Below are positions 1-64,000 of a stretch of DNA of 64,000 nt, in pieces. The notes below the pieces were generated by a model that was not told the origin of the DNA, ran no database searches, and saw nothing but the letters and a program-made list of their open reading frames with translations. The position numbers were made by a program, and so were the translations under genes. Location of the stretch: positions 4,945 through 68,944 of the forward strand of contig JABHSO010000199.1 of the NCBI GenBank assembly GCA_018669845.1, in the 5' to 3' direction. The DNA comes from Gammaproteobacteria bacterium (GTDB lineage Bacteria > Pseudomonadota > Gammaproteobacteria > GCA-001735895). Within the stretch, counting starts at the first letter, position 1. Each line of letters opens with the position of its first letter.

Positions 1-112
1 TGACTGTCAACTGCGCTGTTGCACTATCAGGACGTGTCTCGGTGATGGTAATGCCCAGTAGTCTTGAAGCATCGTCATTGACTCGCATGGTTTCAGTACA
101 TGCTTCGGCCAT
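1..112 (-). CDS. paaI: PaaI-like hotdog-fold thioesterase, N-terminal fragment (gene runs off the left edge)
   Basis: Minus-strand ATG at 110-112, 13 nt after the paaH stop. Translation MAEACTETMRVNDDASRLLGITITETRPDSATAQLTV resembles PaaI N-termini. Position fits the paaFGHI order. Confidence 0.5.
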   Translation of the reverse strand, partial: MAEACTETMRVNDDASRLLGITITETRPDSATAQLTV

Positions 113-125
113 TTGAATGTCATTT

Positions 126-1646
126 TTACTCATAAAATGATTTACCAGCAGCAGCTTTTCTTACAATTAACGGGGAAGGGCGGTAACGGTCTTCACCGTA
201 GTTTTGACTTAGATTATCGAGTACGTCGAGTACGTTCTCAATGCCGATGGAGTCTGCCCAGGCTAATGGCCCTGCTGGATAATTGAGTCCACCTTTCATG
301 GCTATATCGACAGCGTTAATGCTACAAACCAGCTGGTTAACGGCATCAGCACCTTCGTTGGCCAGCATGCACACGGTGCGCATTACACACATTCCCGCAA
401 TATCATCAATTTGAGTAACCTGCTTGTCGGTTTTTTGTAGTAGTCCGATGATTTCATTCACTGCTGAGGTTTCTGCCTGGTCAGCAGCTGAGATAACCAG
501 TCGAGAGGTAGCAGCATAATCCAGAGCCAGATCAAGGTGAAGAAGATTGTTGATATTTTCTTCTACGGCTCGTACTGTTGCCATCTGCCCATTGGTGAGT
601 TTTAGAATTGCATTGTCACTGAGCAAAGCGAATTCATTACCATCGATGCGTGTGACTTCTACACCTGCATCTGTAAGCAGGGTCGCAAAAATCTCGGCAA
701 TAGTGGATTGTCCGATAATAGTAACTTGTTTTGGAGAGTCGCAGAACTCACAGGTTTCTGGCTCAGGTTTGTGAGCACCATCGGAATAATCATAAAACCC
801 ACGGCCAGATTTTCTACCGAGGTAACCACCATCAACCAGCTCTTTCTGAATCAGTGAAGGTAGGAAACGCTGGTCACCATAATAAGCATCAAATATAGAA
901 TGAGTAACGGCATAATTTACGTCATGACCTATTAAATCCATCAATTCAAAAGGACCCATGCGGAAACCACCACAGTCACGCATAATGGCATCGATGGTGG
1001 CAGGAGTCGTTGCTGCTTCCTGTAAAAGTCTTAAACCCTCAGCATAAAAAGGCCGGGCCACCCGGTTGACGATAAAGCCGGGAGTCGACTTTGCATGAAC
1101 AACCTGTTTACCCCAGGCTTTAGCTGTGTCGTAGATAGACTCTGCAAAAGTCGAATCTGTAGCGATGCCACTGATGATTTCAACCAGTTTCATCACTGGA
1201 GCGGGATTGAAAAAGTGCATGCCGAGTAATCTTTCGGGGTGCTTTAACGCTGAAGCGATAGCACTGACAGAAATTGAAGAAGTATTGGTGGCGAGAATGG
1301 CTTCGGGTCCACCAATATCTTCCAGTTGTTTGAACAGTTGTTGTTTTACTTCCAGCTTTTCAACAATGGCCTCGATGAAAAGAGATGCGGGTGCAAGCTC
1401 TTCTATATTATCGACGGGAGTAATTCTGGCGATTAGATCATCTTGTTGTTGCTGGCTAATACGCCCACGTTGAACCAGTTTGTCCAGCCCTCTGGCTGTA
1501 TTGTAGATGCCTTTTTGGGCGGCACCTGCTGCTACGTCAAACAGTAATACCTGATGACCTGCATTGGCTGCGACCTGGGCGACTCCGGCACCCATGGTTC
1601 CAGCACCGATAACAGCAATAATTTTGGAGGTGTCCAGTGCTGTCAT
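126..1646 (-). CDS. paaH: 3-hydroxyacyl-CoA (3-hydroxyadipyl-CoA) dehydrogenase
   Basis: N-terminal Rossmann motif [25 protein letters not shown] and GFIVNR motifs of the 3-hydroxyacyl-CoA dehydrogenase family, plus an extra C-terminal domain. Follows two crotonase genes. Confidence 0.85.
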
Positions 1647-1647
1647 G

Positions 1648-2439
1648 CTATTGTCCTACAAACTTTGGTTTACGTTTATTGATGAATGCATTTACGCCTT
1701 CGCGGTAGTCCTGAGTACGACCGGCGATGCGTTGCAGATCACGTTCCAGATCAAGTTGTTGATCGAAGGTATTGGTGCTTGATGCATTGATGGCGCGTTT
1801 GATGTACCCCAGTCCTTTGGTGGGTTGATTGGCTAAAGATGCAGCCAGTTTTTCGGCTTCAGGTAATAGCTCTTCATCATCAATACATTTCCAGATCATG
1901 CCCCATTTTTCAGCCTGTTCGGCAGGTACTTTTTCTGCCAGTAAAGAGAGTGCCATGGCACGGGCATGACCTACAATTTGGGGCAATGACCAGGTGCCGC
2001 CAGAATCAGGAACAAGGCCTATCTTGCTGAATGACTGAATAAAAGAGGCAGAGCGAGCGGCTAACACAATATCACAGGCTAAAGCTATGTTAGCACCGGC
2101 TCCGGCGGCTACTCCATTCACTGCACAGACCACGGGTTTTTCAAGTGCCTTTAAGCGGCGTAGTAACGGGTTGTAATTTTTTTCCAAAGACAAACCCAGG
2201 TCGGGTGATTGGGCATCTGCTGAAACATCACGATCATTTAAGTCTTGTCCGGCACAAAACCCCCGGCCACTGCCTGTGATCAGCAAGCAGCGGATGGTGT
2301 CATCTGATTCAATTACTTTTAAACATGTCCTGATTTCTTTGTGCATTTCTGCGGTAAAACTGTTGAGTTTATCCGGACGGTTTAGCACCAGTTTCGCAAC
2401 CCCATCGGTTACGTTAAATAAAATGGTTTTATAGCTCAT
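1648..2439 (-). CDS. paaG: enoyl-CoA hydratase/isomerase (PaaG-like)
   Basis: Crotonase motifs [38 protein letters not shown]. The internal ATG at 2437-2439 ([10 protein letters not shown]...) is preferred because the ORF-track start at 2526 would overlap paaF by 56 nt. Confidence 0.75.
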
Positions 2440-2470
2440 AGGGTGATGTTCCGGTTTAGGCTGTTCCAAT

Positions 2471-3250
2471 TTATTGGCCTTTGAAGTCAGGGTTACGTTT
2501 TTCAAGGAAGGCTGCCAGTCCCTCATTTCTATCTTCGGTGCCGGCCAGCATTACAAATGTTTCATGCTCAAAACTAAGCCCATCAGATAATGTGGTTTCA
2601 TAAGATTTTAGTAGACAGGCTTTAGCATGTTGTACCGCTAAAGGTGATTTTTGTGCAATTTTTATAGCAAGCTCTATGGCTCTTTCTACAGACAGTTCTG
2701 GTTGAGTGATTTCAGCAACCAGACCAACAGAAAGGGCTGTATTGGCATCGATAAATTCACCTGTTAAAACCATTTTACTCGCCAGTGCTTTTCCCACTGT
2801 TTTGATCAAACGTTGTGTGCCACCTGCGCCTGGAATAATGCCAAGATTAATTTCTGGCTGTCCAAACTGGGCATTACTGCCAGCGATAATAATGTCTGCA
2901 TGCATCGCCAGTTCACAGCCACCACCCAGCGCATAACCATTAATTGCAGCGACGATTGGTTTTGGAAATGTTGTGATAGTTTTCCAGTATTTGGGGCGCT
3001 CATCCTGCATGATTTCCATCATGTTCATGCTGGCCATTTCTGATACATCAGCACCCGCAGCAAATACAGTTTCACCTCCGGTCAGAACTATGCAACGACA
3101 GGAGTCATCGATTTTCAGGGTATTGAGAATATCTGCCAGCTCGGCTAACAGCTTGGTACGCAGGGCGTTTCTGGCTTCTGGTCGATTCAGGGTGATGCAA
3201 TACACACCGTGTCCTAAGTCATCGATTAGAATGTCTTCGTAGGTTTTCAT
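2471..3250 (-). CDS. paaF: enoyl-CoA hydratase (PaaF-like)
   Basis: Crotonase motifs ITLNRPEARNAL, FAAGADV, INGYALGGGCELAMHAD. First gene of the minus-strand paa string. Confidence 0.8.
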   Translation of the reverse strand: MKTYEDILIDDLGHGVYCITLNRPEARNALRTKLLAELADILNTLKIDDSCRCIVLTGGETVFAAGADVSEMASMNMMEIMQDERPKYWKTITTFPKPIVAAINGYALGGGCELAMHADIIIAGSNAQFGQPEINLGIIPGAGGTQRLIKTVGKALASKMVLTGEFIDANTALSVGLVAEITQPELSVERAIELAIKIAQKSPLAVQHAKACLLKSYETTLSDGLSFEHETFVMLAGTEDRNEGLAAFLEKRNPDFKGQ

Positions 3251-3413
3251 TTTTTCCCCGGAGCCAGTAAATGATTGTTTTTTTTACCGGTTTTATTGCT
3301 TACTGAGTATCAGGCAAATATACACGAATTGAATAAATAGATACAGAATTAATGAATATTACTGTAAAAAGTGTATCATATTATTTTGAATGTAGTTTTT
3401 ATGGAACTAGCTT

Positions 3414-4013
3414 ATGACCTGCTATTCAATTGACGGGATTATTCCTGTTTTAGATCCTTCCAGCTTTGTGCACCCAGCATCAACCATTATTGGAGATGTC
3501 ATTATAGGTCCCGGTTGTTATGTAGCACCTGGTGCTGTTTTACGCGGTGATTTTGGACGAATAATTTTGCACCAGGGGGCGAATGTACAGGATACCTGTG
3601 TCATGCACGGGTTTCCAGATACCGATACGATTATCGAAAAAAATGGTCATATTGGACATGGAGCAGTGCTGCACGGTTGTATCATTCGTGAGAATGCTTT
3701 GGTGGGAATGAATGCTGTAGTGATGGATGGGGCTATTGTTGGTCACTCTTCTATTGTTGCTGCAATGAGTTTTGTGAAAGCGGGTTTAGAAATTCCACAG
3801 CGTAAACTGTTTGCGGGTTCTCCAGCACGTTTTATTCGTGATTTGAGTGATGATGAAATTTCCTGGAAAGAAAAGGGCACGCAAGATTATCAACAATTGG
3901 CGTTGCGTAGTTTTGAATCACTAAAGGAAGTTGAAGCCTTAACTGAAGTGGAAGAAGGTCGTGCGAGACTGAATATTTCGGATAGTGTTCCTCTGTTTAA
4001 AACTAAAACTTAA
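3414..4013 (+). CDS. paaY: hexapeptide-repeat (gamma-carbonic-anhydrase-like) protein PaaY
   Basis: Left-handed beta-helix hexapeptide periodicity across the protein. Divergent from paaF and directly followed by paaX. Confidence 0.75.
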   Translation: MTCYSIDGIIPVLDPSSFVHPASTIIGDVIIGPGCYVAPGAVLRGDFGRIILHQGANVQDTCVMHGFPDTDTIIEKNGHIGHGAVLHGCIIRENALVGMNAVVMDGAIVGHSSIVAAMSFVKAGLEIPQRKLFAGSPARFIRDLSDDEISWKEKGTQDYQQLALRSFESLKEVEALTEVEEGRARLNISDSVPLFKTKT

Positions 4014-4027
4014 TCGGGAAATAAAAA

Positions 4028-4969
4028 GTGGCCACTAAAGATTTTAATTATCAGGCTCAGCAGCTGATTGATATCTACTCGAAATCGCAAATGGTGCATG
4101 CGAACTCTCTAGTACTGACTATCTTTGGTGACTACATTTGTTCTCATGGTGGTGAAATTTGGTTAGGCAGCATCATTAAAATGGTGGAGGGCCTGGGTAT
4201 CAGTCAACGTCTGGTTCGTACCTCTGTTTATCGACTGGCTGAAAAAGGTATTTTGCAATCTAAACAGGTTGGGCGGCGTAGTTTTTATTCACTCACAGAA
4301 AAAGGTTTTCGACAGTTTTCCACTGCTGCTGAACGAATTTATCGTTATCAGCAAAATAACTGGGATGGTGAATGGAGAGTGGTATTTACAACACTTAAAA
4401 ATATCTCAAAAAAGGATAAAGAAAAGTTTCAAAATGAACTGGTCTGGCTCGGTTTTAATCGTTTATCCAATGGGGTATATGCTCATCCTGTTGCTCAGCT
4501 GGATGTCGTCAATAAAATAGTTCATGAAATGAAACTGGATGATTCTGTGGTGGTTATGCAGGCGACTTCGATGGGTAATAATCCTTTGAAATCATCCGGC
4601 AATATGATTAAGCAATGTTTTAATTTTGATGTGATGAAGCAGGAGTACCTGGAATTTATTAATTTTTTTAACGGGATTCTGGTGAGTGCCGAATCAACAG
4701 ATTCTAAATCAGATGAAATGTGTTTTATGTTGAGGACCTTATTAATTCATAAATATCGTCATATTTTATTGAGAGAACCTGAGTTACCTCATGAGCTGGT
4801 ACCGGAAGATTGTTTAAGCCATAAAGCAAGAGAAATTACCGAGAAGCTCTACAAATTAATATGTAATCAGGCAGAGGTTTATTTTCTTCAAGTAGGCGAA
4901 GCAGAAGGTGGAGAGTTACCAAAGGTTAACAAAGAGTACTTCACCCGATTTGGTGGTATTTCTCGTTAA
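4028..4969 (+). CDS. paaX: PaaX-family transcriptional repressor of phenylacetate catabolism
   Basis: GTG start. Winged-helix segment RTSVYRLAEKGILQSKQVGRRSFYSLTEKG and a long PaaX-type C-terminal domain. Sits 14 nt after paaY. Confidence 0.8.
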   Translation: MATKDFNYQAQQLIDIYSKSQMVHANSLVLTIFGDYICSHGGEIWLGSIIKMVEGLGISQRLVRTSVYRLAEKGILQSKQVGRRSFYSLTEKGFRQFSTAAERIYRYQQNNWDGEWRVVFTTLKNISKKDKEKFQNELVWLGFNRLSNGVYAHPVAQLDVVNKIVHEMKLDDSVVVMQATSMGNNPLKSSGNMIKQCFNFDVMKQEYLEFINFFNGILVSAESTDSKSDEMCFMLRTLLIHKYRHILLREPELPHELVPEDCLSHKAREITEKLYKLICNQAEVYFLQVGEAEGGELPKVNKEYFTRFGGISR

Positions 4970-6267
4970 TGGTATAGCCACTGTGGCAGGATAAGAGAGA
5001 TCGCTGGAATCAGCGTAATCAAACTAAGCCGTATAATATCAGCAACCCAGAAGGGTGTGACCCCTTTAAATATAGTTGCGGTTTTAACATCTTTTAAAAC
5101 ACCGCTGAGAACAAAGACATTCAAACCAACGGGTGGCGTAATCAAGCTGATTTCTGTAACCACCACAACCACAATTCCAAACCAGATGAGATCGAAACCC
5201 AGGCTTTCTACAACCGGGTAAAATATTGGAATAGTCAGCAGCAACATCGACAGGCTTTCAAATACACAACCCAGCAATATATAAATCCCCAGAATCATGA
5301 AGATAACCATCATCGGTGAAATATCATTACCTGTGATTAATTGTAGTAACTGGTCAGGAAGTCCGGCACGGGTGATAAAAGTTGAAAATATCAATGCACC
5401 GATTATCACCATGAACAGAGAAGAAGTTGTCGCTGCAGTTTCATACAGAACATTAAAGGTGTTTTTGATTGTTAGAGATTTTCGCAGCAGAGCAATGATG
5501 AACGCACCGGCAGCACCTATTCCAGCGGCTTCAGTCGGGGTAAAAACACCACCGTAAATTCCTCCCATCACAATGCCGAATAACAGTAAGATGCCCCAAA
5601 CGCCTTTCAGAGAATCTACACGTTGTTTGGTGTTCATTCTTTCCCCACGGGGGCCAGCTTCCGGGTTTCGCCAGACTGTCCAGTAAACTGCACCGAGGTA
5701 TAATAAAACCCCTAACATGCCGGGAATAAACCCGGCAGCAAACAGTTCTCTGATACTTTGTTCCGACATGATGCCATAGATAACCAGAATAACACTGGGT
5801 GGAATTAATATGCCCAGCGTGCCACCAGCTGCGATGGAAGCCGCTGCCAGTGAATCACTGTAACCATAACGTCGCATCGGAGGCATGGAGACTTTAGCCA
5901 TGGTCGCGGCGGTTGCCAGGCTCGATCCACAAATTGCAGAAAATCCACCACAGGCAACTATTGTAGCCATCGAAAGACCACCGCGTAGATGTCCTAGAAA
6001 GGAGTAGGATGCTTTATAAAGCTCTTTTGAAAGCCCGGCTTTGGTGACCAGGTTTCCCATTAAAATAAACAGTGGAATAACTGATAATCCGTAATCTTGA
6101 GAAGTATCGATTATCCGCCGAGAAGCCATTGACAGGCTGGCAATCCAGTTAAAGTCATTGAGAAATAAAAATCCAAAAAAACCAACAAAGGCCATTGCAA
6201 AACTAATAGGTGTTCGCAATAAAATAAGAATCAACAGACCTACAAAACCAATTATGGAAATGCTCAT
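4966..6267 (-). CDS. dctM: TRAP transporter large permease (DctM family)
   Basis: 433-aa polytopic membrane protein with typical DctM sequence. Follows the DctQ- and DctP-like genes. Confidence 0.85.
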   Translation of the reverse strand: MSISIIGFVGLLILILLRTPISFAMAFVGFFGFLFLNDFNWIASLSMASRRIIDTSQDYGLSVIPLFILMGNLVTKAGLSKELYKASYSFLGHLRGGLSMATIVACGGFSAICGSSLATAATMAKVSMPPMRRYGYSDSLAAASIAAGGTLGILIPPSVILVIYGIMSEQSIRELFAAGFIPGMLGVLLYLGAVYWTVWRNPEAGPRGERMNTKQRVDSLKGVWGILLLFGIVMGGIYGGVFTPTEAAGIGAAGAFIIALLRKSLTIKNTFNVLYETAATTSSLFMVIIGALIFSTFITRAGLPDQLLQLITGNDISPMMVIFMILGIYILLGCVFESLSMLLLTIPIFYPVVESLGFDLIWFGIVVVVVTEISLITPPVGLNVFVLSGVLKDVKTATIFKGVTPFWVADIIRLSLITLIPAISLILPQWLYH

Positions 6268-6272
6268 GGAAT

Positions 6273-6803
6273 TTAATCAGCCTGGGAAATTGAAACTATG
6301 GTGAGACGGTATTCGCGATAACTTCGGTATATGCCCAGGGTGATTACCATTACGGCAGTAATCCAGCAGGCTATACCGATAAAATACATCATCCAGCCGG
6401 TAGGAATTTCGAGGTACTCGGTGACTTCTTCGTAGCTCAGAGAGCGTTCTCCGAGAACCATTATTCTGTAACCCACAAAGGTGAGTGCAATTGAAATGAG
6501 AATGTTCAGGATCATGTTTCGAATCATATGAACCCTGGGTGATACGAATTGATCCAGAAGGTCGACAACGACGTGATCATTGCGCCATGAAATGATGGGC
6601 AATATTGAAAAAATAACAATACCAACAGCCATTTCGGTTAATTCAGTAGAGCCGGTAAAAGGGCTGTTAAAAACATAACGTCCAACAACATCAATGCAGG
6701 TAATTAGCATCAGTGCGAATAGTGTGATTGCACTGATTGAGTGAAGGAAAAGGACCAACCACTTGATTGGCCCTTTTTCCGTCGAGTGTGTAACCTGTTC
6801 CAA
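6273..6803 (-). CDS. dctQ: TRAP transporter small permease (DctQ family)
   Basis: 176 aa with about four TM helices, located between the DctP- and DctM-like genes. Confidence 0.75.
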   Translation of the reverse strand: MEQVTHSTEKGPIKWLVLFLHSISAITLFALMLITCIDVVGRYVFNSPFTGSTELTEMAVGIVIFSILPIISWRNDHVVVDLLDQFVSPRVHMIRNMILNILISIALTFVGYRIMVLGERSLSYEEVTEYLEIPTGWMMYFIGIACWITAVMVITLGIYRSYREYRLTIVSISQAD

Positions 6804-6818
6804 GGTTAGCGTAGTTTT

Positions 6819-7838
6819 TTAGTGGTAAGTTCTAGCGATAGAACGAAGTTCAATCAGAGCTTCTTTAGCATTCACTTTACGGCCTTTAACATCTTTCAGC
6901 CAATTGTCAGCCATTCCTACAGTCATGTTTCTAAACTCACTCATGATTTCAGGTGTAGCATCCATAATAGTGTTTCCTGATTTTTTTGCATCAGCTTCAC
7001 CAATCTTTGCATCTTCACCCCAGAAACGACCTGCCATTGCAGAAAGCTTTTCGCCGGATACTGACATGATAGCATCACGATCTTTTTTACTTAGAGAATC
7101 CATGAAATCCGGGCTAATGAACATACCAAAGCTACCAAGGTACATTCCGTTAGGAAATTTCAGAGAGAAAGGAGCAACTTCTTTCAGGCGTAAAGTACGT
7201 TTTTCACCCATGGGCATGAAAACACCATCGGCAACGCCCTGAGATAAGATTTCATAAACCTTGGAGCCTGGTGCAGCAACACCTGTAACGTCCATTAGTT
7301 TTGCAAGTTCAGTTTGAACGCCGCCACCGATACGAATTTTCTTTCCTTTCATATCACTTAGGCTACTGATAGGTTCACGTAAATGAATGTTACCGGGTCC
7401 ATGAGTGAATAATGCGCCGAGGATAATGCCACGATGCTCACCTGCTTTTTTCAGATATTTCTCATTAACACGCCAGTGTGCAACAGAAGCAGCTTCAGCA
7501 TCTGCACCCAGGTTTGGTAGTTCTACAATTTTTGTCAGTTTGAAACGACCGGGAAAGTAACCATGGAAAGTCCAGCCAGCATCAAAAACACCATCTTGAA
7601 CATTATCCAGCAGGGCTTTAGGGTGACCACCAGGATATTCAATCTTTAGCTTTACTCGTCCTTCTGTTGCCTCTTCAATCCATTTTCCCCAGGTAGGTAT
7701 AACATCTTTGTTCATGGTGTGTTTAGGCGGTAACCAGGAACCTACGCGCATGGTTTTTTCTGCAAACGCTGGCGCGGAAAGAGACATTGCAGTCGTTGCA
7801 AAGGTCAGTCCTAAAAGCCATTTATTAACTTTTTTCAT
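6819..7838 (-). CDS. dctP: TRAP transporter periplasmic solute-binding protein (DctP family)
   Basis: Signal peptide ending SAPAFA-EK. Size about 340 aa. First gene of the DctPQM string. Confidence 0.8.
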   Translation of the reverse strand: MKKVNKWLLGLTFATTAMSLSAPAFAEKTMRVGSWLPPKHTMNKDVIPTWGKWIEEATEGRVKLKIEYPGGHPKALLDNVQDGVFDAGWTFHGYFPGRFKLTKIVELPNLGADAEAASVAHWRVNEKYLKKAGEHRGIILGALFTHGPGNIHLREPISSLSDMKGKKIRIGGGVQTELAKLMDVTGVAAPGSKVYEILSQGVADGVFMPMGEKRTLRLKEVAPFSLKFPNGMYLGSFGMFISPDFMDSLSKKDRDAIMSVSGEKLSAMAGRFWGEDAKIGEADAKKSGNTIMDATPEIMSEFRNMTVGMADNWLKDVKGRKVNAKEALIELRSIARTYH

Positions 7839-8066
7839 TTTTTATCTACTCCAGATGATAGTTGTTATTAAACTAATGAATTGAATATACATCACTAAGC
7901 TGGTTGATATGATACATAATGGTCTACTATAATCAATTATTATGTATCAAATAAGCTGTTGATACAGGTTTATGTTAGTGACAAGTTAAATTTATCATGA
8001 ATTACGTAATTGAATGACTTTATATGTCAGTTACATTAAGAATATTCTTCACTTAAGTAGATTATT

Positions 8067-8624
8067 ATGATTAACCTTTCCAAACAAAACGAGTTAATGA
8101 CAGATGATAACCCTCTGAATGAATTTTCAGGCTGTCATGAAGGTATTATTGAAAATTTTCACCAGTTACAGGAATTAATTTCACTACTGGATGAAATGCC
8201 TGATTCAGTGTTAATTCAACCACTGGCTAAAAAAATACTGTATTTCTTTGATGATGTAGTGCTGATTCACCATGCAGAAGAAGAGCAGGAACTTTTTACC
8301 ATCGTGCTGGAAAGTGCTGATAAAGGTGAAGAAGCCGATACAGCCAGAACATATATCAGACAGCTTGTAGCGGAACACCGTCAGCTAGAAGCCATGTGGA
8401 AAAATATTGAAAAAGATCTTCGCCTTTTATCTAAAGGTAAAACTGGAAAGCTGAATAGTAATACGGCATCAAAACTGGCGATAGATTATTTGGCACATGC
8501 TGAATTTGAAGAACTTTATTTTCTTCCATTGTCTGCCAAAATCCTGAGTAAAAACGATTTATCAGCATTGGGTTTGTCACTGCATATGCGACACCAGAAA
8601 GATTTACCGGCTAACTATATATAA
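8067..8624 (+). CDS. hemerythrin-like (HHE cation-binding) domain protein
   Basis: His/Glu-rich helices (IHHAEEEQELF, AEHRQLE, AHAEFEE) typical of hemerythrin-like domains. No signal peptide. Confidence 0.6.
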   Translation: MINLSKQNELMTDDNPLNEFSGCHEGIIENFHQLQELISLLDEMPDSVLIQPLAKKILYFFDDVVLIHHAEEEQELFTIVLESADKGEEADTARTYIRQLVAEHRQLEAMWKNIEKDLRLLSKGKTGKLNSNTASKLAIDYLAHAEFEELYFLPLSAKILSKNDLSALGLSLHMRHQKDLPANYI

Positions 8625-8963
8625 TAGTTAAGCTGAGATTTAACAGGCTTATAAATCTGTATCTAAACTGACTATTTGAAATTGACTCGTAGCAGACTTT
8701 TATAGAAGGTATTTTTATTGGCTAAAAGTGATTACCGGTCAATTGAGATTGATAACCCCTAATAATGGCTGAACGGATATTGTTCTCATTAATGAAGGTC
8801 ATAAATAATCAAATATCCTCATAATCAGCTCATCTATATTTATAAAAACCAGGCTTTTTTATAAATCATTAAATATTTCAAAAATAAATTAAGTTTTCCT
8901 GCTATAAGGTATGTCAGAACCTGAATTTGTAGCGTAAGAATTATTCAGAAAAATTAATGTTAT

Positions 8964-11354
8964 ATGAAAAATGAAACCCGATTATTGCTCATTTTCTTTA
9001 CGGTATTAACTCTGATTATCGTATTAAAATTTACCAAAGAATATCGAGATATTCAACAAACCTATAAGCAGGTTGCTATCCATGAAGCTCGTTCTCTTAA
9101 CCATATGGTTCAGTCTTTTAGTCATAGTTACTCAAACCTTATAAATCAGCTGGAAATGTCTCTGGACAAGGATAGTTTGCAATTACGTCCTGTTTTACGA
9201 TTACCTGAAATCAGTAAATTCTTTTCTGAGAAAGGTGATACCAATGCCCACTTGAGAACTGTATCCATGAACCCGATGAACCTCGACAACATGGTTACAG
9301 AGACAGAAAAAATACTCATGAACTTCTTTGTTCAAAATCCTGATAAAAAAGAAAAAGTTATGGCTCTGGAAAATGGTCAGTTTCTTTATGCAAATGTTCT
9401 CAGGGTTAAGAAAAAATGCCTAATTTGTCACGGGTCAAAAGCAACGGCTCCAGCAGTGATTCGTGATCATTATTCGACGGGGTATAATTATAAATTGAAT
9501 GATATTTTGGGTATTCGTCTTATTCGTTATCAAAATAGCAATATTCTGCATGATATGATGAAAATCTATTATCGGAATATAGTGGCAGCGACAGTAGTCT
9601 TTAGCTCAATTTATATCAGTATATTTTTAATGATGAGACATTTGAGCAGACGCGATAAAAAGCATTTGCAGCAACTTGAGCGACAAAATAATAATTTATT
9701 AAAAGAACAACAACGTTTAAATACTTTGCTTAATGCGATGGATATTGCCATTGTGTTTGAAAATACCCGCGGGGTAATTAGTTATGTGAATAAGGCCTTT
9801 AACAAAATCTGGCATATCCCCGAGAGCACGACTGTAAAAGAGGTTTCCCTGGATTCTTTTCAAAGTAAATCGCCTGCTAAAATTATCAATGAAATTGATC
9901 AGGTCTCCAGTCAGGATAATAAGATTCAAACTGAACTGTATCTGGATAATCAGAAAATCTTGCTTAAGAGCCAGATAGAAATCACTTCTCTAAGTAAAGA
10001 GACATACGGTAATTTAATATTATTTGAGGATGTCACCGCAAAATATCTAGCCAATCAAAAACTTACCTATCTGGCTGAACGTGATGCTTTAACCGGACTT
10101 TATAATCGGCACAAATTTCAATCTGAAATTGCCCTGATGCACTCGTTAATAAAGCGTAATAATGAATTGCTAGTATTGCTTTTCTTTGATCTCGATGAAT
10201 TTAAACTTATCAATGATAATTACGGTCATGAAAAGGGAGATTCGGTACTGGTTGGTATTGTAAATGCGGTGAACATTATCATCCGTCCCTCCGATTTATT
10301 TTTTAGACTGGGCGGGGATGAGTTTGCAGTCCTGTCTATCATGACATCTGAAAATGAAATAGAAATATTTGCTCAACGATTGATCCAGGAAATTTCACAA
10401 GTCAGCTTCAGATTTGATGATAAGCACATTCGTTTAACTGCCAGTCTGGGTTGTTCATTTTGCTCTCAGGAATCAAGTAACTGTAATGATTTATTATCAC
10501 AAGCCGATATTGCAATGTATGACGCCAAATCCCGTGGTAAAAACACTCTGTCCATTTATAGTGAAGCTACACAGGGCAGCACCGTATCTCTGGATCGTTT
10601 AAGCTGGAATGAAAAAATTGACAGTGCCTTTGAGTTAGACCTGTTTGAGCTACATTTTCAGGGTGTTTATACTGTTAAAACCGGTAAGTTAGCCCATCTT
10701 GAAGCATTAATAAGATTGAAAGATGAAGATAACCCTGGACAACTCATATACCCGGGCATATTTATTCCTTTTGCTGAAAAGACCGGCAAAATTCTTGATA
10801 TTGACCGGTGGGTTATTAAGAAAGCCTGCCAGTTACTGGGGGATAATACTGACATGCCCCCACTAGCCATTAATATTTCAGGTCGATCATTTGATCAACC
10901 CGAGTTGCCTCGTTATATTGGTGAGCAACTGGAAATTAATCAGGTAAATCCTAAACGGCTACTGGTTGAGCTTACCGAAACAGAAGCAGTATCTGATCTG
11001 ATGGATGCCCGGAATTTTATAGAAGCTTTACATGAAATTGGCTGCCCGGTTTGTCTGGATGACTTTGGCTCAGGTTTTTCATCTTTCGCCTATCTTAAAT
11101 ACCTGACAGTTGAGATTTTGAAAATAGACGGTATTTTTATAACAGATCTTCATCAGTCAAATGACAATCAGCTATTTGTTGAAAGTATGGTCCATGTAGC
11201 AAATGGTATGAACAAAAGATCCATAGCAGAATTTGTTGAGAGTCGTGAGATTTTGGAAAAACTTCAAGATTTGGGCGTTGATATGGCACAGGGGTATTAT
11301 TTGGACAAGCCTCAAAAAAATCATCCTGCATTGACCGGAGGGGTAAAGTTATAG
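8964..11354 (+). CDS. c-type-haem sensor domain (DUF3365/Tll0287-like) - PAS - GGDEF - EAL signalling protein
   Basis: N-terminal TM, then a periplasmic domain containing one CxxCH motif (KKCLICHG). Second TM, PAS-like region, GGDEF (RLGGDEFAV) and EAL domain (EALIRL, DDFGSGFSS). Confidence 0.8.
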   Translation: MKNETRLLLIFFTVLTLIIVLKFTKEYRDIQQTYKQVAIHEARSLNHMVQSFSHSYSNLINQLEMSLDKDSLQLRPVLRLPEISKFFSEKGDTNAHLRTVSMNPMNLDNMVTETEKILMNFFVQNPDKKEKVMALENGQFLYANVLRVKKKCLICHGSKATAPAVIRDHYSTGYNYKLNDILGIRLIRYQNSNILHDMMKIYYRNIVAATVVFSSIYISIFLMMRHLSRRDKKHLQQLERQNNNLLKEQQRLNTLLNAMDIAIVFENTRGVISYVNKAFNKIWHIPESTTVKEVSLDSFQSKSPAKIINEIDQVSSQDNKIQTELYLDNQKILLKSQIEITSLSKETYGNLILFEDVTAKYLANQKLTYLAERDALTGLYNRHKFQSEIALMHSLIKRNNELLVLLFFDLDEFKLINDNYGHEKGDSVLVGIVNAVNIIIRPSDLFFRLGGDEFAVLSIMTSENEIEIFAQRLIQEISQVSFRFDDKHIRLTASLGCSFCSQESSNCNDLLSQADIAMYDAKSRGKNTLSIYSEATQGSTVSLDRLSWNEKIDSAFELDLFELHFQGVYTVKTGKLAHLEALIRLKDEDNPGQLIYPGIFIPFAEKTGKILDIDRWVIKKACQLLGDNTDMPPLAINISGRSFDQPELPRYIGEQLEINQVNPKRLLVELTETEAVSDLMDARNFIEALHEIGCPVCLDDFGSGFSSFAYLKYLTVEILKIDGIFITDLHQSNDNQLFVESMVHVANGMNKRSIAEFVESREILEKLQDLGVDMAQGYYLDKPQKNHPALTGGVKL

Positions 11355-11621
11355 AACAATTGAGTTAATATCCAGCATAGGGAATATGTATTGTCATCAT
11401 CAATTAAACCATGTCTTCTAAATCTGTAGATACATTCGATAAGGTGAGCGATACCAACACCTCACCAGTAGTAATAATACTCAAAACAATGAAAATTTGA
11501 GCCTCAGGGCTAATCAGGAAATTATTTATACTATTATTCATAAATAAATAAAAACCACATTATTTATACAGTATTTAAAGCTATACTTTATAGCAACTCA
11601 TCTGATCGTTTGAGGTGCATC

Positions 11622-12650
11622 ATGAAAATACAGATACCTTTAAAACTATTCAGCAGATTCTTTGCTGCAGAAATGTGTATTTTATCTGCCGTTTTCAGCT
11701 TTTCTACTCCCTTAATTGCTGCCGAAACTGATGCTCTGAAAGAGTCAAAAGTTCAGATCAATAAAAATCTGGCTTATCTGGTTTCTGATCGACGCATCCC
11801 CTTTTGGGATATTATGAGCAGAGGAATTGAAAATGCTGCCAGAGAGTTAGGTTATGAAGTCCGTGTTTATAGTGCTGAAAACAATGCAAAAAATGAACTC
11901 AAAGCCACTATTACAGCAATAAAAAGCAAAGTCTCCGGGTTAATCATCTCACCCACCAATTCATCAGCCAGTGTCACTATTCTAAAACTGGCTAAAAAAG
12001 CAGGTATACCCGTTGTTATTTCAGATATTGGGACTGATCAGGGTGACTATGTTTCCTTTATTTCTTCAAACAATAAAGATGGAGCTTACCAGATTGGTAA
12101 AGTACTCACTGAAAAGATGATTTCAGTTGGCTGGCAAAGTGGTAGCGTTGGAATTATCGGCATACCTCAGAACAGATTGAATGGTCAAATGAGAACAGCG
12201 GGTTTTGTTCAGGCTTTGGATGAAGCAGGTATAAAAAGTGCGTCATTAAAGCAGCAGTCCCCTTTTTCTTATCAGGAAACTTATGAATACAGTAAAACCT
12301 TAATCAACAATCATGCAAACCTTCGCGCTATCTGGTTACAGGGTTCTGATCGTTACCAGGCTGCACTTGATGCTATAGCCGATGCTAATAAAACAGGTGA
12401 AATTCTATTGCTTTGTTTTGATGCGGAGCCTGTTTTTCTGGAGCTGATTCCACAAGGTATTCTGGTAGGGGCAGCAATGCAACAACCCTATCTAATGGGG
12501 GAAAAAGCTGTTTATAGCATGGATAGACATCTTAGAGGTAAAGCTGTTGAAAAAAATCAGCAACTGAATGTACTGGCAATATCGACTAAAAATATCAATG
12601 ATAAACTACCCATTATCCACAGAAATGTACTTGGCATTGAGGAAAAATAA
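11622..12650 (+). CDS. periplasmic sugar-binding-fold protein (RbsB/LuxP/TorT-like)
   Basis: Signal peptide followed by a type-I periplasmic binding protein fold. ATG at 11622 is preceded by GAGGTG. Directly upstream of a hybrid kinase. Confidence 0.7.
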   Translation: MKIQIPLKLFSRFFAAEMCILSAVFSFSTPLIAAETDALKESKVQINKNLAYLVSDRRIPFWDIMSRGIENAARELGYEVRVYSAENNAKNELKATITAIKSKVSGLIISPTNSSASVTILKLAKKAGIPVVISDIGTDQGDYVSFISSNNKDGAYQIGKVLTEKMISVGWQSGSVGIIGIPQNRLNGQMRTAGFVQALDEAGIKSASLKQQSPFSYQETYEYSKTLINNHANLRAIWLQGSDRYQAALDAIADANKTGEILLLCFDAEPVFLELIPQGILVGAAMQQPYLMGEKAVYSMDRHLRGKAVEKNQQLNVLAISTKNINDKLPIIHRNVLGIEEK

Positions 12651-12672
12651 CTTAATCTGTTAGAATTTAATT

Positions 12673-15054
12673 ATGTTTTTTTCACGGTTATCACTCTATA
12701 CCCTGCTTGGACTGACAATTGTCTCGACTGTTGTTGTGATCATTTCATTGCAATCATTTATTTCTTACCAATCCACCAAGAAACAAATGATTGAAATTAT
12801 TCACAGTAAGTCTGCGAATAGCTTACATGTGCTACAAAAAAATATGGCTGGATTTATTGAATCCTATGCAGTTAATGAATATGACAAGCTGATATTTAAT
12901 GAAATGACTGATAATGATTATCTGGCCATTATAGTTGAAGATTACAATATGGGTAAGGTGATCGAAGAAGCCTCTTATATATCAGGAAAAATCAGAGATA
13001 GTGAATGGAATGCCATCGATTATGATGTCGAAAGTATAGCTCATCTCAAGCAGATAAAAACAGCATTTTACACAGAACAGGCCATCATCCAGGGGCAGGC
13101 AGGGGAAAAAATATCCACCGTTAAAATTTATATCTCGGATCGATATGTCCAGCTAAGACTGAATGAAATTATCCGAGAAAAAGTTGTCAGTACTGCCATA
13201 CTTATTTTAATTTTAACCTTATTTCTTTTTTTCAGTATAAGATATTTCACTATAAAACCACTAAAAAGTATTATTAAAAGCATTAGCAATACCGATCATG
13301 AAGGCATCCCTGTCAATCCAGTGGCTACCTTTGGCACCAAAGAAACCGTGGCACTTGCTAATGCTATTAACTTGATGATTGAGACAATCAAGTCTTCCAG
13401 AGTGAAATTACGTCGTACCCAGAAAATGGATGCTATCGGCCAACTTGCAGGTGGTATCGCCCATGACTTCAATAACATACTCGGAATTATTTTAGGGAAT
13501 ATTAACTTTCTCAAACATGAAGTTGGAAATAATGAGAAGGCACTAAAACGCATTAATGCTGTTGACAAGGCCACTAAACGGGCAGCCCGGTTGACTCGTG
13601 AATTACTGGGTTTTTCACGCGAGCAAGCTATCGATACGGTCAATAGTAATATCAATAGTGTCATTAAGGAAATGGACAGTCTGATTATACGATCCATTAC
13701 ACCGGAGGTAGAAGTTGACAAATATTTTGCCAAAGACCTGTGGTTGACTGAAATTAATCTGGGTGATTTTCAGGATGCATTGATAAACCTGATACTCAAT
13801 GCCCGTGATGCAATGCCTGATGGTGGGCAGTTAACCCTTGAAACTAAAAACAGTATACTTGATGCAAACTACTGCAAACAAAACCATGGTCTAACCCCGG
13901 GTGAGTATATTCAGTTGTCAGTCAGTGATACCGGTAATGGCATTAGTACCGACAAACAGGAGAAAATTTTTGAACCCTTTTATACGACCAAGCCTGAAGG
14001 AAAAGGCACTGGTCTTGGATTGGCGATGGTGTTCAGTTTTGTCAATCGTTCCCATGGTCATATCAAGGTCTATTCAGAACCTGGAATTGGTACAACAATT
14101 CGCCTGTATTTACCACGTAATCAAGGAGAAGAACCTGAGACTGAAGTTACAGTTTTACAGACTGATCCTTTACCTGGTGGCAATGAAACTATTCTTGCTG
14201 TGGATGATGAAGAAGCACTACTGGAAATTGCCAGAGAATCACTTGAGTCACTTGGTTACAGTGTAATAACTGCAACTGATGGAAAGAATGCGCTCAAGCA
14301 ACTTTTAAAATACCCTTCGATTTCATTACTATTCAGTGATGTTGTGATGCCGGGAGGTATCAATGGATTTGAGCTGGCCGAACAGGCTTCTGCCCATCGT
14401 CCCGACCTGAGTATATTGCTAACTTCTGGGTTTACCAAAAAAGCAGTAGCTCATAATGGACAGGCTCGTTTTACTTCTAATCTTCTAAGTAAACCCTATT
14501 CTCAATCAGAATTAGCACAGAGAGTACGAACTGTATTGGGTGATTCAATATCAAATGCCCAGGACAAAAAACAACAGCAGCAAACGTCTATCGATTTATC
14601 AAATTTTATTGCCCGGGATGATACTTTTTTAGTAGGTATTGATTCTATTGATGATGATCACAGGAAACTGATGAATATATTTGAAAGAGTCAATCAATTA
14701 AAAGAGAGTGGGGTAGAGCAGGACGTTCTGAAATCTATTCTTTCTGAGCTTGAAGACTATACCCGGTATCACTTTCGACGAGAAGAAACGGTAATGAAAA
14801 CTTGTGATTACCCTGACTTCTATAATCACTTGCAAGTACATCAATTATTAATTAAACAGTTAGTGGAGAAAAAGCGACACTTACAGCAAAATAGTTTGAC
14901 TGCACAGGAATTGGCAACATTTCTAACCAGTTGGTTAGTAGACCATATTCAAACTATGGATAAGGCATTTGCTCCCTATTGTGTCGGAAAAGAAGATGTC
15001 ATTAAACAGGCGCTTGATTCCCTTGCAAATGAATCAGATAAAGAGTATTCCTGA
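12673..15054 (+). CDS. hybrid sensor histidine kinase - receiver - C-terminal bacteriohemerythrin domain
   Basis: Two TM segments flank a periplasmic region of about 150 aa. HisKA box AGGIAHDFNNILGII, HATPase (GTGLGLAMV) and REC (ILAVDDEEALL...FSDVVMPG). C-terminal hemerythrin ligand pattern DDDH, HFRRE, HLQVH, DHIQTMD. Confidence 0.85.
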   Translation: MFFSRLSLYTLLGLTIVSTVVVIISLQSFISYQSTKKQMIEIIHSKSANSLHVLQKNMAGFIESYAVNEYDKLIFNEMTDNDYLAIIVEDYNMGKVIEEASYISGKIRDSEWNAIDYDVESIAHLKQIKTAFYTEQAIIQGQAGEKISTVKIYISDRYVQLRLNEIIREKVVSTAILILILTLFLFFSIRYFTIKPLKSIIKSISNTDHEGIPVNPVATFGTKETVALANAINLMIETIKSSRVKLRRTQKMDAIGQLAGGIAHDFNNILGIILGNINFLKHEVGNNEKALKRINAVDKATKRAARLTRELLGFSREQAIDTVNSNINSVIKEMDSLIIRSITPEVEVDKYFAKDLWLTEINLGDFQDALINLILNARDAMPDGGQLTLETKNSILDANYCKQNHGLTPGEYIQLSVSDTGNGISTDKQEKIFEPFYTTKPEGKGTGLGLAMVFSFVNRSHGHIKVYSEPGIGTTIRLYLPRNQGEEPETEVTVLQTDPLPGGNETILAVDDEEALLEIARESLESLGYSVITATDGKNALKQLLKYPSISLLFSDVVMPGGINGFELAEQASAHRPDLSILLTSGFTKKAVAHNGQARFTSNLLSKPYSQSELAQRVRTVLGDSISNAQDKKQQQQTSIDLSNFIARDDTFLVGIDSIDDDHRKLMNIFERVNQLKESGVEQDVLKSILSELEDYTRYHFRREETVMKTCDYPDFYNHLQVHQLLIKQLVEKKRHLQQNSLTAQELATFLTSWLVDHIQTMDKAFAPYCVGKEDVIKQALDSLANESDKEYS

Positions 15055-16244
15055 TGAATGATATAACCATCTACATTATCGATGATGAACCTGAAATGGT
15101 GGAATTGCTTTCAGATGTAGTTGAACTTGCTGGTTTGAATGTACAGGGTTATACCCTGGCAAGTAAGTTTTTTGAGAAGGTGATCCACTATAATCCAGGT
15201 GATATTCTGTTGCTTGATCTGAATATGCCAGAAATGGATGGAGTCGAGGTCATGCGAAAATTATCGACACAACAAAACCAACCGGCATTAATTCTTATTA
15301 GCGGAACTGATAAAGGACTGTTATCTGCAGCAGAGAAACTTGGCAAAGCCCATAATCTCGATATTATTACAGTCCTGAGTAAGCCAGTTAATATATACAA
15401 TTTAATACCTCTATTAAATCGAAAAAATATTACTGCCCATACAGATCATCTTTCAAATTATCTGAACCCTCTCGATAGCTCATTGACAAAAGCTGATCTT
15501 CATTATGCTATCCAAAATAACCAGTTAGTTTTGTACTATCAGCCACAGCTTGAAATCTCAACTGGAAAACTGACTTCTGTTGAGGCATTGGTACGCTGGA
15601 ATCACCCTGAGCAGGGACTTATTTTTCCTGACCGTTTTATTCCTCTGGCTGAACACAGCGGACTAATTGGCGATTTAACCAGCTGGGTAGTTAATGAGAC
15701 AATGTATCAAAATCAGCAATGGCTTAAACAGAATTTAAAGATGTCCGTATCCGTTAATATATCAGCGGATGACGTTATGAGTTTGAACTTACCTGAGCAA
15801 ATAACCGAACTGTTAAACAACAACAGCCTGGATCCCTCATCACTCACTCTGGAAGTCACAGAAAGTGCTTTAATGGGAGAGTTGGTGACATCACTGGACA
15901 TTCTTACCCGACTTAGATTGAAAGGAATCAAATTATCAATAGATGATTTTGGTACTGGTTATTCATCTCTTTCTCAATTACATAAAATCCCCTTTACCGA
16001 ATTAAAAACTGATCGCAGTTTTGTTGATAAAATAACAACAGACAGTGAGGCCAGAGCTATTGTAAAAACCTGTATTATTCTGGGCCATGAAATAAATATG
16101 AAAGTTGTTGCTGAAGGGGTAGAAGACCAGCAAACCTGGGAACTTCTCAGTAATCTGGGCTGTGATATTGCACAGGGTTATTTTATTGCTAAAGCCATGC
16201 CAGGAGATGTTTTTGTCGATTGGGTTAACAGTCGAAATTTGTAA
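15054..16244 (+). CDS. response regulator with EAL (c-di-GMP phosphodiesterase) output
   Basis: REC domain (IIDDEPEM...LLLDLNMPEMDG) plus EAL domain (EALVRW, DDFGTGYSSL). Its ATG overlaps the kinase stop by 1 nt. Confidence 0.85.
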   Translation: MNDITIYIIDDEPEMVELLSDVVELAGLNVQGYTLASKFFEKVIHYNPGDILLLDLNMPEMDGVEVMRKLSTQQNQPALILISGTDKGLLSAAEKLGKAHNLDIITVLSKPVNIYNLIPLLNRKNITAHTDHLSNYLNPLDSSLTKADLHYAIQNNQLVLYYQPQLEISTGKLTSVEALVRWNHPEQGLIFPDRFIPLAEHSGLIGDLTSWVVNETMYQNQQWLKQNLKMSVSVNISADDVMSLNLPEQITELLNNNSLDPSSLTLEVTESALMGELVTSLDILTRLRLKGIKLSIDDFGTGYSSLSQLHKIPFTELKTDRSFVDKITTDSEARAIVKTCIILGHEINMKVVAEGVEDQQTWELLSNLGCDIAQGYFIAKAMPGDVFVDWVNSRNL

Positions 16245-16464
16245 CTAAAATTTTGTTTTAATGATTCAAGAGTTTTTTAATTGAATGAAATATCTAAACA
16301 GGAAGTAACCTGGAAAAAATTACCAGTAAGACTGAGAATTAATTGGGTTGCATCTGCAGTCGATTTAGCAACTTTATTTAGCTTTATGGTAGTTTTTTGC
16401 TGAATAATTATATATTGAGATTATACTTATCTTAATCATTCTAGCGGTATGATAGATTTCTAAA

Positions 16465-18156
16465 ATGCAGTCGCTTCAATCATTATTAAAAAAAATTGAG
16501 TCATCTGATCCGGATCAGGTATGTGAACTGGCTGGAGACTTATTAAGCCAGTCACGAGAGAGTGGGGCTGTTCAGTTCCAAGTAAAAGCTCTTGGCTATC
16601 TTGCGATTTGTGCCAAGAAGACTGGGAAAACTGCTGATGCTGAAAAATATGCTCGTGAAGCCATTGAACTTTCAGAACAACAGGGTTTTCAGCGGGAACT
16701 ACTGCTCAATATTAATACGCTTGCTGGTATAAAACTGGTTCAGGGTAAACATACTCAGGTTTTAGAATTACTTGAGCAGTATCTACCACAGGCAACACAG
16801 TCTGGTTTCACTGCTGAACAGGCTCGTTTTCTTACTAACCTGGGTATAGTCAATGAACTTTTAGGTCACTATCCTGCCGCGTTAGAGCATAACCTTCAAG
16901 CTATCGCCTTGTATCGGCAGCTACCAAAATCCCCAAATCTTGCTTATTCTTTGCATAATGTTGCAAATATTTATATGTGGCTGGAATTGTATTCAGAATC
17001 AGTCGGCTATAACCAGGAAGCTATTAATTTACTGGAAGAGCTGGGAGTTACTCATGGACAGGCGATCATATTAAATGGTTTGGGTGAGGCATTTTACCTG
17101 CAGGGTGATTTCACAGAAGCTGAAGCATTTCATGATAATGCGATCAGTTTGGCCAGGGAAACAGGAGATTACCATGAGCTTGCTGATTCGTTATTACAGA
17201 GGGCTAAATGTTCGAACATACCCGGTGCAGAAATTTTGACAAAAGGAATGCTGGATGAGGCCTTACAGCTCTGTTTAACCAGTGGAGAAAAAGGTTTGCA
17301 GGCAGGTATCATGTTGCAATATGGTGCAATGTATCTAAAACAAGAGAATTTTCCACAAGCGTTAGAAGCATTACAGCAAACTATAGGCCTTGCTGAATAT
17401 AGTGAATCAAATGAAATTCTCTGGAATGCTTATAAACTTTTTTCCGAAGCTTCTGAAAAAAGTGAAAATATTGCCGATGCTTTTAAATATTTATCGCTAT
17501 ACACAGAACTGAGGGAAGAGATAAAAGGGATTAAAGTGATTAATCAAATGCAGGCCATTGCTCTTCCCTTCAAACTTAGAGCTGCTCATGCTGAGGCAGA
17601 AGTATTGAGATTGAAAAATAAAGATCTTGAAGTTTTAAGTAAATATGACCACCTGACTGGGTTGGCTAATCGACGTTATTTACAGCAACAAATGGAAGTA
17701 TTATGGCAGCAGGGTTCGTTATCACTTCTTGTCCTCGATATTGATCTTTTCAAACAGATTAATGATCAGTTTTTGCATACAGTAGGAGACCAGGTTTTAA
17801 AAAAATGTGGAGAAATTTTGTTAAGTGCCTGTCAGAAAACTGGCCTGGCTGCCAGGTTTGGTGGTGAAGAATTTGTTTTACTATTACCGGAAGTGGGTTT
17901 AGCTGAAGCGGTAGTAACTGCTGAAAAATTACGGTTAGAATTTGAAAATAATGACTGGGAACAGGAAGCAAAAGGGTTAAAAGTAACCGTAAGCATTGGC
18001 ATTGCTCATAGCAGTGAAAAAAATAATATTGAATCAGTTTTACAATTAGCAGATAGCCGCTTATATCATGCTAAACGTTCAGGTCGAAATAGAACAATAC
18101 CTGATGCTAATATTGGCAGTGATCATTCGCTTCCCACTCAAAACACCTTGCAGTAA
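16465..18156 (+). CDS. TPR-repeat diguanylate cyclase
   Basis: About 380 aa of TPR-like helical repeats, then a GGDEF domain with an intact RFGGEEF active site. Confidence 0.85.
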   Translation: MQSLQSLLKKIESSDPDQVCELAGDLLSQSRESGAVQFQVKALGYLAICAKKTGKTADAEKYAREAIELSEQQGFQRELLLNINTLAGIKLVQGKHTQVLELLEQYLPQATQSGFTAEQARFLTNLGIVNELLGHYPAALEHNLQAIALYRQLPKSPNLAYSLHNVANIYMWLELYSESVGYNQEAINLLEELGVTHGQAIILNGLGEAFYLQGDFTEAEAFHDNAISLARETGDYHELADSLLQRAKCSNIPGAEILTKGMLDEALQLCLTSGEKGLQAGIMLQYGAMYLKQENFPQALEALQQTIGLAEYSESNEILWNAYKLFSEASEKSENIADAFKYLSLYTELREEIKGIKVINQMQAIALPFKLRAAHAEAEVLRLKNKDLEVLSKYDHLTGLANRRYLQQQMEVLWQQGSLSLLVLDIDLFKQINDQFLHTVGDQVLKKCGEILLSACQKTGLAARFGGEEFVLLLPEVGLAEAVVTAEKLRLEFENNDWEQEAKGLKVTVSIGIAHSSEKNNIESVLQLADSRLYHAKRSGRNRTIPDANIGSDHSLPTQNTLQ

Positions 18157-18305
18157 TTTTATCTATAAGGGTGGCTGCATATTGTTAATATAATGTAAAA
18201 AGAAATTGCAGATAACTCAGTAAACCATACTGAGAGAGAAAAAATCTGCTCAAATCAGGTTCCTCCCTTACTCAAGTATTTATTTTAACATTACCAGCAT
18301 ACGTC

Positions 18306-20036
18306 TTATTCCTGAGGTACCCAGCTGTTGATGCTTGCTCCCTCACTTAAGTTAGTAGTCCAGATGTAACTGTCTGCCCAGATGTAACCATCAGCCCAGA
18401 TGTAACTATTGGCCCAGATGTAACCATTAGCCCAGATGTAACCATCAGCCCAGATGTAACCATCGGCCCAAATGTAACCATCGGCCCAAATGTAACCATC
18501 AGCCCAGATGTAACCTGTGCTCTGTGAATAACTGCCATCCCACAGTGTATATTGACCACCATCGGGATCCATCAGGTAATAGTTACCTACTTCATCCTGG
18601 TTAACCGGGCCGCCGTAGTGCTCGATATTATCCAGATCTTTGCTGATATCCATGCCGCGATTGGCACAACCTATGGCTGTGCTGTAAACCGCGTTATAGG
18701 CATCTACCATGCCAGAACCTTGCTGTAGGATGCTGTAGGCCAGTTTACCTTTACGGGTGCTCGCAGTACGAGCGGAATCAATCAGGCGGCATTTAACGTC
18801 ATCCGGTGTCAGGCTTGGATCGGCCTGCAGCATCAGAGCTACTGCTCCGGTGACAACCGCTGTGGCCTGTGATGTACCAGACATGGTAAAAAATTCTCTA
18901 TAAGTGGGCTCCATAAATTCAGGATGATCAATGGCAAGCTGGTGCCCTGATTTATCCAGTAGCGCTAGAATATGTCCACCGGGTGCAACCATATCAGGTT
19001 TAACAAAACCAGCATGGGTGGGGCCTGCTGCCGAGAAGGAAGCGACCACATCATCGCCTGAATCATCAGGTGTATAGTTGTCAGTCATTGCGCCTACGGT
19101 AATGACATAAGGAACATTGCCGGGCACACCGATAGTCATAGGATCTGGGCCGGTGTTGCCTGCAGAGGCAACTACTACGATACCCGCTTGCCAGGCTGCC
19201 ATAACAGCCTGATTGAGTGGATCATCATAATAATAAGATTTTGGTGGAGCACTGAGGGAAAGGTTGAGTACCCGGATGTCGTAGGTATCTTTGTTTGCAA
19301 CGAGCCAGTCAATGCCTGAAATAACCCCGGCATAGGTGCCTTGACCATCTGCATCGAATACACGTACCGAAACCAGATCGGCTTCTGGCGCCATGCCATT
19401 GTAAAGTTGTGACGTGGTCTGGCCATAACTCATGATGATACTGGTAACGTGTGAACCATGGCCACTGTCATCATGAATGTCACTTTCGGCTTTTTTGTCG
19501 GGTTTATTGATATCGTACTGGGCCAGTACTCTATAGCCATTGCTATCATCGATCAGGTGACTTTTGTTCCACAGACCGGTATCGAGTACAGCAACTGTTA
19601 CGCCATCTCCAGTAATACCCTCTGAATGCAATGCAGATGCTCCAGTAAAAGTTGGGTAGCAAGTGTTGAGATACTGGTCACTACTGGGTTCGCACATACT
19701 GACCTGTGAACTATCACTGGGTTTGCCAGAGAGTTCAACAGGGCTATCGTCGTAGATATGCAGAATATCTTGATGCTGGCGCAGAGTTTGGAGGCTGGTA
19801 TTGTTCAGCTTGACGCTGACAGCATTGATGATGCCGAGCTCGTGAGTGATTTCACCGCCAACGGATGAGACTGCTACTTTTACAGACGCTATATCTGTAC
19901 CCTGAACAATAAGTGATTTTAACTCAGTCTTATTGGGAATTTGTAATATCGCTACAGAGCTTAGAATTACGAGTCCAACAGTTACTGCCAAGATTCTATG
20001 TTTTTGTTTAGAATTTATCATTTGATAACTTCTCAA
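18306..20036 (-). CDS. secreted subtilisin-family (S8) serine protease with C-terminal hexapeptide-repeat tail
   Basis: Signal/anchor peptide. Catalytic triad contexts VAVLDTGL (Asp), HGSHVTS (His), SGTSQATAVVTG (Ser). The C-terminus is GYIWAD repeated about nine times. Confidence 0.85.
   Translation of the reverse strand: MRSYQMINSKQKHRILAVTVGLVILSSVAILQIPNKTELKSLIVQGTDIASVKVAVSSVGGEITHELGIINAVSVKLNNTSLQTLRQHQDILHIYDDSPVELSGKPSDSSQVSMCEPSSDQYLNTCYPTFTGASALHSEGITGDGVTVAVLDTGLWNKSHLIDDSNGYRVLAQYDINKPDKKAESDIHDDSGHGSHVTSIIMSYGQTTSQLYNGMAPEADLVSVRVFDADGQGTYAGVISGIDWLVANKDTYDIRVLNLSLSAPPKSYYYDDPLNQAVMAAWQAGIVVVASAGNTGPDPMTIGVPGNVPYVITVGAMTDNYTPDDSGDDVVASFSAAGPTHAGFVKPDMVAPGGHILALLDKSGHQLAIDHPEFMEPTYREFFTMSGTSQATAVVTGAVALMLQADPSLTPDDVKCRLIDSARTASTRKGKLAYSILQQGSGMVDAYNAVYSTAIGCANRGMDISKDLDNIEHYGGPVNQDEVGNYYLMDPDGGQYTLWDGSYSQSTGYIWADGYIWADGYIWADGYIWADGYIWANGYIWANSYIWADGYIWADSYIWTTNLSEGASINSWVPQE
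18360..18521. repeat. nine tandem 18-bp units (consensus ccagatgtaaccatcagc) inside the S8 protease gene
   Basis: Read directly from the sequence: units start at 18360, 18378, 18396, 18414, 18432, 18450, 18468, 18486 and 18504, each with a few substitutions. Confidence 0.95.
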
Positions 20037-20487
20037 TCCTAATACATTAAATTTATCTCTTAATAGTACTTATGTCCAAAATACTCAATTGGTGATTGCT
20101 CCAATTTTCGTACTATAAAAGACCTATAAAGTATATGGTTTAATTTCAAAATTACCAATACAAGTAGCACTCAAAGTTGAATAATGACTACTAATTCTCA
20201 TAAATACATCCCAAAAAGTTAGCTATTTTAAAAAATGTACTGATATTCGTAGTTGTCAATTTTTTGCATTAGTTATGTAATTGGTAATACTTTCTTTACA
20301 GTTATACAATTTTAAATAGGCTTGTATTTATTAAGTCTCTGTTATTAATTATGGTAGTTTCATCGATATTGATTTCAACAAATGCTCCTGATGCAGTAAA
20401 TAAACTTGGTTATAGTTTTTTGGGGACTCTACATATCATTTAAGTTTTACTACAACGGACTATTCCTCTTTACTCGACCTAAGCTTC

Positions 20488-20640
20488 ATGGCAACAGGTC
20501 TACAGTCAATTAGTGATGAAAGCTGGGGTCTGGATAACGTAACTATTAGTACAACATTAGTTTCAGAGCCTTCAATTATCATTTTATTTGGTGCAGGATT
20601 AGTAGGCTTTGCGCTTGCTCGTCGACGTAGAATTAAATAA
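20488..20640 (+). CDS. short ORF ending in a PEP-CTERM sorting signal (probably the remnant of a longer gene)
   Basis: Translation MATGLQSISDESWGLDNVTISTTLVSEPSIIILFGAGLVGFALARRRRIK. SEP + hydrophobic helix + Arg cluster at the extreme C-terminus is the PEP-CTERM architecture. No signal peptide. Below the ORF-track length cut-off. Confidence 0.45.
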   Translation: MATGLQSISDESWGLDNVTISTTLVSEPSIIILFGAGLVGFALARRRRIK

Positions 20641-20663
20641 TAGTTTTCAAGACTGTAAATTTA

Positions 20664-20690
20664 GTCACCTGAAATTAGGTGGCTTTTTTT
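20664..20690 (+). terminator. Rho-independent terminator after the PEP-CTERM ORF
   Basis: gtcacct / aggtggc 7-bp stem (one G-U pair), 6-nt loop, followed by a T7 run at 20684-20690. Confidence 0.6.
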
Positions 20691-20821
20691 ATGTTCGTAA
20701 AAGTCAGTTTTTGGTTGAAAGCTATTTTCAATTGCCATCTCGAAAGGTCAAAGTTGAAGCTTTTAGTCTTTTCATAAGATAAATTTCAATGAAAGTAATT
20801 GCTGAATTTTGAGGGGCCTTA

Positions 20822-21400
20822 CTAATCACTTTTTTTGGTAGCGTTCTGAAAAACTTCAGGCCAGAATTCTTTAACGACAGGACTGGTATTGGCATAACTA
20901 TGACAGCTATTGATAAATTTTGAAGGTTGATTTACCTGGCTTTGGTTATCTGAATTCTCGCCATCAGGTCCATCCAGACTGACTAAAGTTTGAAAAGCAG
21001 TGGTTGCAACAGGACCTAATAACTCTGTTAGATGTGTGCAGCCTTTGGTGCCGCCCATGATATCTCTTAATTTTCCTCTCCAGCCGGGTCCAATTTGAAC
21101 GCCAATCAATTGTTTGAAAATATCAGAAATAGATTTGCAATAATCGTACGGTGTGTAATCCATCACAGCACTTGCATCTTTGATTAACATATCTCTATCG
21201 ATGGTGATTCGAATCGACATACCATGTAGAGCTTCTCCTGCTTTTATAAAACCACCACGATCTTTATTGGGGAAATCAAAAGGTTTGGTATCTACCAGGT
21301 GCCCTTCGATATCGACTAAACCATCATCTCTTAGATAGCCTTCACAGGTTACTTTACGTGTGTGGACTAATTTACGCTCGATAGAAGGAGATAGTGGCAT
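20822..21400 (-). CDS. DUF2889-family protein
   Basis: N-terminus MPLSPSIERKLVHTRKVTCEGYLRDDGLVDIEGHLVDTKPFDF and the later IGPGWRG...GCTHLTELL match my memory of the DUF2889 family. Confidence 0.65.
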   Translation of the reverse strand: MPLSPSIERKLVHTRKVTCEGYLRDDGLVDIEGHLVDTKPFDFPNKDRGGFIKAGEALHGMSIRITIDRDMLIKDASAVMDYTPYDYCKSISDIFKQLIGVQIGPGWRGKLRDIMGGTKGCTHLTELLGPVATTAFQTLVSLDGPDGENSDNQSQVNQPSKFINSCHSYANTSPVVKEFWPEVFQNATKKSD

Positions 21401-21553
21401 GATATTCTGATGTTGATAAAAAAGAGTATTCTATCAATGTTTCAAAAAGTTATGCGAGTTTGAGAAATATTTTTTATTGAACTGATTTTCTTAAAAAGTA
21501 CCTGGTTATTAGCCGCTAACATTTGTAAATGTCCAGTTTCAGTCATGATACAT

Positions 21554-21578
21554 GTAGGGTGCGCGCGGCACACCCTAC
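21554..21578. repeat. REP-like palindrome, family A (GTAGGGTG...CACCCTAC)
   Basis: gtagggtg cgcgcggca caccctac: 8-bp perfect stem. Related copies occur at 37767-37844. Lies just downstream of the last gene of the Mbx-like operon. Confidence 0.8.
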
Positions 21579-21614
21579 GCCAATTTTCAAGCTAAACACC
21601 AGATTGGAAGCTTG

Positions 21615-22127
21615 TCATACACCACCCGAATGTATGACTTTGTAATATATCTTTTCTAATTCATTTTTATGTTCAGTTTCTTCATGGGCGAGATAGGTGA
21701 ATAAATCTTTAATTGGACCTTCTTCAACTTCTGCTGCTAGAGAGGTGTATTGTTCCATGGCAGCCTGTTCACGGGACAGTGCATATTGCAAAATAGACTG
21801 GTCATCCGGGGTTTCTCCCATGTCTTTGGCCTGGACAGCATCTGAAAACCGGTTGTTGCTGGGAGGCGTTGCTACCATGTCAGATAATTGGCTTTCTATT
21901 TCTGGGTTGACCAGCAATTCAGAGAATAAATTGTAATGCTGCTCTTCTTCTTCGGCCAGTTCTTCAACCAGGTAGCGAATTTGCTTACCGACTTTGGGGA
22001 TTAGGTCAGTGTAAAAATCCTGCGCTGCTTTTTCAAATTGAATTGCGACTTCGAGGATTTCTCTCAGTGTTTTTTTTGATGCCAGCAATTCTCGGCTGCT
22101 GCTGGTATTTTCTGAATCTCTGCCCAT
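21615..22127 (-). CDS. rubrerythrin/ferritin-like di-iron protein (no rubredoxin domain)
   Basis: Two E...ExxH motifs (EELAEEEEQH and AHEETEH) in a four-helix-bundle-sized protein. The ATG at 22125-22127 is chosen, 1 nt after the stop of the upstream gene. The longer ORF-track start overlaps that gene. Confidence 0.7.
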   Translation of the reverse strand: MGRDSENTSSSRELLASKKTLREILEVAIQFEKAAQDFYTDLIPKVGKQIRYLVEELAEEEEQHYNLFSELLVNPEIESQLSDMVATPPSNNRFSDAVQAKDMGETPDDQSILQYALSREQAAMEQYTSLAAEVEEGPIKDLFTYLAHEETEHKNELEKIYYKVIHSGGV

Positions 22128-22128
22128 T

Positions 22129-24000
22129 TTATTTACCTGAAGAATTCTTTTTAGTTGTGGACATAAGTTGTTGCTCAATACTGGCAGCAACCCGATGTCC
22201 ATCAGCAACGGCATGTACAACGTCCGGGCCGTTAACACAGTCACCGGCTGACCATAACCAGTCCTCTGATGTTCTGCCATCTGCGTCTACCTGTAACCTG
22301 CCGCGATTCCATTCCAGTTGTTCGGTGAGTTCTTTACCCAGTAGAGAGGTATCGGCAAATTGCCCAATTGCTTCTATGACTGCCTCACAGTTATGAACCA
22401 CTTCCTGTTCTTCATCATATTGAGGTACAAATCGATGCTGTTCATCGAAAATAGAAGTGACTTTCCAGGTTTTAAGGCCTATCAGCTTTCCGTCAGTATC
22501 GATTTCACAGCCCTGAGGTCCACAGCTATCTTTAATGATAATGCCTTCTTCCAGAGATTCTTTAATTTCATCCGGGTCGGCCATAAAATGTTGTTGCTCT
22601 TCGAGGGCCGTCAAGGTTATCTGAACTTTACCGTATTGCTGTTTTTGCAATCTAGCCAGAGAACGGGCTATATCCATGGCAACATTACCGCCACCGATGA
22701 CTGCGACACTGTGTGGCAGTTCAAATTCTTCACCACTGGATATTTTCTGTAATAAATCTACGGCACGATAAACATGTCGATGATCGGAGTTTTTGATTCG
22801 CGTCTGGCGACCTTGAGACAGGCCAATAGCTAAAATAACAGCATCAAAGTTTTTATGCAGTGTGCTCATCCGTTTGTTTTTACCGATTTTACAATCATAA
22901 TGAATCGTCACGCCAAGAGAAGTAATAATATCGATATCCTGCTGCAAGGTATCGAATGGCAGACGATACTCAGGAATGCCGTAACGGGTCATACCACCGG
23001 CATGGGGCAGGGCCTCGAATACTTCAACTTTATGACCTGAACGAACCAGGTCAAAGGCGGCAGTAAGACCCGCAGGTCCTGCACCAATAATAGCGATCTT
23101 CTTGCCACTGGATTTAGAGGTGCTGCCTTCGTTGACAATTTCTTTAATACGTTCATGGCTGACAGAATCCATCGCATAACGCTTTAGCCAACGAATGGCA
23201 ATGGGCTCTCCACGAATACCGATGGAGCAGGCATCTTCGCAGCGTCTGGTACAAACTCGGCCACAAACGTGTGCAAAAGGATTGGTGCGATATATCTGGC
23301 GAACGGCTTCTTCGGCATCATTATTCCAGATAGCTCGAATATATTCCGGTGCATGCATATTGGTAGGGCAGGAGTCATGACACATGCCACATTGCACACA
23401 GCGTGAAGCTTCAAGCACAGCCTGTTCCGGGGTAAAGCCATCGACAATCTCATCAAAATTATCAATTCTGGTTTCAGGTTCCAGTTCAGCCATTGCACTG
23501 CGGGTCAGGCTGAGTAAATCGGAGTGTTCTGTTTTTTGCCAGCCTTTACCAAAATGCTCTTTATGCATGCCATTTGGATCAGGCAGAATAAAATAGCTGT
23601 CGATGTGCTCCTGATCGCAGGTGTGTACATACTCACGCGATAAAGACAGTGAAGAACTGGGACAGATATCCACGCAAAGCGCACACCAGCAGCAGCGACC
23701 GTAATCGATAGCCGGGCGATGGTTACGAATACCTTTTACCGGATCATTAGGCAGGCTGGGAATTTCCACCATGGTGATTGCAGCGTTATCACAGATTTTT
23801 TGGCAGCTTGCACAACCGACACATTCTTCCCAGTCGTTCAAGTGAAAGCCGCGATAATTCAGTGAGGCTAGTCTCGGCTTCAACGGTTCTGTAATTGGTT
23901 TACGCGCCAGAAATTGTAAATTTTTAAGCGGATTGAGCAGTGAACCGGAATCGCTGTGATCTATCACGGGTGTTTTTTTAGGCTTCAGATTTAATTTCAT
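22129..24000 (-). CDS. fusion protein: NuoI/MbxN-like 2x[4Fe-4S] subunit + GltD/SudA/NfnB-like NAD(P)H-FAD oxidoreductase
   Basis: The first ~135 aa carry CVGCASCQKIC and CCWCALCVDICP, as in NuoI/MbhN. From about residue 190 it is GltD-like: RCVQCGMCHDSCP, NPFAHVCGRVCTRRCEDAC, dinucleotide folds KKIAIIGAGPAGLTAA and VAVIGGGNVAMD, and MTRYGIPEYRLP. Confidence 0.85.
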   Translation of the reverse strand: MKLNLKPKKTPVIDHSDSGSLLNPLKNLQFLARKPITEPLKPRLASLNYRGFHLNDWEECVGCASCQKICDNAAITMVEIPSLPNDPVKGIRNHRPAIDYGRCCWCALCVDICPSSSLSLSREYVHTCDQEHIDSYFILPDPNGMHKEHFGKGWQKTEHSDLLSLTRSAMAELEPETRIDNFDEIVDGFTPEQAVLEASRCVQCGMCHDSCPTNMHAPEYIRAIWNNDAEEAVRQIYRTNPFAHVCGRVCTRRCEDACSIGIRGEPIAIRWLKRYAMDSVSHERIKEIVNEGSTSKSSGKKIAIIGAGPAGLTAAFDLVRSGHKVEVFEALPHAGGMTRYGIPEYRLPFDTLQQDIDIITSLGVTIHYDCKIGKNKRMSTLHKNFDAVILAIGLSQGRQTRIKNSDHRHVYRAVDLLQKISSGEEFELPHSVAVIGGGNVAMDIARSLARLQKQQYGKVQITLTALEEQQHFMADPDEIKESLEEGIIIKDSCGPQGCEIDTDGKLIGLKTWKVTSIFDEQHRFVPQYDEEQEVVHNCEAVIEAIGQFADTSLLGKELTEQLEWNRGRLQVDADGRTSEDWLWSAGDCVNGPDVVHAVADGHRVAASIEQQLMSTTKKNSSGK

Positions 24001-25139
24001 CGATCCACCTCCGGAGGACAGGCATCCAGAGAAAACATGGTTTGAGCGACATCTTCAACACGACAGCCAACGGCTAATTTTTCCAGCACCTGAACAGCAT
24101 GCATGGCAGATGGTCCTCGAATATGAACACGGTAAGGTTTTTCTCCACCGTTTGAGACGACATAATAAGCCAGTTCACCTTTGGATGACTCGACTCTTGC
24201 ATAACTGTCTCCAGCGGGCACACGCCAGGCCAGAGGGTTAGGAATAGGGGTTCGAACAGGGCCTTTAATATCCGGTAAGGCTTTGACTACCTGACGAATG
24301 ATGCGAATACTCTCGACCATTTCAAGGCGTCTAACCAGGGTTCTAGCCCAGGCATCACCTGCCTGTTCAGTAGGTATATCAAATTTAAGCTGATCATAAA
24401 TCAAATAGGGGTCATCACGTCGTACATCAAATTCGAGACCACAGGCACGTAGATTAGGGCCGGTAACACTCCATTCGAGAGCCTGTTCCTGATTAATAGT
24501 GCCAATGCCTTTTGCTCGCTTAACAAAAATTTGATTAGTAAAAAACAAATTGTCGTAATCTTTTAAACGGCCATCAATATAATTCAGCGTGTCAGTGACC
24601 CGTTGTAGAAAACCATCCGGGATATCCTGCCTTACTCCACCGGGTAAATTGTAAATACTGTAAACACGGCCTCCTGTCAGTTCTTCAAATAAATCAAGTA
24701 ACAGGTCTCGATCGGCAACACCCCAGTACATAGGTGTATACATGCCGGTCGTGGCTGCGTGCCCACCGAAGTAAAATAAATGTGCTGCAATGCGGGATAA
24801 TTCCAGTTGTAAAACGCGTAGCCACTGGGCTCTTTCAGGAACTTCAATGCCGGCAAGATCTTCAACGGCTAGTGAATAACACACTTCCATTGGAACAGGA
24901 TCGGGCACACAGATGCGTGGAACCAGTGCGATATTTTGAATCCACAGGCGGTCTTCCATCAATTTTTCGAAACCACGGTGCAGGTAACCGGCATCGGCTC
25001 TGGCTTCGACAACCGTATCACCCTGTAGTTTGACTTTCAGCGCATAGTTGCCTTCAATTCCCGGATGATTGGGGCCAAAGTTGAGTTCGAATTCATTGCT
25101 GGGCGGATGATTAACCGACTGATAGTTTTCAGGTCTCAT
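23997..25139 (-). CDS. NuoD / [NiFe]-hydrogenase-large-subunit-like catalytic subunit (MbxL/MbsL-like)
   Basis: GPNHPGIEGNYAL...GYLHRGFEKLMEDR matches the NuoD/HycE family. The NiFe Cys pairs are degenerate: RICVPDP and C-terminal DACPPEVDR. Confidence 0.85.
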   Translation of the reverse strand: MRPENYQSVNHPPSNEFELNFGPNHPGIEGNYALKVKLQGDTVVEARADAGYLHRGFEKLMEDRLWIQNIALVPRICVPDPVPMEVCYSLAVEDLAGIEVPERAQWLRVLQLELSRIAAHLFYFGGHAATTGMYTPMYWGVADRDLLLDLFEELTGGRVYSIYNLPGGVRQDIPDGFLQRVTDTLNYIDGRLKDYDNLFFTNQIFVKRAKGIGTINQEQALEWSVTGPNLRACGLEFDVRRDDPYLIYDQLKFDIPTEQAGDAWARTLVRRLEMVESIRIIRQVVKALPDIKGPVRTPIPNPLAWRVPAGDSYARVESSKGELAYYVVSNGGEKPYRVHIRGPSAMHAVQVLEKLAVGCRVEDVAQTMFSLDACPPEVDR

Positions 25140-25140
25140 T

Positions 25141-25704
25141 TTAGTGCTCCTTCATCCTGATAGATTCAGGAGTGCTGACTACACCACCACCCTGTTTCTC
25201 AAGGTCTTTCAACCAGTCCGGGTGATACTCCTGCCAGCTGAATGTTTCCATAACCCATTTTTCTGAATTAAAGTCTTTGCGCATGGGAGGTGGTCCATTC
25301 CATTCGGTTAAAATGAACTTACTCATGTCTGGACTGCCTTCAAAGTAAAGGCCAAACATTTCGTGGATGTCACGTTCAAAAAATGCAGCGGGTGTATAAA
25401 TATCAAATACAGATAAATAAATACCGGGGTCTCGAGGAATTCGAATATGAGCTGAAATCAGTACCGATGTTTCATAAGACCACAGATGATAAACAAGTTC
25501 GAACTGGTTTTCCTCGATCCAGTCGACGCAGGAAATTGCAGATAGATGGACATAACTGGCACGTCCTCGCAGTAATGCGAGTAATGCGGGCAGAGCTTCG
25601 GCAGCAATATCAGCACGTAAACGGCGTGGATTATGATGGGTGAGGTGTATGCCTTCAATTTCCTGCAACAGTACATTGAGATTTTGAGAGTGTGCGGCAC
25701 TCAT
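25141..25704 (-). CDS. NuoC-like (30 kDa) subunit (MbxK-like)
   Basis: FERDIHEMFGLYFEGSPD motif typical of NuoC/HycE-N. Sits between the NuoB-like and NuoD-like genes. Confidence 0.8.
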   Translation of the reverse strand: MSAAHSQNLNVLLQEIEGIHLTHHNPRRLRADIAAEALPALLALLRGRASYVHLSAISCVDWIEENQFELVYHLWSYETSVLISAHIRIPRDPGIYLSVFDIYTPAAFFERDIHEMFGLYFEGSPDMSKFILTEWNGPPPMRKDFNSEKWVMETFSWQEYHPDWLKDLEKQGGGVVSTPESIRMKEH

Positions 25705-26402
25705 AGCTTCATCTCCAATGGTTCCAGCGGACGTTGAACTGACTCAAGAATTTTTGTGTGTTCACCCAGAGTATTGGGGCCTTCTAATTTATAAGTTTTG
25801 GCTTCACCGATAATATCGGTTGGTGTCTGCCAGTTATTTCCAAATAAATGTTGTTGATTGCCGAGATAATAGTCGTAGTTCGCGTAGTACTGTTTCCACG
25901 AATTAGCTTCATCGGTTTTAATCTTTTCCATCAACTGCTGCAGACCTTCCATCACCGCTTCCGGTCTGGGCATACAACCGGCGATATATAAATCGACAGG
26001 AACATACTCGTCCAGTTTTTTTGCTGTAGCATAACTTTGCCAGTACATGCCGCCATTGACGGTGCAGGAACAGATTCCGATAACGTATTTAGGCGCACCC
26101 ATCTGTTCATATGTCAGTATGACCCGTTTTAATGTTTTGATAGAAACATAACCGGTGATCAGCAGGATGTCAGCCTGACGTGGTGTAACCATCGGCTGAA
26201 TGCCCAGTCTTTCCATATCGAAACGAGATGTCATGGCCGGGGGTAATTCTATTGCACCACAACCGGTGCAATAGTGCAGCATGAACATCGAACGAGAACG
26301 GCAGAAGCTGACCAGTTCATCAAACACATTAGCAAATGGATTGCTACGCTTTGCGACCGGTTTCTGGTTTACTTCAATTTTATCGAGGTCAGTATTACTC
26401 AT
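25701..26402 (-). CDS. NuoB-like [4Fe-4S] subunit (MbxJ-like) with a C-terminal extension
   Basis: Cluster Cys contexts YCTGCGAIE, GICSCTVNGG and IAGCMPRPE. About 70 extra C-terminal residues. Confidence 0.8.
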   Translation of the reverse strand: MSNTDLDKIEVNQKPVAKRSNPFANVFDELVSFCRSRSMFMLHYCTGCGAIELPPAMTSRFDMERLGIQPMVTPRQADILLITGYVSIKTLKRVILTYEQMGAPKYVIGICSCTVNGGMYWQSYATAKKLDEYVPVDLYIAGCMPRPEAVMEGLQQLMEKIKTDEANSWKQYYANYDYYLGNQQHLFGNNWQTPTDIIGEAKTYKLEGPNTLGEHTKILESVQRPLEPLEMKL

Positions 26403-26427
26403 TAGGCTTTCTCATCGATTGGCTCCT

Positions 26428-27336
26428 TTAATTCATCACGAACGCGATACCAATCAGCGCCAGCATGACAGGCCACTTCCACACCAGACGCACAAGATCA
26501 TCGGTGCGATAACGAGGGAAAAGGTAAGCGATAACAACAGGTATTGCCAGGACACCAAAACACTTCAGCAGAAAGGTAATCCAGTTTTCTCCACCACCCA
26601 GAAATAGTGAAACGTAAAGCACACTGGCGGTATAAAGCTGAAAACTTTGCATGACGAATAAACCACCCAGAAACTTCCCACCCATTTCGACCATAGGGCC
26701 AGTGGCTATTTCTGCTGGTGCAATATAGATTTCAAAAGGTTGTTTTCCAAGCGAAGCATGCATAGCGAATAATCCGGCAAGTGCAAGCACTGGCATTTCA
26801 CTGATACCCCAGGTGCTGAATCCACCTGCCTGCTGGGTAGCAATAATGTCCACCAGATTGGTGCTGCCAAATTGATAAGCGACACCGAAAATGACGATGA
26901 TAAAAGGAATGTCATAAGCCAGCATTGAAGTCAGTGCGCGAGATATACCTATTGAACCATTCGGGTTTGCGCATTGACCAACCCCGAGTGCCAAGCCAAG
27001 AGAAGGCACCATGGTCAGGTAAGCCAGTGTGATAATGCCACCTTGAGCAGCGATACCATTCATGCCGGGAACGGGCAGTAGTGCTTCAGCGGCCACATAT
27101 CCACCCACGGCCATAACGATGCCAATGTCATGAATTAAACCATGTGATACCTGGGTCTGTTTGCCGTACAGCTTGATGATGTCATACAACGGTTGAAACA
27201 GGGGAGGACCGACACGTCGCTGTAATCTAGCCGCAAGTTTGCGCATCATCAAAACCATGAATAAACCGATGATGAAGGCCACTATCGGCATCATGATAAC
27301 TTCTATGATGGTGAGTAGAATATCGTTCATCGCCAT
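26428..27336 (-). CDS. NuoH/HycD-like membrane subunit (MbxM-like)
   Basis: RKLAARLQRRVGPP motif and about eight TM helices. Confidence 0.8.
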   Translation of the reverse strand: MAMNDILLTIIEVIMMPIVAFIIGLFMVLMMRKLAARLQRRVGPPLFQPLYDIIKLYGKQTQVSHGLIHDIGIVMAVGGYVAAEALLPVPGMNGIAAQGGIITLAYLTMVPSLGLALGVGQCANPNGSIGISRALTSMLAYDIPFIIVIFGVAYQFGSTNLVDIIATQQAGGFSTWGISEMPVLALAGLFAMHASLGKQPFEIYIAPAEIATGPMVEMGGKFLGGLFVMQSFQLYTASVLYVSLFLGGGENWITFLLKCFGVLAIPVVIAYLFPRYRTDDLVRLVWKWPVMLALIGIAFVMN

Positions 27337-29211
27337 CTATTGTCCTGTAAAAAAGTAGAGTGAAAGCGTTGCTGCTATCAATAAAAACAGAGCTGGATGA
27401 AAACTGTTAAAGAGTATCTGAGTGAAGCCGCTCAACAGACTGACAATTGAAACCAGTGATGCTTCAAGCCATTGGAAGGTGCCTCGATACCAGCCACCGA
27501 TATGGTGCATCAGGCCGGCATAAAAATTATTACTGTAATGGTAGCGGGTATCGGCTGTGAGGAAATGTCCGCCGGCATAATTGTCCAGCTGGTGAACGCG
27601 TTTAGTCTTATTACCAGAGTAAAACAGTAATGCTCCGACACCAAATCCACCAAATAACACGCCACATATCCAAATCATGTCAAGGCTACCTCGGGTAGAT
27701 TCAACGCCACCGAGGTGATGCACAACCTGAGGAATACCTATGGATGCCTGTGCAGCAGCCACCCAGTCCAACACCAGTCCCGGCATGAAACCGGTGATAA
27801 AGACCACGGCCGATAACAACAGCATAGGAATCATCATGCTCCAGGGCACCTCACGAATCTGTTCATGTTCCAGTCGAAGTTGTCCCAGAAACGTATTATG
27901 AATGAGTTTATACACCGAAAGAATCGTGCCCAATGTGCCTATAACTGCGGCCACAAAAAGTAATGGCATGCCTTCAATAATCAGTGAACGATACACCAGC
28001 CACTTGGACACAAAACCGTTCATGGGTGGAATGCCTGCCAGGCCGATAATGCCGACCAGCATCACCATAAAAGTTAAGGGCATGCGAGCAACCAACCCAC
28101 CAAGCTGGTTTAAATCTGATGTTTTGGTGCGATAGATAACCGATGAAACCGACAGGAACAGTGCTGCCTGATAAGTCGCGTGATTAAATACATGCATCAA
28201 ACCACCGGCACTGCCAAAGGGATCGAGTACAAGCACACCCATCAACATATAACCACCCTGACCGATGCCATGCCAGGCTAATAATCGACGTGCATCATTT
28301 TGACGAAGAGCCGTGAAGGTTGCAAAGATCGTGGTGAAAGCCGCGATCCACATGATAAAATCACGCAGAGAAAAGAAGGTATAAGGTATTTCAATTTCTA
28401 TCAGTCGTGCCAGACCCACTAACTGAATGATGACAACCAGAATGGCATAAAGACCCATGCGAGAAGATATAGAACCCAGAAATGCTGTGCCGGGACCGGG
28501 TGTTTCTGCATAGGCATCTGCTTGCCAAAGATGGAATGGAATCAAGCCCATCTTGATACCAAAGCCCACGATGAATAACAGGCTCAGAGTAGTGACTTGT
28601 ACTGTATTAAATTTAGGGGCTATAGCGGCCAGATCAGAATAGGAAAATGATCCGGTTAAATGGTAAATAAACCCGAGACCAGCCAGAACAGCCATGGCTC
28701 CTGCCGTAGCGTAAACGATGTACCTCAATCCATATTCAGTGGCTTTACCACCGGCTATCACCATCAATAACAGACTTGCCCAGCTGACCAGTTCCCATCC
28801 GATGAACAGTGAAAGCAGGTCGCCACTGCCGAGCAAAACCAGCATGGCAAATACATTGAGTGCGATTGAAAATTGTAACAACCCTGGTTTGCCACCATGT
28901 TTCAGATGGTCTTTAGCCCACGATCCGGCTGCAAACATTGAACTGGTTAAAGCAGCACCGATTGTGATCAGTGCAAAAAACCAGGATAGGCCATCAAAGC
29001 GCCAGCTAAGTGGTTGGCCAAGTATGGACAGGTTGAAAGAAGATTCTATGGCTGCGCCGCCATAACCGAGGCTTCCCATGAACAGTAAATTCAAAAATTG
29101 AGCGGTAAATAAAGCTGCCGTTACCCAGCCGATCAAATGCTGTTTTTGTCCCAGTCCGGAAATAACCGCTGTTATTAACGAGAGTAATAGTAAGGTATCA
29201 AGTGCACTCAT
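27337..29211 (-). CDS. NuoL/MrpA-type antiporter-like subunit (MbxH'-like)
   Basis: 624-aa polytopic protein with the Proton_antipo_M core (GWELVSWASLLLM). Confidence 0.8.
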   Translation of the reverse strand: MSALDTLLLLSLITAVISGLGQKQHLIGWVTAALFTAQFLNLLFMGSLGYGGAAIESSFNLSILGQPLSWRFDGLSWFFALITIGAALTSSMFAAGSWAKDHLKHGGKPGLLQFSIALNVFAMLVLLGSGDLLSLFIGWELVSWASLLLMVIAGGKATEYGLRYIVYATAGAMAVLAGLGFIYHLTGSFSYSDLAAIAPKFNTVQVTTLSLLFIVGFGIKMGLIPFHLWQADAYAETPGPGTAFLGSISSRMGLYAILVVIIQLVGLARLIEIEIPYTFFSLRDFIMWIAAFTTIFATFTALRQNDARRLLAWHGIGQGGYMLMGVLVLDPFGSAGGLMHVFNHATYQAALFLSVSSVIYRTKTSDLNQLGGLVARMPLTFMVMLVGIIGLAGIPPMNGFVSKWLVYRSLIIEGMPLLFVAAVIGTLGTILSVYKLIHNTFLGQLRLEHEQIREVPWSMMIPMLLLSAVVFITGFMPGLVLDWVAAAQASIGIPQVVHHLGGVESTRGSLDMIWICGVLFGGFGVGALLFYSGNKTKRVHQLDNYAGGHFLTADTRYHYSNNFYAGLMHHIGGWYRGTFQWLEASLVSIVSLLSGFTQILFNSFHPALFLLIAATLSLYFFTGQ

Positions 29212-30704
29212 TGAACTTTACTCATTTGTTGATCCAGACTTGTTTGCTTTCTCATCGGGGCCTGCTTTGTTGAAAACGTGGTATTTATATACAAAGCACG
29301 GTCACTACTTTCTGCTGCAATCTTATTTAGCTTATTGCCTAAAGGCGCCAGAGTGACAAGTGCCACAATCAACACCACAGCGAATACAGATACAATGGTT
29401 AAATTGAAGGGTGTCTGATGAAGTTTTTTGCGCTGCTTCTTTTTACCTTTGGAATAAATATGTATAGCTGTGCGCATTAAATAATGAGCTTCGATAACGG
29501 TTGCCGTTAATAGAACTACCAGGGCAGTGATATAGAGTGATGCACTGGCTTCCACAAGGCCGTTCACCAGTAATAGTTTTGCCCAGAAACCGGGTAGAGG
29601 CGGTACGCCAATCAATGACAATGCAAATATCATGAATAATATAGCTGCCAGAGGTGAGCTTTTAGCAGCGCCTTTCAGTTTGTCGATTGCTCCGTTCCAG
29701 TATTCTGTCAGCATGAACAGTGCAGGTTTGACGATGAGATGATGTAACATCATAGCGATACCGGCGAACATACCGGCTTCACCGGGAATAGAAAAAGCGA
29801 CCAGCACCATGCCCAGTTGACCGATGGATGAAAAAGATAACATCCGTTTCAAATCCCTGGAACGCCAGGCCGATAGTTCACCCCAGAAGATGCCGAGCAT
29901 ACCCAGAACCAGTAGTAAATTTAATGCTTCAGGTACCTGGTAAGCCACCACCAGCAGTCTGATGATAACCAGTACCGCCAGTTTTGAAATGAGTCCTGCG
30001 AGCAGGGCGCTGATACGTGGACTTGCGGTGGAATACACTTCTGGAACCCAGCCATTGACTGGAAAAATTTCAGCTTTGACACCTATACCGACAACGATTA
30101 ATGCGAATGCAGAGAGTCCAACCGGGTTATTAAGCTGAGAAGCCAGCAAACCGATATGAGCTAAATTTAGTGTGCCGGTCTGGGTGTAGATGAGGCCGAT
30201 ACCGGTTAATGCCAAAACCGTGCCCAGTCCGCTCATGACCAGATAACGAAAAGTAGCTGCAAAAGCGGCACCGGTACGATTGGCAGCAGCCAGTCCAAAG
30301 GAAGCAACAGAAAGTAGTTCATAGAAAACGTAAATGTTAAACAGGTCACTGGATAAAGCCAGTCCACTTGCTGAACCGGCCAGCAGTAATAATAATGATT
30401 CTTCACGATAGCCTTCTTTGTTGGCGTAGGGCCATAGCAGTAACATGATTAACGGGATAATGCAGGCCATTAATAATGAAAGATTATCCAGATGAAAAGT
30501 GATGCCTAGCGGTGGACGGAAGCCGCCGAGAGCAATGGCTATAGGGTGTTCAAGCATATTAAAGTAAGCCAGTGCGAACCCAAGCATCGCCAGCAGAACG
30601 AAGGGGCCGATAAAGCGCGCAGCTGATTTTGAATTATTGCTTATGATGGGTAATAGAAATGCGGTGAGCAAAGGTAGCGCGACATTGAAAGCTATGTTAT
30701 TCAT
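29208..30704 (-). CDS. MrpD/NuoN-type antiporter-like subunit (MbxH-like)
   Basis: 498-aa polytopic protein (FYELLSVASFGLAA). 4-nt overlaps with both neighbouring genes. Confidence 0.8.
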   Translation of the reverse strand: MNNIAFNVALPLLTAFLLPIISNNSKSAARFIGPFVLLAMLGFALAYFNMLEHPIAIALGGFRPPLGITFHLDNLSLLMACIIPLIMLLLWPYANKEGYREESLLLLLAGSASGLALSSDLFNIYVFYELLSVASFGLAAANRTGAAFAATFRYLVMSGLGTVLALTGIGLIYTQTGTLNLAHIGLLASQLNNPVGLSAFALIVVGIGVKAEIFPVNGWVPEVYSTASPRISALLAGLISKLAVLVIIRLLVVAYQVPEALNLLLVLGMLGIFWGELSAWRSRDLKRMLSFSSIGQLGMVLVAFSIPGEAGMFAGIAMMLHHLIVKPALFMLTEYWNGAIDKLKGAAKSSPLAAILFMIFALSLIGVPPLPGFWAKLLLVNGLVEASASLYITALVVLLTATVIEAHYLMRTAIHIYSKGKKKQRKKLHQTPFNLTIVSVFAVVLIVALVTLAPLGNKLNKIAAESSDRALYINTTFSTKQAPMRKQTSLDQQMSKVQ

Positions 30705-31186
30705 TTGTCACCTCCCTGGTTTAGCTGAGCAGTTTCATTTTGTGCTGATGGCTCAGGTAAAGGACGTTCACCCGCAGGCTGCTCGCTGCTTAACAGAGAA
30801 ATCACGCCGCTATTACTGTCGATGTCAGTCGATAGTCTCTGGTGGATTTCACGTATATCGAGAGTTTTGTAGTTTTGATAAACTTTTAGGACCAACGCCA
30901 GTGCCAGTGCCTGAATACCGACACCGATGACAATAGAAGTTAATACCATCGCCTGTGGAACCGGGTCGACCATCAGCTGGTTAACCGACGACCCCGTTAA
31001 AATGGGCGCAATTGCATCGAAGCGATAACCGGCAATCACCAGTAACAGGTTGGCTCCTGCTTCAGCGATGACCAGAGCCAGAACGATGCGGAAGATATTG
31101 TTCAATGTCACCACACCGACAATACCTATAACGATTAAACCCATGGCTCCGCCGTAGAGTAACCAGTGAATCAGGTCTGTAGTCAT
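30701..31186 (-). CDS. MrpC/NuoK-like subunit (MbxG-like) with a hydrophilic C-terminal tail
   Basis: Three TM helices of NuoK/MnhC type, then a polar tail of about 50 aa. Confidence 0.7.
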   Translation of the reverse strand: MTTDLIHWLLYGGAMGLIVIGIVGVVTLNNIFRIVLALVIAEAGANLLLVIAGYRFDAIAPILTGSSVNQLMVDPVPQAMVLTSIVIGVGIQALALALVLKVYQNYKTLDIREIHQRLSTDIDSNSGVISLLSSEQPAGERPLPEPSAQNETAQLNQGGDK

Positions 31187-31941
31187 GATCCGTTACTCTC
31201 CGTTTGCAGTGATGATTCTTCCAGGTCAGTTGATTCTGGCACTATTTCACCAATCTCAGCCAAATTAGCCAGTAAGCCGGAAAGCTCTGCACCCACTTTC
31301 AAACCAACTGCGGTATAAAGTAATGGCAGTGTACCGGCTGAAAGAAGTGAACCCATTTCACCGTGACTAAAAAAAGGTTGTAGAAAAGCATTGCCCTGAA
31401 ATAACGCGATAATGCCAATCACTATAAAAGATGCGCCGGCAAAACCTTCGACCAGAGCCAGTCCACTGTGATTAACCCCGCGTCCGGGTACTGCTAGCAA
31501 GGGTAGAAAGAAAGCAGCTGCCAGAATAACACCGCCCTGGAAACCACCGCCCGGTGTTAAATGACCGTGCAGAATAATGTACATGCCAAGGGTAATGAGT
31601 AGAGGGAAAAACAAACTGGCACTGCTGGCCAGGATAGTGCCTTCATCTCTGATGCTTTCTTTTTTGTTTGAAGATGATTTTGTAGATAATGAGCTTAACA
31701 CCAGTGATGTTGCGGTAGATGCGGTAAAAAGTATCGCAATTTCTCCCAGCGTATCAATTCCCCTGTAACCCAGTACCACTGAAGTAACCAGGTTGGCAGC
31801 TCCGACTTCATCGGCTCCCTGTTGTAATATTGCTTCACCGATTAACATAGGAGCACCACCGACAACGAATTGCCAGGTGATGACCAGCAGTAAAAAAGCA
31901 AGACCAGAAGCAAACACTAAAGCACTGACATTACGCATCAT
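31183..31941 (-). CDS. MrpB (MnhB)-domain membrane subunit (MbxF-like)
   Basis: NLVTSVVLGYRGIDTLGEIAILF is the MnhB signature. Confidence 0.7.
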   Translation of the reverse strand: MMRNVSALVFASGLAFLLLVITWQFVVGGAPMLIGEAILQQGADEVGAANLVTSVVLGYRGIDTLGEIAILFTASTATSLVLSSLSTKSSSNKKESIRDEGTILASSASLFFPLLITLGMYIILHGHLTPGGGFQGGVILAAAFFLPLLAVPGRGVNHSGLALVEGFAGASFIVIGIIALFQGNAFLQPFFSHGEMGSLLSAGTLPLLYTAVGLKVGAELSGLLANLAEIGEIVPESTDLEESSLQTESNGS

Positions 31942-32197
31942 TTTGCTCCGACTGTTGTTTACCGTGGTTTTTATTAATTCGGAATAAAGCCAGTGCCAGA
32001 ATAACCGTGCTTAAACCAGAACCGACAACTGCTTCGGTCATCGCAACATCAGGTGCTTGCAGGATGACGAATAATACCGACAGGGCCAGTGATACAGCTG
32101 ATGTAGCGGCGATAGCAGAAACATGGCTCTCTACAAACAAAACGGTGATAGCCCCGGCTAACATTATGATAACCATCAATGCGATAACCCAGGTCAT
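31931..32197 (-). CDS. DUF4040 / MbhD-MbxD-like small membrane subunit
   Basis: 88 aa with three TM helices and the APDVAMTEAVVG motif. Confidence 0.6.
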   Translation of the reverse strand: MTWVIALMVIIMLAGAITVLFVESHVSAIAATSAVSLALSVLFVILQAPDVAMTEAVVGSGLSTVILALALFRINKNHGKQQSEQNDA

Positions 32198-32523
32198 GTC
32201 TTTTCACCAGAGGTGTTTAAAGGTTTCTGCTGTTTGGAAGGTTTAGTCCAGGGTTTAATGCCTGACAGGTACACAGCGCGTGAAAGTACAGAGGAGCTGA
32301 CTGGACTGGTAAATAACAGAAAGCCAATGATGCAAAGTAATTTTGTCCACCATTCAGGGTAAAGTAGACCTACGCCTAAAATGATCGCAATTGAACCTAA
32401 TGTTGCTGCCTTGGTACCCGCCTGAATGCGGTTGTAAATATCGGGCATTCGAATCAGCCCCAAAGCGCCTAAAAAGCAAAATATTGCCCCAAGAAGTAGT
32501 ATGACATCGGCAATAAGTCTCAT
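32194..32523 (-). CDS. MrpG (MnhG)-like subunit (MbxC-like)
   Basis: LLLGAIFCFLGALGLIRMPDIYNRIQAGTKAATLG is the MnhG/PhaG signature. Confidence 0.75.
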   Translation of the reverse strand: MRLIADVILLLGAIFCFLGALGLIRMPDIYNRIQAGTKAATLGSIAIILGVGLLYPEWWTKLLCIIGFLLFTSPVSSSVLSRAVYLSGIKPWTKPSKQQKPLNTSGEKT

Positions 32524-32786
32524 GATCTTCCTCCCTCAATAACCCGGGAGATCGCTATTATTCCGATAAAAGAGATAGCACCATAAACCAGTGCAACATC
32601 AAGAAAAAGAGGGCTATTGAAATAAGCTGCAAATACAGTCAGTCCAGCGGTGATGGTAACTGACATGGTGTCAGCACTAATAACCCGGTCAGGTGCATCA
32701 GGGCCGATAATGAGTCGAATGAGACCCAGCAGTAAGGCGGCTCCGATAAAGCCAACCGCTATTTGTTCCAGCAGGTTAAAGGTCAC
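32520..32786 (-). CDS. MrpF (MnhF)-like subunit (MbxB-like)
   Basis: 88 aa with three TM helices and the GPDAPDRVISADT motif. Confidence 0.7.
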   Translation of the reverse strand: MTFNLLEQIAVGFIGAALLLGLIRLIIGPDAPDRVISADTMSVTITAGLTVFAAYFNSPLFLDVALVYGAISFIGIIAISRVIEGGRS

Positions 32787-33292
32787 TTGAGGAATCCTGA
32801 AATATGTTTTTCGAAGCCGGTGGCTATATCCTGAGTTGCCTGTTCCAGGCTGATGCCTTCGGGGGCGGCAATCCAGTGTACTAATATTTTGTTATGCCTT
32901 AACTCGACAGCTAAAGTGCCCGGTGTCAGAGTGATGCTATTCGCCAGTAACATCTGGCCAAGTCTGGATTCCAGTTTTGTATCGATTTCTAGCAGTTCTG
33001 GGCTGATGGGTAAAGAAGGGGAAAGAACCCGATGAGCCATATCGAAATTTGCTTTAATCAGCGCAATAAAAAAGTATCCCAGATAGGTAAGTAATGAAAC
33101 TATTGCGGTCGGGGTATATCGAATGCCATCAAAAATATTGATATAGGGGGCAGAGATCAGGGAAACCACGGCTGCTACCATGATACCAGCAAAGAGTTCA
33201 TCCAGTGCCAGAGATCCTGTCAACAATATCCACAACAGCAACATGGTAGCAAACAGAAATATATGGTGATGAATATTGAGACGGTTAAGCAT
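32783..33292 (-). CDS. MrpE (MnhE)-like subunit (MbxA-like), first gene of the operon
   Basis: 169 aa: N-terminal TM helices plus a soluble MnhE-type domain. Its stop overlaps the next gene by 4 nt. Confidence 0.65.
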   Translation of the reverse strand: MLNRLNIHHHIFLFATMLLLWILLTGSLALDELFAGIMVAAVVSLISAPYINIFDGIRYTPTAIVSLLTYLGYFFIALIKANFDMAHRVLSPSLPISPELLEIDTKLESRLGQMLLANSITLTPGTLAVELRHNKILVHWIAAPEGISLEQATQDIATGFEKHISGFLK

Positions 33293-33544
33293 TCAATTAA
33301 AGTTTTCCTGTAGTGTGGTGAACTATAATATTGATGTCTTGTAAAAGATATTTTAAGTACGTAATAGTTTTAGTTCAATCAGGGAGTATTATCTATTTTT
33401 TTTAATGATTTTCTACATTAGAATCTGGAATAGTAGCTTGTTATGATATAGGTCAAATGGGATATGCCAGCAAGTGAATCAGGAAGATAATGAGTGCCTT
33501 AAAATTGAAGAAAACGTAGAGTCTCCCTTACAATTATTTTTACT

Positions 33545-34693
33545 ATGATGAAATTTATTCACACCTCAGACTGGCACATAGGACGTCAGTTTCACAATGT
33601 ATCTTTACTTGATGATCAGTCTTATGTGCTGGATCAACTGATTCAGTACATAAAGCAAGAATCAGTCGATGCACTGATCATTGCGGGTGATATTTATGAT
33701 AGATCAATTCCTCCGGCTACAGCAGTTGAATTGCTTGATAAAATCCTGAAAACCATTTGTGTAGATTTATCAGTGCCTGTCATTTTGATACCCGGTAACC
33801 ACGACAGTGCGGAGCGCCTACGGTTTGCTGCCAACCAGTTAAAACAGTCCGGTTTATATATTCTAGGGGATCTGGGCAATGTTACTGAGCCTGTGATTAT
33901 TCAAAATAAGCATGAAAGCCTGTGTTTTTACGGTATTCCTTATAACGATCCCGAGCATGTACGAAATCAGTTTAATGTGGATTTATCGGGTTATGAGCAG
34001 GCTCATGCCTACCTGATCAAACTTATTGAAGATAATAAGGATGAGCAATCAGCTAATATCATCATCAGTCACTGTTTTGTTGATGGTGCAGAAGAGTCGG
34101 AATCTGAGCGTCCGTTATCTATCGGCGGAGCTGACAGAATTTCAGCGAGTCTTTTCAAAGGCTTCGATTATGTAGCTCTTGGGCATTTGCACGGGCCTCA
34201 ATATAAAAATGAACAATACATTCGTTATTCCGGCTCGTTATTGAAATACAGTTTCTCGGAACAAAATCAACATAAAGGCGTGACACTAGTAGAGTTTGAC
34301 GATAATACCTTGAAAGAAATTACTCACTTACCACTAAGCCCATTACATGATATGCGAATCATTGAAGGAGAACTGGAAGAGATTTTACAGCAGGGCAGGG
34401 TTGACCCAAATGCAGAAGATTATTTACTGGTTCGCTTAACCGATACTCATGCCATTCTGGATGCCATGGGAAAACTAAGAGTCGTGTATCCCAACGTATT
34501 ACATCTCGAGAAACCTGGTTTGATGGCTTCAACAGATCAACAATCAGTCAACAGAGATAAAATCAGGCGTAGTGAACTTGAAATGTTTCATGATTTCTTC
34601 AAACAGGTAACGGGCAGGGATCTGGATGAAAAACAGGCTGATGCCTTGCAGGAAACAGTATCGTCTTTACACCACAGCCAGGTTGACTCATAG
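33545..34693 (+). CDS. sbcD: exonuclease SbcD (Mre11-type nuclease)
   Basis: FIHTSDWHIG, AGDIYD, GNHD and GHLH phosphoesterase motifs. Confidence 0.9.
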   Translation: MMKFIHTSDWHIGRQFHNVSLLDDQSYVLDQLIQYIKQESVDALIIAGDIYDRSIPPATAVELLDKILKTICVDLSVPVILIPGNHDSAERLRFAANQLKQSGLYILGDLGNVTEPVIIQNKHESLCFYGIPYNDPEHVRNQFNVDLSGYEQAHAYLIKLIEDNKDEQSANIIISHCFVDGAEESESERPLSIGGADRISASLFKGFDYVALGHLHGPQYKNEQYIRYSGSLLKYSFSEQNQHKGVTLVEFDDNTLKEITHLPLSPLHDMRIIEGELEEILQQGRVDPNAEDYLLVRLTDTHAILDAMGKLRVVYPNVLHLEKPGLMASTDQQSVNRDKIRRSELEMFHDFFKQVTGRDLDEKQADALQETVSSLHHSQVDS

Positions 34694-37600
34694 TGAAACC
34701 TCTTAAACTATCCATTCAAGCCTTTGGACCTTTTGCCGGTTTACAGGAAATAGACTTTAGTCTTTTAGGGCAAAGCCCGTTATTTTTGATCAATGGTCCG
34801 ACCGGTGCTGGTAAAAGTTCAATTCTGGATGCTATCTGTTTTGCACTGTATGGAAAAACTACGGCTGATGAACGTGATGCCAGCGAAATGCGCTGTGATC
34901 AGGCTGATGCAAATACATTAACAGAAATTACACTGGACTTTGAACTTGCCGGAAAACAGTACCGGGTAAAGCGATCCCCGCAACAGGATAGACCCAAAGC
35001 CCGAGGTGATGGATTTACCAGACACAACGGTGAAGCCACTTTATGGAGTATTGATAAACAGGGTGAATTAACTTTGATGGTGGCAAGAAAAGTAAAAGAT
35101 ACCAATCAGCAAATTGAAACTATTACCGGATTGAATGTGGAACAATTCAGACAGGTGATGGTTTTACCGCAGGGAAAATTTCGAGACTTACTATTAGCCG
35201 ATTCCGCCCAGCGGGAAAAGATTTTTGGGCAACTGTTTCAAACTCACATTTATAGAAGAATCGAAGATCAGCTCAAACAACAGGCGTCAGTCATTGTTCA
35301 TGATATCAGGGATCTGGAAAATCAGATCAAAGGTATTCTTCAAAGTGCTGAGTTGAATACTGAAAATGAAATTGAACAACAGTTTGAAATACTTAAACCA
35401 GAATTAAAAAAATCGTTAAAGCTAAAACAACATGCGAATGCCAGTTTTCAAAATGTGCTTTTAGAAAAGCAGTCATCTCAGGACATAGTTGAGAAATTTG
35501 CAGAACTGGAAAGCTCTAAAAAGAAATTATCAGATTTACAGCTGCAACAGGCAGGGATCACTTCAAAGCAGAAGGTAGTAGATGCTGCTAATAAAGCACA
35601 AAAAATAAAAGCCCAGTTTGATGAGTTAAACAGGCAAAAAGATCAATTGAATAAAATTCAGCAGCAAATGATTGAATCTGTCCAGCTTAGAGATGATGCT
35701 GATCGGGAATTTATTTTTTCCCAGAAAGAACTGGTAAAAGCTAAGAAATCATTTGAAGAAGTTGATTCACTAAAAGCTGAACGTCAACAAATAGAAAGTT
35801 ATGTTAATAAAATTAATCAGCTGGATAGTGCTAAAAAAATTGCAACTGAATCTGCACTAAAAGAAAGTAAAAGTTCATCAGAATTTATATCTATTCAAAA
35901 TGACGTTACTTCAGTTACAAATAAAATTGTCTCGCAAGAAAAACAGTTGGGTAATCTTCACCAGGAAACTTCAGGTCTAGGCAATAAACAAATTGAACTT
36001 GTCAGCTTGCAGCAGCAGTCTAATCAACGAGAGAAACTTGCAAAATTACAAGACAAGATTGTTTCAGGTTCAAAACAACTTATACAGACTGAAAGTGAGT
36101 TTGAGCGTTTAACCGGTATTGCTGATAAGTCTCTTCGACAGGCTAAACAGCAGGAAATGTTTTGGCATTCAGGGCAGGCCATGAATCTGGCTAAAGAGCT
36201 GAAGCAGAACCAACCTTGTCCCGTTTGTGGAAGTACTTCGCATCCATCACCCGCATTGCCTGATAATAATCAGTTTGTTATCAGTAAAGATCAAGTCGAA
36301 CAGGCTAGATTGCAAGCTGACAGTGATAAAGATAAACAGCAGAAAATATTGAACCAGTTGAATGAACTTAAAATCAAACAGGAACAGCTGGAAAAAGAAA
36401 TTACAGAGTTAAGCAATCAACCCGGAATGTCCTCTGAATTAACCGATCATGACTTTAATGAACGCTTTGAAAGCTTAAAATTAGAGGTTCAAATGCTGGT
36501 GGAAAAGCAGGCGAGCATTTCTACATTTAATGAAACTTTGTCTGGCCATAAATTAACTCTTCAATCACTCAATAATAGTTTATCCCAGATCCAGCAACTT
36601 CATGAAAAAGAGAAACAACAACTGTTAATCGATCAGCAAGCCGTTAAACATTTAAGTAGTGATATCCCTGAACAATACCAGCTAAAAACATCTGTAGTTG
36701 AAGCATTAGAAAGGCTTTCAACTTCAGTGAAAAAACTGACTGAAAATTTTGAAAAAGCGAATTCAGCTAATCAACAATGTCTGACCCGGTTAACAGAGTT
36801 AAAAACCACTGTTGAAGATAAAAACCGGTTAAGTATCTCTCTGAGGTCAGAATTGGAAATATCTGCATCAGACTGGGAACAGGTTATTTCAAATAGTATT
36901 TTTGATACCGAGCAACACTTTTGTAATGCCTTGTTAACTGAAGTAGAACAAACTGCAATTTCTCAGCAAATTACAATATTTATCGATTTGCTGAATGACT
37001 TAAAAAGCATAATAAAGTTACAGACAAAAGAGCTTAAAGATAAAGTTGAGCCGGATATGACAGTGGTAAATCTGGCTGTAGAAGAATCTGAGAAAAATTT
37101 TAAAATTATAGAGCAACAATGGTTAAAGGTGGATAGCAGAGTTAAGCAATTAAAATCTGTAACGAAAAAACTTAAACAGGCTCATACCACCAATAAAGAG
37201 CTTGAATCCCGATATGCAATTTATGGTGTGTTGAGCGATGTGGCAAATGGTCGTACCAGTAATAAAATAAGTTTACAGCGTTTTGTGTTGAGTGTGTTAC
37301 TGGATGACGTATTGATACAGGCTTCACAAAGATTATCGTTAATGTCTAAAGGGCGGTACCAGTTACTACGAAGGCAAACTAGTTCGGATAATAGAAAAGT
37401 GTCCGGTCTTGAACTAGACATTGAAGATGCCTACACAGGAAAGTCACGCTCAGTATCAACTCTATCTGGCGGTGAATCTTTTATGGCCGCTTTATCTTTG
37501 GCTTTAGGATTATCCGATGTGGTGCAGGCTTATGCAGGTGGCATAAAACTGGATACACTTTTTATTGATGAAGGATTCGGCAGCCTCGATCAGGAATCCC

Positions 37601-37755
37601 TCGATCTGGCGATAAGAACGCTGGTTGATTTACAGGCAACAGGACGCATGATTGGCATTATTTCTCATGTGACTGAACTGAAGGAGCAAATGGCTTTAAG
37701 GCTGGATGTTATTAGTTCTAAAACAGGTAGCCATGTAAATATAATAACCGCATGA
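34693..37755 (+). CDS. sbcC: exonuclease SbcC (Rad50-type ATPase)
   Basis: GTG start overlapping the sbcD stop. Walker A GPTGAGKSS, long coiled coil with a CPVCGS zinc hook, LSGGESF signature and Walker B FIDEGFGSLD. Confidence 0.9.
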   Translation: MKPLKLSIQAFGPFAGLQEIDFSLLGQSPLFLINGPTGAGKSSILDAICFALYGKTTADERDASEMRCDQADANTLTEITLDFELAGKQYRVKRSPQQDRPKARGDGFTRHNGEATLWSIDKQGELTLMVARKVKDTNQQIETITGLNVEQFRQVMVLPQGKFRDLLLADSAQREKIFGQLFQTHIYRRIEDQLKQQASVIVHDIRDLENQIKGILQSAELNTENEIEQQFEILKPELKKSLKLKQHANASFQNVLLEKQSSQDIVEKFAELESSKKKLSDLQLQQAGITSKQKVVDAANKAQKIKAQFDELNRQKDQLNKIQQQMIESVQLRDDADREFIFSQKELVKAKKSFEEVDSLKAERQQIESYVNKINQLDSAKKIATESALKESKSSSEFISIQNDVTSVTNKIVSQEKQLGNLHQETSGLGNKQIELVSLQQQSNQREKLAKLQDKIVSGSKQLIQTESEFERLTGIADKSLRQAKQQEMFWHSGQAMNLAKELKQNQPCPVCGSTSHPSPALPDNNQFVISKDQVEQARLQADSDKDKQQKILNQLNELKIKQEQLEKEITELSNQPGMSSELTDHDFNERFESLKLEVQMLVEKQASISTFNETLSGHKLTLQSLNNSLSQIQQLHEKEKQQLLIDQQAVKHLSSDIPEQYQLKTSVVEALERLSTSVKKLTENFEKANSANQQCLTRLTELKTTVEDKNRLSISLRSELEISASDWEQVISNSIFDTEQHFCNALLTEVEQTAISQQITIFIDLLNDLKSIIKLQTKELKDKVEPDMTVVNLAVEESEKNFKIIEQQWLKVDSRVKQLKSVTKKLKQAHTTNKELESRYAIYGVLSDVANGRTSNKISLQRFVLSVLLDDVLIQASQRLSLMSKGRYQLLRRQTSSDNRKVSGLELDIEDAYTGKSRSVSTLSGGESFMAALSLALGLSDVVQAYAGGIKLDTLFIDEGFGSLDQESLDLAIRTLVDLQATGRMIGIISHVTELKEQMALRLDVISSKTGSHVNIITA

Positions 37756-37766
37756 GAAAAATAGTT

Positions 37767-37844
37767 CGCGCGGCGCACCCTACAACCATTCATTCTAAAA
37801 TGGTACGAGTACCCAGATTTAATGTAGGGTGCGCCGTGCGCACC
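37767..37844. repeat. REP-like family A, two inverted half-elements
   Basis: cgcgcggcgcaccctac (37767-37783) and gtagggtgcgccgtgcgcacc (37824-37844) are inverted, 40 bp apart. Same core as the palindrome at 21554. Confidence 0.75.
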
Positions 37845-37949
37845 ATTTTATTATTAAGATTAATTGCACTTGATTGAAATTTGGCAAAATGAAATACTCG
37901 CAACTGTTCCATATGAATTCTTTTGAATACTCTAAATTCCAAAATCATT

Positions 37950-39965
37950 ATGTTTAAATTTTCAATAATGCCTGTAATTATCAGCGCGCTGTTAATCTCT
38001 AGTTGTAGTAGTTTATCTGGAATACAGCCTTCAGAAATTTCGAGCAATCCAGCAATTGATGTTTCAGGCATAAAGTCTGATTTCACTGGAGAAGAATATA
38101 CAGCCCTTTGTGAAGAAGTTCTAAAACAGGCCGGTGAGGATTTCACCTTGATTGAGCAGGATACGTCCATCGCTACGCTAGATTCTGTTATGGGTAAATA
38201 TGAGGGGCTACAGAAAGTTTTACAACGAGTTCGTCAAAGAGGTTATTTAAAGTCAGTTCACCCGGATGAAGATTTACGTGATTCTGCGATGAAGTGTTCA
38301 GAGAAATTTTCAGGATTTTATTCCAGAGTGGGTATGTCCAGGCTTTTCTATAATCGGCTAGCGGCTATCGATTTAACAGATGTCAGTGAAGCTGAGAAAT
38401 TTATGGTCGAAACCACTTTAGAAGATTTTAAACGTGCTGGAGTTAATAAAGATGAACAGACTCGTGAAAAGTTACGCCAGCTAAGAAAAGAGATCAGTGT
38501 TATTGGCAACAAGTTCTCAAAAAATATTCAGGAGGATGTTCGCTCGGTAACAACGACTGTTGATGGCTTGAAAGGTTTACCTGCTGATTATATAAAATCT
38601 CACCCTGCTGACGAAAATGGGCTTGTTACTATCACCACTAATTACCCTGATCTTAGCCCGGTGATGAAATATGCAGAAAGTGATGACCTGCGATATAGAT
38701 TGCGAATAGCATCCCGTTCCCGGGCTTATCCAGATAATGAAAGCATATTAAAAGAGCTTTTAACTAAACGTTATGAACTGGCGCAATTACTGGGCTTTGA
38801 TAACTGGGCCGAATATTCCATGAGCGACAATATGATTGGAGGCCCGAAACAGGCTAGTGAATTCTTAACGACGGTTGGTCACGCGCTTAAAGAACCTGTA
38901 AAAAAGGAACTCGAAATAGAACTGGCGCAACTTCGGCAGATAAATCCAGATGCTGACATTGTTCAGGTATGGCAGTCAGGTTACGTTGATAACCTGATTC
39001 GTAAACAACTATATGATCTCGATGCAAAAGAAGTTCGAGAATATTTTGATTTTCAAAACGTTAGAGATGGAATTTTAAAACTGACTGAAAATTTGTTTGG
39101 TGTAGAAATTAGACCATGGAAAACGATGACCTGGCATGAAGATGTTGAAACTTATGAAATTCTGGAGAATGGAGAATTACTGGGCAGATTTTATTTAGAT
39201 AACCATCCACGAGAAGGTAAATACAAACATGCGGCTCATTTTACTCTGCGCACGGGAATTAAAGACAAGCAAATTCCTTTGTCTGCTTTGGCTCAAAATT
39301 TCCCCAAAGGTTTGATGGAACATGGACAGGTAGAAACATTTTTACATGAGTTTGGGCACCTGTTACATAATATGTTTGCAGGAAAACAAAAGTGGCGTGG
39401 AATGTCCGGCATGGGTGTTGAAAGTGATTTCGTTGAAGCGCCTTCTCAAATGCTGGAAGAGTGGGTTTGGGACTATGACACTTTAAAATCTTTTGCTAAA
39501 AATAAAAATGGTAAAATTATCCCTCGTGAACTAGTTGCTAAAATGAATAAAGCCCGGGATTTTGGACAGGCAACGAGTACAGCAGCCCAGTTGTATTTTG
39601 CTAATCTGTCACTGAGTATTTATGACCGTGATCCAGATAGTTTTGATTTGATGACAATAACTAAAAAATTATCTGCAGAGTTTAGTCCTTATCCTTTTGT
39701 GGAAGGAACAGCATTTTATTGTAATTTTGGACATTTAAGAGGCTACTCGTCTAACTATTATACTTATCAATGGTCACTTGCTATTGCTACCGATATGTTT
39801 TCCAGATTTAAGAAAGAAGGTATTCATAATGCACAGGTTGCCAGAGAATATAGAGAAAAAGTGTTAGCACCTGGTAGCAGTAAACCAGCACGTCAAACTG
39901 TCACTGATTTTCTGGGGCGTGAGTTTTCTACTGAAGCATATATCGAAAAGTTAAAGGCTGGTTGA
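37950..39965 (+). CDS. M3-family zinc metallopeptidase (oligopeptidase A / Dcp-like), lipoprotein
   Basis: HEFGH zinc motif. Lipobox LLISSC after the ATG at 37950, which is preferred to the TTG at 37923. Confidence 0.8.
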   Translation: MFKFSIMPVIISALLISSCSSLSGIQPSEISSNPAIDVSGIKSDFTGEEYTALCEEVLKQAGEDFTLIEQDTSIATLDSVMGKYEGLQKVLQRVRQRGYLKSVHPDEDLRDSAMKCSEKFSGFYSRVGMSRLFYNRLAAIDLTDVSEAEKFMVETTLEDFKRAGVNKDEQTREKLRQLRKEISVIGNKFSKNIQEDVRSVTTTVDGLKGLPADYIKSHPADENGLVTITTNYPDLSPVMKYAESDDLRYRLRIASRSRAYPDNESILKELLTKRYELAQLLGFDNWAEYSMSDNMIGGPKQASEFLTTVGHALKEPVKKELEIELAQLRQINPDADIVQVWQSGYVDNLIRKQLYDLDAKEVREYFDFQNVRDGILKLTENLFGVEIRPWKTMTWHEDVETYEILENGELLGRFYLDNHPREGKYKHAAHFTLRTGIKDKQIPLSALAQNFPKGLMEHGQVETFLHEFGHLLHNMFAGKQKWRGMSGMGVESDFVEAPSQMLEEWVWDYDTLKSFAKNKNGKIIPRELVAKMNKARDFGQATSTAAQLYFANLSLSIYDRDPDSFDLMTITKKLSAEFSPYPFVEGTAFYCNFGHLRGYSSNYYTYQWSLAIATDMFSRFKKEGIHNAQVAREYREKVLAPGSSKPARQTVTDFLGREFSTEAYIEKLKAG

Positions 39966-40012
39966 ATTTAGCTGAAAGTCAGTGGTGTATGAAAAATACG
40001 GGAATGAGCTAA

Positions 40013-40258
40013 ATGAAAATTGATCCTGTTACAATTCCATTAGATAAACTGACACCTGTTCTTAAGAAAGATTTAGACAAAAACTTATGTGTCTGTAATG
40101 AAGTACTTAAGAAAGATATTATCAATGCCATCGTAAATGGAGCTTCAAAGGTAGCTGAAATTAAAACACAGACCTATGCCACAATGGGAACCGGCTGTTG
40201 TACTCAACAGGTAGAACAGTTGATAGAATGTCTTTGCTCAGCAGAAATGGAGAAGTAA
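40013..40258 (+). CDS. BFD-like [2Fe-2S]-binding domain protein
   Basis: 81 aa with Cys pairs in NLCVCNEV and GTGCCTQQ, the BFD-like pattern. Confidence 0.55.
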   Translation: MKIDPVTIPLDKLTPVLKKDLDKNLCVCNEVLKKDIINAIVNGASKVAEIKTQTYATMGTGCCTQQVEQLIECLCSAEMEK

Positions 40259-40285
40259 CTCGCTAGAAACGGTATACTCAATTTA

Positions 40286-41932
40286 TTATATATCCTCTGC
40301 AATCATGGCAATTGCACCACAGGGGCATTCAGCTTCACACATTCCACAGCCTTTGCAGTAATCATATTTAAATTCAAAGCCTTTGCCGACACCCAGTTTG
40401 GTGATGGCATTGTCCGGGCATATTCCATAACAGTTATCACATTCAAAGCAGTTGCCGCAAGACATGCAGCGCCTGGCTTCGTATTTGGCACTGTCCAGGT
40501 CCAGGTCACCGACTACTTCTGCAAATCCGCTTTTACGTCTGACGGCTTCAAGGTATGGCTGAGCTGTTCTAGGGGCATCACTGTAATACCAGGGTTCCAT
40601 TTTATCGAAACTGGCTACTTCATCCTGTGGCACTGGTTGCCAGGTTTGGCCCTGTAACCAGGCATTGATGGTTCTGGCTGCTTTTTTACCATGACCCAGA
40701 GCCGTGGTGACGGATCGTTGAGAGGGTACTGCATCTCCAGCAGCGAATATGCCGTTCTGAGATGTCTGCATAATTTCATCAATTTGAATGGTGTTGTTTT
40801 CGACATTTATCTGTGGATTTTTGTTTAATATCTCTGCATCCACTAATTGACCGATGGCGAGTACAACCACGTCTGCTTCAATGGTTTCGTGTTCACCTGT
40901 TTCGACTACTCTTGATTTACCAGAATAGTATTCTTCACTGGCTTTTAATAGTTCCAGAGTGATTTGATTACCATTTATAGCCTTAATTGAACGCAAGCTT
41001 AAAATACTGGTACCTTCTTCCAGAGCTTCTTTTATTTCAAAGGGGTGTGCTGACATATTATCCTGTTCGTAGCGACTGACCACTACTACATCTTGTGCAC
41101 CCATGCGAACTGCGGTTCGAGCTACATCCATGGCTGAGTTTCCTCCGCCATAAACAACCACGCGGCCGATTAACTGGTTGCGCATTTCTTGTTCGGTGTC
41201 ACGTAATACTTTTAATGCATCAAGTACCTGAATGCTGGACTCTCCTTCAAATTTAATATGATTTGATTTCTGAGCACCGATGCAGATTAATGCAGCATCA
41301 AAATTTCCCTCTTCTCGAGTTTTATCAATATCTTCAATGCGCTGTCTGAATTTAAATTTGACACCCATTTGTTCAATTCGATAAATTTCAGCATTTAGTT
41401 TCTCACGGGGAAGACGGTATTTTGGAATGCCATAACGCATCATGCCACCGGGCTTTTCGGATGCTTCGAAAATAGTCACCTGATGGCCAAATAGGCGTAA
41501 ATGATAAGCTGCCGCCAGACCAGCAGGGCCAGAGCCAATAATCATTACTTTCTTACCGGTATCTTTTCCGGCAGTAAACTGCCAGTTGTTTACCAGTCCC
41601 TGTTCACCAATAAACCGTTCGACTGAATTTATGCCAACGGGTAAATCGAGTTCTCCCCGGTTGCAGGTGTTTTCGCAGGGGTGGTAGCAAACCCGTCCCA
41701 TAATGGCTGGGAAAGGATTGTCTTTGGTGAGTAGTTCCCAGGCGGCTTTATAATTTTCTTCTTCTGTCAGGCTTAACCAGCCCTGGATATTTTCACCGCA
41801 GGGGCAGGCTTTATTACAGGGTGGCATGCGATTCACATACAGTGGTTTCATGCTGCGCCAGCTGCCTGTTTTATTGAGGTGGCTGGTTCCTACATCCAGG
41901 GTAATGGCAAAAGGTTTGTTTTGTTCAGTCAT
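40286..41932 (-). CDS. GltD-like NAD(P)H flavoprotein carrying PorD-like N- and C-terminal elements (2x[4Fe-4S])
   Basis: N-terminal NKTGSWRSMKP (delta-subunit-like leader). GltD core (PFPAIMGRVCYHPCENTC, KKVMIIGSGPAGLAAA, MMRYGIPKYRLP, VVVYGGGNSAMD). C-terminal CMSCGNCFECDNC...CKGCGMCEAECP. Confidence 0.8.
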   Translation of the reverse strand: MTEQNKPFAITLDVGTSHLNKTGSWRSMKPLYVNRMPPCNKACPCGENIQGWLSLTEEENYKAAWELLTKDNPFPAIMGRVCYHPCENTCNRGELDLPVGINSVERFIGEQGLVNNWQFTAGKDTGKKVMIIGSGPAGLAAAYHLRLFGHQVTIFEASEKPGGMMRYGIPKYRLPREKLNAEIYRIEQMGVKFKFRQRIEDIDKTREEGNFDAALICIGAQKSNHIKFEGESSIQVLDALKVLRDTEQEMRNQLIGRVVVYGGGNSAMDVARTAVRMGAQDVVVVSRYEQDNMSAHPFEIKEALEEGTSILSLRSIKAINGNQITLELLKASEEYYSGKSRVVETGEHETIEADVVVLAIGQLVDAEILNKNPQINVENNTIQIDEIMQTSQNGIFAAGDAVPSQRSVTTALGHGKKAARTINAWLQGQTWQPVPQDEVASFDKMEPWYYSDAPRTAQPYLEAVRRKSGFAEVVGDLDLDSAKYEARRCMSCGNCFECDNCYGICPDNAITKLGVGKGFEFKYDYCKGCGMCEAECPCGAIAMIAEDI

Positions 41933-41941
41933 GATGAGCCC

Positions 41942-42940
41942 CTAGAGCAGGTTGTAGCGTTTGATATTTTTATCTGCCAAAGCCCGAATTGAGGCCAGTT
42001 GGTGCTGATTTGCCGGTTTTAAAATATGTGAGTAACGACGTTGTAGCTGCAGGTAATCTTCTACAGGAATTCGATAACGTATTTTTGTTGAATTGATTAA
42101 GTCACCATTTTCGGCTTCAAATAATGGTACAAGACCACTTTCAACACCCATACGTGCTAACTTGATGGTTAATGCGGGATCACTACCCCAGCCCAGAGGG
42201 CAGGGCACATTTATTTGAATGTACCTTGCTCCATGGAAGCTCATGGCTTTTTCTACCTTACGTTCCAGGTCGTGTAAATCATGCACGGAAGCCGTCGCTA
42301 CATAAGGAATTTCATGAGCCATGGCGATAGCGGGTAAGAATTTTCCGGTGTTAAAAGAACTGCCGGGGTTATCACCCACGGGCATGGTGGTGGATGTTCT
42401 GGCACCGCCAGGAGTAGCACTGGAACGCTGAACGCCGGTATTCATGTAACCGCCGTTGTCGTAACAGATATAAAGTACATCATCGTTACGATCAAACATG
42501 CCGGACAAAGTGGCAAAGCCAATATCGGTTGAGCCACCATCGCCGCCCTGAGCGATGACTCTGGTTTCGGTGTCACCTTTGGCTTTCAGTGAAGCTGCTA
42601 TACCTGAGGCGACTGAGGCAACATTGCCAAACAGGGAATGAATCCATGGAATATTCCAGGCTGTTTCAGGATAAGGCGTGGTAAATACTTCCAGACAACC
42701 GGTTGCATTTGCAGCGATTATTTTATTATTGGTAGCTCGCATTGCGGCATCCAGAGCATAACGTGCGCCCAGAGCCTGACCACAACCCTGACAGGCTCGA
42801 TGACCTGAGTCTATGGTGTTGCAGCGTTCCTGAGTTGCCTGAACGGTGCGATAATTTTCATCTAATAAGCGGTTACCGACGGTAAAGGTTCCAGTCTGAT
42901 AAAATTTAACCGTTTGATGGTTGGTTCCCTGTTTAGCCAT
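41942..42940 (-). CDS. 2-oxoacid:ferredoxin oxidoreductase beta (TPP-binding) subunit
   Basis: Cluster Cys CQGCG...GC and the TPP motif GGDGGSTDIGF...YDNGGYMNTG. Confidence 0.85.
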   Translation of the reverse strand: MAKQGTNHQTVKFYQTGTFTVGNRLLDENYRTVQATQERCNTIDSGHRACQGCGQALGARYALDAAMRATNNKIIAANATGCLEVFTTPYPETAWNIPWIHSLFGNVASVASGIAASLKAKGDTETRVIAQGGDGGSTDIGFATLSGMFDRNDDVLYICYDNGGYMNTGVQRSSATPGGARTSTTMPVGDNPGSSFNTGKFLPAIAMAHEIPYVATASVHDLHDLERKVEKAMSFHGARYIQINVPCPLGWGSDPALTIKLARMGVESGLVPLFEAENGDLINSTKIRYRIPVEDYLQLQRRYSHILKPANQHQLASIRALADKNIKRYNLL

Positions 42941-42969
42941 TTTTATAACTCTTTCCTGGTAAGGTAGCG

Positions 42970-44226
42970 TTAATGTGTTTTAGATGCGGAAACCACACCC
43001 ATGTCACGGAGAATATTTTCAGCGGTTGATCCCGATGATGGTTCTGATCGCTGCCGGTTTATTTCTTTCTCTACCGTTTCAAGGTCCAGATCCATAAAGG
43101 TTTCATGTTCCAGTTCCCCCTTACTCGCAAGATCAACAATATTTTTCAGTGATTTAACGGTGATGGTACGGCCACCCAGACCTCCGATGATGGAGTTGAT
43201 TTTAATGTGTAAACCATGAGTTGCCATGTGAACCTCACTGGCCAAAACTCCACCCATACCAACAGCAAAACTTTTCTCGAATACGATAATCTGTTTCGCT
43301 GATTTTAATGCGTTTCTTATAGATTTAATTGGAAAAGGTCGGAACGAACGTAAACTTAAAATACCGATAGACTGTCCCTGTTCACGTAACTCGGATGCTA
43401 ATGCCTGTAAAGTTCCAACCACAGAGCCCATCGCGACAAAAACTATATCGGAGCTTTCTGCATCATAAGATTTAACCAGTCCACCTGAGTCCCGACCAAA
43501 TATTTCCTCAAACTGTCTGGCCTGCTTCTCGATAATGGAAAGTGCCTGTTGCTGTTTTTCATGCGCTAGATAACGTACTTCGGTAAATGCATCTGGTCCC
43601 ACCATGGCACCAATAGTCAAAGGTGCTGAGGTATCGAGTAGTTGGCGAGGTATGAAAGAGGGTAAAAACTGATCAACCTGTGATTGTTCGGGCATATCGA
43701 CTCGTGTGATCGCATGGGTCAGGATAAAACCATCCATGTTGACCATGACTGGCAGACTTAAAGCTTCGGCCAGTTTAAAAGCCTGAATATGCACATCAAC
43801 AGCCTGCTGATTATTCTCCACAAATAACTGAATCCAGCCGGCATCACGAACAGACATCGCATCGGAATGATCATTCCAGATATTGATTGGAGCACCGATG
43901 GCTCGATTACCCAAAGTCATGACAATGGGCAGTCCAAGACCGGATGCATTATAAACGGCTTCCATCATATACAGCAGACCCTGGCTGGCGGTTGCTGTAT
44001 AGCTACGGGCACCGGTTGCAGATGAACCGATGCAAACACTCATGGCAGCAAATTCAGACTCTACATTTTCATAGGTGCAGTTTTTTAATTCACCACTTTT
44101 TACCAGCGTGCTGAGATGTTCGACGATATGCGTTTGCGGTGTTATCGGGTAGCAGGGGACTACTTCAGGGCGACATAATGCAACGGCTTTGGCAACGGCT
44201 ATTGAGCCACTTATTTGCTTTAACAT
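42970..44226 (-). CDS. 2-oxoacid:ferredoxin oxidoreductase alpha subunit
   Basis: 418 aa, typical PorA/KorA sequence (YPITPQT near the N-terminus). Confidence 0.85.
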   Translation of the reverse strand: MLKQISGSIAVAKAVALCRPEVVPCYPITPQTHIVEHLSTLVKSGELKNCTYENVESEFAAMSVCIGSSATGARSYTATASQGLLYMMEAVYNASGLGLPIVMTLGNRAIGAPINIWNDHSDAMSVRDAGWIQLFVENNQQAVDVHIQAFKLAEALSLPVMVNMDGFILTHAITRVDMPEQSQVDQFLPSFIPRQLLDTSAPLTIGAMVGPDAFTEVRYLAHEKQQQALSIIEKQARQFEEIFGRDSGGLVKSYDAESSDIVFVAMGSVVGTLQALASELREQGQSIGILSLRSFRPFPIKSIRNALKSAKQIIVFEKSFAVGMGGVLASEVHMATHGLHIKINSIIGGLGGRTITVKSLKNIVDLASKGELEHETFMDLDLETVEKEINRQRSEPSSGSTAENILRDMGVVSASKTH

Positions 44227-44228
44227 GA

Positions 44229-44810
44229 CTAAACTTCCTTTGCCTCTTCAAGTTTTTGCATAATTAGATTATATCCGGCTGTGGTTGCAGTGATATTCGG
44301 TTTAGCAATGCGACTGGGAAATTTCCCCAGTATGGCTTTTTCGAGTGCGGGAATTTGAACCATATGGCTCATGGCTGCAAAAGCTCCGAGCAGTACTGTA
44401 TTGGGTTTGGGTTGTTTAATGTATTTAAGTGCCAGTTCAGTGGCTGGAATAGTCATCACATGATGTTCTGGAAACTGTGATGTTATTTCTTCAATGCCTA
44501 ACTCTGCTGGAGTTTTAGAGCTATTAATCAATAAATATCCTCCCGTTTTGACACCATCGAAAACATTGATGGCATTGAATAAGGTCGGGTCCTGGATAAT
44601 TAGCATATCCGGTTCCATTACAGGTTCGCGAATGGTGATAGCTTCGTCACTGATACGTGCAAAAGCCTGTACAGGCGCCCCCATTCGCTCAGAACCAAAA
44701 CTGGGGAAGGACTGGGAAAATTTGCCTTCTTCAAATGCGGCAACGGATAGCAGTTCTGAGGCAGAGACTACGCCCTGACCACCGCGTCCATGAATTCGAA
44801 TTTGGAACAT
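44229..44810 (-). CDS. 2-oxoacid:ferredoxin oxidoreductase gamma subunit
   Basis: MFQIRIHGRGGQGVV N-terminus typical of PorG/KorC. First gene of the operon. Confidence 0.85.
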   Translation of the reverse strand: MFQIRIHGRGGQGVVSASELLSVAAFEEGKFSQSFPSFGSERMGAPVQAFARISDEAITIREPVMEPDMLIIQDPTLFNAINVFDGVKTGGYLLINSSKTPAELGIEEITSQFPEHHVMTIPATELALKYIKQPKPNTVLLGAFAAMSHMVQIPALEKAILGKFPSRIAKPNITATTAGYNLIMQKLEEAKEV

Positions 44811-45132
44811 GATTTAGCCTGATTGAATAGAAAAAATAAATAAATAGAAAGTGATTAAAGTTTAGCAAAAAATCTGTAGAGTGCTGATATATTTTGAACT
44901 TGAATGGCGTAATGTAAATGGTGTAATTATTGTTTGGAATTATATGCTTACTGTTGTTAGGAATATGCTGTTCAAGCAATTTATTCCTCAGTTACTAAAT
45001 ATAGCCAAAAAGTATTTGAGAGCGCAGCATATGCGGAAAGACTGGCTATTAAAAATGATATAGATCAATGGTTAGTGGGTGCATTTTGTTTAGTATTCCT
45101 GACTTGATCTAATATATTTTCAGGGTTTAATT

Positions 45133-45618
45133 TTGGTCTCTAGAAGGCAGATATTGCAGGGTGTTTTATCGGGGCATCGCGGACAGTTTTATCCGCCCTG
45201 GTCGATTCAATTGAAACGTTTCATTGAGTTATGTACTCAATGTGATGATTGTATAAAAAGTTGCCCTCAGCATATTCTAAAACGGAATAACGAGGGCTAT
45301 CCGGTGGTTGATTATGCTCTTGCCGGTTGTACTTTTTGTGGTGAATGTGCCAACGCCTGTAAAACAGGCAGCCTGTCCTTAATGGAATTTATCGGTGCAG
45401 AGCCCTGGACTGTAAAAGCAGTAATTACCAGGCATTGCGTAAATTTTAACGGAACTGTATGCCAGATGTGTTCAGCTGGCTGCCCGTTTAATGCCATAAA
45501 ATTCCGCGTCCATAGTGGCAATATGACACTGCCAGAAATAGATTTAGAGGAGTGTAATGGATGTGGAGACTGTTACCGCAGTTGCCCTAAACTGGCAATT
45601 GATATAAAACAACTTTAA
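45133..45618 (+). CDS. napF: NapF-like polyferredoxin
   Basis: TTG start. SRRQILQG N-terminus followed by four Cys clusters, collinear with E. coli NapF as I recall it. No other nap genes are in the window. Confidence 0.6.
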   Translation: MVSRRQILQGVLSGHRGQFYPPWSIQLKRFIELCTQCDDCIKSCPQHILKRNNEGYPVVDYALAGCTFCGECANACKTGSLSLMEFIGAEPWTVKAVITRHCVNFNGTVCQMCSAGCPFNAIKFRVHSGNMTLPEIDLEECNGCGDCYRSCPKLAIDIKQL

Positions 45619-45628
45619 TTTAAGGCTT

Positions 45629-45729
45629 TTACCACGAAGACACGAAGCTCTCGAAGTAAATAAATCACTCTAATATTCTGAAATTAATTTATGACCACAA
45701 AATAGTTTACCTTCGCGTACTTTGTGGTG
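45629..45729. repeat. REP-like family B (CACGAAG sub-repeats) as an inverted pair
   Basis: ttaccacgaagacacgaagctctcgaag (left arm) and ccttcgcgtactttgtggtg (45710-45729, right arm, inverted). A related copy lies at 55727-55796. Confidence 0.75.
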
Positions 45730-45807
45730 AATAGCTTTTTCTATCTGAATGCTGAAGAGTTACATTTATCCAAATATAACTGAAGGTCTGCGGTGATCAG
45801 GATTCCT

Positions 45808-47235
45808 TTAACCGGAGTTTTCCAGCGGTTCTGTTTCCATGAAATCTTCGATATCAACTTCTTCGTTCTCTGTGCCACAGGGATCAACCATTTGGTGCTG
45901 TTTGATGATGCGTCTCAGACGGGGTCTGGATATTCCGAGAATTTTGCAGGTTTCTCCTTTATGCCAGTTAGTGAAGTTTAATACTCTGGCAACATGAATT
46001 TTTTCCATTTCTTCAAGGCTTGTTTGAACTGGCATACCCAGGTCGCTACTTTGTTCATGTTTCTCACTGATAAATTCTGGAATCAAGTCCAGTGTGATGG
46101 TGTCAGTGGGTGACAGGGCAACAGCTTTTGTCAGTACATTTTCAAGCTCGCGCACATTGCCTGGCCAGCGATAGCTGTTGAAGGAGTTAATAACTTCCAG
46201 AGACAGTCGGCAGACAGTATTGGACATTTCCCTGTTAATTCTCCCCAGTAAAGTTTGAATCAGATCCATCAGGTCTTCTTTACGTTCCCGTAAGGGTGGA
46301 ATATTGATATTGACAACTTGCAGCCTGTAAAAAAGATCTTCTCTGAATAATCCCAGTTTTACCTTTTCCTGAAGGTCATTATTGGTTGCAGCAATAATTC
46401 GGGCATTTGAATTAATGATTTTAGTGCCGCCCACGGGAATGTATTCTTTTTCCTGCAGTACGCGTAATAATTTTGCCTGGATTGCAGGTGATAGCTCACC
46501 CACTTCATCCAGAAAGAGGGTGCCATTTTCAGCCATGGCAAACTTGCCCATGTGTTTGTTGATGGCTCCAGTAAAAGCACCTTTTTCATGTCCAAATAAA
46601 TCGGACTCCAGCAGGCTTTCGACTAATGCAGCACAGTTTACCGCTACATAAGGTCCATCGGCACGATTGCTTGATTCGTGAATTGCCTTGGCGACCAACT
46701 CTTTACCAGTACCACTTTCACCCGTGACCAGGACGTTAATCGGTTTGTTTGCGATTAAACCGATAGTTTTATAAATCTCTCGCATCGCGCTGCTGTGACC
46801 GGCCATGCGATTTTGGTTATTCTGGGTTTTGTTGCTATCTTCTTCTGGAATCGACAGGTTGGTGTTTTCTTCGTTAGACCTGATTAACGTCCGCTCTACG
46901 GCCTGATCCAGTTCGTTGATATCGACCGGTTTATGTATGTAATCATCGGCACCATTTTGCATGGCAGCGATGGTTGTTTCCATATCATGATAGGCGGTGA
47001 TCATGATAATAGGGGTGCCGGGCACAACTTCCCGGAAATCGGGCAAGCTTTCAAGTCCTGATTTATTGGGCATCTGGTTATCGAGTATGATCAGGTCGAT
47101 TTCATTTGATGCAGCGGCCAGTAACCCATCATTGACACTATGGGCGGTGATTACATGATGAGACATACTGCTATAGTGCAATTGCAATGTTCGACATATA
47201 GCGATGTCATCATCAATAATCAGTAGTGTACTCAT
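45808..47235 (-). CDS. sigma-54-dependent response regulator (NtrC family)
   Basis: REC domain, AAA+ domain with Walker A GESGTGKE and the GAFTGA sigma-54 contact loop, and a C-terminal Fis-type HTH. Confidence 0.9.
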   Translation of the reverse strand: MSTLLIIDDDIAICRTLQLHYSSMSHHVITAHSVNDGLLAAASNEIDLIILDNQMPNKSGLESLPDFREVVPGTPIIMITAYHDMETTIAAMQNGADDYIHKPVDINELDQAVERTLIRSNEENTNLSIPEEDSNKTQNNQNRMAGHSSAMREIYKTIGLIANKPINVLVTGESGTGKELVAKAIHESSNRADGPYVAVNCAALVESLLESDLFGHEKGAFTGAINKHMGKFAMAENGTLFLDEVGELSPAIQAKLLRVLQEKEYIPVGGTKIINSNARIIAATNNDLQEKVKLGLFREDLFYRLQVVNINIPPLRERKEDLMDLIQTLLGRINREMSNTVCRLSLEVINSFNSYRWPGNVRELENVLTKAVALSPTDTITLDLIPEFISEKHEQSSDLGMPVQTSLEEMEKIHVARVLNFTNWHKGETCKILGISRPRLRRIIKQHQMVDPCGTENEEVDIEDFMETEPLENSG

Positions 47236-47290
47236 AACCTAATAAATCTCTGGAATGAAAAAACATAATACTCCTGGCGTAATGAATTAC

Positions 47291-50233
47291 TCATTGCGCT
47301 GGATCAATATTTAATTTAACTATAGCCGTAGTGCCTTCATTTTCTCCGGCCTGTAACTGCATACTGCCTTGCTGTAATTCTATAAATCGTTTTGCAATAG
47401 CGAGTCCAAGCCCAGTACCTTTGGCTCGACTGGTATAAAAAGGCTCAAACAATTCATCAACCTTATCATTATCGATTCCACAACCATTATCCTGAATGGT
47501 TATTTTTATATAGGAATTTGATTCAGTGAGGTCTAATTGAACGGTAATATTTATAACAGGTGTTACATCATGCAGTGTTTCTACTGACTGCATGGCGTTT
47601 GTTAACAGGTTAGATATGATCTGACGCAGTTTTCTTGAGTCAGCATTGATAATTGGCAAACCTTTTTCGTACCAGGTATTAATTTTAGCGTTAAATGAAT
47701 CAATGTCTTTCTGAACAAGTCCTATGCTGTGTTCAACCACTTTCTTAATCTCTACCCATTCGAGCTTAACGGCATCCGGGCGGGAATAACTCATTAAATC
47801 TTCCAGTATTTCTTCCATATAAAGTACTTGTTCGAGTGCTATCTGATTTATTTCAACAGCGTCATCATGGCTGATTTTGTTAGATTGTTTTTGAAAAATC
47901 TGTAAGCCCATTTTGATGGATGAAAGTGGGTTACGTAAATCATGGGCAATCATATTAGCCATTTTGCCAACGGTATTGAGAGCCTGGTTACGGCTTATTT
48001 CGTCATTACGTTGTAGCAGTTCCGTTTCCAGTTCTATGCGTGCGGTTAAATCAATAATGGCTGAGATATTTAATTTTCCTTCAAGCGTAGGGGCAGAGCT
48101 GAAACCTACTTCAACGGGAAACATTTCTCCTGACTTTTTATAAGCCAGGAAATCCATGCTATTGGTTGAATTTATAGCTGAATTGTCCAGTGTGTTTTGT
48201 TTTTGTGCTATCAACTGTTTGGATTCTGTATCATCAGGAATGATGATGTTGATTGCCTGACCTACCAGCTCTTCTTCTTTATAGCCATACAACTGTTGCA
48301 GGGTATCATTAGCGAGTAAAATTGCTCCGCTAGAGTCAGTCATGACCATCGCAACAGGTGCTGAATTGAAACAATGTTTAAAACGTTCTTCCAGCATTTT
48401 TTGTTCAGTAATATCTTCTTTGACGGCCAGAAAATGAGTAATTTCACCTTCCGGGTTTCGAATGCCAGAAATAGATGCTGATTCCCAGTAAAGCTCGCCA
48501 TTCTTTTTCCGGTTATGAAAAATTCCTCGCCAGGTTTTACCCTTTCTTACCGTGTTCCATAATCTAGAATAATCTTCTGGGCTTGTTTCACCCGATTTAA
48601 GTACACGGGGATTAAGTCCTTTAATATCATCGAGTTTGTAACCGGTTAAATGTTCAAATTTTGGGTTTATATATTCAATTTTGCCATGTTTATCCGTTAA
48701 CATGACAGAAGCAGGGCTTTGTTCTACTGCTTCAGAAAGGTGGCGAATTTTTATTTCGTTTTCACGATACTGGGTAATATCTTCACCCATAAATATCAGC
48801 CCAATTAAATTACCTTCGGTATCTGTCATCGAAGTGTCATGCCAGCGAATCAGATATTCTCGACCAACTTTATCCTGTAGCCAGCTTTCATGAGTGGATG
48901 TGCTTTTATTATCATCTTTAGACTGCTGGAATATTTTGGCGCAGGTATTTTTATAACGGTTAACAACTAGAGTTTCTATCCAGTTTTTGCCGATTAACTG
49001 ATTTCTTTTCCAGCCTAGTAAATTAAGTAGAGAATCGTTACAGAATGAAATGTTTCCCTGCAGATCAACTGCTAAAACGTTTAACTCAATAGATTCCAGA
49101 ACTTTTCTAAAGTGCTGCTCAAACTCTACCTGTATTTCTGCTATTTGATGATTCACTCTTAAGCGAGCAATGATATGTGTACCTATTAGAAACAATGTGA
49201 AAATAACCAGGTAAAAAAACATATTGTTTCGTACAAATATTTTAGGCAGGCTACTCAATTCGCTCGGTGAAATATGTGCGATCAGGTTCCATGGATGATT
49301 TAGGTATTCGAGTCTGGTCTGGCTCTGGTCATATTCTTTGCCCAAACCGGTAATCTCCAGTCCGGGGTATACTGTTGAATAGCTGAATAAGCCATTAGGT
49401 GTTTCAAACTGACCGGACTGATTGCTGGATACCTGTTTCCATTCTTTCTCAAAATCTGTTGCAAAACTTTGTTCCTGGCCAAGCATGAAACCCCATTCAA
49501 GATCACGATTATGGTGACTCAACCAGTAACCGTCATGATTCAGTAACATGACATTTTCTGAGATATTTGAGGTTGCCGTGCGAAAATTATTAAGCAAACG
49601 ATTACCCAGATAATTGAGGATTAGAACACCGACTTTGGACCCTTTGGAGTTGAAAACAGGCGTACCAAATCGAATGACAGGTTTTAGTGGAATTTGGATT
49701 TTCCCGTGTTCTACATTCAGGTCAAAAGGAGAAATATATATTTCATTACGTTTTAACTGGAAGCTTTCCTTAAAGTAATATCTATTTATCTTGTTTTGTA
49801 GACGGTCTTTTTCGACAATGATGGATTGCCCATTTTGATTGTTTATTCGAATTATTTCCTGACCATTGATATCGATGAATCGAATATGGTCATACACAAT
49901 TTTTTTATCTGAAAATAATTGAAAATCATTGGCTAAAATTGTTAGGTTAGTATCATTTAGCTGATCAAAATAACCGTGTAATTCGGCCTGGCGAGCCAGA
50001 AAATTAACATCAGACTGGATATTTGAAAGCTCAGTTACAATGCTGGTTTTACCGAGTTCCAAATTTAATAACTGTTGGCTATTGCGTTGGTTACTGGTGG
50101 TAGATATATAAATACTGTAGTGAATGGAAATAATAGTCAGAAGTATGATTGTGCAGATCAACGCATACCACAGGCTTTGCTGTAGTATTCTCTGGTTTTT
50201 GCTTAAATGGTGATCAGGGCTATGGCTTATCAT
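47291..50233 (-). CDS. sensor histidine kinase: periplasmic Cache-like domain, three PAS domains, HisKA-HATPase
   Basis: Two TM segments flank a periplasmic region of about 300 aa. Repeated PAS blocks. H-box MIAHDLRNPLSSI. G-boxes DNGCGI and GTGLGLAI. Confidence 0.85.
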   Translation of the reverse strand: MISHSPDHHLSKNQRILQQSLWYALICTIILLTIISIHYSIYISTTSNQRNSQQLLNLELGKTSIVTELSNIQSDVNFLARQAELHGYFDQLNDTNLTILANDFQLFSDKKIVYDHIRFIDINGQEIIRINNQNGQSIIVEKDRLQNKINRYYFKESFQLKRNEIYISPFDLNVEHGKIQIPLKPVIRFGTPVFNSKGSKVGVLILNYLGNRLLNNFRTATSNISENVMLLNHDGYWLSHHNRDLEWGFMLGQEQSFATDFEKEWKQVSSNQSGQFETPNGLFSYSTVYPGLEITGLGKEYDQSQTRLEYLNHPWNLIAHISPSELSSLPKIFVRNNMFFYLVIFTLFLIGTHIIARLRVNHQIAEIQVEFEQHFRKVLESIELNVLAVDLQGNISFCNDSLLNLLGWKRNQLIGKNWIETLVVNRYKNTCAKIFQQSKDDNKSTSTHESWLQDKVGREYLIRWHDTSMTDTEGNLIGLIFMGEDITQYRENEIKIRHLSEAVEQSPASVMLTDKHGKIEYINPKFEHLTGYKLDDIKGLNPRVLKSGETSPEDYSRLWNTVRKGKTWRGIFHNRKKNGELYWESASISGIRNPEGEITHFLAVKEDITEQKMLEERFKHCFNSAPVAMVMTDSSGAILLANDTLQQLYGYKEEELVGQAINIIIPDDTESKQLIAQKQNTLDNSAINSTNSMDFLAYKKSGEMFPVEVGFSSAPTLEGKLNISAIIDLTARIELETELLQRNDEISRNQALNTVGKMANMIAHDLRNPLSSIKMGLQIFQKQSNKISHDDAVEINQIALEQVLYMEEILEDLMSYSRPDAVKLEWVEIKKVVEHSIGLVQKDIDSFNAKINTWYEKGLPIINADSRKLRQIISNLLTNAMQSVETLHDVTPVINITVQLDLTESNSYIKITIQDNGCGIDNDKVDELFEPFYTSRAKGTGLGLAIAKRFIELQQGSMQLQAGENEGTTAIVKLNIDPAQ

Positions 50234-50245
50234 AAAATGAATTTT

Positions 50246-50590
50246 TTAATTACATTGATTAAGCATCAGGTAGTTTAATCGACGAAGATAATCCGGCTTG
50301 CTTTCATCCTGTTTCATGGGGTGCAGGAATAGTAATTTGGCTGCAATCATGGTTTGTCTGCGGTGTTCATTCTGAATGCTGGCTTCATCATCCAGTAATT
50401 TTGATAGTTGACGTAATGCCTGCTGCGGGTCTTTGCAAAAACGGGGCAGAGTTACATTACTGGCATACCACTGGGCCATCAGTGATACAGACAGTAGTGC
50501 AATTAAAACAGGGATAATAACTTTAAGGGGATTGAAAGGCGGTTTGATTTGCTCTTCAATCTGATCTTGTTGCTGAGCCTGTTGATTCAT
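50246..50590 (-). CDS. small single-pass membrane protein, unknown function
   Basis: ATG at 50588-50590 forms an ATGA overlap with the upstream stop. Translation MNQQAQQQDQ..., one TM helix (VIIPVLIALLSVSLMAQW). The longer ORF-track start lies inside the upstream gene. Confidence 0.5.
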   Translation of the reverse strand: MNQQAQQQDQIEEQIKPPFNPLKVIIPVLIALLSVSLMAQWYASNVTLPRFCKDPQQALRQLSKLLDDEASIQNEHRRQTMIAAKLLFLHPMKQDESKPDYLRRLNYLMLNQCN

Positions 50591-52005
50591 GACATGACTC
50601 GCTGAGCATGTACAGAAACTGCACTTTCTGTTTGATGTGTTTGTGCAGAGAGATTTGAGCAAACCTTATCTGCAACCGATTTAGACTGAATAATTCTATC
50701 TCGAATTGAAATTCCATTCAGAAAATTGGATACAAAATACAGCCCATTTGATTCACTGGCTTGTGATTCAATAGCTTTTGATAACTGGTAGTATTTACCA
50801 TGATATAGAGGTAAACCTTGATGATGACGGTTTATTCTGACCATTTCAGGTGACTGTTTAATACCGGTGAGTTTTTGTAAAGTGGCAAGTGTCTGGTCAA
50901 TTAATACATCATCAGAACTTTTAAGGGCATTTATCTGACAGCCACCGCCGACAAAATTGCTGGTGAGAATTTTATTTTCAGGTGCACGGTGATTGACCAG
51001 ATTACTCATCCAGAGACTGCCTCGTATAGCCATTTTTTCCCGGCTGGGAACCAGAAAGCCATTCCCATCCAGTGAGTTATTCAACCCTGTTTTATCAAAG
51101 CCCATGTGAATCTGGGCGATTGGGGCATATTCGATTTGATCTAGAAGTTCGGCAAGCTCTGTTTTAACGGGTTTAAGCAGTGATGATGATACGTTAGCCG
51201 GAGTAGAAAATATGACCTGTTTAGTCAAATACTGGTACTCGGTATTATTCACCTTGCTGGTTATTCTCCAGCCTGATTTTGCGGGTTCTATCGCTAAAAC
51301 CTGTTGCCCGGTATGAACATCGGTTAAAGGATTTTGGGAAAGCATATTGGTGAGTGTTTTCATGCCACCGTTAAATGAAAATGCTTCCTGAGGTAAACCT
51401 TTTTTGCCTGGTATGAATTTTTTAGTGATGATGCCAGCGGTAAAGCTACCAAAGTTTTTTTCCAGGGCTGTAAGCCGTGGCAAAGTACTACGGGCACAGG
51501 CTTTTTCTGGATCACAGGCGAGAACTGCTGAAACATAGGGATCTATAGCAAGATCCAGAATTTCCTGACCTAGTCTACGTCTGATAAAGTCAGCTACTGT
51601 TTCGGAATCTGAGTGGGAGCGAGACCTGAAAGGTTCGGACAGTAGTTTCAAACGGGTTTTTAATGAGAATAAATCTGAAAATAAAATGCCTCTGATGTTT
51701 TCTGGAATTTGTTGAAGACGGCTATTTTTTAATACATAACGTTTGGAAATTTTGTTCCTGTTGATTTTGTAATCCAGCAACCCTGAATGAGTCATAAACT
51801 TGCTGACCAGAGAATTAAAGTTGAGCACCATAGCTGCTGCATGGTCGGTCACATAACCATCCTGATTCGTCGTATCGATCAAACCACCGGTTTTGTAAGA
51901 CTGTTCCAGAATCGTTGAGCGAATGCCTTTTTGAGCTAACCACCAGGCTGATGATAATCCGGATATTCCACCACCAATAATCAGAACATCGGTATGCCTT
52001 ATCAT
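50587..52005 (-). CDS. FAD-dependent protoporphyrinogen/coproporphyrinogen oxidase-like enzyme (HemY/CgoX family)
   Basis: DVLIIGGGISGLSSAWWL...LEQSYKTGGLI FAD fold. ETVADFIRRRLGQEILDLAIDPYVSAV is collinear with HemY-type oxidases. Confidence 0.7.
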   Translation of the reverse strand: MIRHTDVLIIGGGISGLSSAWWLAQKGIRSTILEQSYKTGGLIDTTNQDGYVTDHAAAMVLNFNSLVSKFMTHSGLLDYKINRNKISKRYVLKNSRLQQIPENIRGILFSDLFSLKTRLKLLSEPFRSRSHSDSETVADFIRRRLGQEILDLAIDPYVSAVLACDPEKACARSTLPRLTALEKNFGSFTAGIITKKFIPGKKGLPQEAFSFNGGMKTLTNMLSQNPLTDVHTGQQVLAIEPAKSGWRITSKVNNTEYQYLTKQVIFSTPANVSSSLLKPVKTELAELLDQIEYAPIAQIHMGFDKTGLNNSLDGNGFLVPSREKMAIRGSLWMSNLVNHRAPENKILTSNFVGGGCQINALKSSDDVLIDQTLATLQKLTGIKQSPEMVRINRHHQGLPLYHGKYYQLSKAIESQASESNGLYFVSNFLNGISIRDRIIQSKSVADKVCSNLSAQTHQTESAVSVHAQRVMS

Positions 52006-53300
52006 GGATTTTCACCTGATTCTGAATCTGAATTGGTGACCGTTTGGGGGCGTTTCCAGGGTAGATTATTACCAAAACGTTTAGCTGAAAGTTGCTGCAT
52101 ATGAGCAATGGTGATTAATTCTTCACCCAGATCCAGAACATAAGTTTCTGTTCTCTTTTTAACCATGTTACGAATGAAGCCGGGAATACGGTTAAGTTTT
52201 TTGCTGGCATCATCTGACCAGATTAAATTTGCAGTTTCAAAATCAGTAACAGGTTCGATAATGTCACCATGGTGAGGAATATAACCACAGGATGTATCTT
52301 CATCCATCAGTTGTTTGCCTGCTGCGAGTGGCCTGGCGCGACAACCTCCACACAGTTTTTGAAACTCACACTCTCCGCATTTTCCGGTTAACTGCGGGTT
52401 TCTTAGCGAGAGGAAATCTTCAGCGGTATTCCAGATGGTTTGAAAATCCTGTTGTTTGATATTGCCGACAGTTTTTTCGATATACGGGCAGGCAGTTACA
52501 TCACCTTCGGGTGTTACACGACAATAATGAGTGCCAGCGATACAGCCATCGCCTTCCTGCCCACTGATTCGATTAAGAGCAGATTCGGGAGCCATTTGCC
52601 AGGCCACTCTTTTGAAATAGGGCGCACAACGAGGACGAATTATCAGGTTTTCATATTTGTTCTGACATTCGATGATTTTTTTGATGCCTGCTTCATAATT
52701 GACAGTAGAAATATTACCGACCGATTCGGCACGTCCTGTACAGATAATGAAAAAGAAATTAACCACTCTGGCACCGGACATTTCGGCGAAGTTAATAATA
52801 TCTTCAATTTCGTGGTGGTTATCATCAGTAATGGAAAAATGTATTTGAAAATCCAGCTGGTGTTTGCGGCAGTGTTCAATGCCTGACATGGTTTTCAACC
52901 AGCTTCCAGTTTGCCCTCTGAAAGCATCATGACGAGCAGGATCAAGTGAGTCGACACTGATACCAATGCCCATAGCACCTGCATTTTTAAGAGAGATAAC
53001 ACGACGTTCGGTAAGCAAAGCACCATTACTGCCGATGACAACCATTAGTCCGAGTGATTTACCGTGGCTACAAAGCTGTTCCAGATCTGTTCTAATCAAA
53101 GGCTCACCACCGGTTAGAACAATCATGGTGCCTTCATGGTGTTGGGCTATTTGATCGAGCAGATCTTTTACATCCTGAGTTGATAATTCATTTGCAGAAG
53201 GTGTGTTTAGTTCATCAGCATCCAGATAACAATGCTCGCAGGAAAGGTTACACCGTCTGGTCAGGTTGATTGCAATAATCTGGAGTTGATTAGTGTCCAT
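52002..53300 (-). CDS. NirJ/AhbC/AhbD-type radical SAM (SPASM) enzyme with a C-terminal PCP_red-like module
   Basis: CNLSCEHCY radical SAM cluster, FFFIICTGR, RCAPYFKR, GCIAGTHYCRVTPEGDVTACP and CGECEFQKLCGGCRAR (SPASM). Residues ~361-405, WSDDASKKLNRIPGFIRNMVKKRTETYV, match the BchB C-terminal domain motif. Confidence 0.8.
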   Translation of the reverse strand: MDTNQLQIIAINLTRRCNLSCEHCYLDADELNTPSANELSTQDVKDLLDQIAQHHEGTMIVLTGGEPLIRTDLEQLCSHGKSLGLMVVIGSNGALLTERRVISLKNAGAMGIGISVDSLDPARHDAFRGQTGSWLKTMSGIEHCRKHQLDFQIHFSITDDNHHEIEDIINFAEMSGARVVNFFFIICTGRAESVGNISTVNYEAGIKKIIECQNKYENLIIRPRCAPYFKRVAWQMAPESALNRISGQEGDGCIAGTHYCRVTPEGDVTACPYIEKTVGNIKQQDFQTIWNTAEDFLSLRNPQLTGKCGECEFQKLCGGCRARPLAAGKQLMDEDTSCGYIPHHGDIIEPVTDFETANLIWSDDASKKLNRIPGFIRNMVKKRTETYVLDLGEELITIAHMQQLSAKRFGNNLPWKRPQTVTNSDSESGENP

Positions 53301-53317
53301 CGTCTAAAAGATTTTCT

Positions 53318-53405
53318 CACCGCAAAGGACGCTAAGGTACGCAGAGGAAACCAACATTAAATTGTTTTGTTTTTCCTTTGCGAACCTTAGCGTCCTCTGC
53401 GGTAA
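53318..53405. repeat. REP-like family C inverted repeat (CGCAGAGGA-type sub-repeats)
   Basis: tcaccgcaaaggacgctaaggtacgcagaggaa and its inverted partner ttcctttgcgaaccttagcgtcctctgcggtaa: about 31-bp arms with 3 mismatches. Lies between the Usp/PCP_red gene and the radical SAM gene. Confidence 0.85.
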
Positions 53406-53421
53406 AAATGGTTTTTTACAG

Positions 53422-55548
53422 TTAAGCATTATTCCTCGGATCATCTGGATCCAGGTGAAATTGCTTGCTTTGGCTCCATTTGCCTTTAATGGCTTCGACT
53501 ATTTCCAGGGTAATTTCAGTTTTGTTGTTTTGGTTCGCCCAGGTTTCTATCTCATGCACTAATATGCCTCTCACCATGTCCGGGGCATTGGCAATGCTGT
53601 CTCTGGCATCTTGTTGCCAGTCGAGAGTTTCAACGACTTTAGCGGAGCCTTTCTGGAAAGTTTCCAGAGTAGACTTAATGAACTCTTTGTCTATTGACGG
53701 TAAGCCCATTTTACTGGCGATTGTTTCCATTGCATTAACGGTCATGTCTCGGCAGTAACCTTCAGGAACATTGTTTAATAATTTTTTACTGCCTTGTAGC
53801 CATTCTACTGTTGAAGCTGTTTCTTCCTGTTCCAGAGTCATTCCTGCAAACGGGCATTTACTGGCTTTTTTCGGAGCTGGCTTTTCCCCGCTTTTTACCT
53901 GTTGTTCCATGGCCAGACGAGATATTTCCAGACCCTTTTCGGCTACTTCGAGAGATATGCTGGTGATGTTGTTGTCAGTGGCATAACTTTCAATATTTCT
54001 TTTTGCCGCATCTCGCATAAATCCTTCGGGTGCACGCATCAGTCTGGCTATGGCAGCTGTTTCCCAACGTAAGTGTTCATTGTTTTGCTGTTGAACAAAG
54101 GTTTTAATATGTTGTGTGTCGACCTGAAAGGTTTTATCGGCACGGGCTTTTTTCTCTGCCCGACCTTTAATATTCTCTCTTAATGATGGGTCAGTTATTG
54201 ATTGTAATAACTCTTCTGCTTCACCTGTCCAGGTCATGGGTTTCGTAGTGACAGAAGTTTTAAGCTCACCACGGTCAGCAGCTTCGACGATTTCCTGTAT
54301 GGCATTTTCTGCATGACCTGGCATCAGCTCGGCTGTGGCGGCTTCTACAATACTTTCGGTGATGACGGTATGACCTTTTTCCTGGGCATAGCGTAATATC
54401 GCCATTTTGGCCATAGGGCGGACAAAAACGGGGACTTTTAACATACGTTTCTCTGCTTCAACTGACCAGGACGTGGTTGCCGCAGCGATTCTTTCAATAC
54501 GGGGTTGATGCTCCTGCATGCCGAGCAAAATGGAGCAATTGATATTGCGCAATAAATTTTCGGCATTGCCGCCTATATCCAGTTCCGGATCGGCGTGTAT
54601 CCCCAGTTTTCCAATAATCAGTAATGATGCATTGACCTCGGCTACATATTTTTCAATAGCATCGTAGGCTTTACCATCGAGTAATTTAGTGTCAATGCTA
54701 ATGCCATAATCTTCAGCAATGGATTCAGCAACATCAAGATGTCCCTGATAAATTTTAGCCAGACCTGAATCGATAATGTCTTCGTGCAGTTTTTCCTGTT
54801 CCTTGAATTTGAAAACCTTTCCGGCTTCTTCTGATAGTACGTCGGCAATTTTATTAAAGGCGACATAGTGATAATAAGGATCGAAGGTTGAAATAACCTT
54901 GAGTTCTACGTTCCATTGTTGTGATAGTGAAAATGCGCTGAGCAGGGCACCATAGGATTTTCTGGAGCCATCGATTGCAACGACGATGGGACCTTTACTG
55001 ATTAATTTTTGTGGCTGCTTAATGACCAGTGTATCAATATTTGTTCTGCGCACTGTCCTGTCACAAACGGTACCTATCCGGCTTCCTTCTATAGCACCGA
55101 CACCAATAGAACCTAAAATCAGCAGATCATAATCACCTTTGTTGGCTTCATTCACTAAAGCGCGGTAGTTTTTTCCTTCGAGAGATGAACGGTAAAATTC
55201 TATGCTCTCCAGGTGACACTGTTTATCAATTTGATCCAGATAAGATTCGGTGATGATCGACAAGCCCCGGGTGATCAAGTCATCATGAACTTCGCGTTGG
55301 TGTTCCAGTTCCTGTTCAACTCTATATTGTTCGGGTAAACCACCTTCCATTTGACGAAAACGTATATCATGCATTTTGGCTGCGTAGGCATGAGTTCCCG
55401 TTATTTTACTGCCCCAGGCTTTTGCCAGCTGGACTGATTCCACTATGGCCTGGTTAGAATGATCGGATGAATCTACAGCTACCAGAATAGACTGGTATCG
55501 GGTTAATGGGTCGAGGGATTCATCTTGTTGAGGTGCTGTAGCCGTCAT
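53422..55548 (-). CDS. two universal-stress-protein (Usp) domains followed by five PCP_red-like (BchB C-terminal) modules
   Basis: Usp-like blocks at ILVAVDSSDHS...LLILGS and IVVAIDGSRKS...LLIIGK. Five repeats begin at W361, W440, W495, W583 and W644 with the pattern W-x2-(E/D)-A-x3-L-x3-P-x3-R. Confidence 0.75.
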   Translation of the reverse strand: MTATAPQQDESLDPLTRYQSILVAVDSSDHSNQAIVESVQLAKAWGSKITGTHAYAAKMHDIRFRQMEGGLPEQYRVEQELEHQREVHDDLITRGLSIITESYLDQIDKQCHLESIEFYRSSLEGKNYRALVNEANKGDYDLLILGSIGVGAIEGSRIGTVCDRTVRRTNIDTLVIKQPQKLISKGPIVVAIDGSRKSYGALLSAFSLSQQWNVELKVISTFDPYYHYVAFNKIADVLSEEAGKVFKFKEQEKLHEDIIDSGLAKIYQGHLDVAESIAEDYGISIDTKLLDGKAYDAIEKYVAEVNASLLIIGKLGIHADPELDIGGNAENLLRNINCSILLGMQEHQPRIERIAAATTSWSVEAEKRMLKVPVFVRPMAKMAILRYAQEKGHTVITESIVEAATAELMPGHAENAIQEIVEAADRGELKTSVTTKPMTWTGEAEELLQSITDPSLRENIKGRAEKKARADKTFQVDTQHIKTFVQQQNNEHLRWETAAIARLMRAPEGFMRDAAKRNIESYATDNNITSISLEVAEKGLEISRLAMEQQVKSGEKPAPKKASKCPFAGMTLEQEETASTVEWLQGSKKLLNNVPEGYCRDMTVNAMETIASKMGLPSIDKEFIKSTLETFQKGSAKVVETLDWQQDARDSIANAPDMVRGILVHEIETWANQNNKTEITLEIVEAIKGKWSQSKQFHLDPDDPRNNA

Positions 55549-55590
55549 AGAATTGCTTATCCAGTTCAGGGGATTGATTAAACCTGGCTA

Positions 55591-55710
55591 TTAACCAAAT
55601 AAAACCCAGTATCCAAAAAGATAGGTAATTACCAGAATATTGATTGCAGCACCGGCAAAAACAAAATAATCAAAACCTGTCAGGTTCTGTAACCACTTAA
55701 ATTGAGTCAT
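55591..55710 (-). CDS. possible 39-aa single-TM peptide
   Basis: MTQFKWLQNLTGFDYFVFAGAAINILVITYLFGYWVLFG, located 42 nt upstream of the Usp/PCP_red gene. No clear Shine-Dalgarno sequence. Below the ORF-track cut-off. Confidence 0.25.
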   Translation of the reverse strand: MTQFKWLQNLTGFDYFVFAGAAINILVITYLFGYWVLFG

Positions 55711-55726
55711 AGAGATAAATATATTT

Positions 55727-55796
55727 TTACCACGAAGTACACGAAGAGCACGAAGAAAATATTGGTGAATAGTTAAATATTTTTCTTCGTGTCTTC
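55727..55796. repeat. REP-like family B with an inverted arm
   Basis: ttaccacgaagtacacgaagagcacgaagaaaa (three tandem CACGAAG sub-units) and the inverted ttcttcgtgtcttc at 55783-55796. Confidence 0.8.
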
Positions 55797-55816
55797 AGTA
55801 TATTTCGAACCTGGTC

Positions 55817-56557
55817 TTATTTCTTTTTAAACATAAAATCAACAGTTTGGGAATCTCCCCCTGCTATTGTTGCTTTACCTTTTTGAGTTCCGAGAGTTCC
55901 GTGGAAAGCTCTTACTTTATATTTTCCGGCTGGAATATTGTCAATGGTGTAACTTCCATCGTCAGCTACTTGTGCGTAGTAAGGGTTTTTTGCAACGAAT
56001 ACAAAACCGTGCATGAAATCATGGGCGTCACATTCGATTTTCATGCCCACACCACGTTTAAGTTTGATTTTTTTGTTGATGGTGCCTTTATCGGGTTGAC
56101 TGATATTCATTACAGTCTTTTTCGCTTTACCGATAATTTCATAGCTGTGGATATTATGCAGTACGGGATCTTCATTGATGATGGCCGCATTGCCTTCGTT
56201 GTGCATGATTTGCATGTAAGGCAGAAATTCACAACCTTGCTGTAAAATTTTAGAGTCTGAATTCGCCTCATTAAATGCTTTACCTTGCTTTACTTTATCC
56301 AGGTAAACAACGACGTCAGTTAAAGCTCCGCCGTTAACTCTTACGTAATCTATTTCGCGGTTACCCGTTCCACAAACGTCGTTATCTTTTGAAATTTTGA
56401 ATACCAAAGGAGAGGGATCTTTACCCGTGAATGATACTTTACCGGAAATGCTTCCTCCGTTGGCAACGTCAACAACTTTATATTTTGCAGCCAGTACAGC
56501 CGGGCTAGTGCTTATGGCCAAAGTGAGGCCTGCGATTATAGATAGATTTTTAAACAT
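55817..56557 (-). CDS. periplasmic amicyanin-like type-1 copper (cupredoxin) protein with flanking beta-sandwich domains
   Basis: Signal peptide ending VLA-AK. Copper-ligand contexts PVLHNIHSY and IECDAHDFMHG (C-x2-H-x2-M) parallel amicyanin MPHNVHF and HCTPHPFM. C-terminal DDGSYTIDNIPAGKYKVRAF is a carboxypeptidase-regulatory-like fold. Confidence 0.65.
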   Translation of the reverse strand: MFKNLSIIAGLTLAISTSPAVLAAKYKVVDVANGGSISGKVSFTGKDPSPLVFKISKDNDVCGTGNREIDYVRVNGGALTDVVVYLDKVKQGKAFNEANSDSKILQQGCEFLPYMQIMHNEGNAAIINEDPVLHNIHSYEIIGKAKKTVMNISQPDKGTINKKIKLKRGVGMKIECDAHDFMHGFVFVAKNPYYAQVADDGSYTIDNIPAGKYKVRAFHGTLGTQKGKATIAGGDSQTVDFMFKKK

Positions 56558-56590
56558 ATGTTTTCACCTTAAGTTTTACAAATTTTAGTT

Positions 56591-59026
56591 TTATGATGCT
56601 TCTGCTAGTGGAACAGTTCGGTACATTTCTTCAAGCATTTCAATAGCAAATCGTCTTTCATAGCTTGTGGGTAAGTCAGAGAGTAACTCAACCAACCTTG
56701 CCGTACCCTGAACAGGTTCGATGGCTTTTAGAACCAATGCCATGTCACGTGTTCTGCCACCCTGATTATTAAAAGGGCATTGAACAATTTGCTCTATAGC
56801 TTTCGCCATTAATTCCTGTTGCTGATTAATTTCTTCTGCCATGAGACAGAGTTTAAGATTGTTTACTGCACTATAACGAACGCCTGGATCTTTGTCCTGA
56901 AGCAGGTCGATTAAAACATTGACCCATTCGGTCAGGTTTATTGGCATTTCAGGAACATGTGCATTTTTAAGCAGTTCGTCGCCGTTTAACTCTAGCTCGG
57001 TAATGGATTCTATTGCCTGGATGCGAATCGCTGTGCGATTATGCTCGAAGGCGGTCATTAAAATGGGTATGGCAGCCCTGTTATGAATTGTGCCCAGAGC
57101 CTTGATGCAAGCAAGTTTCAAATCCCATTGCTCATTATGGAATTGGGTGATCAGGCCGCCGTAAGCATATTCGATACCGCCAATTTTGGGATTATCCATG
57201 GCTATTTGTGCAATAGAATCGGCAGCATAGGTACTAAGCTTTATGTCAGCTGAGTTCAGTGCTGTGACCAGGCTATCAACAGTCCGTTTTGCTTTGTCTT
57301 CATTCAAATGGTCAGGCAGTTTTGCAAGTATTTTTGCAGCCAGATGTTGTACATCCTGGGCCACGGAGATTTCTTCATTTTTGTTTTTAAACAGCCATTC
57401 ACTTTTAGTGACATTATCCTGTACAAGATTATGAAATTCCTGCATCTCGGGATCTTCTTCGGTTTCTGGCTCTGCCTGATTTTCCTGTTGCTGCTGGTTT
57501 TGTTCAACAAACAGACTATCCTGCATGATTGATTCCAGAGTCGATAATGCTTCAGCCGGTGCAGCTTCTTCTACTGATTCATCCTCAGTTGCAGATTGTT
57601 CTGTATCTTCTGATGTGTTTTCAGTCTGCTCGGGCAATAAAGAAGATACTTCAATTTCCAGAACCACACGGCCATTTAAAGTCTCGTTGATGATATCTAT
57701 CGGTGTTTTAACTTGAGTCGAATCTAACTCTGTATGTTCGATACTTTTTTCCATGTCCATCAGTGCCTGCAAGGTTGTAAGCCTGATGGGTTGATCGTTA
57801 TGATTAATCAAACGGGTCATTATTCGAGATATATTGACGTTCCATCTGGATATCTGTGCCAAAGTACTGATGCAGGTTCTAAGGATTTTTTCTGAGATTT
57901 TAGGTCTTGATATAAGTTGTATCAGGCTCGCTTCTGAAGATTCTTTATTCGTTAATTTCAGTAATAAAGGTATTGCAGCGAGGATCACTATTTCATTTTG
58001 GTCATTAAATGCTGTAGTGATATGGTCCAGCAATTCTTCATCACTGAGATTGACGTCTTCAGCCTGTAGAGATTGTAAATAGGTCGATCTAACATCTGCG
58101 TCTGGATCGTTAAGTAAACGCTCATTTCCCTTGTCATCGGTTTTTTCCGATTTAACACCAGCACTCAGAGAGTTATAAGCAATAATTGCGGCTTGACGTA
58201 CTTTTTCAGAACGATCTTTTTTTAATAACTCAATGGCTGGCAGGTATTTGGTTGCCTTTCTTGTCACCATGGCCTGCAGTGCATAAAGACGAACATCTTC
58301 AGATGCATCGGTAAAAGCTGAGGATAATGCTTTTAATGATTTTTTAGTGGAGGAAAATGATAATGCGTAAGCGGCTCTTCTTCGTGTAAGAGCAGATGCT
58401 TCTTTCAAAAGCCCAGTGACTCTTTGTTCTCCCTCTTCTCCAATATTGACCAGTGCATTGAGAATGACATGTTCAATATCGAGAACATCATCACTTTCGA
58501 GTAAATTCATTAATACCTGAGTGGCCGGCTGTGCTTTCATTTTACCCAGAGCCAGTACAGCTTCTTTCTGCATATCCCACCAGTCATCCCAGTCTTCATT
58601 GCTATCAATAATCATATCTTCAGGATGATGCTCGGCAATTTCTATCAGAATGGGGATACTGGTAGGGCTTTTTATATCACCCAGTGCTTTAACGATAGCT
58701 GTTTTCAACTCTCCATCAGGGTCATTCTTTAATGACTCTATCAATTGGGGCACGACATGAGTGGCATTTAACTTACCCAGTGCTTCTGCTGCATCGATAC
58801 AGACATCAATATCTTCATCCCGTAATTTTATGACAAGATCATTAATGGCTTCAGTTGCACCAATGGTGCCTAGAGCGCGGCTGGCATTACATTTATCGAC
58901 TTCATCGCCATTGTTTAACAAATCTCGTAAGCTGTGAACGACATTAGCTCTTGACTCATTTGACGTTTCGATAGAACTATCTGAATTTGTTGTATCGATA
59001 GAGCTATCTGTATCTGCTGTTAACAC
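56591..59026 (-). CDS. large cytoplasmic HEAT-repeat (PBS-lyase-type) protein with an acidic central linker
   Basis: GTG start. Recurrent ~30-aa repeats of the type D-x-D-V-R-x-x-A-x-x-A-L-G. Acidic Glu/Gln-rich insert near residues 455-530. Confidence 0.7.
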   Translation of the reverse strand: MLTADTDSSIDTTNSDSSIETSNESRANVVHSLRDLLNNGDEVDKCNASRALGTIGATEAINDLVIKLRDEDIDVCIDAAEALGKLNATHVVPQLIESLKNDPDGELKTAIVKALGDIKSPTSIPILIEIAEHHPEDMIIDSNEDWDDWWDMQKEAVLALGKMKAQPATQVLMNLLESDDVLDIEHVILNALVNIGEEGEQRVTGLLKEASALTRRRAAYALSFSSTKKSLKALSSAFTDASEDVRLYALQAMVTRKATKYLPAIELLKKDRSEKVRQAAIIAYNSLSAGVKSEKTDDKGNERLLNDPDADVRSTYLQSLQAEDVNLSDEELLDHITTAFNDQNEIVILAAIPLLLKLTNKESSEASLIQLISRPKISEKILRTCISTLAQISRWNVNISRIMTRLINHNDQPIRLTTLQALMDMEKSIEHTELDSTQVKTPIDIINETLNGRVVLEIEVSSLLPEQTENTSEDTEQSATEDESVEEAAPAEALSTLESIMQDSLFVEQNQQQQENQAEPETEEDPEMQEFHNLVQDNVTKSEWLFKNKNEEISVAQDVQHLAAKILAKLPDHLNEDKAKRTVDSLVTALNSADIKLSTYAADSIAQIAMDNPKIGGIEYAYGGLITQFHNEQWDLKLACIKALGTIHNRAAIPILMTAFEHNRTAIRIQAIESITELELNGDELLKNAHVPEMPINLTEWVNVLIDLLQDKDPGVRYSAVNNLKLCLMAEEINQQQELMAKAIEQIVQCPFNNQGGRTRDMALVLKAIEPVQGTARLVELLSDLPTSYERRFAIEMLEEMYRTVPLAEAS

Positions 59027-59060
59027 AATGTAATACCTGAATTAGAATTTAGCCATATTA

Positions 59061-59076
59061 AGCATAAATAGTGCCA
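59061..59076 (-). promoter_or_regulatory. sigma-54 (-24/-12) promoter for the HEAT-repeat gene string
   Basis: The minus strand reads TGGCAC TATTT ATGCT (consensus TGGCAC-N5-TTGCW). The -12 GC lies about 35 nt upstream of the GTG at 59026. Confidence 0.65.
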
Positions 59077-59164
59077 ATAAAAAGTTGTTACTAATTAACT
59101 CATTGAAAGATAGGATATTAATTGCATTTTACAGGTTCGGTTTTGCGTTGGCGTATGTGTTCAA

Positions 59165-59279
59165 TTGAATGAATTGTTCTATTCATTTTGAACGTAAATT
59201 ACAGTTGAACAAAACGTTCAATTTATAAGGGTGGCATGATTTGATCAGCTGAATTGGGCATTTTGAACATTTCGTTAAT
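59165..59279. promoter_or_regulatory. three 6-N5-6 inverted repeats (TTGAAC-N5-GTTCAA), candidate enhancer-binding-protein sites
   Basis: TTGAATgaattGTTCTA (59165-59181), a perfect TTGAACaaaacGTTCAA (59205-59221) and TTGAACatttcGTTAAT (59263-59279). All lie between the two divergent sigma-54 promoters. Confidence 0.55.
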
Positions 59280-59413
59280 TATTTCTTCTTATCGTGCTTT
59301 ATCTGAATTGTTATAAACTAAACCCCTTGATGTAGTATGTTTATTACTAAGGTATTGATTTAATGAATAAATTAACACATTAAGTGATTTATAAATGTAT
59401 TTATGTTTAGTAT

Positions 59414-59430
59414 TGGCAAGAAAATTGCAT
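59414..59430 (+). promoter_or_regulatory. sigma-54 (-24/-12) promoter for the bd-like/cytochrome c operon
   Basis: TGGCAA GAAAA TTGCAT: near-consensus spacing and elements, 31 nt upstream of the ATG at 59461. Confidence 0.7.
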
Positions 59431-59460
59431 TTGGCGGTATAAACATTATTAGGAAACGTT

Positions 59461-59622
59461 ATGTCTGATATAGAAAACGAAGCGCAAACAACTGGGCAGA
59501 ATGCTGGTGTTAATGAATCAGTAACCTGGGGTCCCAAATTGTTTTATGGCGTTCTTATCGCTGTATTAGTGTTTTTCTGGTGGATGGTGATTTATCCACA
59601 CGGTGTAGCTCCAACTCATTAA
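59461..59622 (+). CDS. 53-aa single-TM peptide, first gene of the bd-like operon
   Basis: AGGAAA Shine-Dalgarno 5 nt before the ATG. Translation MSDIENEAQTTGQNAGVNESVTWGPKLFYGVLIAVLVFFWWMVIYPHGVAPTH. Below the ORF-track cut-off. Confidence 0.55.
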   Translation: MSDIENEAQTTGQNAGVNESVTWGPKLFYGVLIAVLVFFWWMVIYPHGVAPTH

Positions 59623-59770
59623 GGCGATCTGGTTCAGATAATTATAAATAAATGAACACATGAGCAATAAATGGGACTTTTAGATCCGGTATTGAATAAC
59701 TAAGGTCCCAATTTAATCATTTTTTAACGCTGATATCGCTTAAAAGTATGCAACAGAAGGTACAAACAAA

Positions 59771-59905
59771 ATGAATATGAAAAATCCTCTGATTAACTGG
59801 GTTCTCGCTATTGTGATAGTCGTAGCAGTATTTTATGGGCTAAACCACGGGGTGATGTCGATGCAGGGCTTGCCATTAAATGTTGATTTAACGCCTGTTC
59901 AATAA
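59771..59905 (+). CDS. 44-aa single-TM peptide
   Basis: MNMKNPLINWVLAIVIVVAVFYGLNHGVMSMQGLPLNVDLTPVQ. GAAGG upstream. Ends 20 nt before the CydA-like gene. Confidence 0.5.
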   Translation: MNMKNPLINWVLAIVIVVAVFYGLNHGVMSMQGLPLNVDLTPVQ

Positions 59906-59925
59906 GGGTCACCTAAGGTAACACT

Positions 59926-61812
59926 ATGAATTCAGATATATTAAATAAGAATAAAATCAGGGTTATTCTGAGCCTGTTATTTGCTCTGATGTTGGCAGGC
60001 ATGATTTCTGTGTCGGTATCGAATGAGGTTTATGCCGCTTCAGAAATAACAAGTATCGAAGATAGAATCCGCTCTGTAGATACGGGTGGTCTGTCGGCTG
60101 ATCAATTTAAAGTCGAACCGAAGTCTGTTGGTTTTCCTCCTTTTGCAGCACCAAAATTAAAAGCCAAAGATTACTCTAAAATTATGGGTGTAAGCAGTCG
60201 TTCAATAGTCTGGGTTGTGGCTCAGATGCACCTGTTTTTTGCTGCATTCGTACTGGCCGTTCCACTTTTTGTACTGGTCATTGAATGGATTGGTGCGAAG
60301 TCGGGCGATGAGCGTTATGACGATATGGCGCATGAATGCATGAAAATCAGTATGACTGCATTTTCTATTACGGCTATTTTTGGTGGTTTACTGGCCTTTG
60401 CATTGTTCATTCTGTATCCGCAGTTTATGGGATATATGATGAATGTTTTTAATACTCAGGTGCTGGTGTATGCACTGTTATTTTTTGCCGAGAGTTTTTT
60501 CCTTTACCTCTATTATTACAGCTGGTATGCCTACCGCTGGGGCAACAAAAAATGGGTACATCTGACTCTGGGTTTAATGCTGAATGTAGTTGGAACGACT
60601 ATTTTATTACTGGCTAATGCCTGGGTCACTTTCATGATGGCTCCTACCGGAGTGGATGATGCGGGTGCGGTTACCGGTGGTATCTGGGAAATAATGAGAG
60701 GGCCTCTCTGGAATCCCATCAACTTACATCGATTCATTGCTAATATTGCTTTTGGTGGTGCTGTTATCGGTGCATATGCTGCCTACAAATTTCTTTCTGC
60801 AACTGATCTTAAAGCCAGGGCGCATTATGACTGGATGGGCTACACCGCCAATTTCATTGCTATTTTAGCATTCTTACCGTTGCCTTTTGCCGGTTACTGG
60901 TTGATGGCTGAAATTTATGCTTATTCCCAGCAAATGGGTATTACTGCGATGGGTGGAATACTGGCCTGGTTGTTTATTGTACAGGCAGTGTTGATTGGCA
61001 CTATTTTACTGGCTGGTAATTATTACCTGTGGTCGGGCATGTCGAGAACGAAAGGGTCTGAGCGATATACCTGGATGATCAAATATATCGCGATGGTGCT
61101 AGTAACCTGCTTTCTGATCTGGGTGACACCTCACACGTTGATTTTGAGCGCTTCGGAAATGAAATTGCTGGGCGGTAGCCATCATCATTTGCTTGGACCC
61201 CTGGGCATTATGCCGGCTAAAAATATTGCGGTTAATCTGATGTTAATTTTTACTTTTCTTTCTTTTCAATTATACCGGAGATCAGATAAAGAAATCACTG
61301 TGGGTTGGGCAGGTTTTGGTAATGCATTGATGGTGAGCATTTATGTTGTTGCAATTGTTAATGTCATTTTTGCTGGTGTGTATTACGGCTATTTCACCAA
61401 TACGGTTTATAAGGTGGGTTCCAGTGTGGCCCAGGTCGTTTCAACGTTGGTGGTTATTATTGCAGGTGTTGTTATCGATACCTATATGTTTAAGGGTGCG
61501 AAAAAGTTGCCGTCTGAATGGGGAAAAGTTTCTAACCGGGCTCAATATGCATTATTTGCATTACCTGTTGCTTTCACCTGGTTGATGGCACTGATGGGTT
61601 ATGTACGTTCTTCGGTCAGAACCAACTGGCATGTGTACACGGTGATGAAAGATAACTCTCCAGATAATTATATTCCGGCCATAGGCTTTGCAGGCAATAT
61701 GATGACTATCGTGACGGTGTTGTTCCTTATATTTGTATTGTTTATTTTCTGGGTGGCATCTTTAAGTGATACAAAGCAGCCTAAACCTGATTTTCTGACG
61801 GGAGATAAATAA
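59926..61812 (+). CDS. cytochrome bd oxidase subunit I (CydA)-superfamily membrane protein, atypical (no CydB partner)
   Basis: Blocks collinear with E. coli CydA as I recall it: AQMHLFFAAFVLAVPLF (vs MYHFLFVPLTLG), LLFFAESFFLYLYYYSW (vs MAFFLESTFVGLFFFGW), LLLANAWVTFMMAPTG (vs WILVANGWMQNP), WNPINLHRFIANIAFGG (vs LNPVAQVKFVHTVASG). It also has an N-terminal signal-like peptide and extra C-terminal TM helices. Confidence 0.75.
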   Translation: MNSDILNKNKIRVILSLLFALMLAGMISVSVSNEVYAASEITSIEDRIRSVDTGGLSADQFKVEPKSVGFPPFAAPKLKAKDYSKIMGVSSRSIVWVVAQMHLFFAAFVLAVPLFVLVIEWIGAKSGDERYDDMAHECMKISMTAFSITAIFGGLLAFALFILYPQFMGYMMNVFNTQVLVYALLFFAESFFLYLYYYSWYAYRWGNKKWVHLTLGLMLNVVGTTILLLANAWVTFMMAPTGVDDAGAVTGGIWEIMRGPLWNPINLHRFIANIAFGGAVIGAYAAYKFLSATDLKARAHYDWMGYTANFIAILAFLPLPFAGYWLMAEIYAYSQQMGITAMGGILAWLFIVQAVLIGTILLAGNYYLWSGMSRTKGSERYTWMIKYIAMVLVTCFLIWVTPHTLILSASEMKLLGGSHHHLLGPLGIMPAKNIAVNLMLIFTFLSFQLYRRSDKEITVGWAGFGNALMVSIYVVAIVNVIFAGVYYGYFTNTVYKVGSSVAQVVSTLVVIIAGVVIDTYMFKGAKKLPSEWGKVSNRAQYALFALPVAFTWLMALMGYVRSSVRTNWHVYTVMKDNSPDNYIPAIGFAGNMMTIVTVLFLIFVLFIFWVASLSDTKQPKPDFLTGDK

Positions 61813-62678
61813 TGAATCTCAGCATCAGAAAAGTCCAGTCCGGTGCAGTTTTATTCAATGTTTTACTGTTCAGTTTTTCTTTAACCCTGGTGTTTACGCT
61901 GGTTGCTAATTTACTGCCCCAGGTTGAAGGTGAAGCACCGGTCGAAGTAGAAATAGATCTGAGTGCAATGACTATGGATGGTTTTGTGTCACTCGGAGAA
62001 AGTATTTTTTCCGGTAAAGGAACCTGTACGTTATGCCATAACAACATGGGACGGGCGCCTGATATTTTACAGTTAAATATGGTTGCTACTTCAACCGAGC
62101 GCATGGCTGATGAACGTTATAAGGGAGCCGCTGCTTCTGTTGAAGACTACATGCGCGAATCAATGCTCGATCCTAGTTTGTATGTAGTAAAAGGTTTTGG
62201 GCAGAAGGGCAGCAACGATACTGTTTCACCCATGCCGACGGCAAATAAAGCGCCTATCCTATTAACCGATGTTGAAATGGATGCTGTTATTGCTTTTATG
62301 CAAGCTAAAGATGGCAATGATGTCACCGTTGCCTTACCGGAAGGTTTGCCTGAAAAATCAGCAGAAGAACAGGCAGGGGCTTCTGCTGTAGCAGCTGTAC
62401 AAGGACCGGCTGAAACGGCCGAAGAAGCTTTAGGAAAATTTACCTGTACAGCATGTCATGCAGTAGCTGGTAGTGAATCAATGGTGGGTCCAGAGTTAAA
62501 TGCAGTCGGTAATCGGCTGGATAAAGATAAAATCCGTGAGAGTATTCTTAACCCTGAAGCGGTGATTGCTGAGGGTTTTGATGCAGGCATGATGCCGGCA
62601 GATTTTGCAAAGAAAATGACAATAAGCGAGCTGGACATGGTTACCGAGTACTTACTCAATCAAAAGGGAGGGCAATAA
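61812..62678 (+). CDS. membrane-anchored dihaem cytochrome c
   Basis: N-terminal TM helix and two CxxCH motifs (CTLCH, CTACH). The ATG overlaps the CydA-like stop by 1 nt. Confidence 0.8.
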   Translation: MNLSIRKVQSGAVLFNVLLFSFSLTLVFTLVANLLPQVEGEAPVEVEIDLSAMTMDGFVSLGESIFSGKGTCTLCHNNMGRAPDILQLNMVATSTERMADERYKGAAASVEDYMRESMLDPSLYVVKGFGQKGSNDTVSPMPTANKAPILLTDVEMDAVIAFMQAKDGNDVTVALPEGLPEKSAEEQAGASAVAAVQGPAETAEEALGKFTCTACHAVAGSESMVGPELNAVGNRLDKDKIRESILNPEAVIAEGFDAGMMPADFAKKMTISELDMVTEYLLNQKGGQ

Positions 62679-62680
62679 TC

Positions 62681-64000
62681 ATGCGTATCCCTGCGTTATT
62701 ACAGGCCGTTCTGGTTATCGTCATTGCCTATCTGATTTTAGATAATGCATTTCCACCTGTTTTACCTTTAACACTATTGATTCAATATATGCTGATCACT
62801 GTGGTCGGTGTGTTGTTGTACTTTTCTTTTGATGATGATCGTTGGGCTGAGTTTTTATCACCGATTCAAGCTGTTTTACGTAATGATAATCAATGGCTCT
62901 TACGTGGATTTTTCCTGGTAGCTATTCCAGTTCTTGTCGGCTGGGTTACTTTTCAGATGGTCAAACCATCACTCGATTCGCCTATCGAACTGCGTCAGGT
63001 ACATCCGGCACCACCCTCCAGTCTGAACGTTTTTAATAAAAAATATGATTTAACTAAACTGGAAAACCCTATTCGTGCTGAAGTTATAGAAAAATACCCA
63101 ACCGATAAAGATGGCGCCATGCAGGTTTATAATGACGGCGTGTTAGCGGGCAGGGATGTTTATTATCAGAACTGTTTTTATTGTCATGGTGATTTACTCG
63201 ATGGCACAGGACATTTTGCCGATGGTTTTACCAATCCTTTGCCGATCAATTTTCAGGATGTTGGAACGATAGCGCAGTTACAGGAAGCCTTTTTATTCTG
63301 GCGTATCTCTACCGGTGGACCTGGATTGCCAAAAGAAGGAACACCATGGAATTCAGCTATGCCAGTCTGGCATGAATACCTGAATGAAGATGATATATGG
63401 AATGTAATTACTTTCCTGTATGACTATGTTGGGCAGGTACCCAGAATCTGGGATCAGAAACAGTCAAAAATTGCTTCTGCCATTAAAGATGATCTGGTTT
63501 CTAAACGTGCCACTATGATGGGTAAGGAATTGTATGATTTACGTTGTACTGTTTGTCATGGCGATCAGGGCATGGCCGATGGTGTTGCAGCAGAGCGTAT
63601 GTATCCAAAACCACGTGATTTTACGTTGGGATTATTTAAGTACAAAACCACACCGGGCTCGCTGCCAGCGAGTGACGATGACCTGTTCAATACCATTAAA
63701 CATGGATTGATGGCGACAGGCATGCCAGGCTGGAGCAGTTTATTGTCAGATGAACAGATAAAAAGTCTGATACCCGTACTCAAAGGTTTTGATATTGCAT
63801 CGACCTGGCCCCCTGAAGATGCTGATGATGATGCTTTCGATGACGATGGACGATATACCAAAGATGATTTTATTTCGATTACCGAACGTGAACCATTTGA
63901 AGGTGCCGTCGATTACACTCCTGAGTCATTAACTCGAGGCAAAGAAGTTTTTGATAAAGCCTGTAAAGAATGTCACGGAGCTACAGGGCGAGGCAATATT
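62681..64000 (+). CDS. membrane-anchored multihaem cytochrome c (at least three haems; 3' end beyond the window)
   Basis: GGGAGGG Shine-Dalgarno before the ATG at 62681. Open frame to the window edge (not in the ORF track because there is no stop). About three N-terminal TM helices, then CFYCH, CTVCH and CKECH. Confidence 0.8.
   Translation, partial: MRIPALLQAVLVIVIAYLILDNAFPPVLPLTLLIQYMLITVVGVLLYFSFDDDRWAEFLSPIQAVLRNDNQWLLRGFFLVAIPVLVGWVTFQMVKPSLDSPIELRQVHPAPPSSLNVFNKKYDLTKLENPIRAEVIEKYPTDKDGAMQVYNDGVLAGRDVYYQNCFYCHGDLLDGTGHFADGFTNPLPINFQDVGTIAQLQEAFLFWRISTGGPGLPKEGTPWNSAMPVWHEYLNEDDIWNVITFLYDYVGQVPRIWDQKQSKIASAIKDDLVSKRATMMGKELYDLRCTVCHGDQGMADGVAAERMYPKPRDFTLGLFKYKTTPGSLPASDDDLFNTIKHGLMATGMPGWSSLLSDEQIKSLIPVLKGFDIASTWPPEDADDDAFDDDGRYTKDDFISITEREPFEGAVDYTPESLTRGKEVFDKACKECHGATGRGNI

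Follow-up and report, generated by a model that had tools for sequence, protein, structure and literature searches.

Divergent sigma-54 promoters and three conserved dyads in a predicted control region shared by a bd-like oxidase operon and a haem-type gene string

Results and discussion

The 434-bp gap (59027–59460) between a minus-strand operon headed by a HEAT-repeat gene and a plus-strand bd-like oxidase operon in an uncultured marine bacterium is probably a bidirectional sigma-54 control region, in which the local regulator would act through three dyads with the help of DNA bending by IHF. We assign this reading a probability of about 0.78. Judged from the sequence, the OR-N2 bd-like oxidase operon and the haem-type HEAT/PCP_red/radical-SAM string, both without known function, appear to constitute a single regulon. 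The elements in the gap, how well they are conserved and where they occur together with the regulator family are read directly from the genomes compared. All coordinates refer to the window, by which we mean the whole 64,000-nt stretch of DNA that was analysed.

Genes on either side of the gap

The HEAT-repeat gene (56591–59026, minus strand) is the first of a string that runs on to 45808. It is followed by genes for a 246-aa protein (55817–56557), a Usp plus PCP_red protein and a radical SAM/SPASM plus PCP_red protein, and the rest of the string encodes an amine-oxidase-fold (HemY-like) protein, a 138-aa protein, a Cache-like/PAS kinase and a REC-AAA+-HTH_8 regulator. On the other side, the bd-like (OR-N2) operon (59461–64000, plus strand) opens with two small ORFs, the first of which starts at the ATG at 59461, and continues with genes for a cytochrome bd-I-like protein (59926–61812) and a cytochrome c (61812–62678). 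As seen here it ends with a multihaem cytochrome c gene, which runs off the window.

The regulator (45808–47235, minus strand; 475 aa) is an NtrC-family response regulator (bEBP) in which Pfam recognizes a REC domain with D52, an AAA+ domain with GAFTGA, and HTH_8; it also carries Walker motifs. Its scores against the NCBIfam equivalogs, GlrR, LuxO and NorR among them, are all below the respective cut-offs (413 against 559 bits for ntrC, 398 against 714 for AtoC, 347 against 760 for ZraR), and we therefore treat it as an unnamed member of the NtrC family. The sensor histidine kinase (47291–50233, minus strand; 980 aa) combines, according to Pfam, a periplasmic Cache-like sensor with three PAS domains, HisKA and HATPase. 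Its C-terminal part resembles AtoS, which is its best NCBIfam model at a score below the cut-off. The kinase gene is syntenic with that of the regulator in relatives, and the kinase is presumed to be the regulator's partner. The original prediction singled out this regulator as the only sigma-54 activator in the window; it is in fact the only PF00158 gene on the contig, the genome total being 15.

Predicted promoters and their scores

The predicted plus-strand promoter, P(+), is the -24/-12 element TGGCAAGAAAATTGCAT at 59414–59430, with 30 nt between it and the ATG at 59461. Its minus-strand counterpart, P(-), is TGGCACTATTTATGCT at 59076–59061, with 34 nt between it and the GTG of the HEAT-repeat gene at 59026. 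Placing the C of the GC at -12 sets the predicted transcription starts at about 59440 and 59050, with leaders of 21 and 24 nt, respectively. An AGG/GAGG Shine–Dalgarno sequence lies 9–11 nt 5' of the GTG in all seven aligned sequences (see below). Both promoter assignments are based on consensus match and conservation, and the genome contains rpoN (PF04552, 233.8 bits, contig C121).

Both elements contain GG-N10-GC. Scoring of the region against the consensus TGGCACG-N4-TTGCW gave 11 of 12 positions for P(+), a score reached by only 19 sites in the genome on both strands, none of which matches at all 12 positions. P(-) matches at 10 of 12, exactly the score of 195 genome sites, and its -12 element, ATGCT, departs from TTGCW, which we count against the model. 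A 434-bp gap would have one such site per strand by chance with a probability of about 1e-4. When the window was scanned with a loose degenerate pattern for sigma-54 promoters, no enrichment was seen (12 sites compared with 13.8 expected), so that the case for the two promoters rests on their score, position and conservation.

Three boxes and their motif

Between the promoters lie three dyads. Box 1, TTGAATGAATTGTTCTA (59165–59181), matches at 10 of 12 half-site positions, with a strong left half and a degenerate right half, and is located at -123 from P(-) and -267 from P(+). Box 2, TTGAACAAAACGTTCAA (59205–59221), is a perfect dyad (12 of 12), 40 bp from box 1, at -163 from P(-) and -227 from P(+). 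Box 3, TTGAACATTTCGTTAAT (59263–59279), again matches at 10 of 12 and is found 58 bp from box 2, at -169 from P(+) and -221 from P(-). All of these coordinates and mismatch counts are as originally predicted. At least two dyads 80–250 bp upstream of the -24/-12 element, which we use as the criterion for an enhancer, are present at both P(-) and P(+). The 58-bp spacing places box 3 on the helical face opposite to box 2, and this too is counted against the model.

The clustering of the boxes is unusual by several measures. Sites with at most two mismatches number 13 in the window compared with 4.6 expected, and none of 100 shuffled sequences reached 13. The genome (4.54 Mb) has a single copy of the perfect box TTGAACAAAACGTTCAA, with 41 sites at up to one mismatch and 506 at up to two, and nowhere else are three boxes found within 150 bp. 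The chance that a given box has two more within 120 bp on either side is about 3.5e-4. With a position weight matrix trained only on boxes of relatives, box 2 ranks first in the genome (22.3 bits), box 1 third (17.7 bits) and box 3 seventeenth (14.9 bits).

The boxes were initially described as inverted repeats of 6-N5-6 geometry. The dyads stand but the free 5-bp spacer does not, as 34 boxes of relatives pooled give the consensus TTGAACGAATCGTTCAA, with 19 bits of information, and the motif as read from these sequences is a 17-bp 8-1-8 palindrome, TTGAACGAaTCGTTCAA. The palindrome extends through the presumed spacer, which consequently belongs to the site. The original prediction also proposed a search of the genome for further boxes before -24/-12 promoters, and in a matrix scan of this kind only one of the other high-scoring boxes, at C161:16543, had a correctly oriented sigma-54 site. 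That box lies inside a 1087-aa ORF; it was taken as a chance match and rejected as a member of the regulon.

Conservation of the gap in relatives

A search with the bd-like protein yielded 79 loci, five of which (L002–L005 and L046) have the gap between a HEAT-repeat gene and a bd-like operon. A sixth orthologous gap was found in G056, and two more (L144 and L155) came from a pattern scan of metagenomes. That scan, for two boxes, gave 34 matches. Only 5 of them are genuine orthologous regions, and the remaining 29 were rejected as unrelated repeats or chance matches, with neither the cluster genes nor a flanking pair of sigma-54 promoters. Alignments of six, seven and nine sequences were used, with mean identities of 57–61%, the set of nine including the two metagenome contigs.

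Across the nine orthologous gaps, nearly all invariant columns fall into eight islands, which are P(-), P(+), the three boxes, two IHF-like sites and a central element. In the alignment of seven sequences, 55 of 59 invariant intergenic columns are located in the 124 bp occupied by the eight elements (binomial probability about 1e-25, with our own mapping of the columns). Of the four invariant columns outside the elements, one is in the Shine–Dalgarno sequence and two lie 1 bp beyond an element. At P(-), TGGCA-N7-TGC is invariant in the nine sequences amid diverged flanks, and at P(+) the same is true of TGGCA.G..A.TTGCA amid unconserved flanks. The orthologous gaps share an invariant TTGAA..GT in box 1; both half-sites of box 2 are kept in all nine; and in box 3 the TTGAAC and the T of GTT are invariant in nine sequences and CGTT in the first six. 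The 40-bp and 58-bp spacings between successive boxes are free of alignment gaps in the orthologous regions. Phylogenetic footprinting thus supports the divergent sigma-54 promoters, whose predicted coordinates were exact. Together with the co-occurrence of boxes and activator family described below, it supports, at the level of sequence, the promoters, the three boxes and their assignment to the local activator.

The predicted control region includes three parts beyond those first recognized, namely the two IHF-like sites and the central conserved element. IHF-like site 1, TAACTCATTGAAA (59096–59108), has one mismatch to the consensus YAANNNNTTGATW and is centred at about -52 from P(-); its TAA and TGA are invariant in the nine sequences, with drifting flanks. 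IHF-like site 2, TAAGGTATTGATT (59348–59360), matches YAANNNNTTGATW perfectly and is centred at about -86 from P(+), and its core is invariant in the nine sequences. Matches to YAANNNNTTGAW are thus kept between enhancer and promoter on both sides, as consensus matches only. The genome has ihfA, with a score above the cut-off, and similar IHF-like sites precede the sigma-54 promoters of cytochrome c peroxidase (CCP) operons in G006 and on contig C7 of the present genome.

The central element, GGCATGATTTGATCA (59234–59247; core GCATGATTTGATCA), is a partial dyad, TGAT-N3-ATCA, midway between the promoters. It is kept in eight of the nine sequences and absent in G056, and none was seen near boxes in the unidirectional contexts that we read. 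The overlapping sequence TGGCATGATTTGATCA (59232–59247) was rejected as a third sigma-54 promoter, its -12 being TC rather than GC and the -24 of relatives reading TAGCAT or GGGAT; without GC at -12 the central element does not qualify as such a promoter. Assignments to IHF, FNR or ArcA were likewise discarded, as by-eye comparison with the consensus sequences fails in most relatives.

Linkage between the boxes and the regulator family

The assignment of the boxes to the local activator draws support from the co-occurrence of boxes and activator family across genomes and gene contexts. Orthologs of the regulator are present in G001 (93% identity), G002 (78%), G003 (77%) and G056 (73%), on the same contig and about 12 kb from the boxed gap, and the same holds for every boxed relative with a long enough contig. 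The contig of G004 breaks off within the kinase ortholog, so that the regulator is not assembled, and in G005 the contig ends short of the regulator position. Five bd-like operons with neither boxes nor a sigma-54 promoter (G007, G008, G036, G038 and G054) come from genomes with no regulator ortholog, the best matches there being about 40% identical, or none at E ≤ 1e-120. Among some 60 more distant bd-like loci, none combines a box and a sigma-54 match ahead of the gene.

More distant members of the family, 54–63% identical, have the same recognition helix and adjoin the same boxes and sigma-54 promoters in front of other genes. The helix, ILGISRPRLRR, is kept throughout the family as ILG(I/V)SRPRLRR and differs in paralogs. 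G012 and G021 have kinase and regulator genes, then two boxes at a spacing of 40 bp and a GG-N10-GC promoter in front of a gene for a multihaem cytochrome c; the boxes of G012 are at -166 and -206, and an IHF-like site at about -94 lies between them and the promoter. G006 has two boxes 30 bp apart, an IHF-like site and the promoter TGGCCCGGTTATTGCT, followed by two di-haem peroxidase genes. In G396 a perfect box and a sigma-54 promoter precede peroxidase, peroxidase, Rieske and AioA-like genes (an idrP1P2BA-like cluster). G196 has four boxed sigma-54 promoters in 15 kb, with a box pair spaced at 42 bp; their targets are a radical-SAM/PCP_red-kinase-regulator operon, a ThiF/rhodanese gene, a porin and MoeA pair, and a minus-strand unit without an ORF of at least 110 aa. 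The arrangement in the present gap, with paired dyads far upstream and an IHF-like site at -50 to -95 ahead of the -24/-12 promoter, recurs at the unidirectional promoter of G012; the boxes and the IHF-like site there compare with box 3 at -169 and IHF-like site 2 at -86 before P(+). In nine such regulator loci (174 kb) there are 11 boxes with at most one mismatch compared with 1.5 expected (Poisson probability 6e-7). These comparisons suggest that the regulator encoded at 45808–47235 binds the boxes.

Co-occurrence of this kind is confounded by co-transfer of the island and by shared ancestry, which we count against the model.

Predicted mechanism and alternatives

The following scheme would account for the arrangement. 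Sigma-54 RNA polymerase would wait in a closed complex at P(-) and P(+), while the local NtrC-type regulator occupies, as dimers, the three dyads with the consensus TTGAACGAaTCGTTCAA. Of these, boxes 1 and 2 would form a core pair serving both promoters, and box 3 may be an additional site favouring P(+); we read the boxes in this way from the comparison with the unidirectional layout of G012. Phosphorylation of D52 by the Cache/PAS kinase would lead the regulator to assemble its AAA+ ring, for which the three dimer sites could seed a single hexamer. IHF would bend the DNA from one site on each side, so that the GAFTGA loops of the ring reach either polymerase, and ATP hydrolysis would open the promoter. 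Since a ring would engage only a single polymerase at once, the two promoters may take turns. Binding, control by phosphorylation, looping and starts near 59440 and 59050 are what established sigma-54 and bEBP biology would lead one to expect of such elements.

It was further proposed that the kinase and regulator genes are under the control of their own product. Such autoregulation is no more than possible. The regulator gene closes the string, on the same strand and 12 kb downstream of P(-), and the string is broken by gaps of 268 and 121 bp, the first of which holds a terminator-like hairpin (55689–55671); RNA depth along it is also very uneven (see below). Among relatives, kinase and regulator genes are located upstream of the boxes in G012 and G021 and downstream of a boxed promoter in G196.

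The boxes might serve another bEBP or a classical repressor or activator at promoters that do depend on sigma-54, with the local regulator acting elsewhere, for example at GCATGATTTGATCA. There are 14 bEBP genes in the genome besides that of the local regulator, and the conserved element between boxes 2 and 3 is unexplained. We nevertheless consider this unlikely, because the regulator family is the only DNA-binding gene found to recur beside the boxes in the gene contexts looked at, because its recognition helix is conserved exactly where the box motif is conserved, and because the central element is not shared by G056 and did not turn up near boxes in the unidirectional contexts that we read.

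The available RNA data bear on the two other alternatives. The locus is present in nine metatranscriptome runs, only as short assembled Logan contigs that give patchy, unstranded coverage with a depth of 1–5 over most genes, and a renewed search turned up no better run. Some contigs lie inside the gap (59150–59335) or start upstream of P(+) (59343–59531 and 59400–59599); we count them against the model, and they fit either DNA carry-over or other promoters. Coverage is uneven along the minus-strand string, with a depth of about 1 over the HEAT-repeat gene and 13–54 over the next gene, that of the 246-aa protein, and in three runs a contig ends at 56653–56658. The high depth of the latter gene points to an internal start, to processing, or to stabilization by downstream hairpins. 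Taken with the modest score and ATGCT element of P(-), this coverage could mean that only P(+) works as a sigma-54 promoter, that the HEAT string is transcribed mainly from a sigma-70 promoter or an internal start near 56655, and that P(-) is weak or vestigial. We regard that as improbable, since the TGGCA-N7-TGC of P(-) is invariant across nine orthologous regions with diverged flanks, the ATGCT-type -12 element recurs behind the boxes in G012 and G021, and IHF-like site 1 is conserved on the P(-) side only. It is far less plausible still that sigma-54 is not involved at all and that the -24/-12 matches and dyads are kept for some other reason, such as sigma-70 promoters with operators. Apart from the RNA contigs over parts of the gap, such a reading can point to sigma-70-like hexamers in the AT-rich gap at 59020–59048 (plus strand) and 59307–59278 (minus strand). 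Against it, sigma-70-like matches are rarer than in shuffled sequence (36 compared with 48.7), both sites are, by our reading of the alignment, unconserved past the closest relative, the invariant columns coincide exactly with the sigma-54 consensus positions, and a GG-N10-GC site follows every set of boxes in relatives. The bidirectional sigma-54 region under the local regulator is thus the reading that we prefer.

Comparison with known systems

The architecture itself is ordinary: a sigma-54 promoter with a distal dyad enhancer and IHF is a textbook combination, and zraP/zraSR shows the divergent arrangement as well. The novelty lies in the box motif, the regulator family and the genes that they tie together. 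The NtrC enhancer at glnAp2 consists of TGCACC-N5-GGTGCA sites upstream of a -24/-12 promoter. It resembles the present case in its 17-bp dyads, in having several sites 100–250 bp upstream and in its REC-AAA+-HTH_8 regulator, and ntrC is the nearest NCBIfam model for the regulator here. The differences are the ntrC score below the cut-off, the half-site, here TTGAACGA, the core spacing, here 40 bp, and the fact that here the enhancer is common to two promoters with an IHF-like site on each side.

ZraR (formerly HydG) has its binding sites in the gap shared by the divergent genes, and the system feeds back on its own genes. The regulator described here is not a ZraR equivalog by its NCBIfam score, and motif and targets differ as well. 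The zraSR genes are the first behind their promoter, unlike the kinase and regulator genes here, which are the last of a 13-kb string, so that feedback is only a possibility in the present case. The two systems have in common a single two-component sigma-54 activator and divergent sigma-54 promoters, as described for zraP/zraSR of Salmonella and E. coli (PMC4987338).

Two further systems are similar in their targets. AioXSR, which controls the arsenite oxidase genes aioBA, places a molybdoenzyme of the AioA/IdrA group under a sigma-54 two-component system, and the AioR site is a GTTC/GAAC-containing dyad, GTTN10AAC, for example GTTCGGATTTCCGAAC (PMC5335332). The half-sites are reversed with respect to those found here (GAAC...GTTC), the targets here include a bd-like oxidase and a haem-type module, and no gene for an AioX-type periplasmic binding protein was seen. 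Azoarcus sp. DN11, which respires iodate, has an atoS/atoC-like sigma-54 pair upstream of idrABP1P2; the report names these genes only and describes no promoter, site or regulon (PMC10149662). The likeness lies in a sigma-54 regulator and kinase that adjoin iodate reductase genes, and in the NCBIfam matches, AtoS being the best for the kinase here and AtoC second after NtrC for the regulator, all below cut-off.

Connection with iodate-reductase-like genes

The cluster idrABP1P2 is the iodate reductase cluster, and its flanks are poorly conserved (PMC8692401). No regulator or cis-element of idr genes is described in PMC8692401, PMC10149662 or PMC13455634. In one draw of 401 Gammaproteobacteria, the regulator family was found in 10 genomes, an IdrA-like molybdoenzyme in 15, and both in 9, an association with p = 7e-14 by Fisher's exact test, which ignores shared ancestry and island transfer. 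In 7 of the 9 genomes with both, the two are on one contig within about 25 kb. The IdrA-like loci of genomes without the family (G441, G359, G141, G219, G381 and G024) have no box cluster, with isolated two-mismatch matches only in G141 and G024, which argues that the family is not a universal regulator of idr genes.

It is by co-occurrence that the predicted regulon is linked to iodate-reductase-like genes, and we are probably looking at an uncharacterised oxidase under a two-component regulator that travels with such genes. Because the family travels with these clusters, iodate or a by-product of its reduction is our leading guess for the signal. We offer only tentatively, as a view that we think less likely to be right than wrong, that the kinase and regulator are the master switch of an extended iodate-respiration island, sensing iodate or a by-product and co-inducing three modules through TTGAACGAaTCGTTCAA. 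The three modules would be an IdrAB-like reductase with peroxidases, the OR-N2 bd-like oxidase with c-type cytochromes, and the HEAT/cupredoxin/Usp-PCP_red/radical-SAM haem-type genes. If this were true, the OR-N2 enzyme would have a part in iodate respiration, for example in disposing of O2 or H2O2 from HIO or in feeding electrons. In any case, the 434-bp gap and one regulator provide a handle on the signal that switches these genes in bacteria of oxygen-minimum zones.

Outside the window, contig C7 of the same genome carries peroxidase, peroxidase, Rieske and AioA-like genes at 19451–25063, a gene set of the idrABP1P2 type (arsenite_ox_L 388 bits against a cut-off of 359, arsenite_ox_S 116 against 96, and CCP_MauG twice). 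Its large subunit is 75% identical to that of the G396 cluster, which is directly boxed. Its upstream region shows a sigma-54 promoter together with an IHF-like site and two boxes of the TTGAAA type spaced at 41 bp, all conserved in G001–G004. With the box matrix these variant boxes reach no more than 3.8 and 2.8 bits, and the C7 promoter is therefore kept as a lead and not counted in the regulon. Peroxidase genes also appear next to the oxidase itself, as two of them directly follow the bd-like operon in 10 of the 79 bd-like loci.

Possible targets and related clusters in this and other genomes

Another contig of the genome that holds the window, C7, carries an idrP1P2BA-like cluster, related to the iodate reductase (idr) genes, at positions 19230-25063 (locus L124, 4231-10064). 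Its genes encode a pair of di-haem peroxidases, a Rieske subunit and a molybdoenzyme resembling AioA. The cluster is preceded by a conserved sigma-54 promoter, TGGCCTGAATAATGCA; two variant boxes spaced 41 bp apart, TTGAAAGAAATGATCTA and TTGAAAGGTTTATACAC, lie upstream as well, together with an IHF-like site. No gene for an enhancer-binding protein is present on contig C7.

Peroxidase genes of the same kind also occur next to the bd-like oxidase operon OR-N2. Two idrP-like peroxidase genes directly follow this operon in 10 of 79 loci (L006, L010, L016-L018, L024, L025, L046, L078 and L080), and also in L144. Both Gamma- and Alphaproteobacteria have loci with this gene order, among them Roseovarius and an isolate of Aestuariirhabdus, and the adjacency is a physical link between the idr-like and bd-like systems.

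A further idr-like cluster, in genome G219 (L141), has its own pair of divergent sigma-54 promoters (16009-16197), each matching at 11 of 12 positions. This cluster has no TTGAAC boxes and is accompanied by no member of the regulator family found at the boxed loci; a different activator family may therefore serve the same enzyme.

In one relative, G196 (L120, 3700-17700), a 15-kb stretch contains four boxed sigma-54 promoters. They stand in front of an operon encoding a radical-SAM/PCP_red protein, a kinase and the regulator, a ThiF/rhodanese gene, a pair consisting of a porin gene and moeA, and a minus-strand unit, and moaA is located directly 3' of the regulator gene. The predicted regulon in G196 seems to include molybdenum cofactor supply.

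Additional features of the window

Midway between the two divergent promoters is a conserved element, GCATGATTTGATCA (59234-59247), a partial dyad TGAT-N3-ATCA that includes a GATC. The element was found in eight of nine orthologous regions and is missing from G056. Boxes 1 and 2 have an additional TTGAAC half-site between them (59188-59193); of the relatives, only G001, the closest, also has it.

In four metatranscriptomes, RNA of the 246-aa gene (55817-56557; region 55384-56703) was 10-50 times that of the upstream HEAT gene. RNA contigs from three runs end at 56653-56658. These observations point to a promoter inside the string, to processing, or to a stabilising effect of the downstream hairpins. 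The 268-bp gap after the gene contains a terminator-like stem and repeated CACGAAG-type hairpins (55671-55689 and 55720-55800). RNA contigs are interrupted in this gap and their loose ends continue into other sequences, as expected for a dispersed repeat.

Follow-up and report, generated by a model that had tools for sequence, protein, structure and literature searches.

The closest described systems belong to the OR-N2 subfamily of the cytochrome bd superfamily, for which a residue signature has been defined (Murali et al. 2021, bioRxiv 10.1101/2021.01.16.426971). Nitrospira, Nitrospina and Kuenenia carry the same system as a 'bd-like oxidase + two cytochromes c + alternative NxrC' cluster, and Ca. 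Manganitrophus as its terminal-oxidase complex TO_1. In the literature, OR-N enzymes are taken to be oxygen reductases that oxidise cytochrome c, and in some Nitrospirales they are the only candidate terminal oxidase. In both Nitrospira moscoviensis and Ca. Manganitrophus the genes of the orthologous clusters rank among those with the highest expression. To date no OR-N family member has been purified, and papers from 2024-2025 still term the family uncharacterised, in agreement with the original prediction for the locus described here, according to which bd-like proteins associated with cytochromes c had been noted bioinformatically (in Nitrospira and in surveys) and lacked characterisation.

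The locus lies in a 64,000-nucleotide stretch of DNA (the window) from an uncultured marine gammaproteobacterium. All of the predicted ORFs between positions 59461 and 64000 were found on the + strand, as five densely spaced genes:

59461 to 59622, + strand: pep53, a 53-amino acid single-helix micro-peptide, probable small subunit (ORF, synteny, codon divergence)
59771 to 59905, + strand: pep44, a 44-amino acid single-helix micro-peptide, probable small subunit (ORF, synteny, codon divergence)
59926 to 61812, + strand: 628-amino acid CydA-like protein of the OR-N2 subfamily (Pfam, AlphaFold2, Foldseek, invariant residues)
61812 to 62678, + strand: 288-amino acid dihaem cytochrome c with one N-terminal membrane anchor (CXXCH motifs, Pfam)
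62681 to 64000, + strand: first 440 residues of an 800-amino acid fusion protein, the third cytochrome (identical contig, CXXCH, Pfam)

The predicted coupling of the bd-like gene to the two cytochrome genes was evident in a TAATG overlap, formed by the stop of the 628-amino acid gene and the start of the 288-amino acid gene, and in a gap of 2 nt between the stop of the latter and the start of the fifth ORF, which exits the window at position 64000 and whose full length was read from an identical contig (L001:12756-15158). The absence of CydB also held: the downstream sequence on identical contigs contains no CydB gene, a second cydA-like gene is likewise absent, and a terminator-like hairpin is located 20 nt past the stop of the 800-amino acid gene. 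The five-gene arrangement is not due to chance, as the identical order was found again in dozens of genomes.

The locus very probably encodes an OR-N2-type cytochrome bd-like respiratory complex without CydB or a quinol site. Its catalytic subunit would be the CydA-like protein, joined by the dihaem cytochrome c, the trihaem-c/haem-b fusion and the two single-helix peptides to give five subunits in all. The 628-amino acid protein carries the OR-N2 reference residue pattern, which places it in this branch of the superfamily, and is 55-59% identical to proteins of the Nitrospirota/Nitrospinota clusters; this kind of enzyme is therefore already known from genomics, and the locus represents a new example with new accessory genes rather than a new kind of enzyme. 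New here are the coding peptides conserved across phyla, a putative sigma-54 promoter, a conserved set of neighbouring genes extending from a cupredoxin to a kinase and regulator, and orthologous operons in cultured Sedimenticola and Aestuariirhabdus. Unlike the OR-N2 loci of Nitrospira, Nitrospina and Kuenenia, the operon resides in a marine gammaproteobacterial host and has no nitrite oxidoreductase gene nearby.

The CydA-like subunit and its haem sites

The predicted likeness to the helix blocks of CydA was borne out by a match to Pfam Cyt_bd_oxida_I (E=1.3e-19) and by matches to the solved CydA chains 5doq_A and 9r2g_A (E ~1e-9). As residues 91-345 matched profile positions 2-251 of 418, only the N-terminal half of the profile is represented. 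The ten best Foldseek matches in the PDB to an AlphaFold2 model of moderate confidence only (pLDDT 70, pTM 0.72) were all CydA. CydA homology was thus shown for the N-terminal half of the protein, and the model predicts a CydA fold over the entire chain.

The protein begins with a signal-peptide-like segment ending in a predicted VYA/AS site, as originally described, and a comparable n-region, h-region and AxA-like site recur in homologues from several phyla. It is followed by a linker of ~50 residues, accounting for the extra N-terminal residues that had been noted, and then by ~13 membrane helices; the protein has four helices more than CydA. The extra helices had been placed at the C-terminus; they exist, but two of them stand in place of the Q-loop, a region in which neither the Pfam profile nor the alignments gave any match to CydA.

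Alignment with E. coli CydA confirmed that the haem-ligating histidines are conserved, His102 (in QMHLFF) corresponding to His19 and His268 (in NLHRF) to His186. The glutamate of FFAES is likewise conserved, but this residue (Glu189) aligns with Glu107 and not, as had been suggested, with Glu99, whose position is occupied by Tyr182; the Glu445 position is Ser in the OR-N2 family. Among 79 cross-phylum sequences H102, E120, E137, Y182, E189, Y196, Y198, H212, H268, R269, E329, H420, M429, N433, W568 and H569 were invariant, so that the equivalents of His19, His126, His186 and Glu107, together with Met429, are retained in at least six phyla. A Nitrospirota homologue matched the OR-N2 reference numbering exactly at 10 of 11 positions, and Met430, Asn434 and Trp569 (OR-N2 numbering) are kept here. 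The C-terminal ligand assignments (Met429, Ser562, Trp568) are taken from the published curated alignment and from conservation, the alignments made here giving them no support.

The subunit therefore shares with canonical cytochrome bd (E. coli CydABX, Geobacillus thermodenitrificans CydAB(S), mycobacterial CydAB) the CydA fold, with its four-helix bundle and helix 5, the equivalents of His19, His186, His126 and Glu107, and an operon that includes single-helix accessory peptides. It differs in the loss of CydB, the Q-loop and the quinol-binding residues, in the replacement of Glu99 and Glu445, in the signal-peptide-like N-terminus with its ~50-residue periplasmic extension, in the four additional helices, and in electron input that presumably comes from c-haems. 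Given that both replacements (Glu99 to Tyr, Glu445 to Ser) affect active-site residues, the number and type of haems in the complex may differ from those of canonical bd. It agrees with the OR-N2 subfamily in having 14 hydrophobic helices, no Q-loop, no CydB and the retained and replaced residues listed above, and in an operon that encodes several cytochromes c together with a haem-b protein resembling EbdC. Members of the OR-C family are also in the bd superfamily, also lack the quinol site and are also presumed to use cytochrome c as donor; they have 8 helices, a CXXCH inside CydA and a paired OR-C1b subunit, whereas the translation of the 628-amino acid protein contains no CXXCH, its helices number ~13-14 and its cytochromes are separate subunits.

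The most likely function of the complex, held with about even confidence, is that of an oxygen reductase fed by cytochrome c or cupredoxin. Occurrence of the orthologous cluster in strictly anaerobic anammox bacteria, and of relatives in Thermodesulfobacteriota MAGs, agrees poorly with an oxygen-respiring role. The two replaced active-site glutamates, the basis of the C-terminal ligand assignments, the modest pLDDT of the model and an oxygen-sensitive 2-oxoacid:ferredoxin oxidoreductase also encoded in the window were counted against it as well. The same occurrence in anaerobes favours a quinone-reactive cytochrome c:quinone oxidoreductase resembling alternative complex III, without oxygen reduction, which would pass electrons between a periplasmic c-haem/cupredoxin pool and quinones, either forward or in pmf-driven reverse. 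Such a role has been suggested before for the orthologous cluster as it occurs in Nitrospina, Nitrospira and anammox bacteria, and could use a new quinone site in the four helices beyond CydA or in the three-helix domain of the trihaem subunit. It is considered an appreciable but unlikely alternative: the canonical quinol-site residues are all missing and no alternative site has been identified, the invariant equivalents of His19, Glu107 and His126 are residues of the bd oxygen site and proton channel that a plain electron relay would not need, and sulfur-oxidising Gammaproteobacteria normally possess bc1 for the cytochrome c/quinone step.

The remodelled active site, in which Tyr and Ser replace the two glutamates and His420 and His569 are additional invariant residues, would also suit reduction of another oxidant (nitric oxide, nitrite, peroxide or chlorite) with cytochrome c electrons, for respiration or protection, in hosts whose habitats are interfaces rich in nitrite, NO or sulfide. 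Most representatives of the family come from nitrite oxidisers, anammox bacteria and sulfur oxidisers that denitrify, and the gene island of related locus L084 contains two MauG/cytochrome c peroxidase-like genes. This reading is improbable, as there is no direct evidence for it, no denitrification genes lie beside the operon within the window, and Nitrospirales with no other oxidase respire oxygen, which argues for OR-N as the oxidase.

Cytochrome subunits and micro-peptides

The 288-amino acid protein is a membrane-bound dihaem cytochrome c as predicted, with CXXCH at residues 72 and 212, a single hydrophobic segment (8-36) and Pfam matches to Cytochrom_C and Cytochrome_CBB3; its gene was syntenic in 79 loci. 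For the last gene a cytochrome with at least three haems and a three-helix anchor had been predicted; both the anchor and CXXCH at 165, 289 and 428 are present in the part within the window, but the description was incomplete. The full protein, with hydrophobic segments at ~1-51, 71-95 and 769-794, consists of three N-terminal helices, three c-haem domains, an EbdC/NxrC-type haem-b domain (Pfam EB_dh, E=2.4e-20; NCBIfam DMSO_red_II_gam, E=1e-19) and a C-terminal anchor forming a fourth helix, the last two being encoded past position 64000. Trihaem cytochrome c and haem-b protein are thus fused into a single chain here; in most Nitrospirota, Nitrospinota and 'Delta' loci, by contrast, the haem-b-domain protein has ~500-560 amino acids and two c-haem motifs.

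The c-haem domains of the operon match Cytochrome_CBB3/CcoP-type models, and the complex resembles the cbb3-type oxidases (CcoNOP), which are likewise found in microaerophiles, in being a membrane complex fed by membrane-anchored mono- and dihaem cytochromes c. The catalytic subunits are unrelated, with a haem-copper site in cbb3, which pumps protons and is sensitive to sulfide, and a bd-type site here.

The homology of the EB_dh domain to EbdC and NxrC raises a further alternative, in which the complex serves as membrane anchor and electron outlet for a periplasmic enzyme of the type II DMSO-reductase family (e.g. nitrite oxidoreductase) docking on the haem-b domain. The cluster sits with nxr genes in Nitrospira, Nitrospina and Kuenenia, where this role has been proposed, and the L084 island contains a Rieske/molybdopterin enzyme. 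It is nevertheless the least probable of the readings considered: no molybdopterin gene is present in the 10 kb to each side of the bd-like gene on the contig of the window, in the 10 kb around the radical SAM gene (see below) in L085, or in the stretch of L086 covered by the analysis, and the family is widespread in lineages without known nitrite oxidation. Moreover, the Met and Lys haem ligands of EbdC/NxrC are replaced, with His at the Met position in 38 of 57 sequences and Lys or Arg at the Lys position, after which 46 of the 57 have a conserved His.

Documentation of the two upstream peptides is a further difference from the known OR-N2 clusters. Syntenic homologues of pep53 (motif G-x-x-LF...FFWWLLIY-x-HGV...H) were found at 54 loci, distributed over Gamma-, Alpha- and Betaproteobacteria as well as Nitrospirota and Nitrospinota, and those of pep44 (motif FYG(L/I)D-x-x-(I/V)M-x-x-QGLP(L/V)N) in 40 loci (Gamma-, Alphaproteobacteria and one betaproteobacterial MAG). 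Divergence at codon positions 1/2/3 was 0.40/0.32/0.58 for pep53, a coding pattern, and 0.42/0.27/0.60 for pep44. They had been likened to CydX/CydH; conservation and coding were upheld, but neither gave a Pfam or NCBIfam match, the CydX and CydH families included, and they are at best analogues of these subunits. Both are probable small subunits of the bd-like complex.

Proposed electron and proton pathway

In the preferred reading as an oxygen reductase, periplasmic donors (cytochrome c, the neighbouring cupredoxin or sulfur-oxidation enzymes) would deliver electrons to the five c-haems and the EB_dh haem b. From there the electrons would move to a b558-like haem with His268 and Met429 as ligands, and finally to the buried haem site of His102 for the reduction of oxygen. 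Protons from the cytoplasm would travel via Glu120, Glu137, Glu189, His212 and Tyr182, so that charge separation would conserve energy. The place of CydB may be taken jointly by the additional helices, the membrane anchors of the cytochromes and the two peptides. Sulfide and nitric oxide are both tolerated by canonical bd oxidases; since a bd-type site contains no copper, the complex should likewise tolerate these poisons of haem-copper oxidases, a property that would suit sulfur oxidisers and nitrite oxidisers alike.

Promoter and divergent neighbouring genes

A promoter-like element precedes the operon and a divergent set of genes lies on the opposite strand:

59414 to 59429, + strand: sigma-54 type -24/-12 promoter element TGGCAAGAAAATTGCA, 31 nt upstream of the pep53 gene
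56591 to 59026, - strand: 811-amino acid HEAT-repeat protein, first gene of the divergent unit (Pfam)
55817 to 56557, - strand: 246-amino acid secreted cupredoxin fused to a CarboxypepD_reg-like beta-sandwich (ligands, AlphaFold2, Foldseek)
55591 to 55710, - strand: pep39, a 39-amino acid single-helix micro-peptide (synteny, codon divergence)
53422 to 55548, - strand: 708-amino acid protein with two Usp and three PCP_red (BchB C-terminal) domains (Pfam)
52002 to 53300, - strand: 432-amino acid AhbD/NirJ-type radical SAM/SPASM enzyme with C-terminal PCP_red (NCBIfam, Pfam)
50587 to 52005, - strand: 472-amino acid HemY-type FAD oxidase, protoporphyrinogen/coproporphyrinogen oxidase family (NCBIfam)
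50246 to 50590, - strand: 114-amino acid protein with one hydrophobic segment (gene call in L001)
47291 to 50233, - strand: 980-amino acid sensor histidine kinase with several PAS domains (Pfam)
45808 to 47235, - strand: 475-amino acid NtrC-type sigma-54-dependent response regulator (Pfam)

The papers on OR-N2 clusters consulted here make no mention of this promoter or set of neighbours. The element at 59414 was the single match to TGGCA-N6-TTGCW in the window, which is not significant alone, as 42 of 100 shuffles yielded at least one match. Of 82 related loci, 29 have the pattern TGGC-N7-(T/C)TGC within 900 nt 5' of the bd-like gene (background rate 0.10 per kb per strand), mostly just ahead of the first peptide gene, and the operon is probably transcribed from such a sigma-54 promoter. 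The NtrC-type regulator (Response_reg; Sigma54_activat, E=5.5e-69; HTH_8) fits this assignment. The kinase (HK_sensor_dom_bact, three PAS, HisKA, HATPase_c) occupies the equivalent place in L084-L086, its homologues adjoin the operon in the alphaproteobacterial loci L035, L040 and L055, and the regulator is paired with it in all six; the pair probably controls the operon.

A cupredoxin, mentioned as a potential donor in the original prediction, is encoded by the 246-amino acid gene. Its invariant H134, C176, H179 and M182 form a type-1 copper ligand set with C-x2-H-x2-M spacing, and the top Foldseek matches to its AlphaFold2 model (pLDDT 86) were pseudoazurin, plastocyanin and amicyanin (probability 1.00); hhalign against amicyanin gave P=0.004 with the four ligands in register. 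With homologues adjoining the operon in 28 loci, one Nitrospinota MAG included, it is a candidate electron donor or carrier. The HEAT-repeat gene (HEAT_2, E=9e-46; HEAT_PBS, E=5e-20) occupies the equivalent place in most gammaproteobacterial loci (25-32% identity; 64% in L004) and in L085.

In 37 of 83 loci, from Gamma-, Alpha- and Betaproteobacteria and Thermodesulfobacteriota, the Usp-PCP_red gene (Usp, E=6e-30; PCP_red, E=2e-37 over three stretches) adjoins the operon, in three differing arrangements. The radical SAM gene always adjoins the Usp-PCP_red gene, and its product matched Radical_SAM, SPASM and PCP_red in Pfam, and NirJ2 (E=1e-91, 308 bits) and AhbD haem b synthase (E=2.5e-82, 277 bits) in NCBIfam, both below the cutoff of 500. 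The HemY-like gene (TIGR00562 proto_IX_ox, 254.7 bits; cutoff 97.85) directly follows it in the window and in L031, L032, L084, L085 and L086. The AhbD-like, HemY-like and PCP_red neighbours may provide or tailor the haems of the complex.

Two small genes complete the set. The 114-amino acid protein had no Pfam or NCBIfam match, and a 111-amino acid gene occupies its place in L085. In 23 loci the pep39 gene (motif FDY...G..IN..VI...GYWL; codon-position divergence 0.46/0.31/0.63) is retained with the cupredoxin gene on one side and the Usp gene on the other; it is annotated as a gene in L002 and L085.

Operon structure and cytochrome subunits

Five open reading frames (ORFs) are packed on the forward strand at the 3' end of the window, as follows.

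59461-59622, forward strand: micro-peptide of 53 amino acids (pep53)
59771-59905, forward strand: micro-peptide of 44 amino acids (pep44)
59926-61812, forward strand: bd-like protein of 628 amino acids
61812-62678, forward strand: dihaem cytochrome c of 288 amino acids
from 62681 past the window end, forward strand: third cytochrome (800 amino acids on identical contigs)

A Shine-Dalgarno-like, purine-rich stretch can be read 5' of each of the five start codons. The stop codon of the 628-amino acid ORF overlaps the start codon of the 288-amino acid ORF (TAATG), and the stop codon of the latter is separated by two bases from the start of the third cytochrome. An identical 628-amino acid protein was found on three public contigs (from NCBI MAG GCA_963978975.1, a JGI metagenome and an ENA metagenome). 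On identical contigs, followed for 10 kb past the window, the 800-amino acid gene is followed, 20 nt after its stop codon, by a hairpin (17-bp stem), and the only genes beyond the hairpin are GGDEF/HD signalling genes, which rules out a CydB or a second CydA downstream. Within 10 kb either side of the bd-like gene, no gene product matched cytochrome bd subunit II, and the bd-like gene alone matched Cyt_bd_oxida_I. The original prediction of a CydB-less bd-like protein coupled to c cytochromes was therefore correct: the packed ORFs, the CydA-family match and the anchored multihaem cytochromes are all real, and no CydB follows where the window ends.

Two CXXCH motifs and a single hydrophobic anchor were found in the 288-amino acid protein, and the third cytochrome has three N-terminal helices and three CXXCH motifs, in agreement with the dihaem cytochrome c and the following cytochrome with at least three haems and a three-helix anchor that had been proposed. 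Beyond its c-haem domains the 800-amino acid protein (L001:12756-15158, on a contig identical to the window locus) carries an EB_dh domain and then a C-terminal helix. The domain was identified with PF09459 (E = 2.4e-20; 74 bits, cutoff 33.3) and is matched by the EbdC chain 2ivf_C (E = 1.5e-6); TIGR03477 scored 70.7 bits on the protein, under its cutoff of 169.85. EB_dh is the haem-b module of EbdC and NxrC, and the two positions compared were those of Met and Lys, which we take to be the axial ligands of the EbdC haem b. The Met position is occupied by His655 (His in 38, Met in 9 and Gln in 6 of 57) and the Lys position by Lys752 (Lys in 29 and Arg in 24 of 57), with the adjoining His753 conserved in 46 of 57. 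The Met/Lys ligands of EbdC and NxrC are thus not kept in the window-type domain, which suggests bis-His ligation (His/Met in some lineages) of a putative haem; as the ligands differ, its redox potential and role may differ also. In the related locus L086 (L086:1-7525) cytochrome c and EB_dh genes occur twice, flanking the bd-like gene on both sides, and the c-haem and EB_dh parts are spread over several genes, not fused.

The bd-like protein and its assignment to OR-N2

The N-terminal half of the 628-amino acid protein (residues 91-345) matches profile positions 2-251 of the 418 in PF01654 (E = 1.3e-19; 70.6 bits, cutoff 26.2), and solved CydA chains from Geobacillus and Mycobacterium smegmatis match it with E values of about 1e-9 to 1e-12. 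There was no NCBIfam model for the protein, for which 183 representatives were retrieved at E ≤ 1e-30 from a representative library of 1.84 billion proteins. An AlphaFold2 model built with 32 homologues was of moderate confidence (pLDDT 70, pTM 0.72); its ten best Foldseek matches in the PDB were all CydA (probability 1.00, target-normalised TM-score 0.42-0.58), with CydB chains far behind. The family match, the CydA fold and the presence of an equivalent of E. coli His19, reported to be retained by every cydA paralogue, place the protein in the cytochrome bd superfamily.

Ligand equivalences were taken from an ungapped stretch of the alignment with Geobacillus CydA (offset of 81 residues) and are given in E. 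coli numbering. His102 corresponds to His21 of Geobacillus CydA and thus to His19, Glu189 (the Glu of FFAES) to Glu107, His212 to His126 and, in the alignment with 9r2g_A, His268 to His186. Conservation was assessed in 79 homologues from species genomes of Gamma-, Alpha- and Betaproteobacteria, 'Deltaproteobacteria', Thermodesulfobacteriota, Nitrospirota and Nitrospinota. It was found that His102, Glu120, Glu137, Tyr182, Glu189, Tyr196, Tyr198, His212, His268, Arg269, Glu329, His420, Met429, Asn433, Trp568 and His569 are invariant in all 79, and that Ser562, at the position of Glu445 according to the OR-N2 reference table (an assignment that depends on the published alignment), is kept in 78. 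The candidate haem-ligating residues named in the original prediction, including the equivalents of His19 and His186, are therefore present and conserved; Glu99, listed along with them, is not, its position being taken by Tyr182.

No counterpart of the Q-loop was found: the family-model and PDB alignments end before it, and hydrophobic helices fill the region. The literature likewise reports the bd-like family to be without the quinol-binding residues of the Q-loop. Neither the single sequence nor a 32-sequence profile could be aligned with solved CydA in the C-terminal half, both covering helices 1-6 only, and the equivalents of Met393, Glu445 and Trp441 consequently rest on the published table together with conservation.

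Hydropathy analysis gave one N-terminal segment resembling a signal or anchor, followed by 13 membrane segments; the AlphaFold2 model shows 14 helices after the N-terminal one because a Pro-Leu-Pro kink splits helix 6. Lys/Arg-rich loops, which mark the cytoplasmic side, were read after helices 3, 5, 7, 9 and 11 and in the C-terminal tail, and loop counts show the excess most clearly after helix 11. This fits a predicted topology with a periplasmic N-terminus and a cytoplasmic C-terminus, as in CydA. Homologues from several phyla share a positive n-region, a hydrophobic core and an AxA-like site, followed by a variable acidic linker, and a PAPKL..DYP motif just before helix 1 is conserved across phyla; the N-terminus fits a predicted cleavable signal peptide.

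In the division of the bd superfamily into qOR, OR-C and OR-N by Murali, Gennis and Hemp (bioRxiv 10.1101/2021.01.16.426971), OR-N2 is described as having 14 helices and no quinol site, and as being often the sole cydA-like gene of an operon that also encodes an EbdC homologue and multiple cytochromes c. The OR-N2 reference residues given by these authors (Y183, E190, Y197, Y199, H213, H269, M430/N434, S563 and W569) recur in the window protein at each number minus one (Y182, E189, Y196, Y198, H212, H268, M429, N433, S562 and W568), and a 58% identical Nitrospirota protein (locus L056) carries the signature residues at the exact published positions. Only H99 of the table is off-register, the corresponding His lying at position 103 in L056, and this is taken as a numbering difference. 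The N-terminal signal/anchor helix and the 13 segments make up the 14 predicted helices, and the operon encodes a dihaem cytochrome c and a trihaem cytochrome c fused to EB_dh, with no second cydA-like gene. Nitrospirota and Nitrospinota proteins in equal operon context are 55-59% identical.

The window protein differs from the canonical qOR1-4a enzymes, in which a Q-loop between helices 6 and 7 holds quinol-binding residues, a CydB or CydA' partner is encoded alongside, and Glu99 and Glu445 lie at the haem site, where the window protein has Tyr182 and Ser562. It also differs from OR-C, in which a CXXCH motif lies within a CydA-like polypeptide of 8 helices, as its translation has about 13-14 helices and no CXXCH. 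The locus is therefore very probably an OR-N2 complex and not a new kind of system. As papers from 2024 and 2025 still describe the OR-N family as uncharacterised, and a literature search returned no biochemical or structural work on bd-like or OR-N enzymes, it is a new member of a kind so far described from genomics only. The cluster has been known in Nitrospira, Nitrospina and Kuenenia since 2010-2013 as a 'bd-like oxidase + two cytochromes c + alternative NxrC', together with cupredoxin-like proteins, and the equivalent cluster of Ca. Manganitrophus was named complex TO_1.

Micro-peptides, regulation and the divergent gene set

Syntenic homologues of pep53 were identified in 54 loci, including Nitrospirota, Nitrospinota and a Burkholderiales MAG, with one conserved helix ending FFWWLLIY-x-HGV...H. 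Those of pep44 were found in 40 loci, from Gamma- and Alphaproteobacteria and one Betaproteobacterial (Burkholderiales) MAG, with the motif FYG(L/I)D-x-x-(I/V)M-x-x-QGLP(L/V)N. In both, codon position 3 showed the greatest and position 2 the smallest pairwise divergence, as expected of translated genes. Neither had a Pfam or NCBIfam match at E ≤ 0.01. The resemblance to CydX and CydH that had been suggested holds in so far as a single operon-encoded helix is common to both peptides and to CydX, CydH (YnhF) and CydS; it is one of kind and not of descent, neither peptide matching a known small-subunit family.

The sequence TGGCA-N6-TTGCW occurs once in the window, at 59414-59429, 31 nt 5' of the pep53 gene. 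Such a count is not significant alone, and the putative sigma-54 element carries weight because of its conserved position only: 29 of 82 loci have a matching -24/-12 element within 900 nt 5' of the bd-like gene, in most cases immediately 5' of the first peptide gene, against a background rate of 0.10 per kb per strand. In the divergent intergenic region, at 59163-59223 and about 200 nt 5' of the sigma-54 promoter, lies an imperfect inverted repeat of 17 nt (AATTGAATGAATTGTTC ... GAACAAAACGTTCAATT), a candidate binding site for the activator. Upstream of the operon the following genes lie on the opposite strand, a set conserved in most of the gammaproteobacterial loci.

56591-59026, reverse strand: HEAT-repeat protein
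55817-56557, reverse strand: secreted cupredoxin of 246 amino acids (from ligand set and predicted fold)
55591-55710, reverse strand: micro-peptide of 39 amino acids (pep39), one helix, between the cupredoxin and Usp genes
53422-55548, reverse strand: protein with two Usp and three PCP_red domains
52002-53300, reverse strand: radical SAM/SPASM enzyme with a PCP_red tail, 432 amino acids
50587-52005, reverse strand: HemY-type oxidase
50246-50590, reverse strand: protein of 114 amino acids, one hydrophobic segment, no family match, between the HemY-like and kinase genes
47291-50233, reverse strand: multi-PAS histidine kinase
45808-47235, reverse strand: NtrC-type sigma-54 activator

Taken with the adjacent activator and PAS kinase, the promoter element indicates that expression of the operon is probably signal-dependent and sigma-54-driven. 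The third micro-peptide, pep39, was found in 23 loci with the motif FDY...G..IN..VI...GYWL and a coding-type codon divergence. A gene for a 111-amino acid protein occupies the position of the 114-amino acid gene in the Thiolapillus locus L085.

The 246-amino acid protein had no match to the PDB by sequence, and with hhalign plastocyanin and azurin were not significant and only amicyanin gave P = 0.004; its identity was settled by structure prediction. The model (pLDDT 86) matched pseudoazurin, plastocyanin and amicyanin in Foldseek (probability 1.00), and His134, Cys176, His179 and Met182 are invariant with amicyanin-like spacing; the protein is, judging by its modelled fold, a cupredoxin. On one metagenome contig (L084:747-7225) the cupredoxin homologue and the HEAT gene are separated by an insertion of four genes, encoding a Rieske subunit, a molybdopterin subunit with Rieske_3 (arsenite-oxidase-like by domain content) and two MauG/cytochrome c peroxidase-like proteins; these may be a periplasmic donor enzyme feeding the bd-like chain.

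The three genes at 50587-55548 (reverse strand), for the protein with Usp and three PCP_red domains, the radical SAM/SPASM enzyme and the HemY-type oxidase, all have tetrapyrrole-related homologies. The radical SAM enzyme scored 308 bits with NirJ2 (E = 1e-91) and 277 bits with AhbD (E = 2.5e-82), both under the cutoff of 500, and on these scores is best regarded not as an orthologue but as an AhbD/NirJ-related paralogue that carries a PCP_red domain in addition. The HemY-type oxidase passed the protoporphyrinogen-oxidase model (254.7 bits, cutoff 97.85). A literature search returned nothing on a PCP_red radical SAM protein. In Ca. Thiodiazotropha and Thiolapillus (records P0309, P0315, P0344, P0358 and others; L085:10001-12016) this protein is about 670-680 amino acids long compared to about 430, giving roughly 250 extra residues.

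Of 83 loci, 37 (in Gamma-, Alpha- and Betaproteobacteria and Thermodesulfobacteriota) have the Usp-PCP_red and radical SAM pair next to the bd-like operon. Three arrangements occur, with the pair upstream and divergent, or downstream and on either the same or the opposite strand. When the search was reversed and started from three radical SAM homologues, all three contexts (L084-L086) held the cassette together with bd-like operon genes or the cupredoxin/HEAT neighbours. No such pair was seen in the loci of Rhodobacteraceae and Hyphomicrobiales, or in those of Nitrospirota and Nitrospinota, which are mostly short. The link between cassette and operon is thus frequent, not universal. As the cassette stays with the operon and has tetrapyrrole-related homologies, a dedicated haem supply or tailoring for the complex is suggested.

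Distribution and possible function

A one-genome-per-species collection was scanned with two conserved peptide patterns, giving at least 592 confirmed stretches with the bd-like protein, at 51 to 82% identity to that of the window. Carriers include Thiomargarita, Ca. Thiodiazotropha, Thiotrichaceae, Chromatiales, Motiliproteus, MAGs of Rhodobacteraceae and Hyphomicrobiales, and the cultured Sedimenticola hydrogenitrophicus SB48 and SN1189 and Aestuariirhabdus sp. LZHN29. Further homologues were identified in Ca. Venteria, Ca. Kentrum and Ca. Parabeggiatoa, and cupredoxin homologues in tubeworm symbionts. A literature search found no report of the operon in sulfur-oxidising Gammaproteobacteria, symbiont papers speaking only of "cytochrome bd ubiquinol oxidase"; such reports may include OR-N2-type genes. 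Public records (P0005, P0006, P0042, P0056 and others) are named 'cytochrome ubiquinol oxidase subunit I' or 'cytochrome bd-type quinol oxidase subunit 1', names which are misleading for a family without a quinol site and CydB, and which mislead metabolic reconstructions of symbionts and low-oxygen-zone bacteria.

The EB_dh domain could suggest that the complex is the dedicated membrane anchor of a nitrite oxidoreductase. The gamma subunits of type II DMSO reductases are encoded with molybdopterin alpha and beta subunits, unlike the EB_dh protein of the window: no molybdopterin gene was found within 10 kb either side of the bd-like gene on the contig of the window, nor in the stretches of L085 and L086 that were covered, which argues that the complex is not tied to a nitrite oxidoreductase in these organisms. 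The idea is weakened further because the window operon recurs widely, at 55-82% identity, among sulfur-oxidising and other Proteobacteria, cultured strains among them, and the idea was rejected as the main reading for this organism.

The subunit inventory, the conserved ligand set and the lack of a quinol site and of CydB are established from sequence, and the c-haem and haem-b domains and the cupredoxin are placed in the periplasm. Electrons would enter via the five c-haems and the EB_dh haem and pass to a b558-like haem at His268/Met429 and then to a catalytic haem at His102, and protons would be delivered by way of conserved acidic, His and Tyr residues in helices 1-4. As the invariant residues are those of the bd oxygen site and proton channel, a proton-consuming reductase is favoured over a passive electron relay.

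OR-N enzymes are reported to be the only candidate oxidase in some Nitrospirales and orthologous clusters to be very highly expressed, and oxygen is for these reasons the most probable substrate. A quinone module, as proposed for the orthologous cluster, is a serious rival, since that cluster occurs in anammox bacteria with relatives in Thermodesulfobacteriota MAGs, Glu99 and Glu445 are replaced in the OR-N2-type protein, and the oxidase role is itself deduced. For a complex acting as an oxidase, the concentration of the family in sulfur and nitrite oxidisers would be explained by a copper-free site that tolerates sulfide and NO, as canonical bd oxidases do; this is a possible rationale for its distribution.

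Nitrospira and Nitrospina, the organisms behind most of the Earth's nitrite oxidation, are hard to grow and manipulate, and the bd-like enzymes of the OR-N family are presumed to be their terminal oxidases; to our knowledge, no OR-N member has been purified. The present analysis adds a complete operon, conserved micro-peptides, a cupredoxin, a predicted sigma-54 regulon, a linked haem-enzyme cassette and orthologous operons in cultured bacteria. The cultured carriers make OR-N function testable, and the micro-peptides, cupredoxin and cassette are candidates for missing subunits, electron donor and cofactor maturation, respectively. A joint reading, to which we give a rather low probability, is that the 19 kb from 45808 to about 65083 form one sigma-54-controlled respiratory island complete in itself, three hitherto unrecognised micro-peptides included, encoding a copper-free oxidase insensitive to sulfide and NO with cytochrome c and the dedicated cupredoxin as donors. 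The AhbD/NirJ-like enzyme, HemY-like oxidase and PCP_red proteins would then make or deliver a tailored tetrapyrrole for the bd-like active site. If true, this would give the OR-N oxidases, globally important enzymes of nitrifiers, a defined cofactor pathway and tractable model organisms (Sedimenticola, Aestuariirhabdus).

Other genes of the window were also noted. The region 40286-45618 encodes 2-oxoacid:ferredoxin oxidoreductase components (POR_N, PFOR_II, TPP_enzyme_C and POR subunits), together with a polyferredoxin and an associated FAD/NAD(P) oxidoreductase that has Fe-S domains; as enzymes of the former type are oxygen-sensitive, this points to a microaerobic or anaerobic lifestyle of the host. 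An operon at 22129-25704 has genes for a glutamate-synthase-like Fe-S flavoprotein and for complex I subunits of the 49-kDa and 30-kDa types. It continues to about 31941, with several long ORFs adjoining, and may encode a group 4 hydrogenase-like or other energy-converting complex. Many signalling genes lie on both sides of the 19-kb region (8067-18156 and L001:16024-20604), among them genes for hemerythrin-domain proteins (one in fusion with a hybrid histidine kinase), for GGDEF/EAL fusions with a Tll0287-like sensor domain, and for several further GGDEF or EAL proteins.
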